Assembly (NCBI RefSeq): GCF_022458985.1
Contig: NC_061789.1
Location: 11,543,707 to 11,607,706 of the forward strand
DNA: 64,000 nucleotides
Reading direction: 5' to 3'
From: Mugil cephalus
Taxonomy: Eukaryota
Shown here: piece after piece, positions 1 through 64,000 of the stretch
How the letters are laid out: every line of letters starts with the position of its first letter
Position numbering within the stretch: the stretch's first letter is position 1
Notes under the pieces: generated by a model
Seen by the model: only the letters and a program-made list of their open reading frames with translations
The model's database searches: none
Told to the model about the DNA's origin: nothing
Made by a program: the position numbers and the translations under genes

Positions 1-46
1 GCTCCAGCTGGAACTCACTCAGCCACTGATAGATGGCTTCTGCATC
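1..46 (-). CDS. caskin2: caskin2 exon (partial; continues beyond window start): SAM-domain region beginning DAEAIYQWLSEFQLE
   Basis: Acceptor ccgtgtttcag|GATGCAGAAGCC on the minus strand. Translation matches human CASKIN2 DAQAIHNWLSEFQLEGY. The exon runs off the window start. Confidence 0.7.
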
Positions 47-201
47 CTGAAACACGGAGACAAGAACAAAGACTCAGGAAGATCCATTTGAGACCAGCCA
101 GTTAGACGTGAAATTAATGTAAACGTCCACCACCGTGTGTTTTGTGTCATTTTAGCATCTTCTCATCTGTGTGACGCTGAGCCTCTTGTTCCAGTCCTTA
201 C

Positions 202-324
202 CTTCCCCTCCAGCAGCTGCTGAGGACGGACAAACTGCTGGGAGAAGCCCTGCTCTGCAGGCCTCTGCACCGTCACCGTCTGCCTGCGAGGAGTCCCACC
301 TGGAGGATGGCAACACTTCAGATA
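202..324 (-). CDS. caskin2: caskin2 exon: YLKCCHPPGGTPRRQTVTVQRPAEQGFSQQFVRPQQLLEGK
   Basis: Donor gaag|gtaagg. The C-terminal part matches human GEQIFTQDVRPEQLLEGK. The 5' boundary (acceptor cagag|) was chosen by phase and is less certain. Confidence 0.55.
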
Positions 325-1037
325 CTCTGAGCAACCAAATGGAGTTTGATTTATTTCTATACCATGTAACGTTCCTATCAGGAGATAAATGAAGGGAATG
401 GAACTGACAGAAACACGTTTGGATGCCTGAAAACATCAAGTAGCTTCAAGCAGCACCAGCTAATGATGCACAGCTGGTTTAAAAGTGAGTGAAGTACCTG
501 CAGGATGATCGGGATGTTTGTCTGCCGAGTGTCCAGCATCAACAGCAGAGGGCGCCGGCTGCACACAAACATCAAAACTACAGTCAGTCAAAAGTAATGA
601 ACTGAAGAGAGACTGAGGGAACTACATCAGCTACAACAAAACAGATGACCAGACATGATGAAAGACATGTCCTGGTAAGTCATCGGAACAAAATGTTGCA
701 GAATTATCGGGATTTAATGTGAAATCAAACTTTCTAAGACGCAGTGCTTCTGTTTAAAACAAAAGCCAGGATATTTGTATGTGGAGGAGGTGAGGTGATT
801 TGAATATGGCCTGTTTTGTTGTGTGATATATAATTAAACCTGAATAAATGTATAGCTCCTCCTGTAATTTGCAACAACACAACTATCAGTGGATTACTGT
901 GACACTGAAGAAAACTTAAAATGTGAAGATTCTCAAGCAGGTTCTGAACGGCCTTTTTGTTTTTAGATGCACTGTCACTTGTTTGTCTGCCTTCGTTGAA
1001 CGGAGCTCATGACTCGTCAACAGAAGTCTGATTGTAC

Positions 1038-1168
1038 CTTGTTGTCATGGTGACCGGTGTTGTGTTGGAGTCCGTTGGGTGCGTTGTTGCTCTCAGTGCT
1101 CTGTCCGCTGCCGGCGCTGCGTGTACTCCCAACGCTGCCGGTGCTCCCGACACTGTTTCTGTCTCCAG
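1038..1168 (-). CDS. caskin2: caskin2 exon: (A)[43 protein letters not shown]
   Basis: Acceptor ttttttttgcag|CTGGAGAC and donor aag|gtacaa. Matches human [26 protein letters not shown]. Length and phase are consistent (131 nt). Confidence 0.8.
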
Positions 1169-2039
1169 CTGCAAAAAAAAACCCCAAAAAAAACAAAAAA
1201 AACAAGAATGAATTCCTGATATCCCGCTCAGGACACTCACGTCAGCACGGGAGGATCGGCGTCAGGCTCAAGGAAGCAGCAGATGCTCTTGGTCGAGGCC
1301 AACAAGCCTGCAGGGGCCGGAGGGTGGCGATGGGAGTGTCGACGGGAATGTGACGGCCAGGATGCAAGGAGCACAGCTGCGGGTGCACGTGTCCGACCGT
1401 GAAAAATGTAGCTGGGAATTTTCATTCTCTAAACACTTAACAATCCATGAAAAGAGGCTCATCTTTAGGAGCAAACAGCTGGGAGACTTCTCAGACTGAA
1501 ACAACCTGATATTCTCTCTGGAAGCTTCACTGTGTTTGTAGAAAGGCCTCATGTCAGGTTCAGAGGACTCTTAGCATGACCTGCTTTTGTTCATCAGTGA
1601 CTAAGCATAACAAGAGTTCACAGAGCACAGTTGCTTTCAGTTCTAAAAAGCTAGTCCCCACCAACATAAACTGGAGGAAATGTGTTCTTCAAACATGCAC
1701 ACAGATTCTACTGAAGCCTTTATCAGCAACATCACAAGATGCTGACTACATGTCTAAAGAATGAGAACAGGGACGGGCTTCTGTCGCCCCCTGGTGGCAG
1801 CAGTGAGGAGGACGAATAGCCAGACGCTCTGAAGCACATAACAGTGAATCATACACATTGTTCAGACCCAACACACTAAGACGACCTTAGTCCTTCAGCT
1901 TCACCTGTCGTTATTATTGTGTGACGTCCTCCTAGTTTTAGTCAGCTCCTGTTGGCTGACGCTCGCTCCATTTAGTATTTAACATTCCTTGAGGAACGTG
2001 TGTGTTAACTTTGGAAGTTCATATGTGCGTTTGACAATG

Positions 2040-2560
2040 AAGCGACAATGAGGTGACGTGAGAAAATGAGGCAACTTCAACACGTGGCATCACACGACTC
2101 TATATTAATGAAAAATGGTGTGAGCCGACTGAAGTGACGTGAGGAGACTACAGAAAATGTGATGTTATTTCAGTTTAAATATTTTATTGTGAAATGTCAT
2201 AATGAAAGTGAGTGGAAATGATGTGAAGCCACTTGAGATAATGTAAAACAACATGATGATATAAAATAACAGTCTAATGAAAGGTGACTTGCTATTATGT
2301 CAATATAATGTAAAATGACACGTGATTCAAGATCATGTGACGGAAGTTGAGACGATGCAAAGTGACTTCAGATAATGTTAAGCAACTTGAGAGGTCGAAA
2401 AATGATGTGAAGCCACTGGAGATGATGTAAATGTTATGATGTAATGCGACAATGTGAAATTACACAATAATGTGAAGCGTCTGGAAATAATATGCAGCTA
2501 CTTGAGACAATGTGAAACAACATGAGATCATGAACAGCGGTGGGATGGGATAATGTTCAT
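2040..2560. repeat. Minisatellite, ~33 bp unit (aatgtgaagccacttgagataatgtaaaacaac-like)
   Basis: More than 12 degenerate tandem copies, each containing 'gtgaagc…cttgaga…atgt'. Lies in a caskin2 intron. Confidence 0.7.
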
Positions 2561-2810
2561 GAGGCAGTGTGGCTAAAATAAAATAATGGAGACAGGAACT
2601 GACGTGATAGCAAAGCGTGATATTTGGTGAAGCGAGGATGACGGGAGGCGCAGCGACGTAACAAATAAATAGACACCGGCGTCACGTCAGGCTGACAGAG
2701 TTGTCTTTGGTGGTCTTGGTGTGTGGGGTCCTGATGCAGAGCGTTGAGCGGGGGCAGCGATGCAGCTTCAGAACAGCCAGGTAGGAGGAGCTGTTGTTCG
2801 CGACTCTTAC

Positions 2811-2918
2811 CATAACACGCGTCCCTGAGGACCCAGATGTCCTCGAAGGGACACCCGGACTGAGACAGGCGGCTCGGAGACAAACCTATCGGACACAAAG
2901 ACTCTGGTGGACTTGGTT
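2811..2918 (-). CDS. caskin2: caskin2 exon: (E)PSPPESLCPIGLSPSRLSQSGCPFEDIWVLRDACY
   Basis: Acceptor cttccccctcccccgacag| and strong donor tatg|gtaaga. The phase links the flanking exons (1 nt in, 1 nt out). Contains the Caskin-family EDIWVLR-type motif. Confidence 0.6.
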
Positions 2919-3314
2919 CTGTCGGGGGAGGGGGAAGCCTGACTGAGGAGGTGAGTTGTGTTACAGGACACAGATAAGAGAGGAAAAGGGTTCGTGTGTG
3001 TGCGTGTGGTGATCGTTGGACGAGCTGAGGCTCCTTCAGCGACATCAACATCCTTTCTTCACAAAACAGTTCTCGTTTAAAACACACTTCCACACACCAT
3101 TCGTTATTTCGAGCCCAATCACACCAGAGAGCGTGGGTGTTTGATATGGTGACGACTGACAACGATGGACTTTGTCCACCGAATGCTGCAGAGTCACTGA
3201 AGAGAACATGTTTCAATAGAATCGTATATGTGTGATCAGGCTCCTAAACGCTCGGTACAGCTTTTGTTCTTCGGTGCCGGTTGTTCTGCAGAGTGCGTTT
3301 GTGTGTGCGTATAC

Positions 3315-3488
3315 CTGCGCTGGTAGTGAGGCCGTTGGCTAGCGGCAGCACCACGTGGGTGGGGGGGGCGTACAGGGTGTAGGAGTCGTCGGTCTGAGGG
3401 GCGGAGCTGAGGCTGGAGGAGAGGGGGGCTCTGGGCAGCAGCTGCTGGCGCTGGTTGGGCAGAGAGGCGTGCCGGGACAGGGTGCCCC
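3315..3488 (-). CDS. caskin2: caskin2 exon: Pro/Ser-rich linker GGTLSRHASLPNQRQQLLPRAPLSSSLSSAPQTDDSYTLYAPPTHVVLPLANGLTTSA
   Basis: Acceptor catgtag|GG and donor gcag|gtatac. The phase is compatible with the flanking exons. Loose similarity to the human CASKIN2 post-SH3 linker (…PLTYSQLPRVGLSP…). GC-rich coding-like composition. Confidence 0.55.
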
Positions 3489-3934
3489 CTACATGGCAAG
3501 ACGGGGCGGGAGGAGGAGGAGGAGGGGAGGAGGAGGGGGAGGAAAGGGAGGTTATCAAGCTGATGGTTAGAGGTGGAGGTCAGTCATTATGTGATATGGA
3601 TGGACAGATGAATGCAGCAGGAAGGAGAGAGGAGCATGGGATGTCTGCAAGCGGGGGGGTTAGTTTTAAACTCAGGGAGGAAGGGGCTCCGTCCGTCAAC
3701 ATGGCCGACTACAGGAAGTCATGATGAGTTCATAAGGAGCTCGGACCAACACGTATTCACAGCCTCATTTATGTCGTATTAAAAGAAATCAATAAACAAA
3801 CAACCCTCGCTTCTTTAAAATGTTAGAGTCGAAATAGAGCGGAAAACAGAGTCTGAAGTGATGATGTCTGAAAGGAAACAAGACTGAACAGAGACTTCGT
3901 CCACCACCGGGCAGAGAAGAAGACGTGGACTGAC

Positions 3935-4052
3935 CGTTCCTCCTGCTGATCACCTCCACGATGGACGGGGGGAAGAAGCCCACTCTGTCCGTCCCTCTCT
4001 GGCTGTCGTGGATGTGGCCCTTCCAGCGTCCGTCCACGTGCTGCTCCAGCAC
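3935..4052 (-). CDS. caskin2: caskin2 exon: SH3 domain part [39 protein letters not shown]
   Basis: Acceptor cctcacag|GTGCTGGAG and donor aacg|gtcagt. Matches human [37 protein letters not shown]. Confidence 0.85.
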
Positions 4053-4494
4053 CTGTGAGGGGACACGGGGGCGTCAGTGGGTTCGCGTCCGCGCTCGGAC
4101 TTTTCCGCTGCTCGTACAAGAAGAAGAAGAACTTCCTTCGCCTTTACTGTAAACATCCGCGATCTTGCAAAACATACGCAGGTCTCGACACGAAACAAAA
4201 ACCTTCCTCGCATTCATCACCTGCATGACTCAACGCTTCTGACAGACTAACAGGAAGTCGGAGTGTCTGTGGTTAGTCCGCTGTGACAGTAAGTCGGTCT
4301 GCGGTTAGTTCACTTTCGCCGGCGGGACGGCAGAGAGCCTCTGACTGAACAAACACGCCCTACCTCAGCCCGGCTCAGACACTCATGACCTCTCACAACG
4401 GGTTTTGTCGATCGTATCCCCGAGTACGTCATGCAACAGCTGTGTTAGGTTTTACGGTCTCAAATGTCTGCGTCTGGTCTCCGATGGGCCTCAC

Positions 4495-4589
4495 CGTGAT
4501 GATGTCTCCGGCTCGGATGTTGAGAGCAGTGGGATCGTGGAGGTTCCAGTAGTCCTTCAGAGCCCTGACCTGCAGAACACCTGTCGCAT
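4495..4589 (-). CDS. caskin2: caskin2 exon: (D)[31 protein letters not shown]
   Basis: Acceptor cttgacag|AT and donor acg|gtgagg. Matches human [32 protein letters not shown]. Confidence 0.8.
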
Positions 4590-5458
4590 CTGTCAAGACA
4601 ACAGAAATAGGAAATATTACATGTGGATATATCAGCTGCTAGCTTTCCCCCCTCGACACGGCACTTCAGTGATTTAAGTAATTTTGTGGTTTGTCATGTC
4701 CCAGTTAAGGATAAGGTTTACGACATTCTTCAAATTCACTCGACTTTATTTTGAAAGTTTCCGTGCTTGCGCAAAGATCCCGAGATGAGATGAAGGGCCT
4801 GATGAGAAATTGAAGGAGACAGTTCTGGATGTAAGTAAACACAGATTTTATTTCCATCTGATGAAAACAGAAGCTGAAATACACTCGACATAGTTCCAGC
4901 GACATTCCTCCTGACTCATTCCTCCCAGATTCTGTTCCCACAGAGAGGTGACTGCTACACAGCCTCTAACACGACACATCAGTAATTAATCCAAAGCGCG
5001 TGCCGGCTGAGCGTTATTCATCTTCCCCTCTGAACAAGTAAACAAGACGGGAAAGTCTCCATCCATGTTTAAATCACTTCTTCAACACAACCGCTCATTA
5101 TTCCCTCCGTCTGTTCCCACAGGAACTTCAAACGGCTGCAGGATTACAGAGCGCGCTCACTACCAGCTCACTCACACACTGTATATACAGCACTGCTAAA
5201 TTTGAGACTGGATCTGTTCTTTGAAGCTTTGAGAACTGACAGATAAGAGTTTAACGTTACATAACCCAAATTTTAAACAAAGCTGCAGTTTGAATTGCAG
5301 CTTATAGAGTCAATGTGTCAGCTCAGAAACTCACACGGAGGTCGTATTTTTTAACAAAAGTTCCGCAATATTTCCTTAAAATTACCTTAAATTTTTTAAT
5401 TTAAAAAAAAAAAAAAAATATTTCCAAAAATAAACGCCAAATGAGTGTTTCTTCTGAC

Positions 5459-5567
5459 CTCGCAGCAGCTGCTTGATGTCCTTGCTGGCGTGCGACGTGG
5501 TGAACTGGTTGACGATGTCCAGCGCCGTCTGGTTGTAGGTGTTTCGGATGTTTACGTCCACTCCGGC
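5459..5567 (-). CDS. caskin2: caskin2 exon: ankyrin repeat 6 [36 protein letters not shown]
   Basis: Acceptor cacccaag|GCCGGA and donor cgag|gtcaga. Matches human [37 protein letters not shown]. Confidence 0.85.
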
Positions 5568-5879
5568 CTTGGGTGCACAACAACATACAACACTTCCTGT
5601 CTTCACACTCAAGTTTGGTTCATGGTTTTCATTTAAAAGCAATTACTCTGGAAATACGCCGTTTTCCCTATGGGGTCTTGTTAAAGACCGAGCTGATGTT
5701 ACATCACTGAACTGAAATGTTGCTGCAGGGAAAAGAAAGATGAAGTGCAAGCCTCTCTTCTGGGGTTTCGTGCCGTTTTATCTAATCTGAATCCTTAGGA
5801 ATCTCTAATTGAATCTCATTAGTTTTAACTTTCATCATTATCTAAAGTCTCAAATTACACTCCCATAAAATGTTAAAAT

Positions 5880-6540
5880 ATAGTATACACTATTGCAGAT
5901 AATGCAGCAATGACGTCAGCCTCAGCAAGATAAAAAGTTAGCTGCTAAGCTAGCCTAAAAATTGCTTTTTTAGCCCAAATTAAATTAGCCTCAACAATAT
6001 CATGTCGCTAAGTTGCCTCATAAGATGTTATCTGCTACATTAGCCTATGGTGGCTAACGACAGCTGTTACAATATCCTAAAGAAAAATGATAATGTTGGC
6101 TGCTATATTAGTGTAAACAAAATAGCTAAAATTAGCTACAAAATTAGCTTAAAAGGTAAAATGCTAGCTGCTGCATTAGCCTAAACTATACAGTGTCAGT
6201 TGCTAAGTTGCATAATAAGATGATAGCTGCTACATTAACCTTAACAAGAATGGTAATGTTGGCTGTTATATTAGATGAAACAAAATAGCTAAAATGAGTT
6301 ACAAGATTAGCTTAAAACATAAAATGTTAGCTGCTGCATTAGCCTAAACTATACAGTATCAGTTGCCAAGTTGCCTAATATTTTAATGTTGGCTGTTATA
6401 TTAGCTGAAACAAGATACCAAGTATTAGCTGACATTATAGTAGCCTAAGAAATATAATATTAGCTGTTACACTAATGTCAGATGCTAACTGCTAAATCTG
6501 CGGGAACGGACTATGTTAGCCACTATGTTAGCACAAAAAG
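5880..6540. repeat. TAGC-rich tandem satellite (~130-180 bp higher-order unit built from …attagc/gctaa… motifs)
   Basis: Recurring blocks such as aatgttggctgttatattag(a/c)tgaaacaa(a/g)atagctaaaat and gctgctgcattagcctaaactatacagt(g/a)tcagttgc(t/c)aagttgc. Lies in a caskin2 intron. Confidence 0.8.
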
Positions 6541-6872
6541 AATATTTTTTCTACTACTGTAGTTCAAAGTTTGTCATCCCACAGCGGCCCCCTACTGACC
6601 TGGGCCTTGCCTTTTGAGAAGCGCCATCTCTTGATGAGATAATATTAGACGCTAGGCATATTTCCTAAACATTGCTATTGCATCATCAGAAAGTGACACC
6701 AAACAAACTGTTATCAATCATGATAAAGAACACTACAGGAAATGCTTCCTGCCATCCACCTGTTCAACTCCTCATCTGTATTGGTATCCATTTTCTTTTC
6801 ACGACAGTTTCATTTTTTTTCAAATTCTACCTACCCATCCACTTTGCTCTATATATTCTGACATTAACTCAC

Positions 6873-6981
6873 GTCCAGCAGCAGTCGGACAACTTCAGTC
6901 TTCCCGTACAGCGACGCTTCGTGCAGAGCCGTTCCAGACTTGGTGGTCTTGTTGATGTCAATACCGGCTTTCAGCAGCAAT
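6873..6981 (-). CDS. caskin2: caskin2 exon: ankyrin repeat 5 (R)[36 protein letters not shown]
   Basis: Acceptor ttgttttag|ATTGCTG and donor ctggac|gtgagt. Matches human [36 protein letters not shown]. Confidence 0.85.
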
Positions 6982-7516
6982 CTAAAACAAGCAGAGATAA
7001 ACATGATCCACATCCTGGAACTGAGCGGAGAGCTTCCCAGAAGAGTTTTCATTTATTTTTCCTGTTTTAGATTCACCCCACCTCGGGCCGTTGTTTCGAA
7101 AAGCGGGCAAGCTGTCGAACGCTACGATTTCCCCTGCCAAACCCTCTCGGTTAAGTGTTTTTAATTGCTTTATGTGCCACGCTATTTCGCAGGCGGCCTG
7201 TGTGGTGACTGTCAGGGTGAGTTTTCTGTCTGCAGAGATGTCGAGATGTTGAAATCTGAGGGCAGGGCTCCCGTGGTTTGCGGCCTCCAACCGCTGAGCC
7301 GGCACGTTTTCACGGAGATGTGGAGCATGAACCCTGGAGCTGGCTTCTACATGCCTCAGATTTAAAACACAATGCCTACAAACCCAGTTTTGCAGTTTTT
7401 CACCTCAGCCTGGACAACAAGTGCCGGTAAAAGGTCAAAACTCTCAGTCTCCTTACATGTGTGAAGCCAGTTTGACTCGAGCTATGAACTGATGCAGCGA
7501 GTCTCTCTTATCTCAC

Positions 7517-7647
7517 CGTATGATGTCTTTATGTCCGTTGCGGGCGGCGAGGTGCAGTGGAGTGGTGAAGGCCGAGTCAGTCGGCTCCTTCCTCTCCCCT
7601 TCCAGCAAAGCCACGACCATGTTACTGCTCAGCAAGAGCTGGGCCAC
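7517..7647 (-). CDS. caskin2: caskin2 exon: ankyrin repeat 4 [43 protein letters not shown]
   Basis: Acceptor ctctcag|GTGGCCCAG and donor atacg|gtgaga. Matches human [44 protein letters not shown]. Confidence 0.85.
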
Positions 7648-7994
7648 CTGAGAGGGGGAGAAACGGTAATAAAACCACTATTAACCACTCTGCAATAAAC
7701 GTGTTGTTGAAATAGAAGTTGAAACATCCAGTTTGCTGCTACTTTCGGTTGTCGAACACCTGTATTTCTTCACTCGAGTTTAACGTGCCTCCTCTTTGGA
7801 TGGCGTAGCACTTGGAACGGGAGCGGCAGGCGGTTTTAATAAAGAAAAGTATCTCTGGCTTTATGAGCACAGAAAAGAGCCAGCGAACATTTTCTAAACA
7901 TGATGAACGCTTCAGTTTTGGCCGAGGAGGTTAACGGAAACACAGCAGCTGCCGTCGACACACCCCGACATCACTGAGCGGCAGCTGAGGCCAA

Positions 7995-7996
7995 AA

Positions 7997-8040
<44 letters not shown>
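7995..8040. repeat. (CA)n microsatellite
   Basis: gcgcacacacacac…cacacacc, about 22 dinucleotide units. Confidence 0.95.
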
Positions 8041-8041
<1 letters not shown>

Positions 8042-8706
8042 GTACTTCTATCGCTGTGAGGACTCTGACGCCAAAACCTAAAGCTTCTTGTTCGAATAAA
8101 ACAAATCCAACAAAATGTAAAATCGAGGCTGTTAGATATCGATAAAAAATACGACACAGAAAGCGCTCCCACGAATGGTGCCGAGGCTGTCGGCTGTTAA
8201 TTACTGGCAGAAAGAAATAACAAATTAAATTAATGAAATAAACCTTACTGAAAACCTGCATATCATACATATATAAAAAAACACACTGTCCTCACAAACA
8301 TACAACACTCGCTGCGACTCTAAAGATATCTCAGTGTGAACCAGCTGTGGAGGGGATCAGGCTTCACTTTCATGTCTCATTTAACAAACTCACACAAGTC
8401 AAAACAAAGAGGTCCAAGAGTTACAGATGACAGTGAAGGCAGCACTCAAGCAGAAATTGCCCTCGGCTTCATTTTCATTTGTTTTTCTTTCTTTCTTTCT
8501 TTTTTTTTTTCTTAAAAATACATTTGAATATTTTTTTTTTTATTTGGTAATATCCCCTTTTTTTCTGTCAATTCGTTTATTTTATTGCCTCCATCTCGAA
8601 CCAGATGTCATAATAAAAATAATAAATAGTAATGCCATTAAAATTGTCAAGAAGCCTCAATTTAACGCTCTATATTTTTCTGGTTAAAATATAAGAACAC
8701 GCTCAC

Positions 8707-8802
8707 CTTGACTCGTCCAAATTCACACGCCAGGTCAAGAGGGGTCTTCTTGGCCTTGTTGACCAGACAAGGGTTGGACTGATGCTGCAGCAGCATCTCA
8801 GA
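8707..8802 (-). CDS. caskin2: caskin2 exon: ankyrin repeat 3 [32 protein letters not shown]
   Basis: Acceptor tttttttttcag|TCTGAG and donor aag|gtgagc. Near-identical to human CASKIN2 [32 protein letters not shown]. Confidence 0.9.
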
Positions 8803-9868
8803 CTGAAAAAAAAATACATTTAACCAGCAGGAAATGATTCTTGACTGGTTCAAAATCTAAACTTTTTACAATTTTTATGGCTACAATAAAGCAACGTGCA
8901 TTTTTACTTGTAATTAGCTTGGTTTCCGACATTAAGACACCAGGAAGAAGAGAAGTCAAATAAGGAATCAACATTGTGGATAAATGAGCTTCGTTAATCC
9001 GCCAACTCTGCAGCTGAAGACTGAAATGATTAGAGCTGAACGAGGACCCTTCCCGGCTTCGACTTAATAAAGATAATGAACTGACCAATCCTGTAAACTA
9101 AGCTTTAATCAGACGCCCAGAGCAGCGGGGGGCTACAGATACAAACAGGGCTGCTTTGGTTCACCTACATTCACCCGAGTCTGACCTAAAAAATACCAGA
9201 AGGGCCGTGTGACGGCAGGAGACAAATCAGACGGCGGGATTAAAAATAAATAAATAAAACGAATAACAGCAGCGTCTATTTGATCAAAACATCCCCGCCT
9301 GCTTTTTCACATCTGTGCTGCCGAGGCACCAAACTCACAAACAGGGTCACTGATAATCAGCCCAAATCCTGCTCGTTAGCGTCGCCTGAATCCCCACAAA
9401 TCACAAATCCTGCCCAGCGTCTTTCCTCCTTCATCACTCTCCTCTTTTATTTATTTAGTTATTTATAGTTAAAGCCTCCGTGGTGGTCTTTTTTTTTTTT
9501 GGGAGGACACAGAAAACATTTCAGACAGGACTGAAGAAGCTACTTAAATGAGCCATGGTGCATTTTAAGGCACAAATTAAAACACTAAAAGTAACAAAAA
9601 AAAGTGACTGAGGAAGCAACCGAAGCTAAGAGAAGCTACAAACTGACTCCGATGTCAAGGCCTTCGATTTAATGTCTTCTACAAATAATTCAAAATGGAG
9701 GCAGCAGAAGACATAACAGATTACCGTCTCCATTTCTTCTTTCTCAAACTTTTTTCATTCATGACGTCTCCAGTCTGACCTCAATAGATACAGACACAAT
9801 GAGGTAGAAGACTTGCAGCACTGACATTTTAAAGACGTTTTGGTTCATCACATTATAAGGCAGACACA

Positions 9869-10180
9869 TACACCGATCAGGCATAACATTATGACCACCT
9901 TCCTAATATTGTGTAGGCCTCGCTTGTGTCTCCAAAACAGTTGTGACTCATCAGAGAATGGACCTTCTGAGGGTGTCCTGTGAATGTTGTTAGTTCGGGC
10001 CTTTGGGTCCTATGGGTTTTGGGTCCTATGGGGCCTCTGTGGATAATCTCACAGATACTTGATCAGTTTGGGATCTAGTGAATTTGGAGTCCAGGTCAAC
10101 ACCTTGTGTGGTTGACCCGTTTTTTTAAATTTGCTCCTAAACATCTCCTGTCAGTGGTTTTAATGGGATGCCTGATCAGT
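9869..10180. mobile_element. Tc1-derived MITE-like element (~310 bp) with inverted terminal repeats
   Basis: Starts TA|CACCGATCAGGCATAACATTATGACCAC and ends …GGTTTTAATGGGATGCCTGATCAGTG, which is the inverted repeat. The internal sequence matches the 63.7 kb Tc1 end. It lies in a caskin2 intron 55 bp from the splice donor of exon 10235-10380. Confidence 0.7.
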
Positions 10181-10234
10181 GCGAGTCCAACTGCCCAAAA
10201 ACCTCCCAGTCCTCACGAGAAACTGTCGACTCAC

Positions 10235-10380
10235 CACTTCGTAGTGCCCATACTGAGCCGCCAGGTGCAGAGGGATGTGTCCGTCCAGCGACACGCCGTT
10301 AACCGAAGCTCCGGAGCGAAGCAGCATCAGGACAGATTCAGATTTACCCTGCCAGGCTGCATAGTGCAGGGGACGCATTC
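10235..10380 (-). CDS. caskin2: caskin2 exon: ankyrin repeats 2-3 [48 protein letters not shown]
   Basis: Acceptor cgttgcag|GAATGCGT and donor gtg|gtgagt. Matches human [48 protein letters not shown]. Confidence 0.9.
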
Positions 10381-10493
10381 CTGCAACGCACGTCGCCAAC
10401 AGCCCGTCAATCGCAGCCACAAATACACATCGGCTTATCATGAATTTTGAACGTTCATATAGTGTCAGTCGACTGTCTGTGTGGGTCTCTAAC

Positions 10494-10591
10494 CGTTGCT
10501 GTCCTTGACGTCCACGGTGGCCTGAGCCTCCAGCAGCGCCGACAGCAGCTCTGCGGTTCCTGTGAGGGCGGCGTGGTGCAGCGCCGAGAAC
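10494..10591 (-). CDS. caskin2: caskin2 exon: ankyrin repeat 1 [32 protein letters not shown]
   Basis: Acceptor cctccatcag|GTTCTCGG and donor aacg|gttaga (weak GT donor). Matches human [34 protein letters not shown]. Confidence 0.8.
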
Positions 10592-12439
10592 CTGATGGAG
10601 GTCAGAGGTCAAAGAGAGAGAGAGGGAGTGAGAGAGAGTGCAATCCTCAGCTAACCTCAATTTACAAACAGGCAGCAAGATTACGACATACTGACATTTC
10701 TGCCATTGTACTGGAAATATCAGCGAAAAAAACAGGCATCTGGATTTATTTTCGTATCGTTACAACTAGAGATTGACCGATGTATCGGGCCGATATTTGT
10801 GTTTTTCACTGGTATCGGTATAATGATACATTTATTTATTTTTTTTCCCCTTTTACAGTCATCCACAGGTAGCCCTGTGCTGCTGGAGACGCTGCGGACC
10901 ACCGACTGTATGTATTATGGACACACTCCTCGTGACATCACCCACTGGATTCTGAACGTTGAAAATGAAGCCCGGAGGGAGCGTAGCCCATGGTCGGCAT
11001 GTTGGATGAGCTTTATTCCGAGAAATACACTATTGATAACAAATTGTTTTTTGTACCAGGCTGTGAACATGTTTAATATTGCTGTAAAGTTGAACTGGAC
11101 TCAAGCAGCCACTTGGTGAACTGCAATTGTTTTGCCATTCCGCATGGACTTCATTGCTCAGACTCAGAGGTTGCTGCAGACCCGTGCAGCCCATACATTG
11201 CCCCTCCCCCACTAGCAGAGTGTGTGCAGCTGGGAACTGGAAAATGCTTGTGGTCTACCTATTTTACCTGTTTATTTAGTACCTTAGTTATTTAGTAAGA
11301 GTGTTAAATATTCTTTGAGATCCACAAATGTTTTTGCTTTAACTGAGACTTGAACATTTGTTATCAACATGTCATTGTTATCATGTAAATGGGAGGAGGA
11401 AAAGCAGTATTGGCTCCATATATAAAAATCAGCGGCACATATTGACCATCGGCCAAGGCTGATATAAAAAAAAAAATCGGCATTGGCCCTGAAGAGATTT
11501 ATGACTTGTAAGTCATTTGTAGCCTTAATGTGAATAGAAACCTACAGGATGCAGACCCACCAAAAGACACTACATTGTTCAGAACATCAATTAATTTTGA
11601 GGCCTGAGGAGAAAATGTTGCACAATAACGGTTGATTATTAGCTCACACTGATCCGCCAAGTTGCAGTAAACAAAATCCATTAAATGTGGACTTCCTGTT
11701 GTGTTTAATGTTGCGTGTCTGACACTGAATACTCTGGCGATCTCTGTGGGTATGAATAGTCTCCCACAAAGGCGTCGCTTTAAGAGCCTGACAAAGAGAC
11801 ATATGTCTCAGATTGCATGAAAAGCCCTTCACATTCCCAGTGTTGACTGTAAGCGGACAAAACGCGCCACATCAGTTCGTAGCGCTGTAAATACAATAAA
11901 TAACAGAGCAGAGTCTGGGAGGAAAAAACTGGCGACTGCCGTTTTGTTTTTAATTTTGTTCAAATTAACACGTCCCATCCATTTGATTCACTGCTGAATC
12001 AGAGCTGCTGTGTCTGGACACGCTGCTGTATGAATGAACCAGAGGGAGGAGGAAGATGATTGTGTTACACAGTGAGTCACAAAGAGACCTGCACATACAG
12101 GTAACCTGCAACACCTGGGAACACAGCAGAATATCAGACACACCTTCCTCCCTGAAACATCTGCTGCCAGCTGAGTGACTGTGTGGACGCAGGGATCTAA
12201 CGTCTCCTCTCATGTCAACAAGCTGCTTATTAAAGTATCAGACAAAGGCAGCTCTTAGAATTATCAACAACTTAAAAGCTACGAGTATGTGAAATCAGAG
12301 CTGCCGTTGTTTTGTTATTAATAAAGGCGCGTTGGCACTTTATATACAGCCACAACATTAAGACCACTAAATAAATAAATAACGTTGATCATCTTGCAGC
12401 AATTCTGCCTGGAAAATTGGACCTGGCATTTGTGCGGAT

Positions 12440-12730
12440 GCTACTTAGACATGCACCACCCACCTAGACCAGACCGGGCACCCCCACCCCATAGCAACGA
12501 CACTCCCTGATGGCGGCAACCACCTCTAGCAGGATGCAGCCTGACACACACACACAAAACAGTTTAGGAACAAAAAAAGATGAAAAACAGCCTCCAAATT
12601 CACTAGATCCCAAACAAGCCTGATCCACAGAGGCCCCTCCCCTCAACCCATCAGGACCAAAAGGCCCCCACTAACAACATCCTGTTGCCAGACACCTCAG
12701 GACACTCTCAGAACACCCATGTCTAAGTGG
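12440..12730 (+). mobile_element. Tc1-derived non-autonomous fragment (copy 1 of a dispersed ~290 bp repeat)
   Basis: About 85% similar to 36040-36340. Contains CCAAATTCACTAGATCCCAAAC…GATCCACAGAGGCCCCTCCCCTCAACCCA, homologous to the transposase 3' region of the 63.7 kb element. Confidence 0.6.
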
Positions 12731-14949
12731 GCTTTTAGCATCCATTGAGAAGTTCAGAGCGATGATGCTGCTACAAATAACTTCCTATTCTCTTCTGGGA
12801 ATGTGTGTTATTAGTTATATAAACATTGGTGTACCACAAAGCTATATATGAGAACCTCTGCTTTTTTAAATGTGGATGGTCCCACTTGGCAGCGTACTAT
12901 GGTAATTAAATTGAATCACTGCTATGAGCAGATGAACCCGGGTGTGTTTTGTCAAACAAGTAGCTTTCAAAGAAAGGTAGCTTTAGACGAATCCCAAGTG
13001 CTAATTCGACAAACAAGGGTCTCTTTCTGACTATTTATATATATCAGAGATTTTATAGACCAAACAAACCACTTAGTGCCCTTTAATAGACGATCTATTT
13101 TATTTTATATTCCTTTTCTATTAAAGCCACATGACGAACTCCGAAGCCCTCTCATCTAACCACCCTCCCCCTCACGTGAAGCAGTCAGAAGGAGAAGAAA
13201 ATAAGCTGCAGGCAACATGTTGTCTGTAAATAAAGCAGGCAGAGACATTACAGGAGAAACGGAAGAAAAGAATGAAGACGGAGAGGGGAGGGAGGGAGGG
13301 GGCTGGTTTTAGAGCCGCTCTGCTCTCCTTTCTTTCTGTTACATAATGTGAGCGATGGCATTCATGTGGCCACGGTAAGAGACTTCGCCACAGGCAAGTC
13401 CAAAAGTAATGGATGGACCACTGAGAGAGGATACAAAGAGGAAAAACATCAGGAGTCAGGGGTTAGGTTGATAACTCAGGTTTAAACCAATAACTTGAGT
13501 TATTATGCTTTTGATAAACTCCTTCCACTGATAACAGAGACGGAGGATGGAGGTGAAGGCAGAGGTTTAAAGATACATATGAAAAAGTTTGTTGATCTGA
13601 TCTGATGTCCTCTAGTAGTGATGAGTTTCGTTTGACGCCTTGGTTTGCAAATCCTTTTTTCATTTATTAAAAACATGTTAAACTCAATTCCAAGCACTGA
13701 ACTGTGATTCATAAAGGATCAATTTATCAAAAACTATTTAGATCACCGTGTTTTTAGGCAGAAATATGAAAAACTCAAAGAACATCTGGATCTTCTTTGC
13801 TTAAATGTTTCCTTTATTATAGTTATAGGAGTTTCTGTATTAAAACAAATATATATTGACTCTCTGCAGCTAAATCTTCATGTAGTCCTATTAAATGTGA
13901 GCTGAAGCAAGATTATAAATCCAGAAAGCATCTACTTGCTTTCTAAGAAAGTCCCCATCATAACTCTGTTTGATTGGTTCAATGAGGCCACAGACTGAAA
14001 GAATCTGTCTGGCCTTCAGCCCTCTGAGCTGCTCACCTGACAGATCCCAGTCTTTCCTCTGCCTCCCACCCTCCTCACCTCTCATCACCACTCATTATCC
14101 AGGAAGAAGAGAGGTGGGGGAGGGGGGGGCACAGACAGAGACAGAGAAAGTGGTGACCCTCTCCACGGAGACCCTGACCTCCCCCCTCCCTTGGGCCTCC
14201 TCCCTCTTTGCTGGTGTCATCCCTGCAGACTGGAATGCAGTGTGGCGTATCAAATACAACAACCCCCCCTAGAAAAGGAAACACACACTGATGCTCAGAC
14301 AGAGAGGGAGAGTTACACATGACATTCCTGCTGATAGTGTCACATTCCTGCAGAGGCCCGGCCAATCAGAGGGCTCTAAATCTCCCTCTGACTGCAGTCT
14401 GTCTGCAGGAGTTGAATGAGGAGGAGACCCTCATTGGCGGCAGCAATAGATGATTAGATTTCATTATCTCGTTCTCCACAAAACAAAACAAACTATTTAA
14501 TTTCCATCTGGAATCCCAGGAACTAGACTGATGCACTGAGTTTAAAGTTGTGTTGGCTGCAGCATAGTGGAAAAACATAAGCACTAGTTTAATCATCAGC
14601 TTTCAGTGCAGCAGAAGTCCCTGAACCTTCATTAAGTACAACCCCCAGGTAGAGGAAATGAGTTCCTACCAAAGCTTCTGAGACCACAGGGGAAAATCCT
14701 GTGGTTTGAAATGCCAATATGAGTAACTCTGGAACATCCTAAGAACAAAAACAAAAATAGATGTTGCTTAACAGGAAGCTTTGGTTTGTGGCGGACATCT
14801 CTAAACGAAAAGATAGAAAGAGACACGGAACAAAAGTGATGTGATCCAAAAAGACGGTTGTTTAGATGGAAAATCTGAGCTTTTAAAGTTATTCTTGTCC
14901 AACTAGAGGACACACTTTGGTGAAATAATGTGGTCACCAAGAATAACTG

Positions 14950-15700
14950 ATTATGTCAGTATTTTCTTGAATTGACCATCACTGTGTTTTCTAGATCCTG
15001 CTCATATCTTACCTTTCTGTGAGAGCACAAACTGTTGCTGTACATGGGTTCGAACCAATTCTAAAAATGGTTGCTAAAGGTGTTCCGCAGGGATCAGTTT
15101 TAGGTCCTCTACTCTTTAGTTTGTACTCCAGAGAAGAGCTTGTTTTTCTCCCAATCCATTACACTGGTAACATTTCCTGTATGCTCATGTTGCTGCTAAT
15201 CTTCAACGCCACTGTATAGATAAAAATCTTTACAGAACTAGTGACCATATTTGGAACGGACATTACATTTAACTGGGATGAACTTCTTTTTGGATTTGTA
15301 CACTCAACTACTGTAAGTGTTACGCTGCAAGAAAAGCAATTACAAAGAAATGGCTTAAACCTGACATCCCAAGTATAGAAGAATGGTATGATATTATCGA
15401 TGATATATTTGTGATAGAAAGAATTACTTTCTCATCGAGACTTCAAGGGTTTCTTTATTTTTATGCAAACTATTCAATTGTTTATTTTTTTTTGTATTAT
15501 GAACATGCACCCCATGTTCATATGTTTTGTTTGAAAATGTGTTGGTAAAGGGAAAAAAATGGAGCACTGGATCAAAATTAGTAACAAGGTAATGAAGATT
15601 CTTATTTGCAACATTGTTGAGATGTGACTCCAAATAAAAGTAAAATGAAAAAAAAGCAATATTTCTGAAATTTTCGATGAAGTACAATTGTGATTTGTAC
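14950..15700 (+). mobile_element. LINE retrotransposon 3' fragment (RT domain tail plus 3' region)
   Basis: ORF contains the RT motif GVPQGSVLGPLLFSLY. The downstream frame encodes WLKPDIPSIEEWYDIIDDIFVIERITFSSRLQ, typical of the ORF2 C-terminus, followed by an A/T-rich tail. Confidence 0.65.
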
Positions 15701-18700
15701 GTGTTTCGAGATTTCGCTTTGAGGAAGATGGACTTCAAAAGAACTTCAAAAGAACAAAAGAACGACCCCCTGTGTTATCTCTGGTGATGCAGATGATGTG
15801 TTATTGCGAAAAAAGTGTTTCCATTGCACTTTTGCGATACACATTTATATTTGTCTGAAAAACCACCTCATGAGAGCATAAAAGTTTTTTAGCGATATTT
15901 GAGAGGTTTCTTCAAATTGTAGGTGTTCCCATTACCATTTTTTATTGCAGTATTTAGGTTTTGCGCATTTCTTGGGGTAATGGAAACTCATCAAATGAGA
16001 TTCTATGAACAAATAAAGCTTAATTACTCTCTAATAAGAATTCATATTTATGGAAAAACAAAAGGATGACAATTCTTTTGAGGTTTTTACTGATTTAATA
16101 ACAACACTTTATTTTTAACAAACAGCGGACTCAGCTTATCAGCCTAACGGCCTCTGAATGACCTGATAGAGACCGGACGTTAAGAAACTAACACCCACCC
16201 AGTCTTGGCTCGGTGCAAACGATCCAGTAAACACACCTCTTCCTTCAGATGTCGAGTACGTTCATGTTCACAGCTTTGGTTTCAATTTTGCAGCCACCTT
16301 TTACGAGAAAAACTGTGGGTTTAGTTTTTGGTATTTTACTCAGAACATTTACAACCAGGCTTTTTATGAGAACAGGTTGAGGCAGGCTGACACACGCAAA
16401 ACGATTTACAGTAAGAATCAGTGAAGACCACACAGATGTCTACACACATGGATCCACTTGTGGATCAGAAACTAATTAAACCGATCTGTGAGAAGCTGCC
16501 TGAGCATGTGGACGTAGTGTATTGCTCAATGAAATAATGTAGTAGTGGACAGGATGACTTTTTAAGTGTTGCCGACAACAACTGGTCTTTTAAATTATGA
16601 TTTAGGCCGCAGCTGCAGGAGATGAAGGAAAAACCACACATAAAAAACCACTGAAATAAATTGCTGATGATTCGTATGATTCATGCTGAAATGATGGTGT
16701 TTTGGTTATATACGGAGGGTTCATTCATACTTATGTATCGTCAATGGTGTTTAAAAGTTTAAAAACTAAAGGTGATGCTCATTTTGCAGACGATGTCCTT
16801 TAAACAACCACAGAAGAAGACACAAACCACAGTCAAAGTTGACGCTCAAAAAACGAAAGGTAAAAAAACAGGACAATTATTCTAATGTTCCGCAGTCCTA
16901 CCCGAGCCTTAAGGCTCATTTGAGGTGCTGCAGGACATAGACATTTGGGTTCATTTTTTGTTTCTACTCCCTGCTTCACTTTCAACAATGGCGATGGAAA
17001 CTTTCACCAAAATTTTGCCGAAGACGAGTCACGCAAATCCGTGCATCTCGGAGCCTCCTCAGTGAACCTGATCCAAAACAGTCAACTTGGAAATTGTGGA
17101 AAATCAATACCTCATACAACAACACAGCTTAACCCCCAGCAGCAGGGCCGGACTCTCCTCCCTCCTCAGCTGTGCGACGGCAGCTCGGGTCTCTCCCCCC
17201 AAGACAAAAGGCCAGATCTCCCACCATCACGGGGATTCACAGGGACCCATTCCAGCTCGGCTCTCCATAGAAACTCGTCCCAACGCGGAGCCAAACGGGC
17301 CGCCAGAGGCGTCAGACTCAAATACTAATTTGTCTCCCAGAGGCCTCCTTTTATACTGTGTGTGTTTGTTTCTCACACACTGGCATGCATGTCAATAAAG
17401 ACAAATAATCTCAGTGATGGATTGCCAACCTGCTCAAACACTAGCACACCCTTTAAAAACCTCCGATTTGTGTGTGAGGCGGCGACTTCAACGCGTTCAC
17501 TTTCCCTCCACTCAAGCAGACGGCAGGTCTGGGGATACACCTGGAGAGGTGGGCAGGAACCAATCGGGATCGGTGCTGAACACTTGGCAAAATCAAAAAA
17601 AAAAAAAAAAAAAAGTGAGCCAAGAGGAAAGTATGTCAGCTTTTGTTGAGGCAGAGTTCTGGCGAGGAGACACGAATTCCTTTCTGTTTCATTAAACATA
17701 ACCTCCGGCTCCGTTTCTCCTCCTCCTGCAGATCTATTCCGAATGCAACCGCTTCATTTGCTCAAAGTTTCTGTTGTCAAAAGTCGCAGTGGGTCTAACC
17801 CTAACAATCCCACGAAGACTCGTCAGGAAGTTTACGGAATTAACTTGTTCTGCAGCTGAAGATGCAACAGAACTTTAAGAAACACGTGATTGAAACACAG
17901 CAGTTGTGCTGATGCTTCGTTGTGTCTCACGTTTAGATTTGTTTGGAAGTCAGGAAGGAGGGAAAAGACGATGCAAAAGTTGCTTGAAAATCAGCAGGTT
18001 TTTTAAGCTTTCGTCAGTGTCAGAATAATCGGCGACAGTCATTAGCTCATTAGATGACTCTTAACTGTTGAAAGGTCATTCGGCGCACTTCTTTTTCAAA
18101 ATGTGAACACATACTACAGGCTTACTGTATCCTTGGCAACAACATGCTTCGCGTTTCTAGTAAAAGTTTACAACAACCATTAATGTTTAATATGATGTGT
18201 TACGACTTGTGAAACGCGAAAATGGAAAACAATTAAATCAGCGTCGTCATCCGAGGCCTCCGACCTGTCCCCACTTGTATCTGAACAGCGGGAAAGGAGA
18301 CGCAAATAAACGATTAGTTATTCCGTAGAATAACCGCGCATTTCTTTCAGCAGGTCGTAACTCTGACGACCCAACAAAATAAACGTCACAGAAACCTCCG
18401 TGATGTCTGGGAACCGGCAGGCGTGAGAACAGAGTTCCTGTTAGCAGTTTGACTGCGTGTCAACATCAACAAGCTGCTGCCGCCGCTGCTGGTGTGACGA
18501 GTAGACACCCGAGGATTGTGGGAAGTCGTGTGTTGTGTTTAGATGCGGCGGTGCGATTGCAGCGGGATGGGTGGGGGATGGTGGGTGGAGGGCGCAGGGC
18601 CCTACGAGCTACCGGCGGCGCTGATGAATAATGAGAAAGCTCTTCCTGTCTGAGACCTGCATCCCCACGGAGGCCATTATCCACCACACACACAGACAAA

Positions 18701-19729
18701 CACACCATCGCAGCTGTTGGACGCTACTGCAACAGTGTCACCATTTCAGAATAAAAGCTTGAGGCGCTGCGACCTTCCTGTGCCGCCATCGCACTATTCC
18801 TGTCATTGTGTCTTTCACCTTAAACGTCACTGTTTAGTCTAGTTCGTTTGTTTTGTTTGTAAAAGAAAAAATTCTCACAGTTAATGTGACAATGTGGCAA
18901 TGTTTCTTTTTTAATTTTAATTTAATGCTCATCAAAACCACTTAATGGATTGATCTCTTCATTGTCTAATAGTATAAATGCAGTGCAGAATATGGGTCAG
19001 TACACAGTGACGTGAAGGCAAAATACTTTAAATGACACGTTGATTCATCGTCTGAGTCGCTGATCCCTCTAATGAACTTGTTTCAGCCCGACTGATGTGA
19101 ACCTCCGCGTCATGAGCTGATTTATGGATCCGTTTGTCCTCCGTGAATCTGCGACTTTAACCCTCCTGCTCTCGGGCTGTCAGCGCAGCATTAAGTCATC
19201 CCGGCTCTGTGTAAACACTCCTCTCAGATCGGTCCGAGTCTGCCTGACCTCCGACCTCTGACCCCGCCCCCGGCTCCTCCTCCTCCTCCACCACCCCCCC
19301 GTCCCTCCTAGGGGGTCGACAAAAGGAGCGGGGCACTTGACAGAGCTTTAGGACTGATGCGGTGGTCCACAGGCCCTCCACTCCAGTCCCCTTTGTTGGG
19401 ACCACAGTGGCGGCTGGAAGCTGAAAAGAGCCCCACTGCTGTTTTATGAACTGATGAGACACTTTGTGACACGTTCCGTTTAAGCAGCGGCCGGAGCTGA
19501 TCACGTGGCCCCCGAAATTAAACTCTCGAGCTCTCCGCGCCGGCTTCAAGGAAACTGACTTTCGCGTGTATCCGTCAGCGTTTCTGTTTACACGGACGCT
19601 AAATGAAGTGATCTGATAAGACGCGATGTGTGTTTACTTTCCCACAAAACATTAATCACAAGAGAAATGTGGGTCCAAGGCTGCCAAGCCTCAAAGCTGC
19701 TGAACGCATAACAGGAGAAGCAGAAAAAC

Positions 19730-19935
19730 AGAAGAGCGGGGAAGAGAGAGGGGGAAGAAGAAGAAGAGGAAAAGGAGGTTGTGAATAGGAAAGGGAGTAG
19801 GGGAGAAAGGGGAAGAGTAGGAGGAGAAGAAGGAGGAGGATGAGGAGGACTAGGAGAATGGAAAGAAGGAGAAGGAAGACAGCTGAGAAGCAGCAGAGGG
19901 AGGTTAAGAAGGAGGAAGAGAAAGAGGGGGGGTTG
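19730..19935. repeat. Purine-rich (GGA/GAA/GAG)n low-complexity tract
   Basis: About 200 bp that is almost entirely G/A on the plus strand (gaagagagagggggaagaagaagaagagg…). Confidence 0.8.
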
Positions 19936-20691
19936 TGTTTACATGGTAGCTCATATCAGGTTGTTCGCTCAATCTGAATGAAAGTGTCGGAGGCCTTTTT
20001 CCTTCTGATTACTGGAGGAAAACTAAAGAACCAGATGCTAATCAAAGCTGCCGATTCATTAGCTGGAGCTCCACAGCTGGGTTTTCTCCCACCCTGCCAT
20101 CGACACTCCATCATTTCTGAGGCTTCCTGCCGTCCTCCCGCCTCCCGAGTCTTATCTCGTCCGTGGCCTCCGAAATGACCTGCGGCCTCATCTGCTGAGC
20201 TTCCAGGAACCCGCCGCTTAATCGGCGACGCGCGGAAAACAAACCAAATTACAACAACCGAGGCAGCTTCTCTGTGGAGGTTTGACGGCGGATTCAGCTG
20301 CACGTGGAAAACTCCGAGACCCCTCCGAGATGCTTCAAAAAAAAAAAAAAAACTCTCAACAGAGAGAAATATTGATGAGGCTCCAACTTTCATCCACTCT
20401 CGCTCTCCTCTCAGGCTTTGAGGGGGGAACTTGAAGCAGTGGGCGTTTAAGTGCGATAGGATATCGGAGCGCGAACAGGCTGCGGAGGGTTCCAACCCAA
20501 ATGCTGGGAACGAGCTTTAAATGATGTTTTGACACCAGGCTCTGAATGTGCTGAGTCAACGCAGCAGCAGCAGCAGCAGCAGCAGGAGTTACTGCAGAGT
20601 GGAAACATTTTAATAGAAGCGCAGGGGGGCAGGCTAACGACTGGAAGCAGAGTACAAACCTGTCTTTTATAGCGGTGACTTCATCACTTAC

Positions 20692-20743
20692 CCATCTGAG
20701 TCCTGGTAGTTCACATTCAGCCTCTTGGTGGATCCCAGCAGCT
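20692..20743 (-). CDS. caskin2: caskin2 exon 2: (K)LLGSTKRLNVNYQDSDG
   Basis: Acceptor gtgtttcag|AGCTGCTGGGATCC and donor gatgg|gtaagt. Matches human KLLGSTKRLNVNYQDADG. The phase (2 nt in, 2 nt out) links exon 1 to the FSALHH exon. It lies ~20 kb from exon 1. Confidence 0.8.
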
Positions 20744-23700
20744 CTGAAACACAAGAAGGCCAAAGACTGTCAACATCTGGGCTCTGGCAGTCAGATTAGA
20801 AAACACCTGCGCCTCCGCCGACGCTCTCGACTCTCGTAAACCTCCCAGCGGCGCGTTAACGCTGCGATAAATCAGAGAAATTAAAAACGAGAGTGCTTAC
20901 TGGAGTTTCCAGCGCAGCGATATCGGTTAAAAACAGGAAGTGACAACATGTGAGATGTGATTTACAACCTGCCCGGGAGCTGTGCATGAACAAGTCGAAT
21001 ATTAAACTACACCAGTCACCCCCCTCCCGCTGTGAGGTTGCGTTGGGGACGGTTTAACCACTGGCTTGACCGGAGGAGATGTAGTCGGTCTCAGGGCGCC
21101 GATATCTGCGTGTTTCCTGTTTACTCAGCGGGCACCTGATCATAAATCCTCCTTGAGGAGCTTCATTAGGCCGTGACCGGGGTCAGAGGATGGCCTGCTG
21201 TTAAACCCCCCCCACCCCTTTGATCTGCAGTCAGACGGGGGCTCCTCGAGGCTTCGACCGGCCGCCGCCGTTCGTCCTCAGGCTCGGAGCGTCCTCCTTT
21301 TCCTCTGGAATGCGGTGGCATTCACAGCTTCAGCCTGACAGTCCGCCCTCTGTTCGGTACAGTGGACGTTCGCGGCCTGCGTCCAATCGGCGTGTCATCG
21401 CAATGCCACGGCCCGGCTGGAGTCAGAAAGGCGGAGGTCGGGGGGGGAGGGGGGCCGCCTCTGAATCATCAGGCCTTTCAGAGCGGTGAGCAGAGTCACA
21501 GGACGCAAACCAGTTTTAACAATTACGCCGTTTTCTCTCGGGTTCAGAAATGACGTGGGAACCTTTTCAGATCAGAACAAATTCTAACCTCAAAATGAAT
21601 CAGTGTAAAGTAGCGTCTGAGTTTTCTTCTTATTTAACTCAGATTAACCATCGTTAGTACCGGCAGCAACGTCAACAAAGCAACCACTACAGTAATCTTT
21701 TAGTTAGCACGGTGTCTGAAGCTGAGCCTGAGGCTGCGTCGGCATTTGGGCTCGCAGCAGGTCAAAGGTCAGACAAGTTTACAAAAGAGGTCCCAGACAG
21801 AAGATCCAGCCGACGCACCTCTGATCATCCTTTTAAAGACGGCCCCCTCGAGGGAGCGCCTTTAACATCTCCTTCCCCGCCGCCGCCCTCCCACCGCCAG
21901 CGCGTTTGAAGTGTTGACTATCTCGGGGCAGCGGCGGCGGCGGCGCCCCCTCTTCCCCCTCCTCTCCTCTGGGGCCGCAGCGCAGCTTTGATAATGACCT
22001 GGATTTTATAATTAATGAGAATAAATCAGCACGCAAAGCGGAATGAAAAACACAGAGAGGAACGGGGGCTGCGGCGCGGAAAAAACGAGAGCGCCTCAAC
22101 CGAGGTCTCACGTCCTCCAGGTACAGTTCTATTATTATTATCGCGGCGATGAATGTGAGATGATCAGACAAGCGGTTCCGCACCAGCTCTTTCAGTATTC
22201 GGCGATGCCGGCCCATAGCTCGAGTCTGATCAGATACACTGATCTGAATGTTGACTGCGTACGAATCTGATCTAGATCTGATGCCTTATTCAAACAATGA
22301 CGGTTCCTGTTCTCAGGAGACGTGTTAATCTGCAGGAGAGAAGCGCTCAGAGTGATGCTTCTTCACCTCAGCTTTGGTGGGGACTCCAGACGGTTGGTTT
22401 TAATTATTTCTACGAGGTATTTGAAGCGTCTTTTGGGCTCATTTTTCTTCTAGAGTGAGTTCATCTATCAAGAAAAAAATAATTTACGACTCTAAAAATT
22501 AAATATATTGAGTAACAGTGTTTTCTCCTGAAAACAGATGGACGTTTCCCTTCTAGATGATGCCCCCCCGCCTCCCAGCAAGATACAGTCAACAGTTAAA
22601 CACAGCAGATGCTGGTCAAGCTAAAGCTCTCCTCATCTGCTGCACATTTGTTCAAAGTTATTTTTAAGGCTGTTTATGGAGGGAGGTTGAGAGGCCCGGG
22701 GCCGAGCTGCAGCCTCCTCCAGCTCCGCCGTTCGCAGGGACCTTTTATAATTTCAACCGAAAGTTTGACGAGCCCGCGGATCCGCCGCCGCAAGAATGCA
22801 CCGAGGAGGAGAACGAGGAGGAGGAGGAGGAGGAGGAGTGGCAGGCTTTTTTTTTTGCAGGAGTCTGCAAATTTGAGAGGTCTCGTTTAGGATCTGTTGT
22901 AAAAAAAAAAAAAAATCGACATACTAAAATTAGACAATCATAACTATGATTATATGTCTACAGGCAACGCCTCGCACTTTCTTTTTTGTTTCTCCACATT
23001 TTAGACAAAGCAGCAGAGACGCTTTCTCTCCTCTCGCTGCAGCGGCAGCCGCTCCGCACTAAATCTTTCCTCCACGAACGCTGGCCGTCCTCCAAACGCA
23101 CCACAACAGGCTCCGGTCAGAGAGTCAAACGCTGCGGCTCCCTCCACTTCTGATTTACGCGGCAGATTACATCTGTTAGTCTAAATATAAGACCTTCCAG
23201 TTTTTAAGACGGCCGTGAAAAGAGGCTTCATCTGGTTAATAAAGTTAAGTCCGAAAAAGCCGCAGAATCTCAAGTGTTGACCAACAACACACGACCACAA
23301 GTAAGTGGACACACTCATTTTTGTTTAAAAGCCTCTAAAGCCAGATGAAAATTACTTCTCACAATCAACTCCTGAAACTGTTTTGATTGGATTTAAACAA
23401 AAAATGTGGGAAATTTACAATTAAATTACAGAAACGGTTTAACAAGAAATACGCCAAATTGTGCTGCCACTTGCTGCAGATGTTCCAGGAACTGAAGGAG
23501 ATGTTTTAACGTCGGCATCGTGGAAGGCTCACTGCTGTTGTTTGCGAACTTACGGACATAGTTCCACGTGCAATGCTCAGAAAAAGCTAAAGTTAGCTTG
23601 TTTAGGTTAACGGGGCGTCTATGGGGCGTCCACACAGGAAGAGACCATGAAAGTTAACCCAAGAGGGTTGGCCCCCCTCGGAGATGTGAAGTAGGCGAGT

Positions 23701-25399
23701 ACCAAGTCGAACTGATGTTTAAACTTTGAAGAGAGGATGAAGTTGACTGATTCAAGGAGCAAACACAGCGTTCTATCAAAAAAAAACAAAAAAAAACACT
23801 GAGCACAACTTTGGTGGCCTGAGGGTGGAGCGAACCAAGATGGGGCAGCATCACCGACGGTATTTTTGTTTTCAAACACACAGCTAGCTCCATCCTTACA
23901 CCAGCGATATTCTTAGGATCTGCTCGGTGGGAAATATACAAGAAGGTTACCACGGCAACCAGAGCGTACAACGTCCACTAAGGCGGACTCTCAGCTACAA
24001 AGGAGATGGTTAACATAGTGGGTAAAATACACAATGCTGTTGAAATCATTATCCAGAACAGCAGCTCTATTATTAGTGGAGGAACTAGGACAAACAGGAT
24101 GTGCCTGTGCAGGTACTGAAGAGGATCTCATGAAAAGAACAAATAACAGACAAGATACAAAAAATAAAAAAAAAGAGTATGATGAAATTAAAGCTGACAC
24201 CTCGAGTGCGAGGAGGGTATTTTTCGACTGAAGCCTGTTTGAATGGAGCCTTCTCCATCCAGATAGATCTGACTAGGTCAGTGGGTTCAGATCTCAGACA
24301 TGTTATCCAGACAAAGCTCTGATCTTAAACTCGACATTGTTCAAGAAACAAAAGCTTCCAGTTCGTGAACTCTCGGTTTACGATCTGGCCTCCCGCGCCA
24401 GACCGCACTGTTTGATAGTGCCACTCAGAGATAGTGGTTTTGTTTGATGCAGCAGGTCTGTTTGAAGACTCGAACGTCTCTGAGGGAAACATGGGCACCA
24501 ATCAGAACAACCCCCCCTCCACCCCGTTCCTCCCCCAGGCCTTTAGAAAGCCTGGCACAGGAACACAGGAAGCTCTGCGAGTGTTTGTCCAAAGCAGGAG
24601 CGGGACATGTATGTCTCTTATCTGCTGACTGAATGGGGACGGTGGCGGCACTGCGGAGTTGAAGATTAGCGTCTCTTGTGTCTTATCTAAAGGGACGAGG
24701 TACACTCAGCCTGTCCTCAAGCTCAGACTCGGAGCCAAACTGGACCACAGTCACACCAAGTCCTTTATCAATTCACTTTGTGCACGTCTGCACAGGACAA
24801 ACACAGGAACAGGAACAGTTTGCTGGAAGTAATGTTCAGTGTTGTACGTCTCTGACCATAATCACCACTAATCATCCATTAACTGAAAGGTTTTGTCCGC
24901 TGGGCAAATATTGGACAATTTTTGCGCAAATCTCATAAAGTTAAAAAGCATTTTATATTTCAGCTGTAGCACCTCATCCTCAGAAATGTTTGAATATTAA
25001 AGACTTGAGATTGGACTGACTTTAAGACAAAAACACCAGAACAAGAAAGAACTTCTAGCTAAAGGCAAAAAAGACTTAAGCAATATTGCGAGTATACAAC
25101 AATTACCAACAAATGACTAATAACTGAAACACAATCAGTCACGTCAGAAGACTCCAATGTGTAATGGAACCTAGTTCACCACTACGGCAAATAATCCAAG
25201 CCTTAGTAACGACCTAGCAACAACAAACCGATCCATTTTGTAGCGTATTTTTCAGCCGTTTCCTGCTCCCGCTCTAACAGTTACAGTGTTGCCATGGAGA
25301 TGGATGCAATGCTGCAACAGACTTGGCGGAGCAATATTTTTAGTAATGCTGATCTGAGCACGTTCTACACGTCTTATTGACCAATCAGATTGCTTGGTC

Positions 25400-26950
25400 G
25401 GAGCTACTTGTTGTATAATATAGATTTGAGACTTCACTTGAGACATGAGCTTGGACTTGGACAAGTGTTGAGAGGATTTGATACGGCACTTTCCTCTTAG
25501 GAATCGAAATGTGAGTTGGTCATTAAAGTCTTAACTTGGACTTGCCATCTAGAGACTTGGGATGTGACTTGAATTAGCGTTCCAAGAGATAACACTTGGA
25601 GCTGAAATGAATATCAATAAAACACCTGTCCAGCCTGTGTAGTAGATTTTTGTCACACTGACCCTGAGTCAGTGCGTCAGTGGTGTTTATGAGATGTAGT
25701 GTGCGGAAGCAGGACCTTCTAAAGTGCATAAAAAAGTGTGTGTTGGTCGGTAACCTGACCGTGACTCGGTGTCAGAGGAAGAGGAGGGGGTTGTCTTGTG
25801 TTGACGGAGGCTCTTGAGGCGTGGAGCTGCTCTCAGAAACAAAGCCAGGACTCTGAGCTGGGCCCCTTCTACACTTCCTTTCCCAACACTATTGTTCCAC
25901 AGAGTGGGAGGTGGCAGCATTGTGTCAACCCGGAGTCCTCGCCGCGGAAACAACAAACCCACCGACCGATAGACTGAGAGTCTCCTCCCTCTTTTCTCTC
26001 AAGTTTCTCATTTCCAGATGAAATCACACACTTTCTGTTACACTCATCTGTGTAGCTCAGATTAGGAATCTAAATCTGTTTATCTGTTGGCCCTTCTGCA
26101 GTCGAGAACAAGGTGATTACGCACCTGAAGTTGTATTAGTAACTTCCAAAAACACAAGAAGAAGAAGGACTTCTGCAACAATGGTTTGATGTTAGCCAAC
26201 AAAGCAAAATGAAAATTTATCTCTTCACATGTACTTTAACAAAGACTTAACTTGAGATCTTGCTTGGACTAGACGTGTCTTCTTAAGACAGTGGTCATGA
26301 GGTTTGAACCTACTGAAGACGTGAATGGATTTTCCCTCAAAAGACTTAACGACTAGATAATGGATTTGATTACCCTTCTACAGAGTTAAAGCCTTAGCCT
26401 TCATTCAAACATGACTTAGATTTGCCCTCTCAACATGTGTGCACTTCCCTTACAGAGTCCAAGTCATCTTAAGTTAAATCTCAAGGAAATCTGAACTGAC
26501 AAGTCCTTGGACTAGACCTTAGCCGAGATGCAACTTGGCCTAAGCTTCTAAAGACTTGGTCCTAAGACTTGAACCCTTCAAAGACTTGGCAACTGAATTG
26601 TGACTTTGATCAGCCAAGTCGAGGTAAGAGTTAAGACTGATCTTTCATTTAGAGCATTTAACATGTAACTTGTATTTGCCCTCTTAAGAACCTGAGTTGT
26701 GACTTCGACTCTCTAAGGAAACTTAATTTGGACGTGTCCTCTAAAGACTTTGCTCTGGTCTTGAGAGCCTCTAAAATCATGTAACTTAGACTTTTCCTCC
26801 AAAGATCTGAGACTTTCCTGCAAAGACGAGACATAAATTAATTGTGAGGACTTGAAATACATCTTGGATTTGTCCTCTAAAACCCTGACGTGACTTGAGA
26901 CTGGCCCTCTAGGTATATGAGACTGGATATGACTCCAAGTGTACAAGAAG
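25400..26950. repeat. Degenerate tandem array, ~40-50 bp unit (tcctctaaagacttg…cttggactag-like)
   Basis: Many repeats of the motifs aaagacttg, cttgga(c)t, ctctaa and cttaagac spaced 40-50 bp apart across about 1.5 kb. Lies in caskin2 intron 1. Confidence 0.55.
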
Positions 26951-29900
26951 TTTTGCCAACGTTTCTGCCAATATGCTTCAACTCGAATTAGATCCTCCTT
27001 TAAAGTATTTTTCTTTTCTTTTATTTGTGCTCCTCACCGACTCCCGAACCTGTCTGCTGCTGCTGCTAGAGCCATCATTATCAGCAGACGAGGGCAGGCT
27101 GATAACGCAGACGTCACGCTCACAACAGAGCCGATAAGCTTGGCCTCATTCCTGCATCGCCATCCTAGCGCGCCTCCGACATGACCCTCCGCAGGCTCGT
27201 CGGAATGTAAACAACATTTCACACCGTGTATCGCTGGGGTAAATCTGACATCCTTTAAAAGACACGGCGAGTTTAACACGCCGATGAGGATGATGAGGGA
27301 TGGAGTCGAGGCCTGTAACGTCCTGTCAATGTGGAGGTTTAGGTACGTGAAGAAACGCTGGGATGGAAATACTGAAAACACTCACAGCACTAAGTGCCAA
27401 CCAAGCATCACACTCTCTTCCAACAAGCCTGGGCAGACATAAGAAGGGTGCAAAAGACCCACGATTAAGTAGCGTTCTCTGGTATTGCAATTTGGTTTAA
27501 TTAGGGAACAGAAGGAAATATTTACTGCTCTTTATTTCTCTTAACGCCGCCAACAATGAGCTGTAGCGTGAGCCGCTCCAGGAAACACCTAAGCTCGAAG
27601 CAGAAAATGTTACAGTTTGTCAGAAGAGCTCGTCCAGCGGCTCGAACGCGACACTCAGGAGCAGAATAAGGATTTATGTTCCATGTAATGGTGTTCAATA
27701 AAGCTCAACGAGTCGGAGCCAAGCACATTCTCCAGGCTTCGCATCCACTGGAGACACAGCTCTGGCTTTCCTCTTAAGACGGGAAAACGAGCTTCGGCAG
27801 AGAGCTGATCGATCAAACTTTGACGTGTTTCACAGCTCCGAGTGTCACGGAGTAGCCAGGTGATTCGTCACACATGACGCGCTGTGTTTTCACCGCACAC
27901 TACGTGCATTCAAAATACGAGTACGGTTAGAATTTTCATTTTAAGGCGTTTAAAATCTGATTTAGTGGAGGCCAACCACGACAAGGGCTCAGAAACTTGC
28001 GTCAGGGTGACGAAAGCCAACCTGAAAAATGGATTTTAGAACAACAAAGGGTGTCCACACACGTTAAGAATTTAAAGACCGACAGAACGAAACTGAACAC
28101 GTTTTCCACAGTAGAATAAACTTAGGTTTTAAATTAATACATTATAAGTAATAAAACCAATACTTTCAACACCATCTTATCTTATTTTGGTGATTTTGTA
28201 CATTATATCTCTCAATAATGACAAACTATACTCATGAAACATGGTGACGGCACTGAGAAGAAGTCTGAAGTCAAACAGCACAATCACATAAGTTTGTTAC
28301 GTTTAGTTGTTGAATGACCCCTAGAAATAGTTTGAGTCATTTCAGGAAAAAAAATAAAAACAGCAGGAAAACTAAGAAGGACCAAAGACTTGGAGCAGCT
28401 CTAGCTTAAACGTCAACATAGAACACGAGTGTAGATCTGCTTTTATCACACTGCAGTAACCAAGCCTGTCAGTCATGCTAACAAACCGACAAACATGAGG
28501 CAACATGAGCGATACGTGGTCTGGGCTGACGGAGCTGAGCAGGTGCAGGGCCGGAGCTGCAGAGCGAGGTCCGCTGAGGATAACCAGCTCCACGCCAACA
28601 ACTAGAGCTGCAGACCGGGAACAAAAAGTCAATCAACTTTCATTCTTTTAACAAGCAAAACATCTGGGGGTCACGCCACAAACAAAGAGACACCCTCAGA
28701 GAGAGAGTGAGAGAGAAAGTTAACAATGATCAGGAGAACGTCCCTGAACGCATCCTGTTCCAAGTAAAAAAGAGGAGAACGAATGGGAAACATCTGTTTG
28801 AAGGTCAAACTGGTTAACCGGCGCACAATTCAGTAAAGAGCCTCAAATGCCAGAGTCAGAAACTAATCAAATAGCTGTTAGCTGCAGTCATGAACACAAC
28901 ACGCGTGCTTAAAATGCAATTGGTGGACTCTCGAAGCGTTCACCAGCGACTGGTTCAAGAGCATGTGCGACCATGAACGTCAGAAAAGGTCAGAAACTAC
29001 TACACACCACGTTGCTGCTGTGGTGTTTGAATCAGATCAGTGATGTGACGTTCAAGACCAATAGTCTGAAGAATGACCATGTCCACTTGAAGCAGGCTCC
29101 AATATGGAGTCCATCTCCACAAACCTCTGTGTTAAAAATGTCCAACTTTACAGCAATAAACATGTTTCTCCATTTATGACAACTACGCAAAAGAGACTTT
29201 GAGTCAGACGCTGCCAAGATGGAGATAAATCTGTTTTATTTGATTCAATTGGTGAATATTCTGTACGTCTCTCTACTACGTCTCTCTAAGTGTTGTTTTG
29301 GTTACTATTTGCCAAGAGGCCAGAGTCAACAGGTCCTAATGAGGACTCAGCGGCGGTTTTCAAGTGTTGATCCAGCTGGAAGCAGCTGACGCTCGCCTCG
29401 TTCACACTCTGCTGCGGAAATGCTCTTCCGAAGCCTTCAGGCTCCCAACGCCGGGGGCACAGCACGGCCCCAAAATAATGGCAGCTAATGGACGGATGAC
29501 GTGGCGCTGCAGCAGTTTCCACATTACAACAGCAACTTGCTAATGCAGGTTCAGACTCTCGGCTAGAACTTAGACCAACTGGGTGAAGGAGATCTGGGCT
29601 GATGAACGGGTCTAACCAGATGAAAAAGCTCAGTCATACTCCATCTCCTCTACCAGTCATCAATCATAACTGAGAGAACTTCTTGTGTTCATATGAACTG
29701 ATGGTTTAAAATTATTTTCTGATAATGGAATTAGTTTCTATTGATCAGTGTACTCTTTGGTTTGGTCCAGTTTTCCCCTGCAGGGATGAACCTTTCTACC
29801 CATTTCAATTACTTTGCTATGTTTTATTTATTTACTGTTGGAATACTGATTCTATTCATTAGTGTTGCCTAGATTTAAGCTTTAAATTAAACTGTATCTT

Positions 29901-32900
29901 GGAACCATTTATCCATTAATTTAAACTAGACTAGCTTCATATTGTATGTCTTGAATGTTCACCATCAAATGTTTGCCACCCTTCAACGCACAACTATTAC
30001 GTTTTAAGACCGTGGTCATCGACGTGAAAATGTCATACTGTAAAACAGTTGTCCCTTTAAAGCTGCTCTAAAAGTTCAGCTTTCCACCAAAGCGATCCAT
30101 CTCCCGCGAAGCCTTTCAAGTCTTGTTTTGAAGTGGTTCAGGGTGGAGTGTGATTTGTGTGTTTTGTGTTCCTCTTCCTTTCCGACCCCAAAACAAGAAA
30201 TGGCTCAGGACTCCATGCGCATTGTTCAGCGGGATGTGAGCTCAGCGACCCACGCCCGTTCCTCCTGCCCGTTTACGGACTCACAAAGTGACCTCCATCA
30301 TTCTGGACACTCGTAGCACCGGACCTCCTCCTCCTCTTCCTACTCCACCTCAGAGAGACCTCTTTGGTGGTCACACTTTGTTGAGCCTCCACTTACAGTA
30401 ACAGATAAGATGATAATCTGCAGTTTCTACATGTCCATGGTCGCTAATATTGCTCTAATAATATTAAAAAAACCTTATGCAACCACCTCCTTCAGAGAAG
30501 ACCATGTTGGGTCAAATCTCTGATAGTCTCTCTGGTTGGAATGGATCCATTCTTTCTACATATTATTGTCCCACAAGCGGTTAACCTTCCAGGAGTTTCC
30601 ATGTGGTACAGAAATGGGGAGGCAGCAAAAACAACTATGTGATCAAAGAAGTCTTGGAAAAGATTAACGAAGCCAGAATCAATGTGGACAGCACCATTGA
30701 AAATGGGACTTCATCTCGGCTTTTTATTGAGTCAATTCAGTGTTAAAGTTGGGGAAAAAATACTTATTCTGTTATATATATATATTCAAAAAGCAGAATC
30801 ACTTTATGAGAACAGTTTTTTTGTGAATTGTGTGTTAGAGCATACGTTTTCTTAGTGTCCATGTAAAGGGACCCTACGTAAAAAGATCCTACGTAAAAAG
30901 ATCTCAAGACAAACTTGAGACTGAGATAAACAAAGATACCGATTTCTCCTCTAGAAGTCAGAGCAGACTCATTCGCTCATGTCAAATCGATAATTTAATC
31001 TCTGAACTTCAGTGTTTTTGATCAAAGGAGCTGCAGGAAAATAAGCCGCGACAAAAGCCAGCGGACCACAGATGAATTTATAAAGCGGTCGATGCTCAGC
31101 AGAGTAGAAACACTTTGCAAATATTCTGAACAAACTGATTCAGATCTCAGCTTGTAGTTCGAGTTTAATTTGGATCAGAACAGCAAAGAGAGAATCTGTA
31201 ACAAGTAAACAATGCTTTCATTGAGCAGCTTGGGATTTAAAAATGTGAGATTAAAACTTACACTGACAAACTAAACTGAAAGAGTAAAAGAGAATAAATC
31301 CTCATCCACTTGTTTGGTTTTCCATCTCTGAGAAAAGAGCAGCGAGAGTCTCGATGTGTAGAACTGGAGAAAACTTCATTTCCCTGGAGTCAGATTCCAG
31401 CCTCGGAGAGGGGATCGAAGGTATCACTAAGGGGTTCACATACCAGCGCCATGACATCAGCGCCTCCATTCTTCCCCCCCTGCATTCAAACACACTCTGC
31501 AGCTCGGACAATAGCTGGCACACATTCAACCGAGGAAAGCAGGAAAAAGAACCCAAACCCCGAGCTGCACAGCTGTGAGTGTCGTCACGCTGAGCCGAAG
31601 GCCTCAAACTGCACCGATCTCTCAAGTGCTGGAGCAGATCTTACGCATGCAGTCGAAGTCGAACTTTCTGAGAGAAAATAAAGCCGGTCTCAAACTTCTC
31701 ACCACAGTTCTGACCCAAATGAGAGTGCTGTGAATTCCTGTCATGCTCAGCGGTGGGAAATATTCTTCAGACAAAGTCAGACAAAAATCTGAACTCATAA
31801 GTCAGAAAGAGGACAGAGTCTCTAACATGAGAGAATCAAAGGGTTTTACAAAGCAGCAGCAGTTTAGCCTCTTAAGAGGAAAACATACTCTGGGAATTTT
31901 AGCTTTAGTTCTCGGCTGTTGAAGCTCCTCTCTTGTCTCGCATGAAGACATCAGTCAGAATTTGTGTGGCTCTACTAAACTAAAACTAAAAACTAAAAAA
32001 AAAAAAAACTAAAAATAGCTTTTCCACTTGTGTTTAACTGAAGAAGACAGCTAGAAAACCTGTCAGAAAACCTAGCTGTCACTCAAACAGGGCTGCAACG
32101 ACTCGTAGGCGCTAAAACATTTCCACGCTTTCATGAGGTGGTTTTTCAGATGTATCGGCATAAAAGTGTATAACATAAGTGCAATGGAAACCGGAGATGA
32201 TGCGGCGGGCCGTGTGACCAGTTCATCTTCCTCCTACCCTATGTGATACAGCAAGACGAGACTTTACGAGAGTGGCAGCTCATTCGCAAAACACCTTTCA
32301 ATGGAAACACGTACGAAGCGTAATTGTCAAAATTTCCAAAATATCGCTTTGATTTCGCAAAAAAACTGTATGGAAACGCAGTTAGTGATACTAATCGCCA
32401 GATTAGTCTGGTATCAGCCAATGCCGATACCAGTAAAAGACACAAATATCAACCGATACATCAGTGTCAGCTTCCCTGCGCATTCACAAGTAATAAATGG
32501 ACGAACTACTACTCCCTGTTTTTACCTCTCACATAGACATGCAGGTTAATGTCAGTATGAATGGTGACCCTCTACTACAGGATAATACAGGTGCATTTCC
32601 TATTACGATCAATTTTATCAATTTTAGTACTATAATCAACTACTCAGAAAATGTATTTAAATATATTATATAATAATTGAAACAGCTGAGTTATATAAAA
32701 ATTCATCCCCTTGCAGTTGTCCTGAATGAATAAATAAATAATATAGACCTAAAACAGTTTTTTAACACCAGTCTGCAAAGTTGGAAATTCATATAAATGT
32801 ACAGGTGCTGACTCTTTTTCGGAGCCACCCTCAAGTGGCCATAGGAGGAACTGCAGTTTTTCAGTTTCGCATTTCAGCTCCTGAGAGCTTAGTTTAACTC

Positions 32901-35900
32901 TTTCAAATCTCACAAAAAGTCGATTCCAAACAGAAAAAAGTAAACTAAAGCCACACTCGAATGTCCACTAAAAATGTGACCTCACTTAAAATAAATAAAA
33001 GTGGACACAGCGCACAAATTAATTAGAGTAACCAGTGCGCAGCACCCATCATCCCGTGAGAGAAGTTGTCAAAAAATCTATTTTAATCCACACGTTTTTT
33101 ATGAACCCAACCAAACAGCAGCGGAAAACAAAAACAATAACTGATAAATACAGAATGAAAGCGGTCCAGCAAAGGTCACTGACATACGTCTCCTTTGTCT
33201 TCCGTCCAACATGTTGTTTCTGAAAACAATCACATAGTTTCTGATGTCGTTCGTGGAGTTCTTTGCACTCGACCTATTCTGTCATTTATGGCAGGACGTG
33301 GGGTTTCTGAACCAGAACCAGGCCCTTCTCAGCAAAGACTAACAGTGTTCAGCTCCGGCCACACGGTTGTGGATTCCTTTTAAAGCCGGACCACATACAC
33401 ATTTTTTTTTTCTTTTTTTTACAGTGCAGAATAAACCTGCAGCGGCCTCAGAGATCCATCATTACCTGCGTTTCCTGACTTTGAGCTGGCGGCACGTGGA
33501 CGGACGCGAGTGTTATTTTACGCAGCGCGTGCGTGACCTCAGAGCCGCTCGGCCATGTGACTCCTGGTAGAAAGTCTTGAGCTCGAAGCTCACAAAAGAG
33601 AGGAGCAAGAAGAGAGGCCGGTGCAGAACGTGGTTACATAACTGCGAATAAAGCAAAACCTCCAGCAGCCATTACTCTGCTGCACACAGCCCACCACACT
33701 ACACACTACACACTCTACACGGGACATGGCCTCAAACTAGATTCATTATGGTCTAGTTTTTGAAAGTGAAGACGGCTTCCTGCTCTGCTGCTGCGGGCGC
33801 GCTCACAGGCAGTTATTTCAGATCACGATGGGAGGAATAAGGAGGCAGAGAACTGGAGAGACTCAGTTCAGAAGACAGCCCACGGGCTGATTCAAAATAT
33901 CTACCTGGGTTAATTGGTTTAACTCGGAACTAAATCTGCTCCGACGCCTCTCAGAGGGGAGCAGGAGAGGAGTTTCTGCATCTGATGTTTGGGCGTGAGA
34001 GTTTTACTTCTCTCCGATCCATCGCTCCGATTAGGCCGAGAAGAGGGGGGGTTGAGGAAAAGAAGAAGAAGAAACGGAGGAGTAAAAGATGCAGGAACAA
34101 GAGGTAGAAGGAGTAGAAGAAGAAAAGGGAGAAGAAGTTTTCCTCCAACTTTATTTTTAACACGGACTCGATTCAGCAGAAGAAGACGACGACCATGACG
34201 GAGCCGTGTTTTCAACACATACGTTCATGCCGCTGAGCTGAACCTGAGTGGACATTCCTGAACATCAACAGCTCTGAGGAAGGACGGCTCTCAGTTTCAG
34301 GGCCGAGGTTAAAGCCTCCCTTCTCCTTTCCGTTACGTCAGTCAGGTCCTGAGGGGCCCCTCTCGGCCCCAGCACACACCAGAGCTTTGTTTCCCCTGGC
34401 GGAGGTACGACTACTTTAGAGGCAGCGGGAGATCTGTGTGCTCAGCGGACCAATTAAACATTTAGCACACCAACAGCAGAGCTGACAGACAAACACCAGC
34501 AGCTCAGGCACACAGTCCGAGAGTTTTTAACACTTTGCTTCGAATGGGCTCGGGAGGAGGAGAGAGGAAACTCCCATAATTACCTCCTCGGTTTGTAGTT
34601 TGGCGTTTCTGATGGGAGGGCGGAAGCCGAACATCTTCAGGAAGAAGAGGGCGTCTGGCTGAACAAACAGCTCTCTATATTTGCTTGACCTTTCCTCAGG
34701 CTCCACAGAAAGTAAAGGAAACAACGTGTCCCTGGCTTTTCTTGAATGTGCTCCACTTTCACACATGACTCACGTATTCCTGATCTGTCGGCAGGAAGAC
34801 GGCAGCAAAGACGCCGCAGTGACGCACGAGAAAATTTAATCTGGGTTTAAAGATAAACTCGGCTTAAAACGACTCGCACACACTGGGACAGATACCCACC
34901 AATTTAACTTTAATTAATTTAATTAATTTTTTACAGTGAATATCTGAAACCTATTTCATCCATAAAGCAGCTGGAAACCTCGGGCAGCCGAAGAAAACTT
35001 TAAAACTGCACCACAGCACCTTGATCTGACTCCAGAGGAACACAACCTGCAGACACTGCGTGTTGCATAAAGCATGTGCTCTGCTGTAATTTGAAATGAA
35101 TCTTTTTCATTTGAGTTCCAGCTGTGCAACGTTGTCTTGAAAGAGTTAACACAATGAGAGAGATGAAGGCGTGACCTTCGTGTGCCGCCTCCCAAGCAGA
35201 AAGAGAAACACTTCCCGGGGTCACCACACCAACGTCAGCTGTCGCCGTCTCCTTGGAGACACCGACGTGCACGAGACCCGTCGGTCAATCTCGCCTCAAT
35301 AACAGCTGATGACGATAACACACCACCACGGATATGTAGTCAGATTACTGCAGTGATGGGAAAGACGTTTAAAACAGAGAGGTGCATTATCCTGATTATT
35401 GGTTTGAGTGACTCTGAAAGAAACTTGGGCACAGTACAGGATATTATTTATTTTATTGTTCATTGAATGCACCAACTTATGTGGTCAGAGGTTGTGGAGA
35501 AACAACTTGTTGTAAGACCGATACACACTCCAGCCCTGTAGGAGGCAGTAATACACTAGCGACCTGCTTTTGCGGAAGAAGAACTACCTTCATCTTCTTC
35601 TTTACGACAAAAGAACAAAACAAGACAGAAGTCTACAACCAGTGTGGAGGAGAAAACGCTCTTTAGACTGAGCTGGAGGTGAGAGTTTAGGTCCACACTG
35701 TCTACGCTAGTACGCTAGCTAACGTTTATGAAAAGCATCGACGCAATCATCCAGAGTACCAACAAGAAGAAACTATTTTATTGTTCTCGTTGACACACTT
35801 ACCAGAGTCCTCTACGGAGAGTATTGCATTATGGATCGTGGCAGTTTCATTGCTGGGACTTCAGGAGCATTTTTTTTTTCCTATAGTTCACAAAAATCCA

Positions 35901-36039
35901 GCTGGGACCCCGCTCCCTCTCGAGATTTGGCCCAGATTCTCGTGACACGAGGTGTTCACGGATCCGCTCAAACTAATCGTCGCGATGAACAGACATTTCT
36001 TACTCAAAATAAAAACTAAATGGATGTTGCTTATGTACC

Positions 36040-36340
36040 ACATGCACCTACCACCTAGACCAGACCAGGTAACCCCACCCCACAGCAATGACACTCACTG
36101 ATGGCAGCAGGATGCAGCCTGACACAGGTGAACACACACAAAAATGGTTTAGGAACAACTCAAAAAAACAAACAAACATGAAAAACAGCACAAGGTGTTG
36201 GCCTTGTCTCCAGATTAACTAGATCCCAAACTGATCAATTATCTGTGGGACGTTGTGTAACAGGCCCCTCCTCCCCTAGGAACCATAGGACTCAAAGCCT
36301 CCCCCAACAACATTCAGTATCTTTACATGCACGACTTAAT
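36040..36340 (+). mobile_element. Tc1-derived non-autonomous fragment (copy 2)
   Basis: Paralogous to 12440-12730 (CACCTAGACCAGACC…GATGGCAGCAGGATGCAGCCTGACACA…). Confidence 0.6.
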
Positions 36341-39300
36341 CGAGCTGTGCTCAAAATTCAACTTTCTGGATGCGGCCTTTGTCCCAGTTTACATGCAATG
36401 GAAAAAATCGGATAACGTGTCCTCCTCCTCCACACTAGGTGGCGATACGTGTCTTTTCAGCGAGTTAATACGGCCATAAACATCATATAATAAACAACTG
36501 AAGTCGTTCATGTGGCAGAACAACAACATGGATAATAGTTCAATGTGTGCGCTACTTATGGTGGTTCTGCTAGCCGCTGTTTACCTTCCTCGTCTAGTTA
36601 AACTGAGATTAAGGTGCGTACATGCTGGTGAAAATCGATTTCCAATCGCTTTATCTGGGTGTCTTAGTCGGATAAGGAGAACTCTGATATAAGTCGGAGC
36701 AAAGTGTTGTTTGGAGACACAAGAGAGGCCTACACAATATCAAAAAGGTGGAAATAATGTTATGCTTGATTCGTGCATATGGGTCAAGGCTCATCTATGA
36801 TTCCTGATAAATAATAATAAAAAAAAAAACAGTGGACAGTGAGCCAGTTCTTCAAACAAGAACTCAAAAGCAGAAGCAGGATTTAGCCAGAGATGATTGG
36901 CTGGGCCCAGTTTGAACCCAAACTCATGAATAAAACATAAATCAGATTTGAGGGCGTTAGGCGCTCTCGCCGTTTTGTTCCGGCCTCTCACAGACGGATG
37001 ACGGCTTTACGAGCCCCCGACAATGAGACAGTGATGAGACTCAACGCCAGACACCGCCTCCCGCGGGACGCTCTGTCGGAGAAGACCGATGGAGACGTTA
37101 CAGGCCGGGGAGAGGCTTTCATCTTCCTTTGTCTGTGGTTTAAAAGGAACTCCACCAGGCTCCATGGACTTTTTAGGAGATTTTAAATTCAGAGAGAAGT
37201 TCATGAAGCTTTAATGAGGCAACTGAGGGAAAGTGATGATTTATTAAGTGTTCTAGTTTAAGATGTTTAAATCTTGATGACCTGCAGATTGTGTCATTGA
37301 TATATCTGAACAGTTTCCCATGGATATAAACACAGAAGAAAAACACGAGCCGAAAAACATAAATCAACGAAGCCATTAACGCTGGTTAATAAACGTGAAG
37401 GCTGTTCTGCATTTTAGCTTCTTTTAGCTCCTAGTTGTGCTGCATCAGTCAGAAACGTGAATCATTCGTAGGCAGAAGAGGCAGAAATCTGTGGAAAAGT
37501 TGCTCCTATCGAGGTTCAGGTGAAAGCTCCGTTTAACACCGAGCGACAAAACACTTTCATCTTTGGCTCAGCTTCACATTTCTACTGAGTATCTGCCTCC
37601 TGTTTCCTCAGAGGTTTCCTAGAAACTAGGAACTCGTTATAGAGAACGTGCGTCTACACACGCTGAAATAAATATTCACTTATAACACATTTATGACCAG
37701 AAGCTGTCACATTTATAGCATTAAAACCTTTCCTTTAAAGAAATCTGGTGTTATTTAATGACTAAAAAGACCATTTAATCTCTTCTTAATGCTCAACAGT
37801 GGCCAATTAAAACATGAAAAATGAATCTATTATCAACCTGCTGAAACTACAGGATACTAATTAAACAGTTTGGGGTTAAATTCAATGTTTAAAGGCTTTT
37901 GATTCGCACTTCTGTCGATTAAGAAACAACTAAATTCCACGTGTGCAGCTTCGAAGCTTTTTATAATTCTGGCTCAGCCTATAAAAAAAGAGGGTAAACC
38001 ACTCAGTAGGAAGAGGAAGAAGCTTTTTTTTGGGGATTTCTGATTAGTCTGTAACCGGAGATCTTTGACCGGACTCTCCTAGAGTAAACCGAGGTTAAGT
38101 CGGAGCAAACGGCAGCGCGGTGGCAGCGTGCTGACTGTAAACAGCAGAGAAATGACAATGAGATTCCACGGCATCTGATAAACAGAGCCGACTCTCCCCG
38201 GTGCTGTAATTCCTTTTAATCCTGACCATCTGGGAGCTCTTTGCGATCTGATGATTTTTGGGCGTGGGGGGTCACACACCGAAGCACCGGATGTCGGCAG
38301 GCTAACAGAAAAAAAAAAAAATGACCCAAAATTATGAATGCCAGCGTTTAATCTCGTCTACAAGTATTTTTATTCCAGCTCTCACCCAGAGACGCTCTAA
38401 ACAGTCTGCTGTGGTTTAAAGGTGACGGACCGGGCATGTGTCGAGCTGCTGAACAATGGCGGATAAAGTGACAGGAAGTCCCTCGGGGAGGAGGAGGGGG
38501 ACAGGCCGTCAGCTGGCCGAGGAGACACGTCCGTCGACATTCATATATTAATGTCTATTAACGCCTCGCTGACAGCGCAGTCCCTCTAAACTTTGCTGTA
38601 AATTCAACCACCAGACAGGCAGTATATCAACAGGACACTGAAAAAATAACAGTTTAATCAGTTGTTTGAGTCATTTCAGGCTTGAAATTAGCCATATTTC
38701 ATGGGGTTGATCTTGTAATAAGGATTTAGCTCACATGTATTTAAATTGAAACACTGATAGACTCTGGCTTCAGTTTATCTCCGACTCTCGCTCCGTGTTT
38801 GCTAAACCGACCCAATCAACCTGACTTCAACCAGACCCCTTCATTCTCCTCCTCCTGCAGAGGTCAGAGGTCGGCGGCGACGCTGGACGGCCCTGTGACA
38901 GGTGAGAGGTTATCTGCCTGATAAAGGCTGACCTCCCCTCGGCCCCTGGAGGCCCTCCGAGCGAGGGCCCCTCTTCTGGGTCACTCGAGCAGTGGACAAA
39001 GACGGCTGTCAGGCGGAGGCCGCGGCATTAGTCACACAGAGACGAGGAGTTAAAGGAGCGCGGCCGGAGGATGCTTCGCTTCTGTCAGGTGATCGGAGGC
39101 CTGACACATGAGCCTGGTCATATTGGGAAATGAATGATTTCTTTTTTTCTATGTCCACTTAAATATATATGTTTGCGTTAGGGCTGTAAAAAGAGTCACA
39201 GTCGCACATGTGCAAATGTGCAGTTGACCCGGTAGTGACAGGCAGCAGAACCAATGGATAAAGATGGAGGCGCTAAACAGCACGTTGGCCCTCTCCATGG

Positions 39301-41144
39301 GAAATTTAAGGACAAAAAAAACAAGACTGAACAGTCGACCAACATAAAATATTATGCAAACTCTGAAGGAAAGAGTTTTCTTTTCACCTAAGCACTTCCA
39401 GTTTAAGATACCACATTAACATGAAGCTTACGTTAGTCAGGGGTTCTGCTAGCACTTCGGCTAACGCGTCGCCCAGCTTGAGACAAACCAAGACGAAGAC
39501 AAGCTGGCAATGCTGACCTGCAAATATCTGGCCACTCCTGGAACCACTGTTCAACGTGAGAGACCGTTCTCAGTTGGAAACATTGTAAATAAGAAGCGGT
39601 CAGCTCTCCTCTCAGATAACGGGAACACGTTATTTGTCTTGGTAGCTGCTGAAAGACGACTAACAGGGCCACATAAATGTGGAGAAATGTTTGTTTAAAA
39701 AAAGGGGGAAAAAAGTTGTTAAGTTGTTTTGTTGAAACTGTGCAAAGTGCATATATATGCACTTCTTTCTTGAGCCTTCATGCAAAATGAAATGCGATTA
39801 AAATACATAAAAGATTAATGATATTTAATCGTGATTAATCGAAATTAATCCACAGCAACTCTGATTAAAAAAAATCTGATTAAATCTGATTTTTAATTGT
39901 TTGACAGCACTAATTTGTATATACAAATATAAATATAAATTTACAACAATGGATTCTTTCAGTCCTTTTTACGCTTCCTCTTGTTACGCTAACTTGGCGC
40001 ATAATCTCCAAACATAGGAACATCACTATTACAGCCAGTGCTGTTTGATGTCTGCATCTGAGTTCACGATTTCCACAACAACTTGCAGCTCAGAATCAGA
40101 AAGAGTTTGCGCCAGAGGTTTTAAATATTCATCTAAAACCGGGAGCTACCGCTTTGAGCTGCAGTAGATTGGCCCATTAACGCCAGAGTTTCAGTAGGTG
40201 TGACAGCAGCAGCAGACAAAACTCAGCAGAAATCTTGTTTTAAGAGTCAACGTCTCCTCTGACGTGTCGCCCTGCAGCGAAATGAAACGTCTGCAGGCTT
40301 AGTGAAACACAGAGGACGGGAAAATCCTCTGATCTGAAGAAGGGTACAGGCTGGAACAAAAAAGTGTGAGTTGACTGAAGCTTCCAGTGGAAAATAAACG
40401 AGGTGTTTTCTGTTTGTTTTTTTACTCTAAAACTGCAAAACAGAACCAGAACTCGTCTTTTTGGACTTTTTCCTGAAACTTTTTTAAAAAAAAAGAGAGA
40501 TAAACTGATTCAGAAATTCATCATAAGATTAAAGCTCTTGTGGAACAACTAGCAGGATGAGCTACAGCTTCTGAATATTCATTCATTTCTTGTAATATGT
40601 GGAATTAAGGAGGTCACGCCCCTCTTTGAAAGCTTTGGTCAACTCCAATGGCTGGAGCCATTCAGGAGGAAGGAGGGGCTTTCAAATGCAAGAAAGCGTT
40701 TATTTGGTCTAACACACGCCTGAGTGCAGGATGAGTCATCGACATTTTAAAGAGTCCCGTTAAGGTTCGTGCAAACAGAAAGAGAGTAGCAGAGTCGAGC
40801 CAGAGACCATTAATGTGAATGAAATTCAGCAGAAAAAAAAAAAACTTTGGGGACATGAAGTGGACAAATACAAATCTGAACTTTGAGGCAGTGACCAATG
40901 ATAGAGTTGAGTGACACATGACGCAAACAGAGTTCCCAAAGGGTTTATCATCTAACCATCCTCAACTTTGGTCCCCACAGCCAGAATCACCATGCTGTGG
41001 CTTGTTCCTCTCATTTTCAAGAGGGTTGCCGTGGCAACCACAGCCTGCAACGTCCACCGGGGACGACGAGAGACATGTGGAAGGAGGTTTGGATTAAAGT
41101 GAGAGTAGCTACAACAGCAGCGAAGAGAAGAATGAACGACTTAC

Positions 41145-41238
41145 TGTTCCTGTTGGTCTTAAGTTTAGACAGCAGCTTCTGAGTGGACACCAGGTCTCCG
41201 CTCTTCACAGCCTGCAGCAGGTCCTGCTCCTTCCCCAT
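41145..41238 (-). CDS. caskin2: caskin2 exon 1 coding part: MGKEQDLLQAVKSGDLVSTQKLLSKLKTNRN
   Basis: ATG in a Kozak context (gaggaggATGG) and donor aaca|gtaagt. Matches the human CASKIN2 N-terminus [31 protein letters not shown]. A (GAG)n repeat lies directly 5' of the ATG in the 5'UTR. Confidence 0.85.
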
Positions 41239-41800
41239 CCTCCTCCTCCTCCTCTCCTCCTCCTCCTCCTCCTCCTCCTCCCCGACCTCCAACCAGATTC
41301 ACTGAAAACTCCTCCTCAGGTCCTCATGCTGAGGGGCAGAGACGTGGGCCGGCCTCAGGTGAGACTCTCCACTTTCTCCTCCGGACGGCCAGGAAACAAA
41401 CACAATCTACAGCGATTCCCCCCCCTCCCGACCCCCGAGAGATGGAAACACCGCTCAGACTTTTCTCCACTCGACGTCGCGGGGCGGGGTTATGTTCCCA
41501 GGGTCAGCTGGAGGTTTGTGGAGCTGCCGCTGACAAGGAGGAGGAGATGTGGTTGAGACCGAAAAGCCTGAGAGGGAAAAAAAGAAACGAGAAAAACAGA
41601 TCAGCTCATCTGTCAGAGAGGTCCGGCCGTCCCGCCTGCCGGATGCGGAGTAAAGACGAAGTGAAGGCACGCGAGGAAGAAGCACTTTCAGGCTCCTCAT
41701 CCGCTCAGTGTCTGGACCGGTTTCAGCAGGACATTTGATCTCTAACATTAACAGAAACTCTCTGTCTGCTCGTTTCAGGTGGAGTTTTTTCAACACGCTG
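41239..41800 (-). promoter_or_regulatory. caskin2: caskin2 5'UTR and putative core promoter region (GC-rich, (GGA/GAG)n tract)
   Basis: Sits immediately upstream of the start codon on the minus strand. GC/CpG-rich with a purine-rich triplet repeat at 41222-41290. The TSS is not determinable from sequence alone. Confidence 0.3.
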
Positions 41801-42272
41801 TTTAGGATTATGAAATAACTCATCTTTTCTCTTAATGATTAGTCTAAGAAAGATAATGAGTCAGTGGTGAAATGCAGCACAACAAAAATACTCAGTTTAA
41901 TGTGATATAAAACGAAGAAGCGCAGGTGGAAACAGGTGTTTCTGCCATTAACCGATCAAACCGGTGATCTGCAATAAATCGAATAATAATTTTTGCCTTT
42001 TTTTTCATCTAACCTTGTTGACTTTCTTTCATCAGATCCAACGGAAACTCAAGATTTGAGGATTCGTTGGCCAAAACTAAAGCAGGACCTTTTCGCTGTC
42101 GTCTTATACATCAGGTCTAAAGAGAGAATTTCATACATTTGCAGCCTTTTCTGGAATCTCGACGCCGCAGAAGAGGATCTGTAAATCCTTCTTGTGCACA
42201 CAAGCGACGTTGTGGGTTTCCGTTCTTTCTCATGTCACATTTCAAGCCTGAAGGCAAACACGGCGTGCGCAC

Positions 42273-42297
42273 ACACACACACACACACACACACCTG
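42273..42297. repeat. (CA)n microsatellite
   Basis: cgcacacacacacacacacacacacc. Confidence 0.9.
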
Positions 42298-44767
42298 TCG
42301 CAGGTGAGATCAGAGCTGTGAAACCACAGAGCGAAGGAGCTGCCATTAGATGGTTTAATTACAAACCTACAGACAGGTTGCGGGCTCTGCTGTGTAAACA
42401 CTGACATTCAAGCCCGTGCGGCCTCTTCCACCAAGCCACACTCAGTGATTTCACACTTTTTTTTTTTTTTTTTTTTTAAAAAGCAGGGCTGTGGAGTCAC
42501 CTGACATCAGGCCCTTTGCTCTGCTGCTGCTGCTGCTGCTGCTTCCCTGGGGCCTCTTCTACGGACTCTGTGCCACGAAAACTGACTTCATTTCTCCTGC
42601 AGGACAGGCTACTTAAACTCTTCCAGCCCAGTGGCCAATCACAGACTTTCAGATACACGGGGAAGAGCTTCCATCTCTGCTCCACCGACACTACTGCTGC
42701 TGACAGGCCTGATCTCTGCGTGAAAACACCATAGCTGCTCTATGAAGTGTTTGGGGGGGGAGTGTGTGCGGATAGAAACAGCGGCGTGGCTCCGCGGCAC
42801 GCACCGAGCCCTGCTCTGTTTTCCTGGCCGCTTCATTACATAACTAACAGGGCTGTCATTCCCATTTACACCCATCATGTCCCTCTTTCTTCCCCCTCCC
42901 TCGGGCCTTTTCTACTCTCACTGCTTTCATGACGAGACGAACAATGCTCATAAATTTCCCTCTGACACTGCAGGGACTCCCAGCCTCGGTGAAGTGCTTC
43001 ACAGTGGACATGAATAAATCACTTCCCTGCTCACAAACTAGAATCACTTGACATCAATACTCTGAAGTTGACTCAGGCTGCTGCAGCACCAAACGTCCCA
43101 CGATGTTTGCAAACACCTTTTTACTTTTTTTTAAAGTGTGCAAATACTAAACACGATAAATGCACAATGCAAAAATCAGCATGTATGCACTTTTTAAGCC
43201 AAAATCTGTTTTTTTTAAATAAATTTTATATAACCGAGCTCACCAGTTTTATAAAACACACACTTAAAACTTTAGTCGACGTTTTTATGAATTAATAACA
43301 GTAACACTGCAATACGCCTAAAATGTGTGTCAGACTGGCAACATTAGTTTAAAGCTATCCACATTAAATTTACAATTTGCACTTTATTGTGGTTTAGTGC
43401 TCTTTGGTGGTTTCAAAATACGCCGAATTAAATGTTTGTTTCCGAAGATTCAGAAAAAATATATATTCTTATGTTATTTTACCAGTTTACGCACAAGCTA
43501 CGACAAATTTAACAAATTGTGAAAGGACTTCGGCGTGAAGCGGAGGAACGGGCATGTAAACACACCGCAGAGCTCCGACGACCTTTGTACCGAAGTTACT
43601 TCATGTGCTGGCAAGGTCCGTTTTCCTGAATATACACCTGTATACAAAACAGAAGATACTCATTTCGTGCGGGACTCACCTTTATTCTTAAAGTATGTCA
43701 GAAACTTTTCCAGCCTTGATTTTTGACGGAGCGGGGCGTCAGTTTGAAGGAAGAAACCCTGGAAAAGTAACGTTATTCCTTGTGTGGATATTCCAGAAAA
43801 GAAAGTGCCGTTTCCTTTCGTTTTTCCCGAACTTTCAAAAGTGGTAAATCACAGCATCATCCCAACGAAAACTTTACGCAAGTGTTTTATATACATTCAG
43901 GACTTTGGTACTTTATACGACTCTCCGTTTGCTGACGTTCCGACAGCTTTTCCCTCCTCTCCCTGAATGCCACATTCTCTCCGCTGGATTCTCCCAAATT
44001 TCCGCACGGTGTCAAGTTACTATGAACGCAACGCAGAACTTCCGAAAAGGAGTTTCAAAATAAATCACACAAATGAAACTACAGGTATCTGCATGAAAAA
44101 AATATATAATTTTCAGCCTCTTGTAAAGTCATGATATAGTCAACTTATGTTAGATTAGTTAATAATGTATTCCTGCATACTGTGCATGTTAGAACACACT
44201 GTGAAAATCTAATTATATATTTTAACATTTATATTTTGCAATATGTTGAAAATACTTAACTTCATAACTGAATTAATCACCTTCATTTATTTGCCCATTA
44301 ATATATACATATTTTACACTTAAAAAAAAAAAAAGAAAAGATCTGCAACAGTTCCAGTCATGATTTAATGTTAACACATTGTGTTCAAGTCCTGCTATCT
44401 TCCATAAGATTTCTGGAGACTCTCCCACTGCATTTAAGCTCTCCTTTTACAGAAAGTGAAAAACTTTAAATTGAATCACTCATACTTAAAAATGAAATTC
44501 ATCATTTTAATTCACATTTTTTAATTCTGTAACAAAAATATTTCATGGTGTTTCATGGCAAGTGCAAAAATGGTTCAGCATTGAAAAACAAAACTTAAAG
44601 TGTAAACATTACACATATGTTTGAAAGTGAAAAGGATTTCAGGATTCCTGTAGAATTCAAGCAAAAAGAAGCAACTTTTAGATTAACCCGAGGCCTCGAT
44701 TGTTCAGCCTGAGCTCGTGTTAAAAGCACCACAGACTGGTGAACTTGTCGTCTGAACGTTTCCTCCG

Positions 44768-44947
44768 TCAGCTTCTCGTCCTCCGCTGGTACAGCTTGAT
44801 TATCCTCTGGCGGTGTAGAGTCTCCCAGAGCTGGGCCTCCATTTGTAAGTCGTGGTTGGCGTAGAACCTCAGAGGCCGCCTCACAGAGTCGTAGTAATGG
44901 TCGGAGAACGCGGCGTAGTTCCTAGTGATGAAGCCATAAGCAGAAAC
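44768..44947 (-). CDS. st6galnac2: st6galnac2 terminal exon: [59 protein letters not shown]
   Basis: Acceptor cctgcag|GTTTCTGC, stop TGA at 44768-44770. Matches the ST6GALNAC2 C-terminus (sialylmotif S/VS region) [55 protein letters not shown]. Confidence 0.9.
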
Positions 44948-45423
44948 CTGCAGGAACAGGACATCTCTTCATGATCATATGTAGCTTAGGTTTAAACCAG
45001 ATGAAAAACCAGTCCATATTTGGGTGAATTCATCAAAGTGTCACCCTTAATAGCAGCCGAATAAGCGATGACGATCTCCTGTTTGCTGTGTTTCCATAAA
45101 ATTTCACAGAACTATTTGGGAAATACTGTGAAACTGAAGAAACCTCAAAAACATCAAGATTCTTAAGCTAGTTCTGCAGTCAGAAGAATTGCCTTGAGCA
45201 GAGTTATGGATCTGTCATGAAGTTATCCACTAGATTTCACGATAAATTCATACAGTTTAAGTCACACTGAATCTAAAAAAAGGTGTGTTTGAGGTCTGCG
45301 TTTACAGATTTGAGTCATTACTCAGAACGAGAGTATTTATTTATTTATTAATTTTTTTTAAGAAGACAACCAATCTGACTCCCAGAAACCTGTGTGTTTG
45401 TGTATGTGTGTGCAGGAGAGACC

Positions 45424-45526
45424 TGGTCACAGGTATGTATGGCGGTGAGCAGCATCAGAGCTCCGGTGCTCGGCATGTACAAGTCACGACTCCTGATGTC
45501 GTCCAGCCGAGAAGATGCCAGGAAAC
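45424..45526 (-). CDS. st6galnac2: st6galnac2 exon: (N)[34 protein letters not shown]
   Basis: Acceptor gtttttcag|TTTCCTGGC and donor cag|gtctct. Matches human [33 protein letters not shown] (sialylmotif S). Confidence 0.9.
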
Positions 45527-45620
45527 TGAAAAACAGGCATGAAAAAGATTGGAGGACAATTATATAAGATAATCTGAGCTGTCGTCTGTCCATCAGTCCA
45601 TAGCCTCGTGTGCTGCTCAC

Positions 45621-45701
45621 TTGCGTGTCACGTAGGAGATAAAGGCTGGGTGGAGCATCTTGAAGTATTCAGCTGGTTTGTGGCCAAAATATCTCGAGGG
45701 T
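45621..45701 (-). CDS. st6galnac2: st6galnac2 exon: (R)[26 protein letters not shown]
   Basis: Acceptor gtcccacag|A and donor cgcaa|gtgagc. Matches human [30 protein letters not shown]. Confidence 0.85.
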
Positions 45702-46710
45702 CTGTGGGACGAGACACAACATCCGGATAAACAACGACAACAACAAGCATTTTTCAGACCATCACTGATGATTCTGAAAAATCAAAGTCAAAGGCAGCAG
45801 AATCTCTGTGTTTCAATGATTTCTTGTGCATCTTTGCCTTTGTCCTTGTGTTGTATGCTATTGTGTGTACTTCTGTAGTTCTTTTATATAAATCACTGTA
45901 GTTTTTTATGAATTTTTGCGTTTGTATTGTGCATTTCATTGGTTAATATTATATATTTCTACTTGCTTTGTGCATATTTGCGCTTTTATGGGTTTTGCTG
46001 TGCTTCACTGTGCGTACTTGTGTGTTCATGTTTGTGCTATGCGTTTCATGTGACATAAAATTCACAAACCTATTTGAAATAATCTGACTGTGGACTCAGG
46101 TGCAGTCTTGTGTTATTTGGTTGTCGTTTTCTCGCCCTTTGTGGTTTCACAGTGATGAAATGTCTTTTAAACAGTTTAGTTTTCAGATCAGACCTCCTGT
46201 GTGTTAAATTTCACATTTTTTACACATAATTCTCATTTAACAGGATTACACTGGAGGACATAAAAGGACAGAGAAAGAAAACAACAACCAGCACAAAATG
46301 TATTTTTGTGAAGCTGAACATTTGAGGAAACGCTGCCACCTTCAGGCCAAGCGGGGAAACACAGGAGACACTGCTACATAAATTAAACACATGCACCGTT
46401 GACAAGGCCCTCTATTAAACTGACAAACTGATGACATTATGATGCTTATGACAGTAATGTATTGACACCCCAGTGTAACAAGTTATCATCTTTAGATATT
46501 TCGTAAAAGGCTGCAGAGGATTCAACGGGGGATTAATCTGATCAGATAATTGATTGACTTGTGTGAGAAGTGGATTTATTTCCTGCTACTTTAGTGGCTG
46601 ATGCTAAGATCAATCAACAGTACAAAAATAATCTGCTCTTGATATAGTTTTTTTTTTTTAAGACAAACTCAAGAGTTGTGGTTCTGATTCGACGTCTCAG
46701 ACGAACTCAC

Positions 46711-46814
46711 CTGTCTCCTATGTCTTTTCCTGAGCGGATGGCCCGACCCCGAATAGCGGCAGCAAGCATCACATAATCTCTGATGTCTGCAGGGATGAAG
46801 ATGTATTTGATGTC
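46711..46814 (-). CDS. st6galnac2: st6galnac2 exon: [34 protein letters not shown](R)
   Basis: Acceptor gtgtgtgcag|GACATCAAA and donor gacag|gtgagt. Matches human [35 protein letters not shown]. Confidence 0.9.
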
Positions 46815-46890
46815 CTGCACACACACACACAAAGAGATCAGCTGTGACGCAGCAACAATTAACCACTGTTTGTCTCTGAGCGTCTCTCAC

Positions 46891-47029
46891 TGGACTCTGA
46901 GGGATTCTGGTGAAGCCGTCTCCGCGGTACCAGATGAGCGCGTGCTTCATTGTGTTGGTGGAGAAACCGTAGAAGGAAATCTTCTTCCCCACGTCTTTCT
47001 CAAAGCCGCTGATCATCGCTCCGTTCATC
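46891..47029 (-). CDS. st6galnac2: st6galnac2 exon: (R)[46 protein letters not shown]
   Basis: Acceptor cctcgcccag|G and donor cca|gtgagag. Matches human [46 protein letters not shown]. Confidence 0.9.
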
Positions 47030-47706
47030 CTGGGCGAGGAGAAAACACGTTGCATTACACAGATCATAGGCCTTCAACAGGTACTGTGGGGGGCAAAATC
47101 TTTGGTTGATTAGACATACATAGCTATATATAACTTTGCCCCTCAAATTTAAATTTCTTTAAATACACATTAACATGAATCCAACATATTGTAGTAAAGG
47201 GATAAATGGAGGCAGAAGACGTTCTTTCAGTCAACACTTCAAAATACAGGAGCTGCTGAGACTTGTCAATCTAAGACTCATGTACACAATAGGCCCCGCC
47301 CTTATCGCTGCTGCACCAATAACAAGGCCGCATACTACACGCTGACTCTGTCCGGTTCTCCGCAATATGCCGAGATCCTCTTCAGTCCCCAGGTGATACC
47401 CCACAGGTACGCTGCATTATTAGCAGAAGAGATGCTAAAAATGTAGCTTGCTCCCATCTGTCTACTACTGAGGCCAAAATGGATTGTTTTGTTACTAGAA
47501 CAAAAAGTGCCGGGTTTAGTATAGCACACAAATAGTGGGTAGGGGGTCCCTACTCTATCTGTCCATCAGTTTGTGGGTCCTTGGCCTAAAAACGTTCAAG
47601 ACCCCTGACATAGATCGATCACATTATCAAAAAAACATTCTCAAAGATTCAAGGTGAGTCAACTGCAATACAACCTGCAGCATGAAGCATTAAAGTCTGA
47701 TGTCAC

Positions 47707-47860
47707 CTGAACACAAAGTCATGGCTGTCGATGTTCTTCCCTTGCCGGGACCCTCGGAGGATTCCTCCATTTCCCACCACAGCACAACGAACACACCTGT
47801 CAGGTGAGCCGCGCTCAAACAGATGAGAGCTGCTGAGCTGAGAGACGGACGATTTGACGA
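47707..47860 (-). CDS. st6galnac2: st6galnac2 exon: [50 protein letters not shown](R) (sialylmotif L)
   Basis: Acceptor ctgtctccgcag|TCGTC and donor ttcag|gtgaca. Matches human [34 protein letters not shown]. Length 154 nt is phase-consistent. Confidence 0.85.
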
Positions 47861-47959
47861 CTGCGGAGACAGAGACACGAGCGGAGAATCAGCCACGTTG
47901 TTCTCAGCAGCGTTCTTTACCTCCAGGATAAAAACATTAGAGACGGAAAAGCTCTGCAC

Positions 47960-48131
47960 CGTCAGCAGGAACAGACTTCCAGCCGTACGGTGGCCGCTGA
48001 TTCTTCAGCTGCTCCCAGGCCGGTTTGGAGAAGCTTCCCGCCGACAGGAAGACTGACACGGAGAAGCTGAAGATTTTGTTGACCAGAGGATTGTTCCTCA
48101 CCGCTTTCCTCAGAGAACACGCTGCTTCCAC
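47960..48131 (-). CDS. st6galnac2: st6galnac2 exon: VEAACSLRKAVRNNPLVNKIFSFSVSVFLSAGSFSKPAWEQLKNQRPPYGWKSVPAD
   Basis: Acceptor gtctacag|GTGGAAGC, donor gacg|gtgcag. Matches human ST6GALNAC2 stem region CRHLLHLAIQRHPHFRGLFNLSIPVLLWGDLFTPALWDRLSQHKAPYGWRGLSHQ. Confidence 0.8.
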
Positions 48132-48289
48132 CTGTAGACACACAATGAACTATGACTAGATATGACAGTGGTAAATTAATAAAACCACACACGCTGCAAA
48201 AACTACAGAAAAAAGAAAAAAAAATGGACGTCGGGTTCATGGAAGAATTACTGAAGAGGTCTGACAGGGCAAAGGAAGCAGCTGTTGGT

Positions 48290-48600
48290 AAAGACACAAA
48301 ATAACCACAAAGAGGTACGATACAACCACAAAGACAAAAAACTAAAACTACAAAGATACAAAAAATAACCTCAAAGAGACAAAACAACCACAGTGATACA
48401 AATAACAACCAAAAGAGATGAAATACAACCACAGAGACGCAAAGCAACAACTACCGAGATACAAAAAACAATTACTGAGATACAAAAAAAACAACACAGA
48501 GGTAACAAACAACAGCCACATAGATACAAAAAACAACCAGACACTGAACAACCACAAAGATACAAAAAATAACCTCAGAGACAAAACAGCACAGAGACCC
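48290..48600. repeat. Minisatellite (~20 bp unit aaccacaaagatacaaaaaat) in an st6galnac2 intron
   Basis: About 15 imperfect tandem units. It creates a spurious 162-aa low-complexity ORF (47962-48450). Its reverse complement is related to the array at 59570-60060. Confidence 0.8.
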
Positions 48601-48667
48601 AACAAACAACTGATGTTTTGTACCGTTGAATAAAATATCGTCCTGAGCAGCAGCTGTTCAAACTCAC

Positions 48668-48749
48668 CAGATCTTCGTCCTCGGTGGCGAAGCTGATGTT
48701 CCAGGTCGGTTGAAAGTCTGGCTCAGCGCTGTCCTCTAGTGGCTGCACA
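48668..48749 (-). CDS. st6galnac2: st6galnac2 exon 2: (S)VQPLEDSAEPDFQPTWNISFATEDEDL
   Basis: Acceptor ttttgtgaggtcag|T was chosen because it is the only AG giving an open frame that joins exon 1 (phase 2) to exon 3. Donor gatctg|gtgagt. This is the poorly conserved stem region. Confidence 0.6.
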
Positions 48750-49082
48750 CTGACCTCACAAAACACAACAACAGGTGGGTTAAAACGGCCCACACTTTTA
48801 AAGATGTAAATAAAGACGCAAATAAGAATAAAGTGCATGCACCAGATTTATGTATGCAAGAAGTAATATGACGTATAAAGTAATATTATATGGAAATATT
48901 TGTTTGTGAAGAACATAACGCAGCAGGATAGTGATTACTTGTAAATCAAGTAACATCAGGAAGTGGGTAACTGACTGTCGAGGACTTTCCCCCACAGTCA
49001 ACTGACCTCAACCGCACTGGGCATTCACGAGAAGAGAAACATTTCTGGAGCATTGTCAAATAATGCTGAAACAGCCTCCTAC

Positions 49083-49177
49083 CTGCGGCCCCAGTCGCTG
49101 AAAGTCCCGTATAAAACTATGGAGACGACGAAGGTCCCCAGCAGGAGGAAAGCACACTTGAAGGAGGGCGCTCTCAT
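49083..49177 (-). CDS. st6galnac2: st6galnac2 exon 1 coding part: MRAPSFKCAFLLLGTFVVSIVLYGTFSDWGR (type II signal-anchor)
   Basis: ATG at 49177-49175 (minus), followed by a hydrophobic signal-anchor typical of Golgi sialyltransferases. Donor cgcag|gtagga. Confidence 0.75.
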
Positions 49178-51477
49178 GGTTGTGTGAATAGCTCCTTTCC
49201 TGTCGGGTGCAATCAGTCCCCGAGATGCGAGGAGAGGAGAGCCGCACCTGCCCCACTCATCTCACCTGTTCACGGGGGGAAAAGGCAAACACGGGACGCC
49301 TCGGGAGTGAAAACTGTGCAAACCAGATGCTGCGATGGTGGAAGAAGCGGCGACAGTTAGTTTCCCCTGTCCCGAGGACTAACACACCTGCCGTGGTGTC
49401 ACCTGCGAGGGCGGGGCTACGGTCAAAATCACGAAAAATGAAATAAAACCGTCAAACAGAGTCACCCGAACAGACTGGCCAGACCGGAGTATCCAGTTTC
49501 AGACCAAAACGTGTTTCATGAAAGACTTAATAATAAATCCTGTTTCTTTATTTAAATTTGTACCAAACAGCCATCTGAACAATACGAAGAGTCAATCACA
49601 CTGCTCTGTGCAGAACATTAATTAAATCTTTCCACTGAGCTGCTGTTCAAATTATCTTTCTGGCCAACAGGTGGCGCCACGGGTTCGTCACATGTGAACG
49701 TTTATATTTGTTTATCAAACAGAAGCTGTTCACGGACTGTTCATCGGCTCTTACAGTAATTCTCGCCTTTCTTCCATTTTTACACTTTTCTTTTGTAATC
49801 TTAAAATGTTCGTATAAATTGTAAAGGAAATCCACCAGGTGTTGAACCTCATCAATATTCAATTCTCATATATTTCTGATAAAATTTCTGTCCATAATTT
49901 GAATCCCCCATCCAATTTACCAAGTTTGAATTGTTCATTTCCCCAGATAGGAATACATCTTTTTTTAGTTATTGTTTCATAAACGAAGTTATGTGCTACA
50001 TACCATACTGATACAATATTTTTTAGCAAAAGGCTTTCTTTGTCTGCTTTTTCAGCGTATTGATATCTGAGGAATATAAATACTGCTTTATGGGTGATAT
50101 GGGTGACACTTTTTTCACTTTTTACCGGTGCCTCTGAGTCTGACTCCATTGCTCCTCCACCTCTACCTTCACATTCCCACCGCATGCGTCAGGGGAGGAG
50201 GAGGGAGGTCAAAGGGGAGTTGTTCATGCTCAATTTTTCACTAAGTGCTCTTGACAGAAAGGTAAGAATTGGCAGGACCTTGACAAACTATTCACCTGTG
50301 TTGTCTCCTGCTGCCACCAGATGGCGACAGTTGATAACAAGTTATAATCGCCCAAAAGTCCTAAATGAAGTGTGCTGTGTTTTTTTTTTTTCATTTATGT
50401 TCTCAGGTCCACCTTTGTAGGACAACAGGTTGCAAGAAACACTGTACAACAGGTTTACACTGTATACTGACGGAGGTCACAGCGTCTGATTGTTAGCGTT
50501 CTTGGTGACAATAACATGTTTTTTTGTGTTTTGTGTCTCTTGTGGCAATTTTGCACGTTTGTGGTCATTTTTAAAAATGATTTATATTGTATTCCTTTGT
50601 AGTAGTTATTTTGTATCTTTCAGGAATGTTCTGCTGGAAAAGAGCAGGGGCCCTCTGATCTATCCATGACAGGCTGCGTTAATAACCAATACATCATCCA
50701 GATATTGAGAATAAATACTTATAGATATACTGAGGCTTCAGAATAACTTGTATTTGTTCTCTGGTTGCACAGAATAGTTGTGTTGAATTTTGGCTTTACT
50801 ATGTTGTCTGTGTGTTATTTCATTGCTCTGAATAAAGTTGTGTATTATTTTGCAGGCTTGGCCCTGGTAGGTTACTGCACTGAGCTCTACAATTAAAAGA
50901 GTTGATCCAATAATATCCTAAATAATAAAAAAAAAAAGTAGCTTCAGATAACGACCTTGGATCTAATGGACTTAGACACCTATTGGTAGCATTCTGGTTA
51001 CATAATCAAGTACAAATAGCTCAGTAATGGTAAATGAATAGCTTAGTAAATTGTTGTGATAACCTGAACCTGCAAATAAATATCGTATCAGTAGTCTTAT
51101 CAGTACTTACACAATTTGCCTACTAGTGAAAACAATGAGTCACGTACATAAAGATGGCCAAGCGTTTTTCTTTTTTTTTTTCTTCCTGGAATCTACTGGA
51201 GCCACTTTCCAAGTTTGTAGGTCACAACTGAACATCTCTATTGCCTCTTTCAGCCCTTGGTATTTCTCAAGCTTCTCGTGTTCCATCTCTTTTCAGAGGG
51301 TGCTTCCCGTTGTATTCCTTAATCTATGTTGTTTCATCCTGGATAGGGGCTCTGACGCTCACTGGTCATCCATAATTCCAGGGTTAATCTCAGAATGCAG
51401 GATTTTGGGGTCAAACCCAAGAGTTTTGTGAAGGGTGAAAATATCAGTGTCCTTTATCTCCTCCTGAGTCAACTTAG

Positions 51478-51535
51478 ACCGATCAGGCATAACATTATGA
51501 CCACCTGCTTGATATTGACAGCAAGGCGAAGGTGT
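51478..51535. mobile_element. Solo Tc1-family terminal repeat fragment
   Basis: ACCGATCAGGCATAACATTATGACCACCTGCTTGATATTGACAGC shares the terminal ~30 nt with the copies at 9871 and 63703. Confidence 0.5.
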
Positions 51536-52559
51536 TGATAGCCCTCGATGTTATACATCAACAAGATCAAACAAGAATATTAAAGCCAAGAAGGTAAAGC
51601 TATTCAAAAGCTTTTCAAAAGGGGCCGGAAGCCTTTGAATGAATATAAAGGAATGAGTCATTCAAGATTGTAAATCATCTTGGCAAGAGGAGTGTTCATC
51701 TGAATAAATGGACAGATAGAATAGCATATCATCAACACAGCGAAAATAAATGTCAATATTTACATTCTATCGCATAAAGGGAACATATGAACTGAAAACA
51801 GTAACAGTGGATAGACCCCTGGGAGATACCGCACCAGTAAAGTAATGTTTTTGGCAGTGACTGAAGTTCGACCGTTAATATAAGAATACACACAGAGAGT
51901 TTATCACCGTCTTTATCACGTTTTTTTGATAAACTCACGAAGAGCATGTACCCTTCCTTAAGAGTCTTAGCAACACTGCCAGTGCTCAAATATCTCATTC
52001 ACATTGAAAAAACAATGTATTGTTGGTAACATTTAAGCTTAACCTCTCACATAAATGTGGATTAGAATACACAAATGCAGCCTAGCATTTATGAAATCAT
52101 ATTTTGCCATTATCCTTATTGAGTGTCTTCTTTCACTAAAGTGGCATTATGGGTTGTTGCTTTTGAGAAAAAAAGGAGCCAAATCCGCGGAATGATTGAG
52201 GGTGATTATTCCAGCCATGAGCCCTTGCTATTGCTACTATCATACATCGTACTGCTCAGCTACACATTTTCACAGTGCTTACAAACCTGTTACAAACACT
52301 GTGCCAAGCTGAATGGCGGTAACTCAGGAGGTGAAAGAGGTGAAAGGCTGGCGGTTCGATTCCACCCTCTTCCTAGTCCTAGTCTGATGATTGGTGGTTG
52401 GCAGCTAATGGGCAGATAGATGATTGTGAATGATTTGACATAGAAGTAACATACAACCTGAGTGTCTCAGAGCAGACCCCTAAGTAACATGCTTTAGTGA
52501 AACTACCATGTGGTAAAACTAAAGCATGTGGAAAGCACGTGGAGCTCCGCCTTGTGCTG

Positions 52560-52875
52560 GCTGCAGTATTGGTCCATGTAAATGGATTGGAGTTGGGCCT
52601 GAAACACTAAAATACACTTCATAATGTTGATCTATGTTCAAGTAATTGACAGTTGCCATTGCCAACCGAATGCTGGGCCGAATGCACACACACATTGCAT
52701 TTTGGGATTTGTACTGATACTAAAATAGTCTGTTTGAAACCTGCAAAATGAGTTAACATTATTTATTTATTTGGCTGAAATAAACTTTTATTTTGTGAGA
52801 CTGAAGGAGAAGTAAGGTAATGTGACTCCACTCTCAGACAGTACTACACGGACTCTGGCTCCAAACTCGCAACAT
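52560..52875. repeat. Local segmental duplicate (copy A of a ~300 bp block; copy B at 54405-54780)
   Basis: aatgttgatctatgtt(c/g)aagtaattgacagttgccattgccaacc…ctgtttgaa…aaataaacttttattttgtgaga…aatgtgactc…acggactctggctcca(a/g)actcgcaacatg is shared at about 85% identity. Confidence 0.7.
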
Positions 52876-54129
52876 GGCACCGCTTGTATCCCTGTAATTC
52901 TAGCTTATCTTTTCCCAGTGGGAGGAAGCGCGAACATGCCATCCATTGTTTCTACAGTCTCTGATCTATATGTGCAGAAACATACTTGTAAATGCACCAG
53001 AAATCAGTGCTGCCATACTCACCATTAGCATCGGCTCTAGAGTGTCATTGTTGAGTTACTGCCTGAAACAACAGATGAGGACACAACAATGACTCCCAGG
53101 TAATGACAACCATCATTACTGTAATTACCATGACAGTAGAGAGCCAGCACATGTTATTTGTGGATGTGATCTAGTGCGTAGTGGTTGTTCTGCAGTGGTA
53201 GGTTAGTCAAGTTTGTCAAAGCGTTAATTTCATTAGATCTCTGTTTATAGATTTCAAATGCTCCTGACTGAAGTGTCATTTCCAAAAAGGCCTCATGACA
53301 GTAAATAAATATAACATTTAGGCGTCCTGCTGTCCCACTCACATTTTAACATTCTGGTGGACTCCCCCCATAGATGGAGACAACAACTCCGCGGACTGTG
53401 AACATTTTTGCAAGTGAAACTTTGCTGATGCTCAGCATCCACAACCTTTAGAGATCTGGTTCAGCCCAGGCCCAAATAAGTCAGAGATGATTTTGGACTA
53501 CATTCTGTCCATTTGTTTGGGCCCCTGATTTCCTGCGGGCAGCAGCACTTTGTTTTCTGATTTGTGAGAAGCTCAAACTAGTTAGGTGACATGTTTAAGG
53601 GGAGGGACCTACAGACACTTTATAACATAAAGATGGGATGAAATACTCTTCCACTACAAGACTTTAACACTGTCAAGACCTCAAAGACCAACTGCTTCTA
53701 CAAGACATAACAATGGCCAGCAAACTTGCAAATACTAGTAAGTATAATTTATATACAGTAATCTCAGTCAGGCTGTAAATTAACCAACAGAGCAACAACT
53801 TGTCTTCTTCTGAGTACCACTGTTCAATATCTCATTAACATTTGTGCTACCTTAATGAAAAAAAAGCAAAGAATTATTTCAACTTTCACATTAAACCTGC
53901 AATTATACATATTACTGACTGATCAGTCACCTGACTCAACTATTTGAATCGATTCTTTCTAATTTTACAGTTTGCACACACACTAATTTGTTATATCAGT
54001 CTTAACTCATCTTTCAGCATCTTTCAAATTTCTCATATAATGTCTTATATTGACACATGTTGCTGATTTAGCTGAATTTGATTACTTATTACAGAAGGAA
54101 TTGTATTTAAATTTCAATATTACATGTGA

Positions 54130-55010
54130 AGTCAGTATTCAGTGCAGATTATTCCTAACCCTAACACAGACTACACTGCAAGCTTTATTGATGGCTGAAT
54201 GGTTATTTTTGGTCAGTGTCATTTATTTAATCAACTGCTGTTCATTGCTGTAAAGTAGAAGATGATAAAACATTTTTCTGTCCAAGAGAATGATTTCACT
54301 GATGTTTATATGAATTATTTGTTGCCAATTTAACTGAGAAAGTCAAAATAGTTTCAAAAGTCTGGATCAAATACACTTCAGATAATAGTTGTTAGTTTTA
54401 GTTAATAAAATGTTGATCTATGTTGAAGTAATTGACAGTTGCCATTGCCAACCGCTCCATGATGCTGGGCTGAATGCACATGCGCACTGCACTCTTCGAT
54501 TTGTATTGACAGTGGGATAGTCTGTTTGAAGCTTACAAAATGAGTTTCTTTTTTGCTAAAATAAACTTTTATTTTGTGAGATTGTATGTGAATAAATGAA
54601 TTAACCAGCTGACTAAAACAACACCCCAACGTTAACTCCAAAGGGGAAAGTCTGCAATCAGTAGTTAACAATCCATAAGAGTTAACACAACCAAGAGTGG
54701 GTCAAGCAGAAGCAGGGTAATGTGACTCAGACAGTGCTACACGGACTCTGGCTCCAGACTCGCAACATGTCGTAACAGTCAGTATTCAGTGCAGATTATT
54801 CCTAACTCTAATACAGACCACTGCAAGCCTCTATCATGTAACAGCTGCACTTTACATACTTTACTGATGACTGAATGATTATTTTTGATCAGTGCCATTT
54901 ATTTAATCAACTGCTGTTCATTGCTTTAAAGTAGAAGATTATAAAGCTCTATCGTTGCCCATTTAACTCATGAAGTCAAAATGGTTTCAAATGTGTGGAT
55001 TTCCTACAGT
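54130..55010. repeat. Tandemly duplicated ~650 bp unit upstream of the GIMAP-like gene (54130-54400 / 54405-54780 / 54780-55010)
   Basis: The block gtcagtattcagtgcagattattcctaac(c/t)ctaa(c/t)acaga…tgaatg(g/a)ttatttttg(g/a)tcagtg(t/c)catttatttaatcaactgctgttcattgct occurs twice. Between the copies lies a paralog of 52560-52875. Confidence 0.65.
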
Positions 55011-55543
55011 AATTTAATTTGTGTTTAACTCAGGACACATGCATGCTGCAGCGTAATCAGAATATTAATGAGACTTTCCAATGTCATTATACACTATCTA
55101 CATGTCTGAACTGATTTTGACCTTTAAAAGGTGAAGGCATAGAGAGAGCTGCATCGTCAGCGTATAGAAAGATTTGCATGAACAAGTGTGTAGAATAGAA
55201 TAGAATATTAATTTAGCATAACTTTCCAGAAAAAAATACAGAAGAAATCAATGATTCACTGAAAAGATATAGGGCTCAGTATATCTACAGAGAATTGGAG
55301 GATTTATCAGCATGAATCAGTGAGCCAGGGGTTCTTTGGAGGAGTTTCAGGCAATAACACTGATTACACCCACAGCCAGTGGTGGTCGATTGTTCTCTGT
55401 TGACTATTTACACCACACCAGTTACACCAACTGCACAGCAAACTGAGAGTGTTGAGAGATTAAAACAAATCTGGTTATGAATGATAAAGAGAGTGTGCTG
55501 CCAGACTTAATATTAACAATGTCTGTTTGAACCTCTCCTGCAG

Positions 55544-56223
55544 AGGAGCTGAGGATTGTGGTCATGGGAAAGGCCGGAGCTAGGAAGACTTTACTCATCA
55601 ACACCATCCTTGGGAAGGAGAGTACAGCGGAGTACTGTGGTTTAGAGTGCAAGGTGACCCAAGGAGTGTATGAGAAGGAGCCAGTGGTTTTCATCGATAC
55701 TCCTGGTCTTCTCCGCACCGACTTAACTGAAGAGAAGTTAACAGAGGAGCTCCTGAAGTGCATCCTACATGCTGCTCCTGGTCCTCACGTGTTCCTGTAT
55801 GTGAAGGAGAATGAGACTTTTACTGGAGAGGAAAAGCGCGCTGTGAAAGACCTTAAAGGGATTTTTAAAAATTCAAAGGCGTTCATCTTGGGTGTTGTCA
55901 TGAGTGGTGAAGTCATATCTGATAGGGATCATGATGAAATACGGAGCTTTATGGGAGAATTCAGTGGATACGTTACTTTCAACACAGAAGAGCCCAACGT
56001 GTCCGAGCTAATGAACAAAATCAAGGAGATGGCTGAGAAACAGGGACATTACACCAATGAACTGTATGAAAAGGCCAGAAAACTGGACAAAAAAGCAGAA
56101 TTCATCGAAGCCTTTGCTAATAAAATTATCTCATTTTGTGGTCTTGAAGGCTTCAATGATTTGAATAAAGTTCTTGATGCGTATGCAAAGTTTTGTGCCG
56201 AGATGATTCGTGTTTCCCAATGA
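55544..56223 (+). CDS. GIMAP/IAN-like immune-associated GTPase, main AIG1-domain exon (…EELRIVVMGKAGARKTLLINTILGKE…FIDTPGLL…PGPHVFLYV…)
   Basis: Acceptor tctcctgcag|AGGAGCTG, stop at 56221-56223. P-loop-like GKxGxxKT, DTPG (G3) and the GIMAP-typical PGPHxxLLV motif. No in-frame ATG upstream in the exon, so the start is in an unlocated 5' exon. Confidence 0.7.
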
Positions 56224-57759
56224 TACGGTGCAAAATGTGTCATAATGTGAATTTTCCACAATCAACAGAAGATTCACCAATATATAATAGACTAATTTGA
56301 AATCTGTGATCCAAAGCCTCCAGTCTAGGAACTGGATTTGGAGAAAGAAATGACACTTTCAGAAAGTTTCAGGTTGGTGCCACTCTACATCTACTCAGGT
56401 ACTTTTTCACTGCAATACGAATGAGTTTTTAATCTACCACTGCTGGAGTTTGAGGAAAATTCAAATGTTTATGTTCAAATGATTTCATGCTTTAGTAACA
56501 ACACAATATTCATGTTAATTTTGAAGGAAAACTGAGTGTGAAACGAAATCACAGCTTCGAATAAAATATGTTTCAAATCAAACGGTATAATTTTTGTGTT
56601 CCTGGTCAGCTATGTTATCTGTGGTTCACAAATAGTGATTTATTGACAACTGAATTTCATAAATGTGCTGGACTGGTACAAAAACCTGAGGAGTCCAACT
56701 CATTTCAACTGTATGAAACAACAGCAGCGTCTTCAGCGCCCCACATTAAAACCGACCAGCTACCTACACAGGCCTGTAAGGTCCACTTATGCAGGAATCA
56801 GGATGGTGGGCAGCAAAAAAAATGGAAATAATCCTTAATAACTATCATTTAAGCAGTTTCTGTTCAGGAGCTCGTGGGTCCATCAATATGTTGTGGTTAA
56901 GGAATACAATAAATCTGAAGGATGCACATGTACCTTAGTAGTTACAGTTATAAGGTTAGTAGTAAGAATTTAGGGTGGCACAGGATTTTCAAAACATGCA
57001 ACTTTTCTCGTCCTACTGTCACAGTTAAGTGGGGGCGAACCCAAGGGGAGTCTTGCAATTAAATATAAGATCCTTGTCTTCAAGATGAGATAAAACAATC
57101 CTTTATTTATTTCACAGTGGGGAAATTTCCAGTACTGCAGCAAGATAGAGTTTAAAGGACAGTGCAAATAAGTGACAGCCCTCTTCCCCAGTCTTTTCAG
57201 TCTCTTTTTGTCTGCCAGATGCTGCTGCTCCAGCAGACTACTACTACTAAGAGTCATAGAGGGACCCCTGTAGTGTTCCCTGCACTTTGAAGGAACTAGG
57301 TTTCCTTAACAGTTAGAGTCTGCTCTGGCCTTTCGTTTTAAGTGCCCTAGCATACTCAGACCAGTCCAGTTTTTTGTTCAGGTATGTAATTCTCTGGATG
57401 TTCACTGGTGTGTATGGTGTGTTAGTGTTTGTGCAGAAATCCACTACCAGCTCCATGGTTTTAGCCACACTCACCTGGGGGCAGTTCAGAGTCCTCTGTT
57501 TTCTCCTCTATATTCTCTGAAAGCCTTTCAGAAGTCTGCACTTTAGAGGGAGAAGAAGAAGGGAGCTAGGACCGTTCTCTGAGGGGCTCTTATGCTGCAA
57601 ATGATCACATCAGACACACAGTCCTGTGTCCTCACATACTGTGGTCTATTGTTCAGGTAGTCCAGTAGCCAGTAGTCAGTGCTCCCAGCCTTCTCAAGGT
57701 GAGAGAGAGCTCTTCCCAGGAGGTAGATGATGGCATCATCTACTCAGATTCTGAACTGA

Positions 57760-58270
57760 CAGTAGAATGCTGTCTATACTGTCTTTTATGCACATCAACA
57801 CAAGTGACAGACTAGCTTCTGGCAAGGAAAGCCACTGGTCCAGACGGCATGTGCTGGATCAACTGCAGTTTGCATATAAACCGAGTATTGGGGTGGATGA
57901 TGCTGTCTACCTGCTACGCAGTGTCATGTTTTTTGGTGTTTGCAGCACCTTTAAAATGATACAACCCTTCCTTCTCAATGGAAACCTAGAGGTAGCAGCG
58001 GTAGACAGCAAGTTGACTGCATGGACCATCGGCTACCACACAAACAGACCACAGTATGTGAGCTACTCTACAGTACAGGTTTTCGACAATGGACAAACGT
58101 GCCTGAAGATCCAGGCTCTCAACCAGCTGCTGCCAGATCACCAGGAAGTGCAGATGCAGTCCTTCAGCAGTTGGATACGCTCTGCAAATGAACCAACAGC
58201 TTGGAAGACAAACCAAGATTTGTGTGTCCAAGCGTTTCTTCAGCAAGAAAATAATGCATCCTGATCTGCA
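57760..58270 (+). mobile_element. Degenerate LINE/retroelement reverse-transcriptase fragment
   Basis: 165-aa ORF containing LDQLQFAYKPSIGVDDAVYLLRSV, similar to RT LDPLQFAYRPxRGVEDA, followed by a divergent RT-like segment. No complete domain. Confidence 0.5.
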
Positions 58271-58329
58271 TTTGTGGGGAAAACCTCAGAATGACATCAC
58301 AGGAGCTCCAACTGCAGTGGTCAAACCAA

Positions 58330-58890
58330 ACTGGTGTCCAGACTTTTAGATCATAGCTTAAGGTCATACAAGGCTGTCAAGAAGCCCCTGATCAATAAGA
58401 GACAGAGGTTAGCTCGGCGTTGTTGGGCCCAAGCACATAAGAACTGGACAGTCAGGAACTGGAAGAAGACTCTGTGGTCAGATGAGTCCAGTTTCCAGCT
58501 TCATCTTCCTCCTAACTAATGTGAGGGTACGCAGAAGGCCAGGCGAAGCATTATCTCCAGCGTGTACAGTACCTACTGTCAAAAATGGTGGAGACAGTAT
58601 CATGGTTTGGGGATGCATGAGTGGTGCTGGTGTTGGTCATCTCACTGTCTGTGATGGCACATAGAGCTCTGACAAATATTGTGCCATTCTCTAAACACAC
58701 ATGCTCCCTTCTGCACGTGCACTGTCCCTCTGAGGTCAAAACTGGATGTTTCAACAAGATAATGTCCCTTGCCACTTCCTCAGAGATTTTTCTCTATATT
58801 GACATGATAGCATCAGGCAGTTGCTGTGAATCTGTCGGCTCCACATCTATGATGCAAATCTCCCATTCCACCACAGCCTAAAGCTGCTCT
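58330..58890 (+). mobile_element. Tc1-like DNA transposon fragment (transposase middle to C-terminal part, frameshifted)
   Basis: Translations give KPLINKRQRLARRCWAQAHKNWTVRNWKKTLWSDESSFQL, RVRRRPGEALSPACTVPTVKNGGDSIMVWGCMSGAGVGHL and FQQDNVPCHF (DDE region). There are several frameshifts and stops. Confidence 0.8.
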
Positions 58891-58899
58891 TTTGGATTG

Positions 58900-59560
58900 A
58901 AATTAGGTGACTGGAGGCCATTGGAGTACAATGAACTCATTGTAATGCTCCAGAAACCAGTTTGAGATGATATGAGCTTTGTGACATGGTGCATTATCCT
59001 GCTGGAAGTAGCCGTCAGAAGATGGGTACACTGTGGTCATAAAGAGATGGACATGGTCAGCAACAATACTCAGGTAGACTTTGGGCACCAAGGGGCCCAA
59101 AGTGTGCCAAAAAAACACAGATGATACAAGGCAGGATGGATTCATGCTTTTATGCTGTTTACGCCAAATTCTGATCCTGCCATCCAAATGTCACAGCTGA
59201 AAGCGAGACTTGTCCGACCAGGCAACGTTTTTCCAATCTTATATTGTCCAGATTTGTTGAGCCTGTGTGAACTGTAGTCTCAGTTTCCTTTTCTTAGCTG
59301 ACACCCGGTGTGGTCTTCTGCTGCTGTAGCCCATCTTCTTCAAGGTTCGATGTGTTGTGCGTTCAGAGATGGTATTCTGCGTTCCTTGGTTGTAATGAGT
59401 GGCTGTTTGAGTTACTGTTGTCTTTCTATCATCTCCAACCAGTCTGACCTCTGAAAATCCCAGTAGATCAGCAGTTTCTGAAATACTCACACCAGCCCAT
59501 GTGGCACCAACAACCATCCCACATTCAAAGTCACTTTAATCCCCTTTCAGTAGTTGTTTT
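58900..59560 (-). mobile_element. Tc1-like DNA transposon fragment (transposase N-terminal HTH and DDE parts)
   Basis: Minus-strand ORFs give the HTH part (…RRPHRVSAKKRKLRLQFTQAQQIWT) and DGRIRIWRKQHKSMNPSCL…FQQDNAPCHKAHIISNWFLEHYNEFIVLQWPP. It is 3'-truncated where it meets the plus-strand copy. Confidence 0.8.
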
Positions 59561-59569
59561 GCCTCACAG

Positions 59570-60060
59570 TGTAAATGTGTATCTAACTGTAGTTTTGTGT
59601 GTCCTTGCAGTAGGTTGTGTGACTTTGTAGTAGTAAGTCTTTTTGTAGTTAGTATGTCTCACTTTGTATCCATTGTGTGTCTTTGTGGTTGTTTTCGGTC
59701 TCATTGTAGTTATGGTTTTGTGTTACATTGTAGCTCTTTCGTGCATCTTCGTAGTTGTTTTTGTCATTAGGTATTTTGTTTCATCAGTTGTCGCACTGTA
59801 GTCATTTCGGGGGTTTTGCGTCTTTTTATAATGGTTTTGTTTGTCTTTGTTGCTTCTCTGTCTCATTGCAGCGGGTTTGTGCCCTTTGTAGTTGTTGCAT
59901 CTCTTTGTGGTTGTTTTCGGACAAATTGTAGTTATCTTAAGGCCCTTTTGTAGAGTTTTTAGACTTGCTTTTGTCACTTTGTAGTTTATCGTAGTTACCT
60001 CACTGTAGAGGCTTTGAGTTATTTTGTAGTTTTTCGCCTCCCTGTGTAAATTTCCATCTC
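59570..60060. repeat. Minisatellite (~20 bp unit ctttgtagttgttttcggtctca-like), inverse-orientation relative of the 48.3 kb array
   Basis: Tandem units with the recurring motifs ttgtagtt, tttgtggttgttttcgg and cattgtag. Lies immediately beside the Tc1-like fragment. Confidence 0.75.
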
Positions 60061-60169
60061 ACTGTATTCGTTGTGTCTCTTTGTAATTTTAAAAAAAATC
60101 TTTTAATAGTTTTGTATATATTACAAGATTACATGGTGATTTCTTCATGTATTTGTATATATATTCATT

Positions 60170-60175
60170 TTTATG

Positions 60176-60211
<36 letters not shown>

Positions 60212-60215
60212 TATT
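60170..60215. repeat. (TA)n microsatellite
   Basis: atatatatatatgtatatatatatatatatat. Confidence 0.9.
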
Positions 60216-60461
60216 TTTATTTTTTTCATGAAGTGAACTTAAGTGACAGTCTCTGATTAGTGAAGGAGAGGTAGACTTGAGAAAATGTACTGCTCAACCT
60301 CCTTATTTGTTGCTTTGAGCCAGACTTCTGACTGGTCAGGTGGTGTGTTGTATGGGATGGACCTACTGGCAGCCTATAATGTAATGATGAGATGGAAATA
60401 GTCAGAAGAACACCTGGGCTGTAACAAGACCTCACAGAAATACTGCTTTTGAGAAACAAAG

Positions 60462-60489
60462 ATGTCAAGTGAAGAGCAATCACAGCTTA
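60462..60489 (+). CDS. GIMAP-like gene B, tentative exon 1 (MSSEEQSQL + 1 nt)
   Basis: ATG followed by donor ctta|gtgagt. Its phase (1 nt) exactly fits the acceptor of the 61020 exon. No homology support for so short a peptide. Confidence 0.35.
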
Positions 60490-61019
60490 GTGAGTATATC
60501 TTTGTAGTACTAAAGTGATAGTTTTGGTAATGTTTGGGTTAGTTTTATAAGCTAATAACTATTTCTTGAGACATAAACTAGCACCAGTTTGGATGAATTT
60601 GATTTTATATTGAAAGAAATCATGATGCAGCATGAATTATACACAAATCTGATGTTTTATATTGTTTTGAGTATATGCAGTAGGCAGTCTGTTTATCACT
60701 AAGTAGCATTTTAGAGAACATTTCAACAGTGGTCACTGCACTGTAGCTGTAAATCCTCAACTAATGAAACTATTAAGCTTACATACAAATGTTTTGGTAT
60801 GTTTTGCCCCCACTTGATTCATTATGACATTAAGTCATTATAATCAATCATCATCATATCAATCATTGAACTAATTAGCCATTTGAGATCAGTGAATGGA
60901 TGTTTGTCAGCAGTTTCAAACAGGCTTCATTGAGGCAGATTTATAGTGCTCTGTAGTCAGGGCTGATGACTAGAGTATATGAAGACATGGAGATCATAAC
61001 TGGGACATTTCTCCAACAG

Positions 61020-61879
61020 TTGAGCCACACCAGAAGGAGCTGAGGATCATCTTGGTTGGGAAGGTGGGAGCTGGGAAGACCTCTGCAGGAAACACCATCC
61101 TGAGTGGTTCACAGCCATTCCCAAAACCTACGTCCTCTTTTGGGCTCAACACAAAAAAGTGTCAAATGGAAACAGAGATTATTGGTGATAAAACAGTGAC
61201 CGTTGTTGACACCCCAGGCCTGTGCAGCATTGGGTCCCTGTCTGAGGAAGAGACAGTGAAAGAGCTGAAGGAGTCCGTCGAACTGGTCAAACCGGGTCCT
61301 CATGTGTTCCTGCTTGTGATGAGATATGGGAAAGTCTTCACAAAAGAGGAAGAAAAAACACTGGAGATTCTTCAGCGCACTTTTGGTAAAAATGTGATGG
61401 CCTACACTCTGATTTTGTTCACCCATAGACAGGATGTGGACAAAACGGCTGTCGATACATTCAGTAATGCTGATGGAAATACCAGCCTCAGAGACACAAT
61501 CATTCAGTGCCACTTTAATTACGCTGTTCTCAACATTAAAGGAATGAATGATACTCAAGTCCCTGAGCTGCTGGACAAGATCAGTGACATGGTGACAAAC
61601 TCTCAAGGAGGCTTCTACTCCATTCAGATGCTCCAAGAGGCTGAAAATTCAATGGAACAGCAGCAAGAGAAAGAAAATGAAGAACCAGAGGAATCAAAAG
61701 GCCAGTTACGGCTTCTGAAAATGAGCGGTTTAATTGGAGCAGCTGCTACATGTGCGGGGATGTACTTTTTTGGCCGTGGTCAACTGATGCCTTTGTCTAT
61801 TGTGGGTGGGGTACTGGCAATGACACTAGTATGTACGGGAGTAATTGCCAGAAACAAAATCAGGCGATGCTTCAAATAA
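61020..61879 (+). CDS. GIMAP/IAN-like immune-associated GTPase, main exon with C-terminal transmembrane anchor (…ELRIILVGKVGAGKTSAGNTIL…VVDTPGL…PGPHVFLLVM…LIGAAATCAGMYFFG…)
   Basis: Acceptor ttctccaacag|TT, stop TAA at 61877-61879. AIG1 GTPase motifs G1 GKVGAGKT, G3 DTPG and PGPHVFLLV, a coiled region, then a hydrophobic C-terminal segment as in GIMAP1/5-like proteins. Confidence 0.75.
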
Positions 61880-63700
61880 AAAGACCAAGTGTAAAATATT
61901 AAAGGCCATTCACACAAGTGTTTAGTTCAGTAGAGTAGAAGGCGAGAAGATGGTGGTGGAGGAAACTTGGAACAAATTATATGTAAATGATTCTTCTATT
62001 ATAGTGGGGTTTTTTGTTGTTGTTGTTGTTGTTTTTTGATTCTGATATTTTTTTGGACCAAATGCTGAATCAGTTAGTGAAACTTTTAAATAATTAAATC
62101 ATTAAAATCATAGTGGACTGCAGCTTTAATTCACTGGATTTACATTCTTTCATGCTGAGTCCCTTGTATGCAGCAAACAGTGGTGTAAAGAGCCTAAAGG
62201 AATCAGTCAGCTCTGGTGTTGAGTCATTGATCCTTGGCAATGAATGCATTTGGTCCGTTTGGTTTATTGCCTCTGTGATATTACGGCCACGGCACAATGC
62301 CTTTCCAAGCAACAGCCAAACCTTAGAATTGCCGTGTCCCTGGCAGAGATTAATAATTAAGCAGGAAATTCAGCAAAGAAAGAGCTTTACTGTAGTCCTT
62401 CACAGCTTTCATTTCTAATCCATGTCAACAGCCTTTAAACTTTGATCTTTAGTTTTTAAGTTTTTAAGTTTTTTTTTGCCTTTTTAATAGATAATTTCCT
62501 TTTTCATTCCTGAAGACAAATAATATGAGGACTTTCTACTTTCCTCACTTTTATTTACCTGTGAATCAAACTCACTGATCACACCACCGTTGTTTGAAGG
62601 TGTCGGTTTGGGCTCTGGGAAATCTGGGTCATTTTTCTTTTTGCACTGCAATATTTTCCCCTTACAAATATTTCTGAGATTCAAATGGCAGAATAAAGCA
62701 TTTCACTCCTTCCGTTTCAGACGCTGTTTGTGGTTCACGTCACCTCATTTCTCGCGGTTTCAGGAAAACCTACAGATGTGTCACCAATCAAATGAATAAA
62801 TCCCATGTGACGTTTGTGGAGAATGTCTGAGTCTTAACTTCAGTGCGGATCCTGCATGATTTTAATATTTTTCTTGAACCCCACAAGCTGCACTCACCCT
62901 TTGACAAAAACACAAACATTCACTCATTCATTCAGCAGGAAAAAGTCCCTCTGGTTGGTTGAGCAATGTTCGGGATGAAGCTCGGCTGCCCTCTGCTGCT
63001 CACAATGTAGTCACACTAAATTATTTGGGTTTGTAATTTAAGGATGAGTCTGAAGGCGAGCTGCGACGCCCCGTCCGTCCTTCATCTTCTAAGCGGCCAT
63101 CAAAATTGATCAAGTGTGTAACACTTGATCAGTCTAATGATCCATACGTTAATCTAACTTTGGTCCTGTGGAGAGGTCAACGTGGCGCTGCTGCCCTCCG
63201 TCCTCACAGTGATAATCATCATCTGGACGCTGTGGCTGCCCGGCAGAGTCGACCCAGCCAGCTCACACCTATCGGCGTCAAACTGGTGCAGCTGAACGTC
63301 GACGCAGTCCAGCCCCCACCTGCGGAGCAGCGCTTCGATCGACCAGTCGGCGCTGAAACACACGGAGAAGCTGTTAAAAACGCAGCAGCAACTGTTTGTC
63401 GGGGTGAACTTTCCGTCTGACCTCAGTTCCTGATGTGAGAAGGTGGGGTTTCGGAATGAATGGGTAGTTTTAGGAGAGCTGTGATGAGTTATCTGTTGCT
63501 CCCATGGGACCTTCACTGAAGATCTTTGTAAATGCTTTTGAAGGATTGGTTTGACAGTTCAGACCTTTTTGGGTTGCCACATGTTTTTTGGGGGGAAGTC
63601 CAAGTACGACACTTAATTTCAGGCACTTGCATATTTCATTTTTCATGGACTCTGTCTACCTGGGACTCTAATTTATTATTTATATCAACAGTTTAAACAG

Positions 63701-64000
63701 TACACCAATCAGGCATAACATTATGACCACACTCCTAATATTGCGTAGCTCTCACTTGTGCTTCCAAAACAGTTGTGACTCATCAGAAAATGGACATGGA
63801 CCTTCTGAGGGTGTCCAGTGGTGTCTGGTAACACAATAGTGGGGGCCTTTAGGTCTATGGGTTGAGGGGAGGGGTTTCTGTGGATCATCCCACATATACT
63901 TGATCAGTTTTGGGCTCTAGTGAATTTGGAGGCCAGGTCAACACCTTGTGCTGTTCTTCGTGTTTTTCGAGTTGTTCCTAAACCATTTTTGGGTGTGTGT
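63701..64000 (-). mobile_element. Tc1-like element 3' end with terminal inverted repeat (continues beyond window)
   Basis: TA|CACCAATCAGGCATAACATTATGACCAC terminus at 63701-63732. Downstream sequence translates on the minus strand to the transposase C-terminus (LTWPPNSLEPKTDQ, related to WPxxSPDLNPIE). Confidence 0.75.

Follow-up and report, generated by a model that had tools for sequence, protein, structure and literature searches.

Large, lineage-specific expansions of the GIMAP family have been described in teleosts (PMC9245644, PMC8201404), in which the family has grown to nearly 190 genes and, in zebrafish, is induced by viral infection (PMC9245644). This literature agrees with the preliminary description of the locus that is reported here, which had assigned it to a fast-evolving, lineage-specific teleost family with a link to immunity. 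The anchored GIMAPs bind GTP and have been proposed to be membrane scaffolds, and one of them, GIMAP2, is regulated through heterodimerisation by the soluble GIMAP7, which promotes hydrolysis by GIMAP2 (PMC8201404). By analysing a 64 kb stretch of Mugil cephalus DNA (the window), we found two GIMAP genes, copy 1 and copy 2, and we consider it highly probable that they are separate genes lying in tandem on the same strand, that copy 2 is a canonical tail-anchored member and copy 1 a soluble, motif-degenerate one, and that the two are ancient paralogs.

Among the human proteins, GIMAP1, GIMAP5 and GIMAP2 (PDB 3V70, 6Z3E, 2XTM) matched copy 2 with E values of 2e-19 to 2e-28 and share with it G1, G3, G4, the conserved box, the helical extension and a C-terminal hydrophobic anchor. 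They are not its one-to-one orthologs, since the expansions in teleosts and in mammals were separate events, and AIG1 is the only domain that they have in common with it. Copy 1 found its best fold and sequence matches in human GIMAP7 and GIMAP4 (PDB 3ZJC, 3LXX), which are likewise soluble, with long C-terminal helices after the G domain. Both of these human proteins, however, are active GTPases that have all the motifs as well as a catalytic arginine, whereas in copy 1 the arginine is absent together with the P-loop Gly6, the switch-I Thr and G4; a GIMAP7-type activator role is therefore not expected for it.

Family membership and gene structure

The preliminary description reported two plus-strand AIG1 ORFs and proposed the Pfam AIG1 profile (PF04548) as a check. 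Both ORFs were present and scored well above the cut-off of 27 bits: copy 1 with 77.7 bits (E=1e-21) and copy 2 with 157.2 bits (E=4.8e-46, profile positions 1-211 of 212). Membership of the AIG1/GIMAP family is further supported by sequence matches to the solved structures of GIMAP1, 2, 4, 5 and 7 (copy 1 versus GIMAP4 3LXX, E=5.5e-17; copy 2 versus GIMAP7 3ZJC, E=3.1e-29), and, for copy 1, by the predicted fold: its AlphaFold model (pLDDT 81.8) best matched GIMAP7, GIMAP2 and GIMAP5, and then Toc34. In a protein homology search, the close relatives of both copies were all teleost and named 'GTPase IMAP family member ...-like'. No stop-free stretches in the window are longer than the two that hold the ORFs, 55531-56220 (+, 230 codons) and 60983-61876 (+, 298 codons).

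In both genes, a TATA-type promoter block precedes a short ATG exon, which a phase-1 intron separates from a single large coding exon; the two first exons are models predicted from the sequence. The promoter block of copy 1 (53520-53631, +) carries the motif GGGAGGGACCTAC followed by the TATA-like CTTTATAACATAAAG, and is 72.8% identical to positions 9820-9944 of the Lates japonicus sequence L001, upstream of the gene for P0122. The coding part of its exon 1 (53713-53737, +), located by an ATG/donor scan and then by direct sequence reading, has 25 nt, which encode MASKLANT with one nucleotide left over, and a phase-1 donor, GTAAGT; it aligns with the Lates exon 1 (ATGGACAGCAATG, then gtgagt), and the predicted N-terminus is similar to that of Mugil P0324 (MASKPLKTAAEELRIVV). 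This ATG exon and the promoter lie outside the interval of the preliminary description and were missed there. Intron 1 (53738-55543, +) is 1.8 kb long, compared with 1.9 kb for the Lates intron, and contains locally duplicated blocks (54130-54269 versus 54777-54945; 54409-54592 versus 52623-52811), of which a duplicated element at 54124-54152 / 54776-54885 matches Lates intron 1 (L001 10551-10646). The main exon (55544-56223, +; acceptor ctcctgcag/AG) encodes the AIG1 domain and the C-terminal helices up to the stop at 56221-56223, which gives a modelled protein of 234 aa.

The promoter block of copy 2 (60291-60399, +), with the motif GGGATGGACCTAC and then CCTATAATGTAATG, aligns with positions 18698-18833 of Lates L001, which lie ahead of the copy-2-like gene there. 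The promoter blocks of the two copies are paralogous to each other, and their motif occurs twice in the whole window, once ahead of each gene. The coding part of exon 1 (60462-60489, +) has 28 nt, which encode MSSEEQSQL with one nucleotide left over, and a phase-1 donor, GTGAGT, and was the sole ATG...GTRAGT candidate in a scan of 59500-61020; it is in phase with the acceptor before 61020, and the homologous position in Lates reads aaagATGTCCACAGAAGAA... (MSTEE...), while Mugil P0002 begins with MASEGDSEL. Intron 1 (60490-61019, +; 530 nt) begins with the donor at 60490 and ends with the acceptor tctccaacag at 61019, and joining the exons keeps the frame. The main exon (61020-61879, +; tctccaacag/TT) encodes the AIG1 domain, an acidic linker and a tail anchor, with the stop at 61877-61879 and a modelled protein of 295 aa. 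Thus, the canonical acceptors of both genes and the 28-nt ATG exon of copy 2, as first described, were recovered.

Motifs and membrane anchor of copy 2

Copy 2 retains an intact P-loop (GKVGAGKT), DTPG (G3), the G4 motif THRQD, which aligns with THKED of GIMAP2, and the conserved box. In the alignment, however, the catalytic arginine of GIMAP7, part of the 'GR' of GIMAP7 and GIMAP2, is matched by Lys in copy 2, which also has one residue inserted there, and its hydrolysis mechanism may therefore differ. The C-terminal membrane anchor that had been proposed earlier was also found: residues 268-286 (61793-61849, +; LSIVGGVLAMTLVCTGVIA) have a Kyte-Doolittle mean of 2.2 across 19 residues, end nine residues from the C-terminus and are followed by the basic RNKIRRCFK. 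Gly-rich hydrophobic tails occur at the same position in P0002, P0038 and the Lates neighbour.

Over its entire length, copy 2 is 51% identical to P0002, a Mugil cephalus protein of 289 aa named 'GTPase IMAP family member 8-like', and in the N-terminal half of the G domain the similarity is far higher. The two proteins share the MxSE... start, the unusual PFPKPTSS insert, the LCSIGSLSEE switch region, the VMRYGK.FTKEEEKTLEILQ segment and the Gly-rich hydrophobic C-terminal tail. They are not identical, however: their acidic linkers differ, and the sequences have diverged beyond G4 and in the tail.

Degenerate motifs of copy 1

The preliminary description credited both ORFs with the P-loop, DTPG and PGPHxFLLV signatures. 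DTPG and PGPHVFL(Y/L)V were indeed found in both copies, and copy 1 also keeps the fold and the conserved box, but the P-loop is canonical in copy 2 only, and the motif set of copy 1 was overstated, since the G2, G4 and Arg-finger positions are changed as well. In copy 1 the P-loop is GKAGARKT; its Arg (AGG, 55582-55584) replaces a Gly that over 90% of relatives carry. The switch-I Thr, the Arg-finger residue and G4 are also lost. An alignment of 49 fish GIMAPs has 76 columns with a conservation of at least 85%, and copy 1 deviates in 29 of these, including G13R, T32G, R91T and LFT..D to VVM..E. A Kyte-Doolittle scan of the modelled protein found no hydrophobic segment, and copy 1 is predicted to be soluble. 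From its motifs, GTP hydrolysis is most likely impossible for copy 1, and specific GTP binding is perhaps also lost.

Close relatives of copy 1 are Mugil XP_047427515.1 (P0387, 219 aa, GIMAP4-like; 68% identity), XP_047427520.1 (P0269; 87% over 105 aa, that is, in the N-terminal half, compared with about 50% conservation of the C-terminal half against Mugil) and XP_047427516.1 (P0324; 46%), and Lates japonicus P0122 (247 aa; 38%), whose gene is followed by a copy-2-like one, just as copy 1 is followed by copy 2. The genes for the three Mugil proteins are located on the same contig as that for P0002 (22.3 Mb). Like copy 1, all four are short, soluble, single-domain GIMAPs that are without a canonical G4 and carry the signatures APGPHVFLYVK, LGVV(M/L), EPNVSE and GHYTN. 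Unlike copy 1, P0387, P0269 and P0122 have kept the canonical P-loop, and P0122 also the switch-I Thr. P0387 and P0324 have the G2, G4 and Arg-finger losses in common with copy 1, and P0324 is further gone in its P-loop (GKDENKNR) and in G3 (TEGPG in place of DTPG), yet both keep full ORFs of about 219 aa each, which suggests that copy 1 is a retained pseudo-GTPase. Catalytically dead AIG1 domains are common in fish, as can be seen from the giant multi-AIG1 teleost proteins (e.g., P0241, P0243, P0247), which have the AIG1 fold and the conserved box without the P-loop, G3 and G4; in these, however, the domains are repeated within proteins of 1,000-3,000 aa, whereas copy 1 is a stand-alone two-exon gene.

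A competing view of copy 1 is that it is a young unitary pseudogene in early decay, inactivated recently by the Gly-to-Arg change in the P-loop, its ORF being open only because too little time has passed. The closest relatives, P0269 and P0387, keep GK(A/V)GAGKT, so that the Arg is specific to the copy 1 lineage. Among 50 aligned family members none deviates more than copy 1, and copy 2 has twice its Pfam score. Moreover, the change to Arg is a single-base one in one sequence and might reflect a polymorphism, an error in sequencing or a first step towards decay. However, the 230-codon ORF is intact, with no frameshift against either the AIG1 profile or GIMAP4, the promoter, exon 1 and both splice sites are intact and conserved, and the high N-terminal identity to P0269 also speaks against decay. 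The other losses are shared with Mugil genes that kept their ORFs, and the lineage has therefore long tolerated such motifs; a GARKS variant of the P-loop is also present in the carp GIMAP P0139. We consider early decay unlikely and prefer a retained gene.

Spacer, age of the pair and possible function

The transposon fragments are located in the 4.2 kb spacer, and neither gene is interrupted by them. A frameshifted Tc1/mariner transposase fragment (58343-58775, +) corresponds to residues ~107-249 of a Sleeping-Beauty-like transposase (tblastn E=1.3e-24, with a hand-written SB10 query) and scored 26.9 bits for Pfam HTH_Tnp_Tc3_2, below the 31.5-bit cut-off; a second one in the opposite orientation (58915-59517, -) gave E=3.6e-11 (59385-58915) and 31.5 bits at 59239-59517. 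With a reverse-transcriptase consensus that was also hand-written, tblastn pointed to a degraded LINE-type fragment (57534-57740, -; E=6e-8), whose motifs were seen in the six-frame translation, and to a second one head-to-head with it (57857-58060, +; E=1.6e-6). Hence, of the context that was described earlier, the Tc1 elements and local duplications were confirmed, but the LINE part is tentative, as neither fragment had a match to a curated Pfam profile.

In Lates japonicus L001, the same two gene types are found in unchanged order and orientation, and the promoters, first exons and main exons of both copies are all colinear with it, which makes the pair an old one. In the comparison with the Lates orthologs, conservation was highest at second codon positions (0.65 and 0.70), with 0.47 and 0.56 for the third. 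The identity between the copies was 31% (BLASTP) rather than the approximately 35% given earlier, and, together with the Lates locus, this upholds the earlier reading of old paralogs and not a recent duplicate. The arrangement is very probably older than the split from the Lates lineage.

Alternatively, a single gene could contain both AIG1 exons, separated by an intron of 4.8 kb, and encode a GIMAP8-like protein with two domains in tandem. Multi-AIG1 proteins are common in fish, and many of the top matches of copy 2 are two-domain fish GIMAP8-like proteins of 420-516 aa. Nevertheless, we regard this as very improbable: the stop of each ORF coincides with the ends of single-domain homologs (219-289 aa), that of copy 1 falling after the C-terminal helical extension in alignment with proteins of 219-247 aa, a separate TATA promoter and ATG exon, both conserved and paralogous to those of copy 1, belong to copy 2, the orthologous Lates genes are annotated separately, and the spacer is full of transposon fragments on both strands. 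The repeat-rich surroundings might also suggest ORFs of chance or transposon origin with superficial GTPase motifs. The probability of this is negligible considering that the stretches exceeded the longest and second-longest ones in 200 of 200 first-order Markov simulations, and it was already refuted by the profile E values, by homologs in the hundreds to thousands and by colinearity with another fish order.

For two separate GIMAP genes, the analogy with human GIMAP1, GIMAP2 and GIMAP5 suggests that copy 2 would reside on an intracellular membrane with its G domain in the cytosol, where it would bind GTP and form GTP-dependent dimers or oligomers. Copy 1 would probably act independently of nucleotide, as a partner or regulator, and might pair with anchored GIMAPs, for instance copy 2, by way of the G-domain interface; such a heterodimer is conceived purely by analogy with GIMAP7 acting on GIMAP2. 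Both copies are unannotated members of a teleost family that is itself already well known, and, judging from family membership only, they may have a role in immunity.

Two GIMAP genes and their predicted exons

Both plus-strand open reading frames claimed in the preliminary description were recovered. No other stop-free stretch in any of the six frames of the 64 kb window is as long as either of them: the downstream gene, copy 2, has 298 codons (60983-61876) and the upstream gene, copy 1, has 230 (55531-56220). Neither length was reached in 200 simulated windows (first-order Markov model), where the longest and second-longest stretches stayed at or below 295 and 218 codons, respectively. The proposed comparison with the Pfam AIG1 profile (PF04548) gave 77.7 bits for copy 1 (E=1e-21, profile positions 1-206) and 157.2 bits for copy 2 (E=4.8e-46, positions 1-211 of 212), both above the curated cut-off of 27 bits. 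Chance open reading frames were excluded because of these profile matches and because the frames were longer than those in the simulations. When human GIMAP structures were searched by sequence, the best match of copy 2 was GIMAP7 (3ZJC, E=3.1e-29) and that of copy 1 was GIMAP4 (3LXX, E=5.5e-17). The closest relatives of both are annotated in teleosts as 'GTPase IMAP family member ...-like', and the DNA of the window is of vertebrate (teleost) origin.

The AIG1 signatures that had been ascribed to both frames were found only in part. The G3 DxxG motif (IDTPGL in copy 1, VDTPGL in copy 2) and the conserved box between G3 and G4, PGPHxxLLV (APGPHVFLYV and KPGPHVFLLV), are present in both, and the PGPHVFL columns do not vary in the alignment of the copies with fish GIMAP relatives (alignment A3), but a canonical P-loop occurs in copy 2 only. 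The identity between the copies was measured at 31%, slightly lower than the earlier estimate of about 35%. No further AIG1-like copies or exons were found in the window. The initial observation is confirmed and its interpretation supported: both copies are members of a well-known teleost gene family and are new and apparently unannotated. No near-identical protein was found for either copy in the searched collections, in which the best matches reached 68% (copy 1) and 51% (copy 2). The presence of both genes is expected, since the immune-associated GIMAP family is well known in teleosts and has expanded strongly there, to nearly 190 genes in some species; in zebrafish, its members react to infection by viruses (PMC9245644, PMC8201404). 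In cunner, type I antifreeze proteins have been reported to descend from GIMAP genes (PMC10980009, PMC11687183), which has no relation to the present locus and shows the plasticity of fish GIMAP clusters.

The main exon of copy 2 starts at 61020 (+) after the acceptor tctccaacag and ends with a stop codon at 61877-61879. The 28-nt ATG exon that had been suggested for this gene was found at 60462-60489 (+; ATGTCAAGTGAAGAGCAATCACAGCTTA followed by a gtgagt donor); our scan revealed no other ATG-to-consensus-donor candidate within 1.5 kb upstream, and the two exons join in frame across a phase-1 intron. The main exon of copy 1 starts at 55544 (+), where the acceptor ctcctgcag is followed by AG, and ends with a stop codon at 56221-56223, so that acceptors stand before both main exons as described. 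No first exon had been given for copy 1; the scan identified a 25-nt, phase-1 candidate at 53713-53737 (+; ATGGCCAGCAAACTTGCAAATACTA followed by gtaagt) that encodes MASKLANT. The modelled products have 234 aa (copy 1) and 295 aa (copy 2), and these two-exon models are predictions that are backed by comparative evidence. The stop codon of copy 1 is separated from the ATG of copy 2 by 4.2 kb, both genes are on the same strand, and copy 2 ends 2.1 kb before the window edge. An AATAAA overlaps the stop codon of copy 2. Poly(A)-type AWTAAA sequences were found 244 times in the window compared with 99 ± 10 expected from dinucleotide shuffles; because this excess reflects A/T-rich low-complexity tracts, the spotting of poly(A) signals was uninformative and 3' ends were not assigned.

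Repeats and neighbouring sequence

The Tc1 context of the pair was borne out by two Tc1/mariner transposase fragments in opposite orientations in the 4.2 kb spacer, the first of which is frameshifted (58343-58775, +; 58915-59517, -). These are fragments only, with no inverted repeats detected in 52-64 kb and no intact transposase ORF (HTH plus DDE), and hence they represent debris rather than an active element. The LINE component held up less well. Two putative head-to-head fragments of the reverse transcriptase (RT) type (57534-57740, -; 57857-58060, +) were indicated by tblastn with an uncurated RT consensus and by motifs identified by eye, but a Pfam scan of the LINE-looking ORFs and their stitched translations yielded no match, even at E up to 10. 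A weak match to the same consensus (E=2e-4) also lies far from the GIMAP genes at 15001-15135 (+). The locally duplicated blocks that had been mentioned are located in the intron of copy 1 and upstream of it (52623-52876 versus 54409-54769; 54130-54269 versus 54777-54945). T/G-rich short-period repeats (19-20 nt period, 52-nt direct repeats) at 59595-59935 (+) and 47962-48450 (-) contain Cys/Phe/Val-rich pseudo-ORFs of like character and probably belong to one dispersed repeat family. In addition, a (TA)29 microsatellite occupies 60156-60214, approximately 140 bp upstream of the copy 2 promoter block. The coding exons are not interrupted by any of the transposon fragments, repeats or duplications.

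Elsewhere in the window, an open frame at 10160-10678 (-) encodes ankyrin repeats (Pfam Ank, E=9.8e-12; also Ank_2, Ank_4 and Ank_5) and probably belongs, as an exon, to a neighbouring gene on the minus strand, possibly of the ANKS1/CASKIN type. The most GC-rich part of the window, 18001-22000 (0.49-0.54 compared with about 0.43 elsewhere), contains several minus-strand open frames of 117-179 aa and may be a CpG island or the 5' region of this minus-strand neighbour gene. A strong GC skew (+0.27) was observed at 2001-4000, and the third longest stop-free stretch of the window, with 228 codons, lies at 2560-3243 (-); its translation looks low-complexity and Pro/Ser-rich.

Conservation of the gene pair in Lates japonicus

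Among the Mugil cephalus proteins, P0002 (289 aa) is 51% identical to copy 2 from end to end and shares with it a common start (MASEGDSEL versus MSSEEQSQL), an unusual PFPKPTSS insert and a hydrophobic tail. Copy 1 is 68% identical to P0387 (XP_047427515.1, 219 aa), 87% identical to the fragment P0269 (XP_047427520.1) over the first 105 residues and 46% identical to P0324 (XP_047427516.1, N-terminus MASKPLKTAAEELRIVV). The Mugil relatives of copy 1 and P0002 are encoded on the same 22.3 Mb contig. The short single-domain architecture of copy 1 is common to these three relatives and to P0122 of Lates japonicus (247 aa), which is 38% identical to copy 1.

In the Lates locus (L001), a copy-2-like gene with a hydrophobic tail follows 6 kb downstream of the P0122 gene on the same strand. 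A blastn comparison with 50-64 kb of the window revealed a colinear series of matches comprising, in order, the copy 1 promoter (53520-53631), an element in its first intron, copy 1 exon 2, the copy 2 promoter (60291-60399) and copy 2 exon 2. Because of this colinearity, the pair must be older than the split of these fish lineages. The first exons in Lates, ATGGACAGCAATG with a gtgagt donor and one beginning with ATGTCCACAGAAGAA with a gtaagt donor, occupy homologous positions and have equal intron phase. The four promoters, two in the window and two in Lates, can be aligned with each other, as can the 5' exons; all have a GGGA(G/T)GGA(C/A)CTA motif and a TATA-like box, and a CTGCxT block directly precedes the ATG (53600-53625 and 60354-60379 in the window; approximately 9930 and 18800 in L001). 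Since promoters and exons align across all four genes, the unit of duplication was the promoter plus both exons. Within the window, the GGGA(G/T)GGA(C/A)CTA motif stands once upstream of each of the two genes and nowhere else, and the common blocks look like a family-wide promoter module. The intron-1 element of copy 1 (54124-54152 and, as a local duplicate, 54776-54885) is kept in the Lates intron (L001 10551-10646); a regulatory role within the intron is one possibility, and an old repeat is another.

Identity to the Lates orthologs was compared by codon position rather than by dN/dS because an amino acid identity of 38-42% implies that synonymous sites are saturated. It was highest at the second position (0.65 and 0.70) and amounted to 0.47 and 0.56 at the third, a pattern that would be expected for coding sequence. 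Paralogs are clustered in each of these fishes: there is a pair here, an equal pair in Lates, several genes on one Mugil contig and a larger cluster in Epinephelus moara. The latter is arranged differently and contains other members besides two copy-2-like genes in tandem, and such rearrangement is typical for the GIMAP family.

A predicted tail-anchored and a motif-degenerate GIMAP

Copy 2 has a canonical P-loop (GKVGAGKT, matching GxxxxGK[ST]) and a switch-I Thr in the aligned G2 column of A3 (GLNTKKC), and its G4 motif reads LFTHRQD, which is aligned to LFTHKED of GIMAP2 and LFTRKEE of GIMAP7. It differs from GIMAP7 at the position of the catalytic arginine, where it has Lys and a one-residue insertion. 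The C-terminal membrane anchor that had been attributed to this gene is likewise predicted here: an acidic linker is followed by LSIVGGVLAMTLVCTGVIA (residues 268-286; Kyte-Doolittle 2.2 over 19 residues) and the basic RNKIRRCFK, so that nine residues separate the hydrophobic segment from the C-terminus, inside the limit of about 10 for the tail-anchored subgroup. This predicted layout is that of the tail anchors of human GIMAP1, GIMAP3 and GIMAP5; the hydrophobic tail of human GIMAP2 is double (PMC8201404). If copy 2 behaves like its mammalian relatives (PMC8201404), it would sit anchored in a membrane inside the cell, bind GTP and dimerise or oligomerise via the G domain. The copy-2-like gene of Lates (L001 20732-21640) has an odd, formally intact P-loop (GVVEEGKS), KYGPHVFLFV instead of PGPH, LFTDENK as G4, and a poly-Gln linker ahead of a Gly-rich hydrophobic tail, and thus motif drift affects the anchored lineage too.

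In copy 1, no hydrophobic segment was detected, with no Kyte-Doolittle window above 1.2. Its AlphaFold model (pLDDT 81.8, pTM 0.73) consists of a G domain and, C-terminal to it, a pair of long helices (171-197 and 206-224), and its best PDB matches were GIMAP7, GIMAP2, GIMAP5, GIMAP1 and GIMAP4 (E about 1e-12), then Toc34. The GIMAP fold, in which C-terminal helices fold back on the G domain, is therefore predicted for copy 1 by the model and suggested for copy 2 by the match to 3ZJC. Copy 1 departs from 29 of the 76 columns that are conserved at ≥85% in 49 other fish GIMAPs, which is the most of any sequence in the set. Its P-loop, GKAGARKT, carries G13R, encoded by AGG at 55582-55584, in place of a Gly found in more than 90% of these 49 relatives, the switch-I Thr is lost (T32G), the arginine-finger position is changed (R91T) and LFT..D of G4 has become VVM..E (GVVMSGEV, aligned with IFTRKDDL of GIMAP4). 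The Mugil relatives have the G2, G4 and arginine-finger losses in common with copy 1. The P-loop is retained in P0387 and P0269, while P0324 has neither a P-loop (GKDENKNR) nor DTPG (TEGPG), and ORFs of approximately 219 aa have been kept in all of them. A regex survey of 387 fetched proteins, which is crude and shows only that such variants exist elsewhere, detected the same P-loop variant (GARKS) in the carp GIMAP P0139 and showed that the giant fish proteins with multiple AIG1 domains commonly contain degenerate ones. The degeneracy of copy 1 is thus not unusual for the family.

We read these changes as pointing to a lineage that has long tolerated the loss of GTPase chemistry while keeping the protein, and for this reason copy 1 is likely a pseudo-GTPase rather than a dead gene. 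That copy 1 is in early pseudogenisation seems to us fairly improbable: its P-loop Arg is unique to this sequence and rests on one base, which could possibly be a polymorphism or a sequencing error, but the Mugil relatives that share its other motif losses still have full ORFs. It is also unlikely that the two copies form a single tandem-domain gene similar to GIMAP8, since the stop codon of copy 1 falls where the single-domain homologs end, copy 2 comes with a conserved promoter and ATG exon of its own, and the Lates orthologs are annotated as separate genes.

Copy 1 is predicted to be soluble and has probably lost catalysis; by binding at the G-domain interface, it may modulate assemblies of anchored GIMAPs, to which it could not supply an arginine of the GIMAP7 type. 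By family membership alone, both genes would be assigned an immune role. Tentatively, and with more doubt than confidence, we propose that soluble GIMAP pseudo-GTPases encoded by stand-alone genes form a small lineage in percomorphs (seen so far as copy 1, in Mugil cephalus and in part in Lates). Its members would lack the arginine finger, G4 and the switch-I Thr, and some of them also the P-loop and DTPG. Their genes would be intact and promoter-bearing and lie beside tail-anchored canonical GIMAPs, and the pseudo-GTPases would regulate the anchored partner independently of nucleotide or serve as its decoys. The main value of the present results lies in annotation, as they add two more GIMAP genes, complete with exon models and promoter blocks. 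Mild novelty, of modest weight, lies only in the fact that a soluble GIMAP with degenerate motifs and a canonical one with a tail anchor form a conserved pair. This pair, which has the same order in distant percomorphs and a promoter module in common, offers a concrete and testable case of whether catalytically dead GIMAPs regulate anchored ones.
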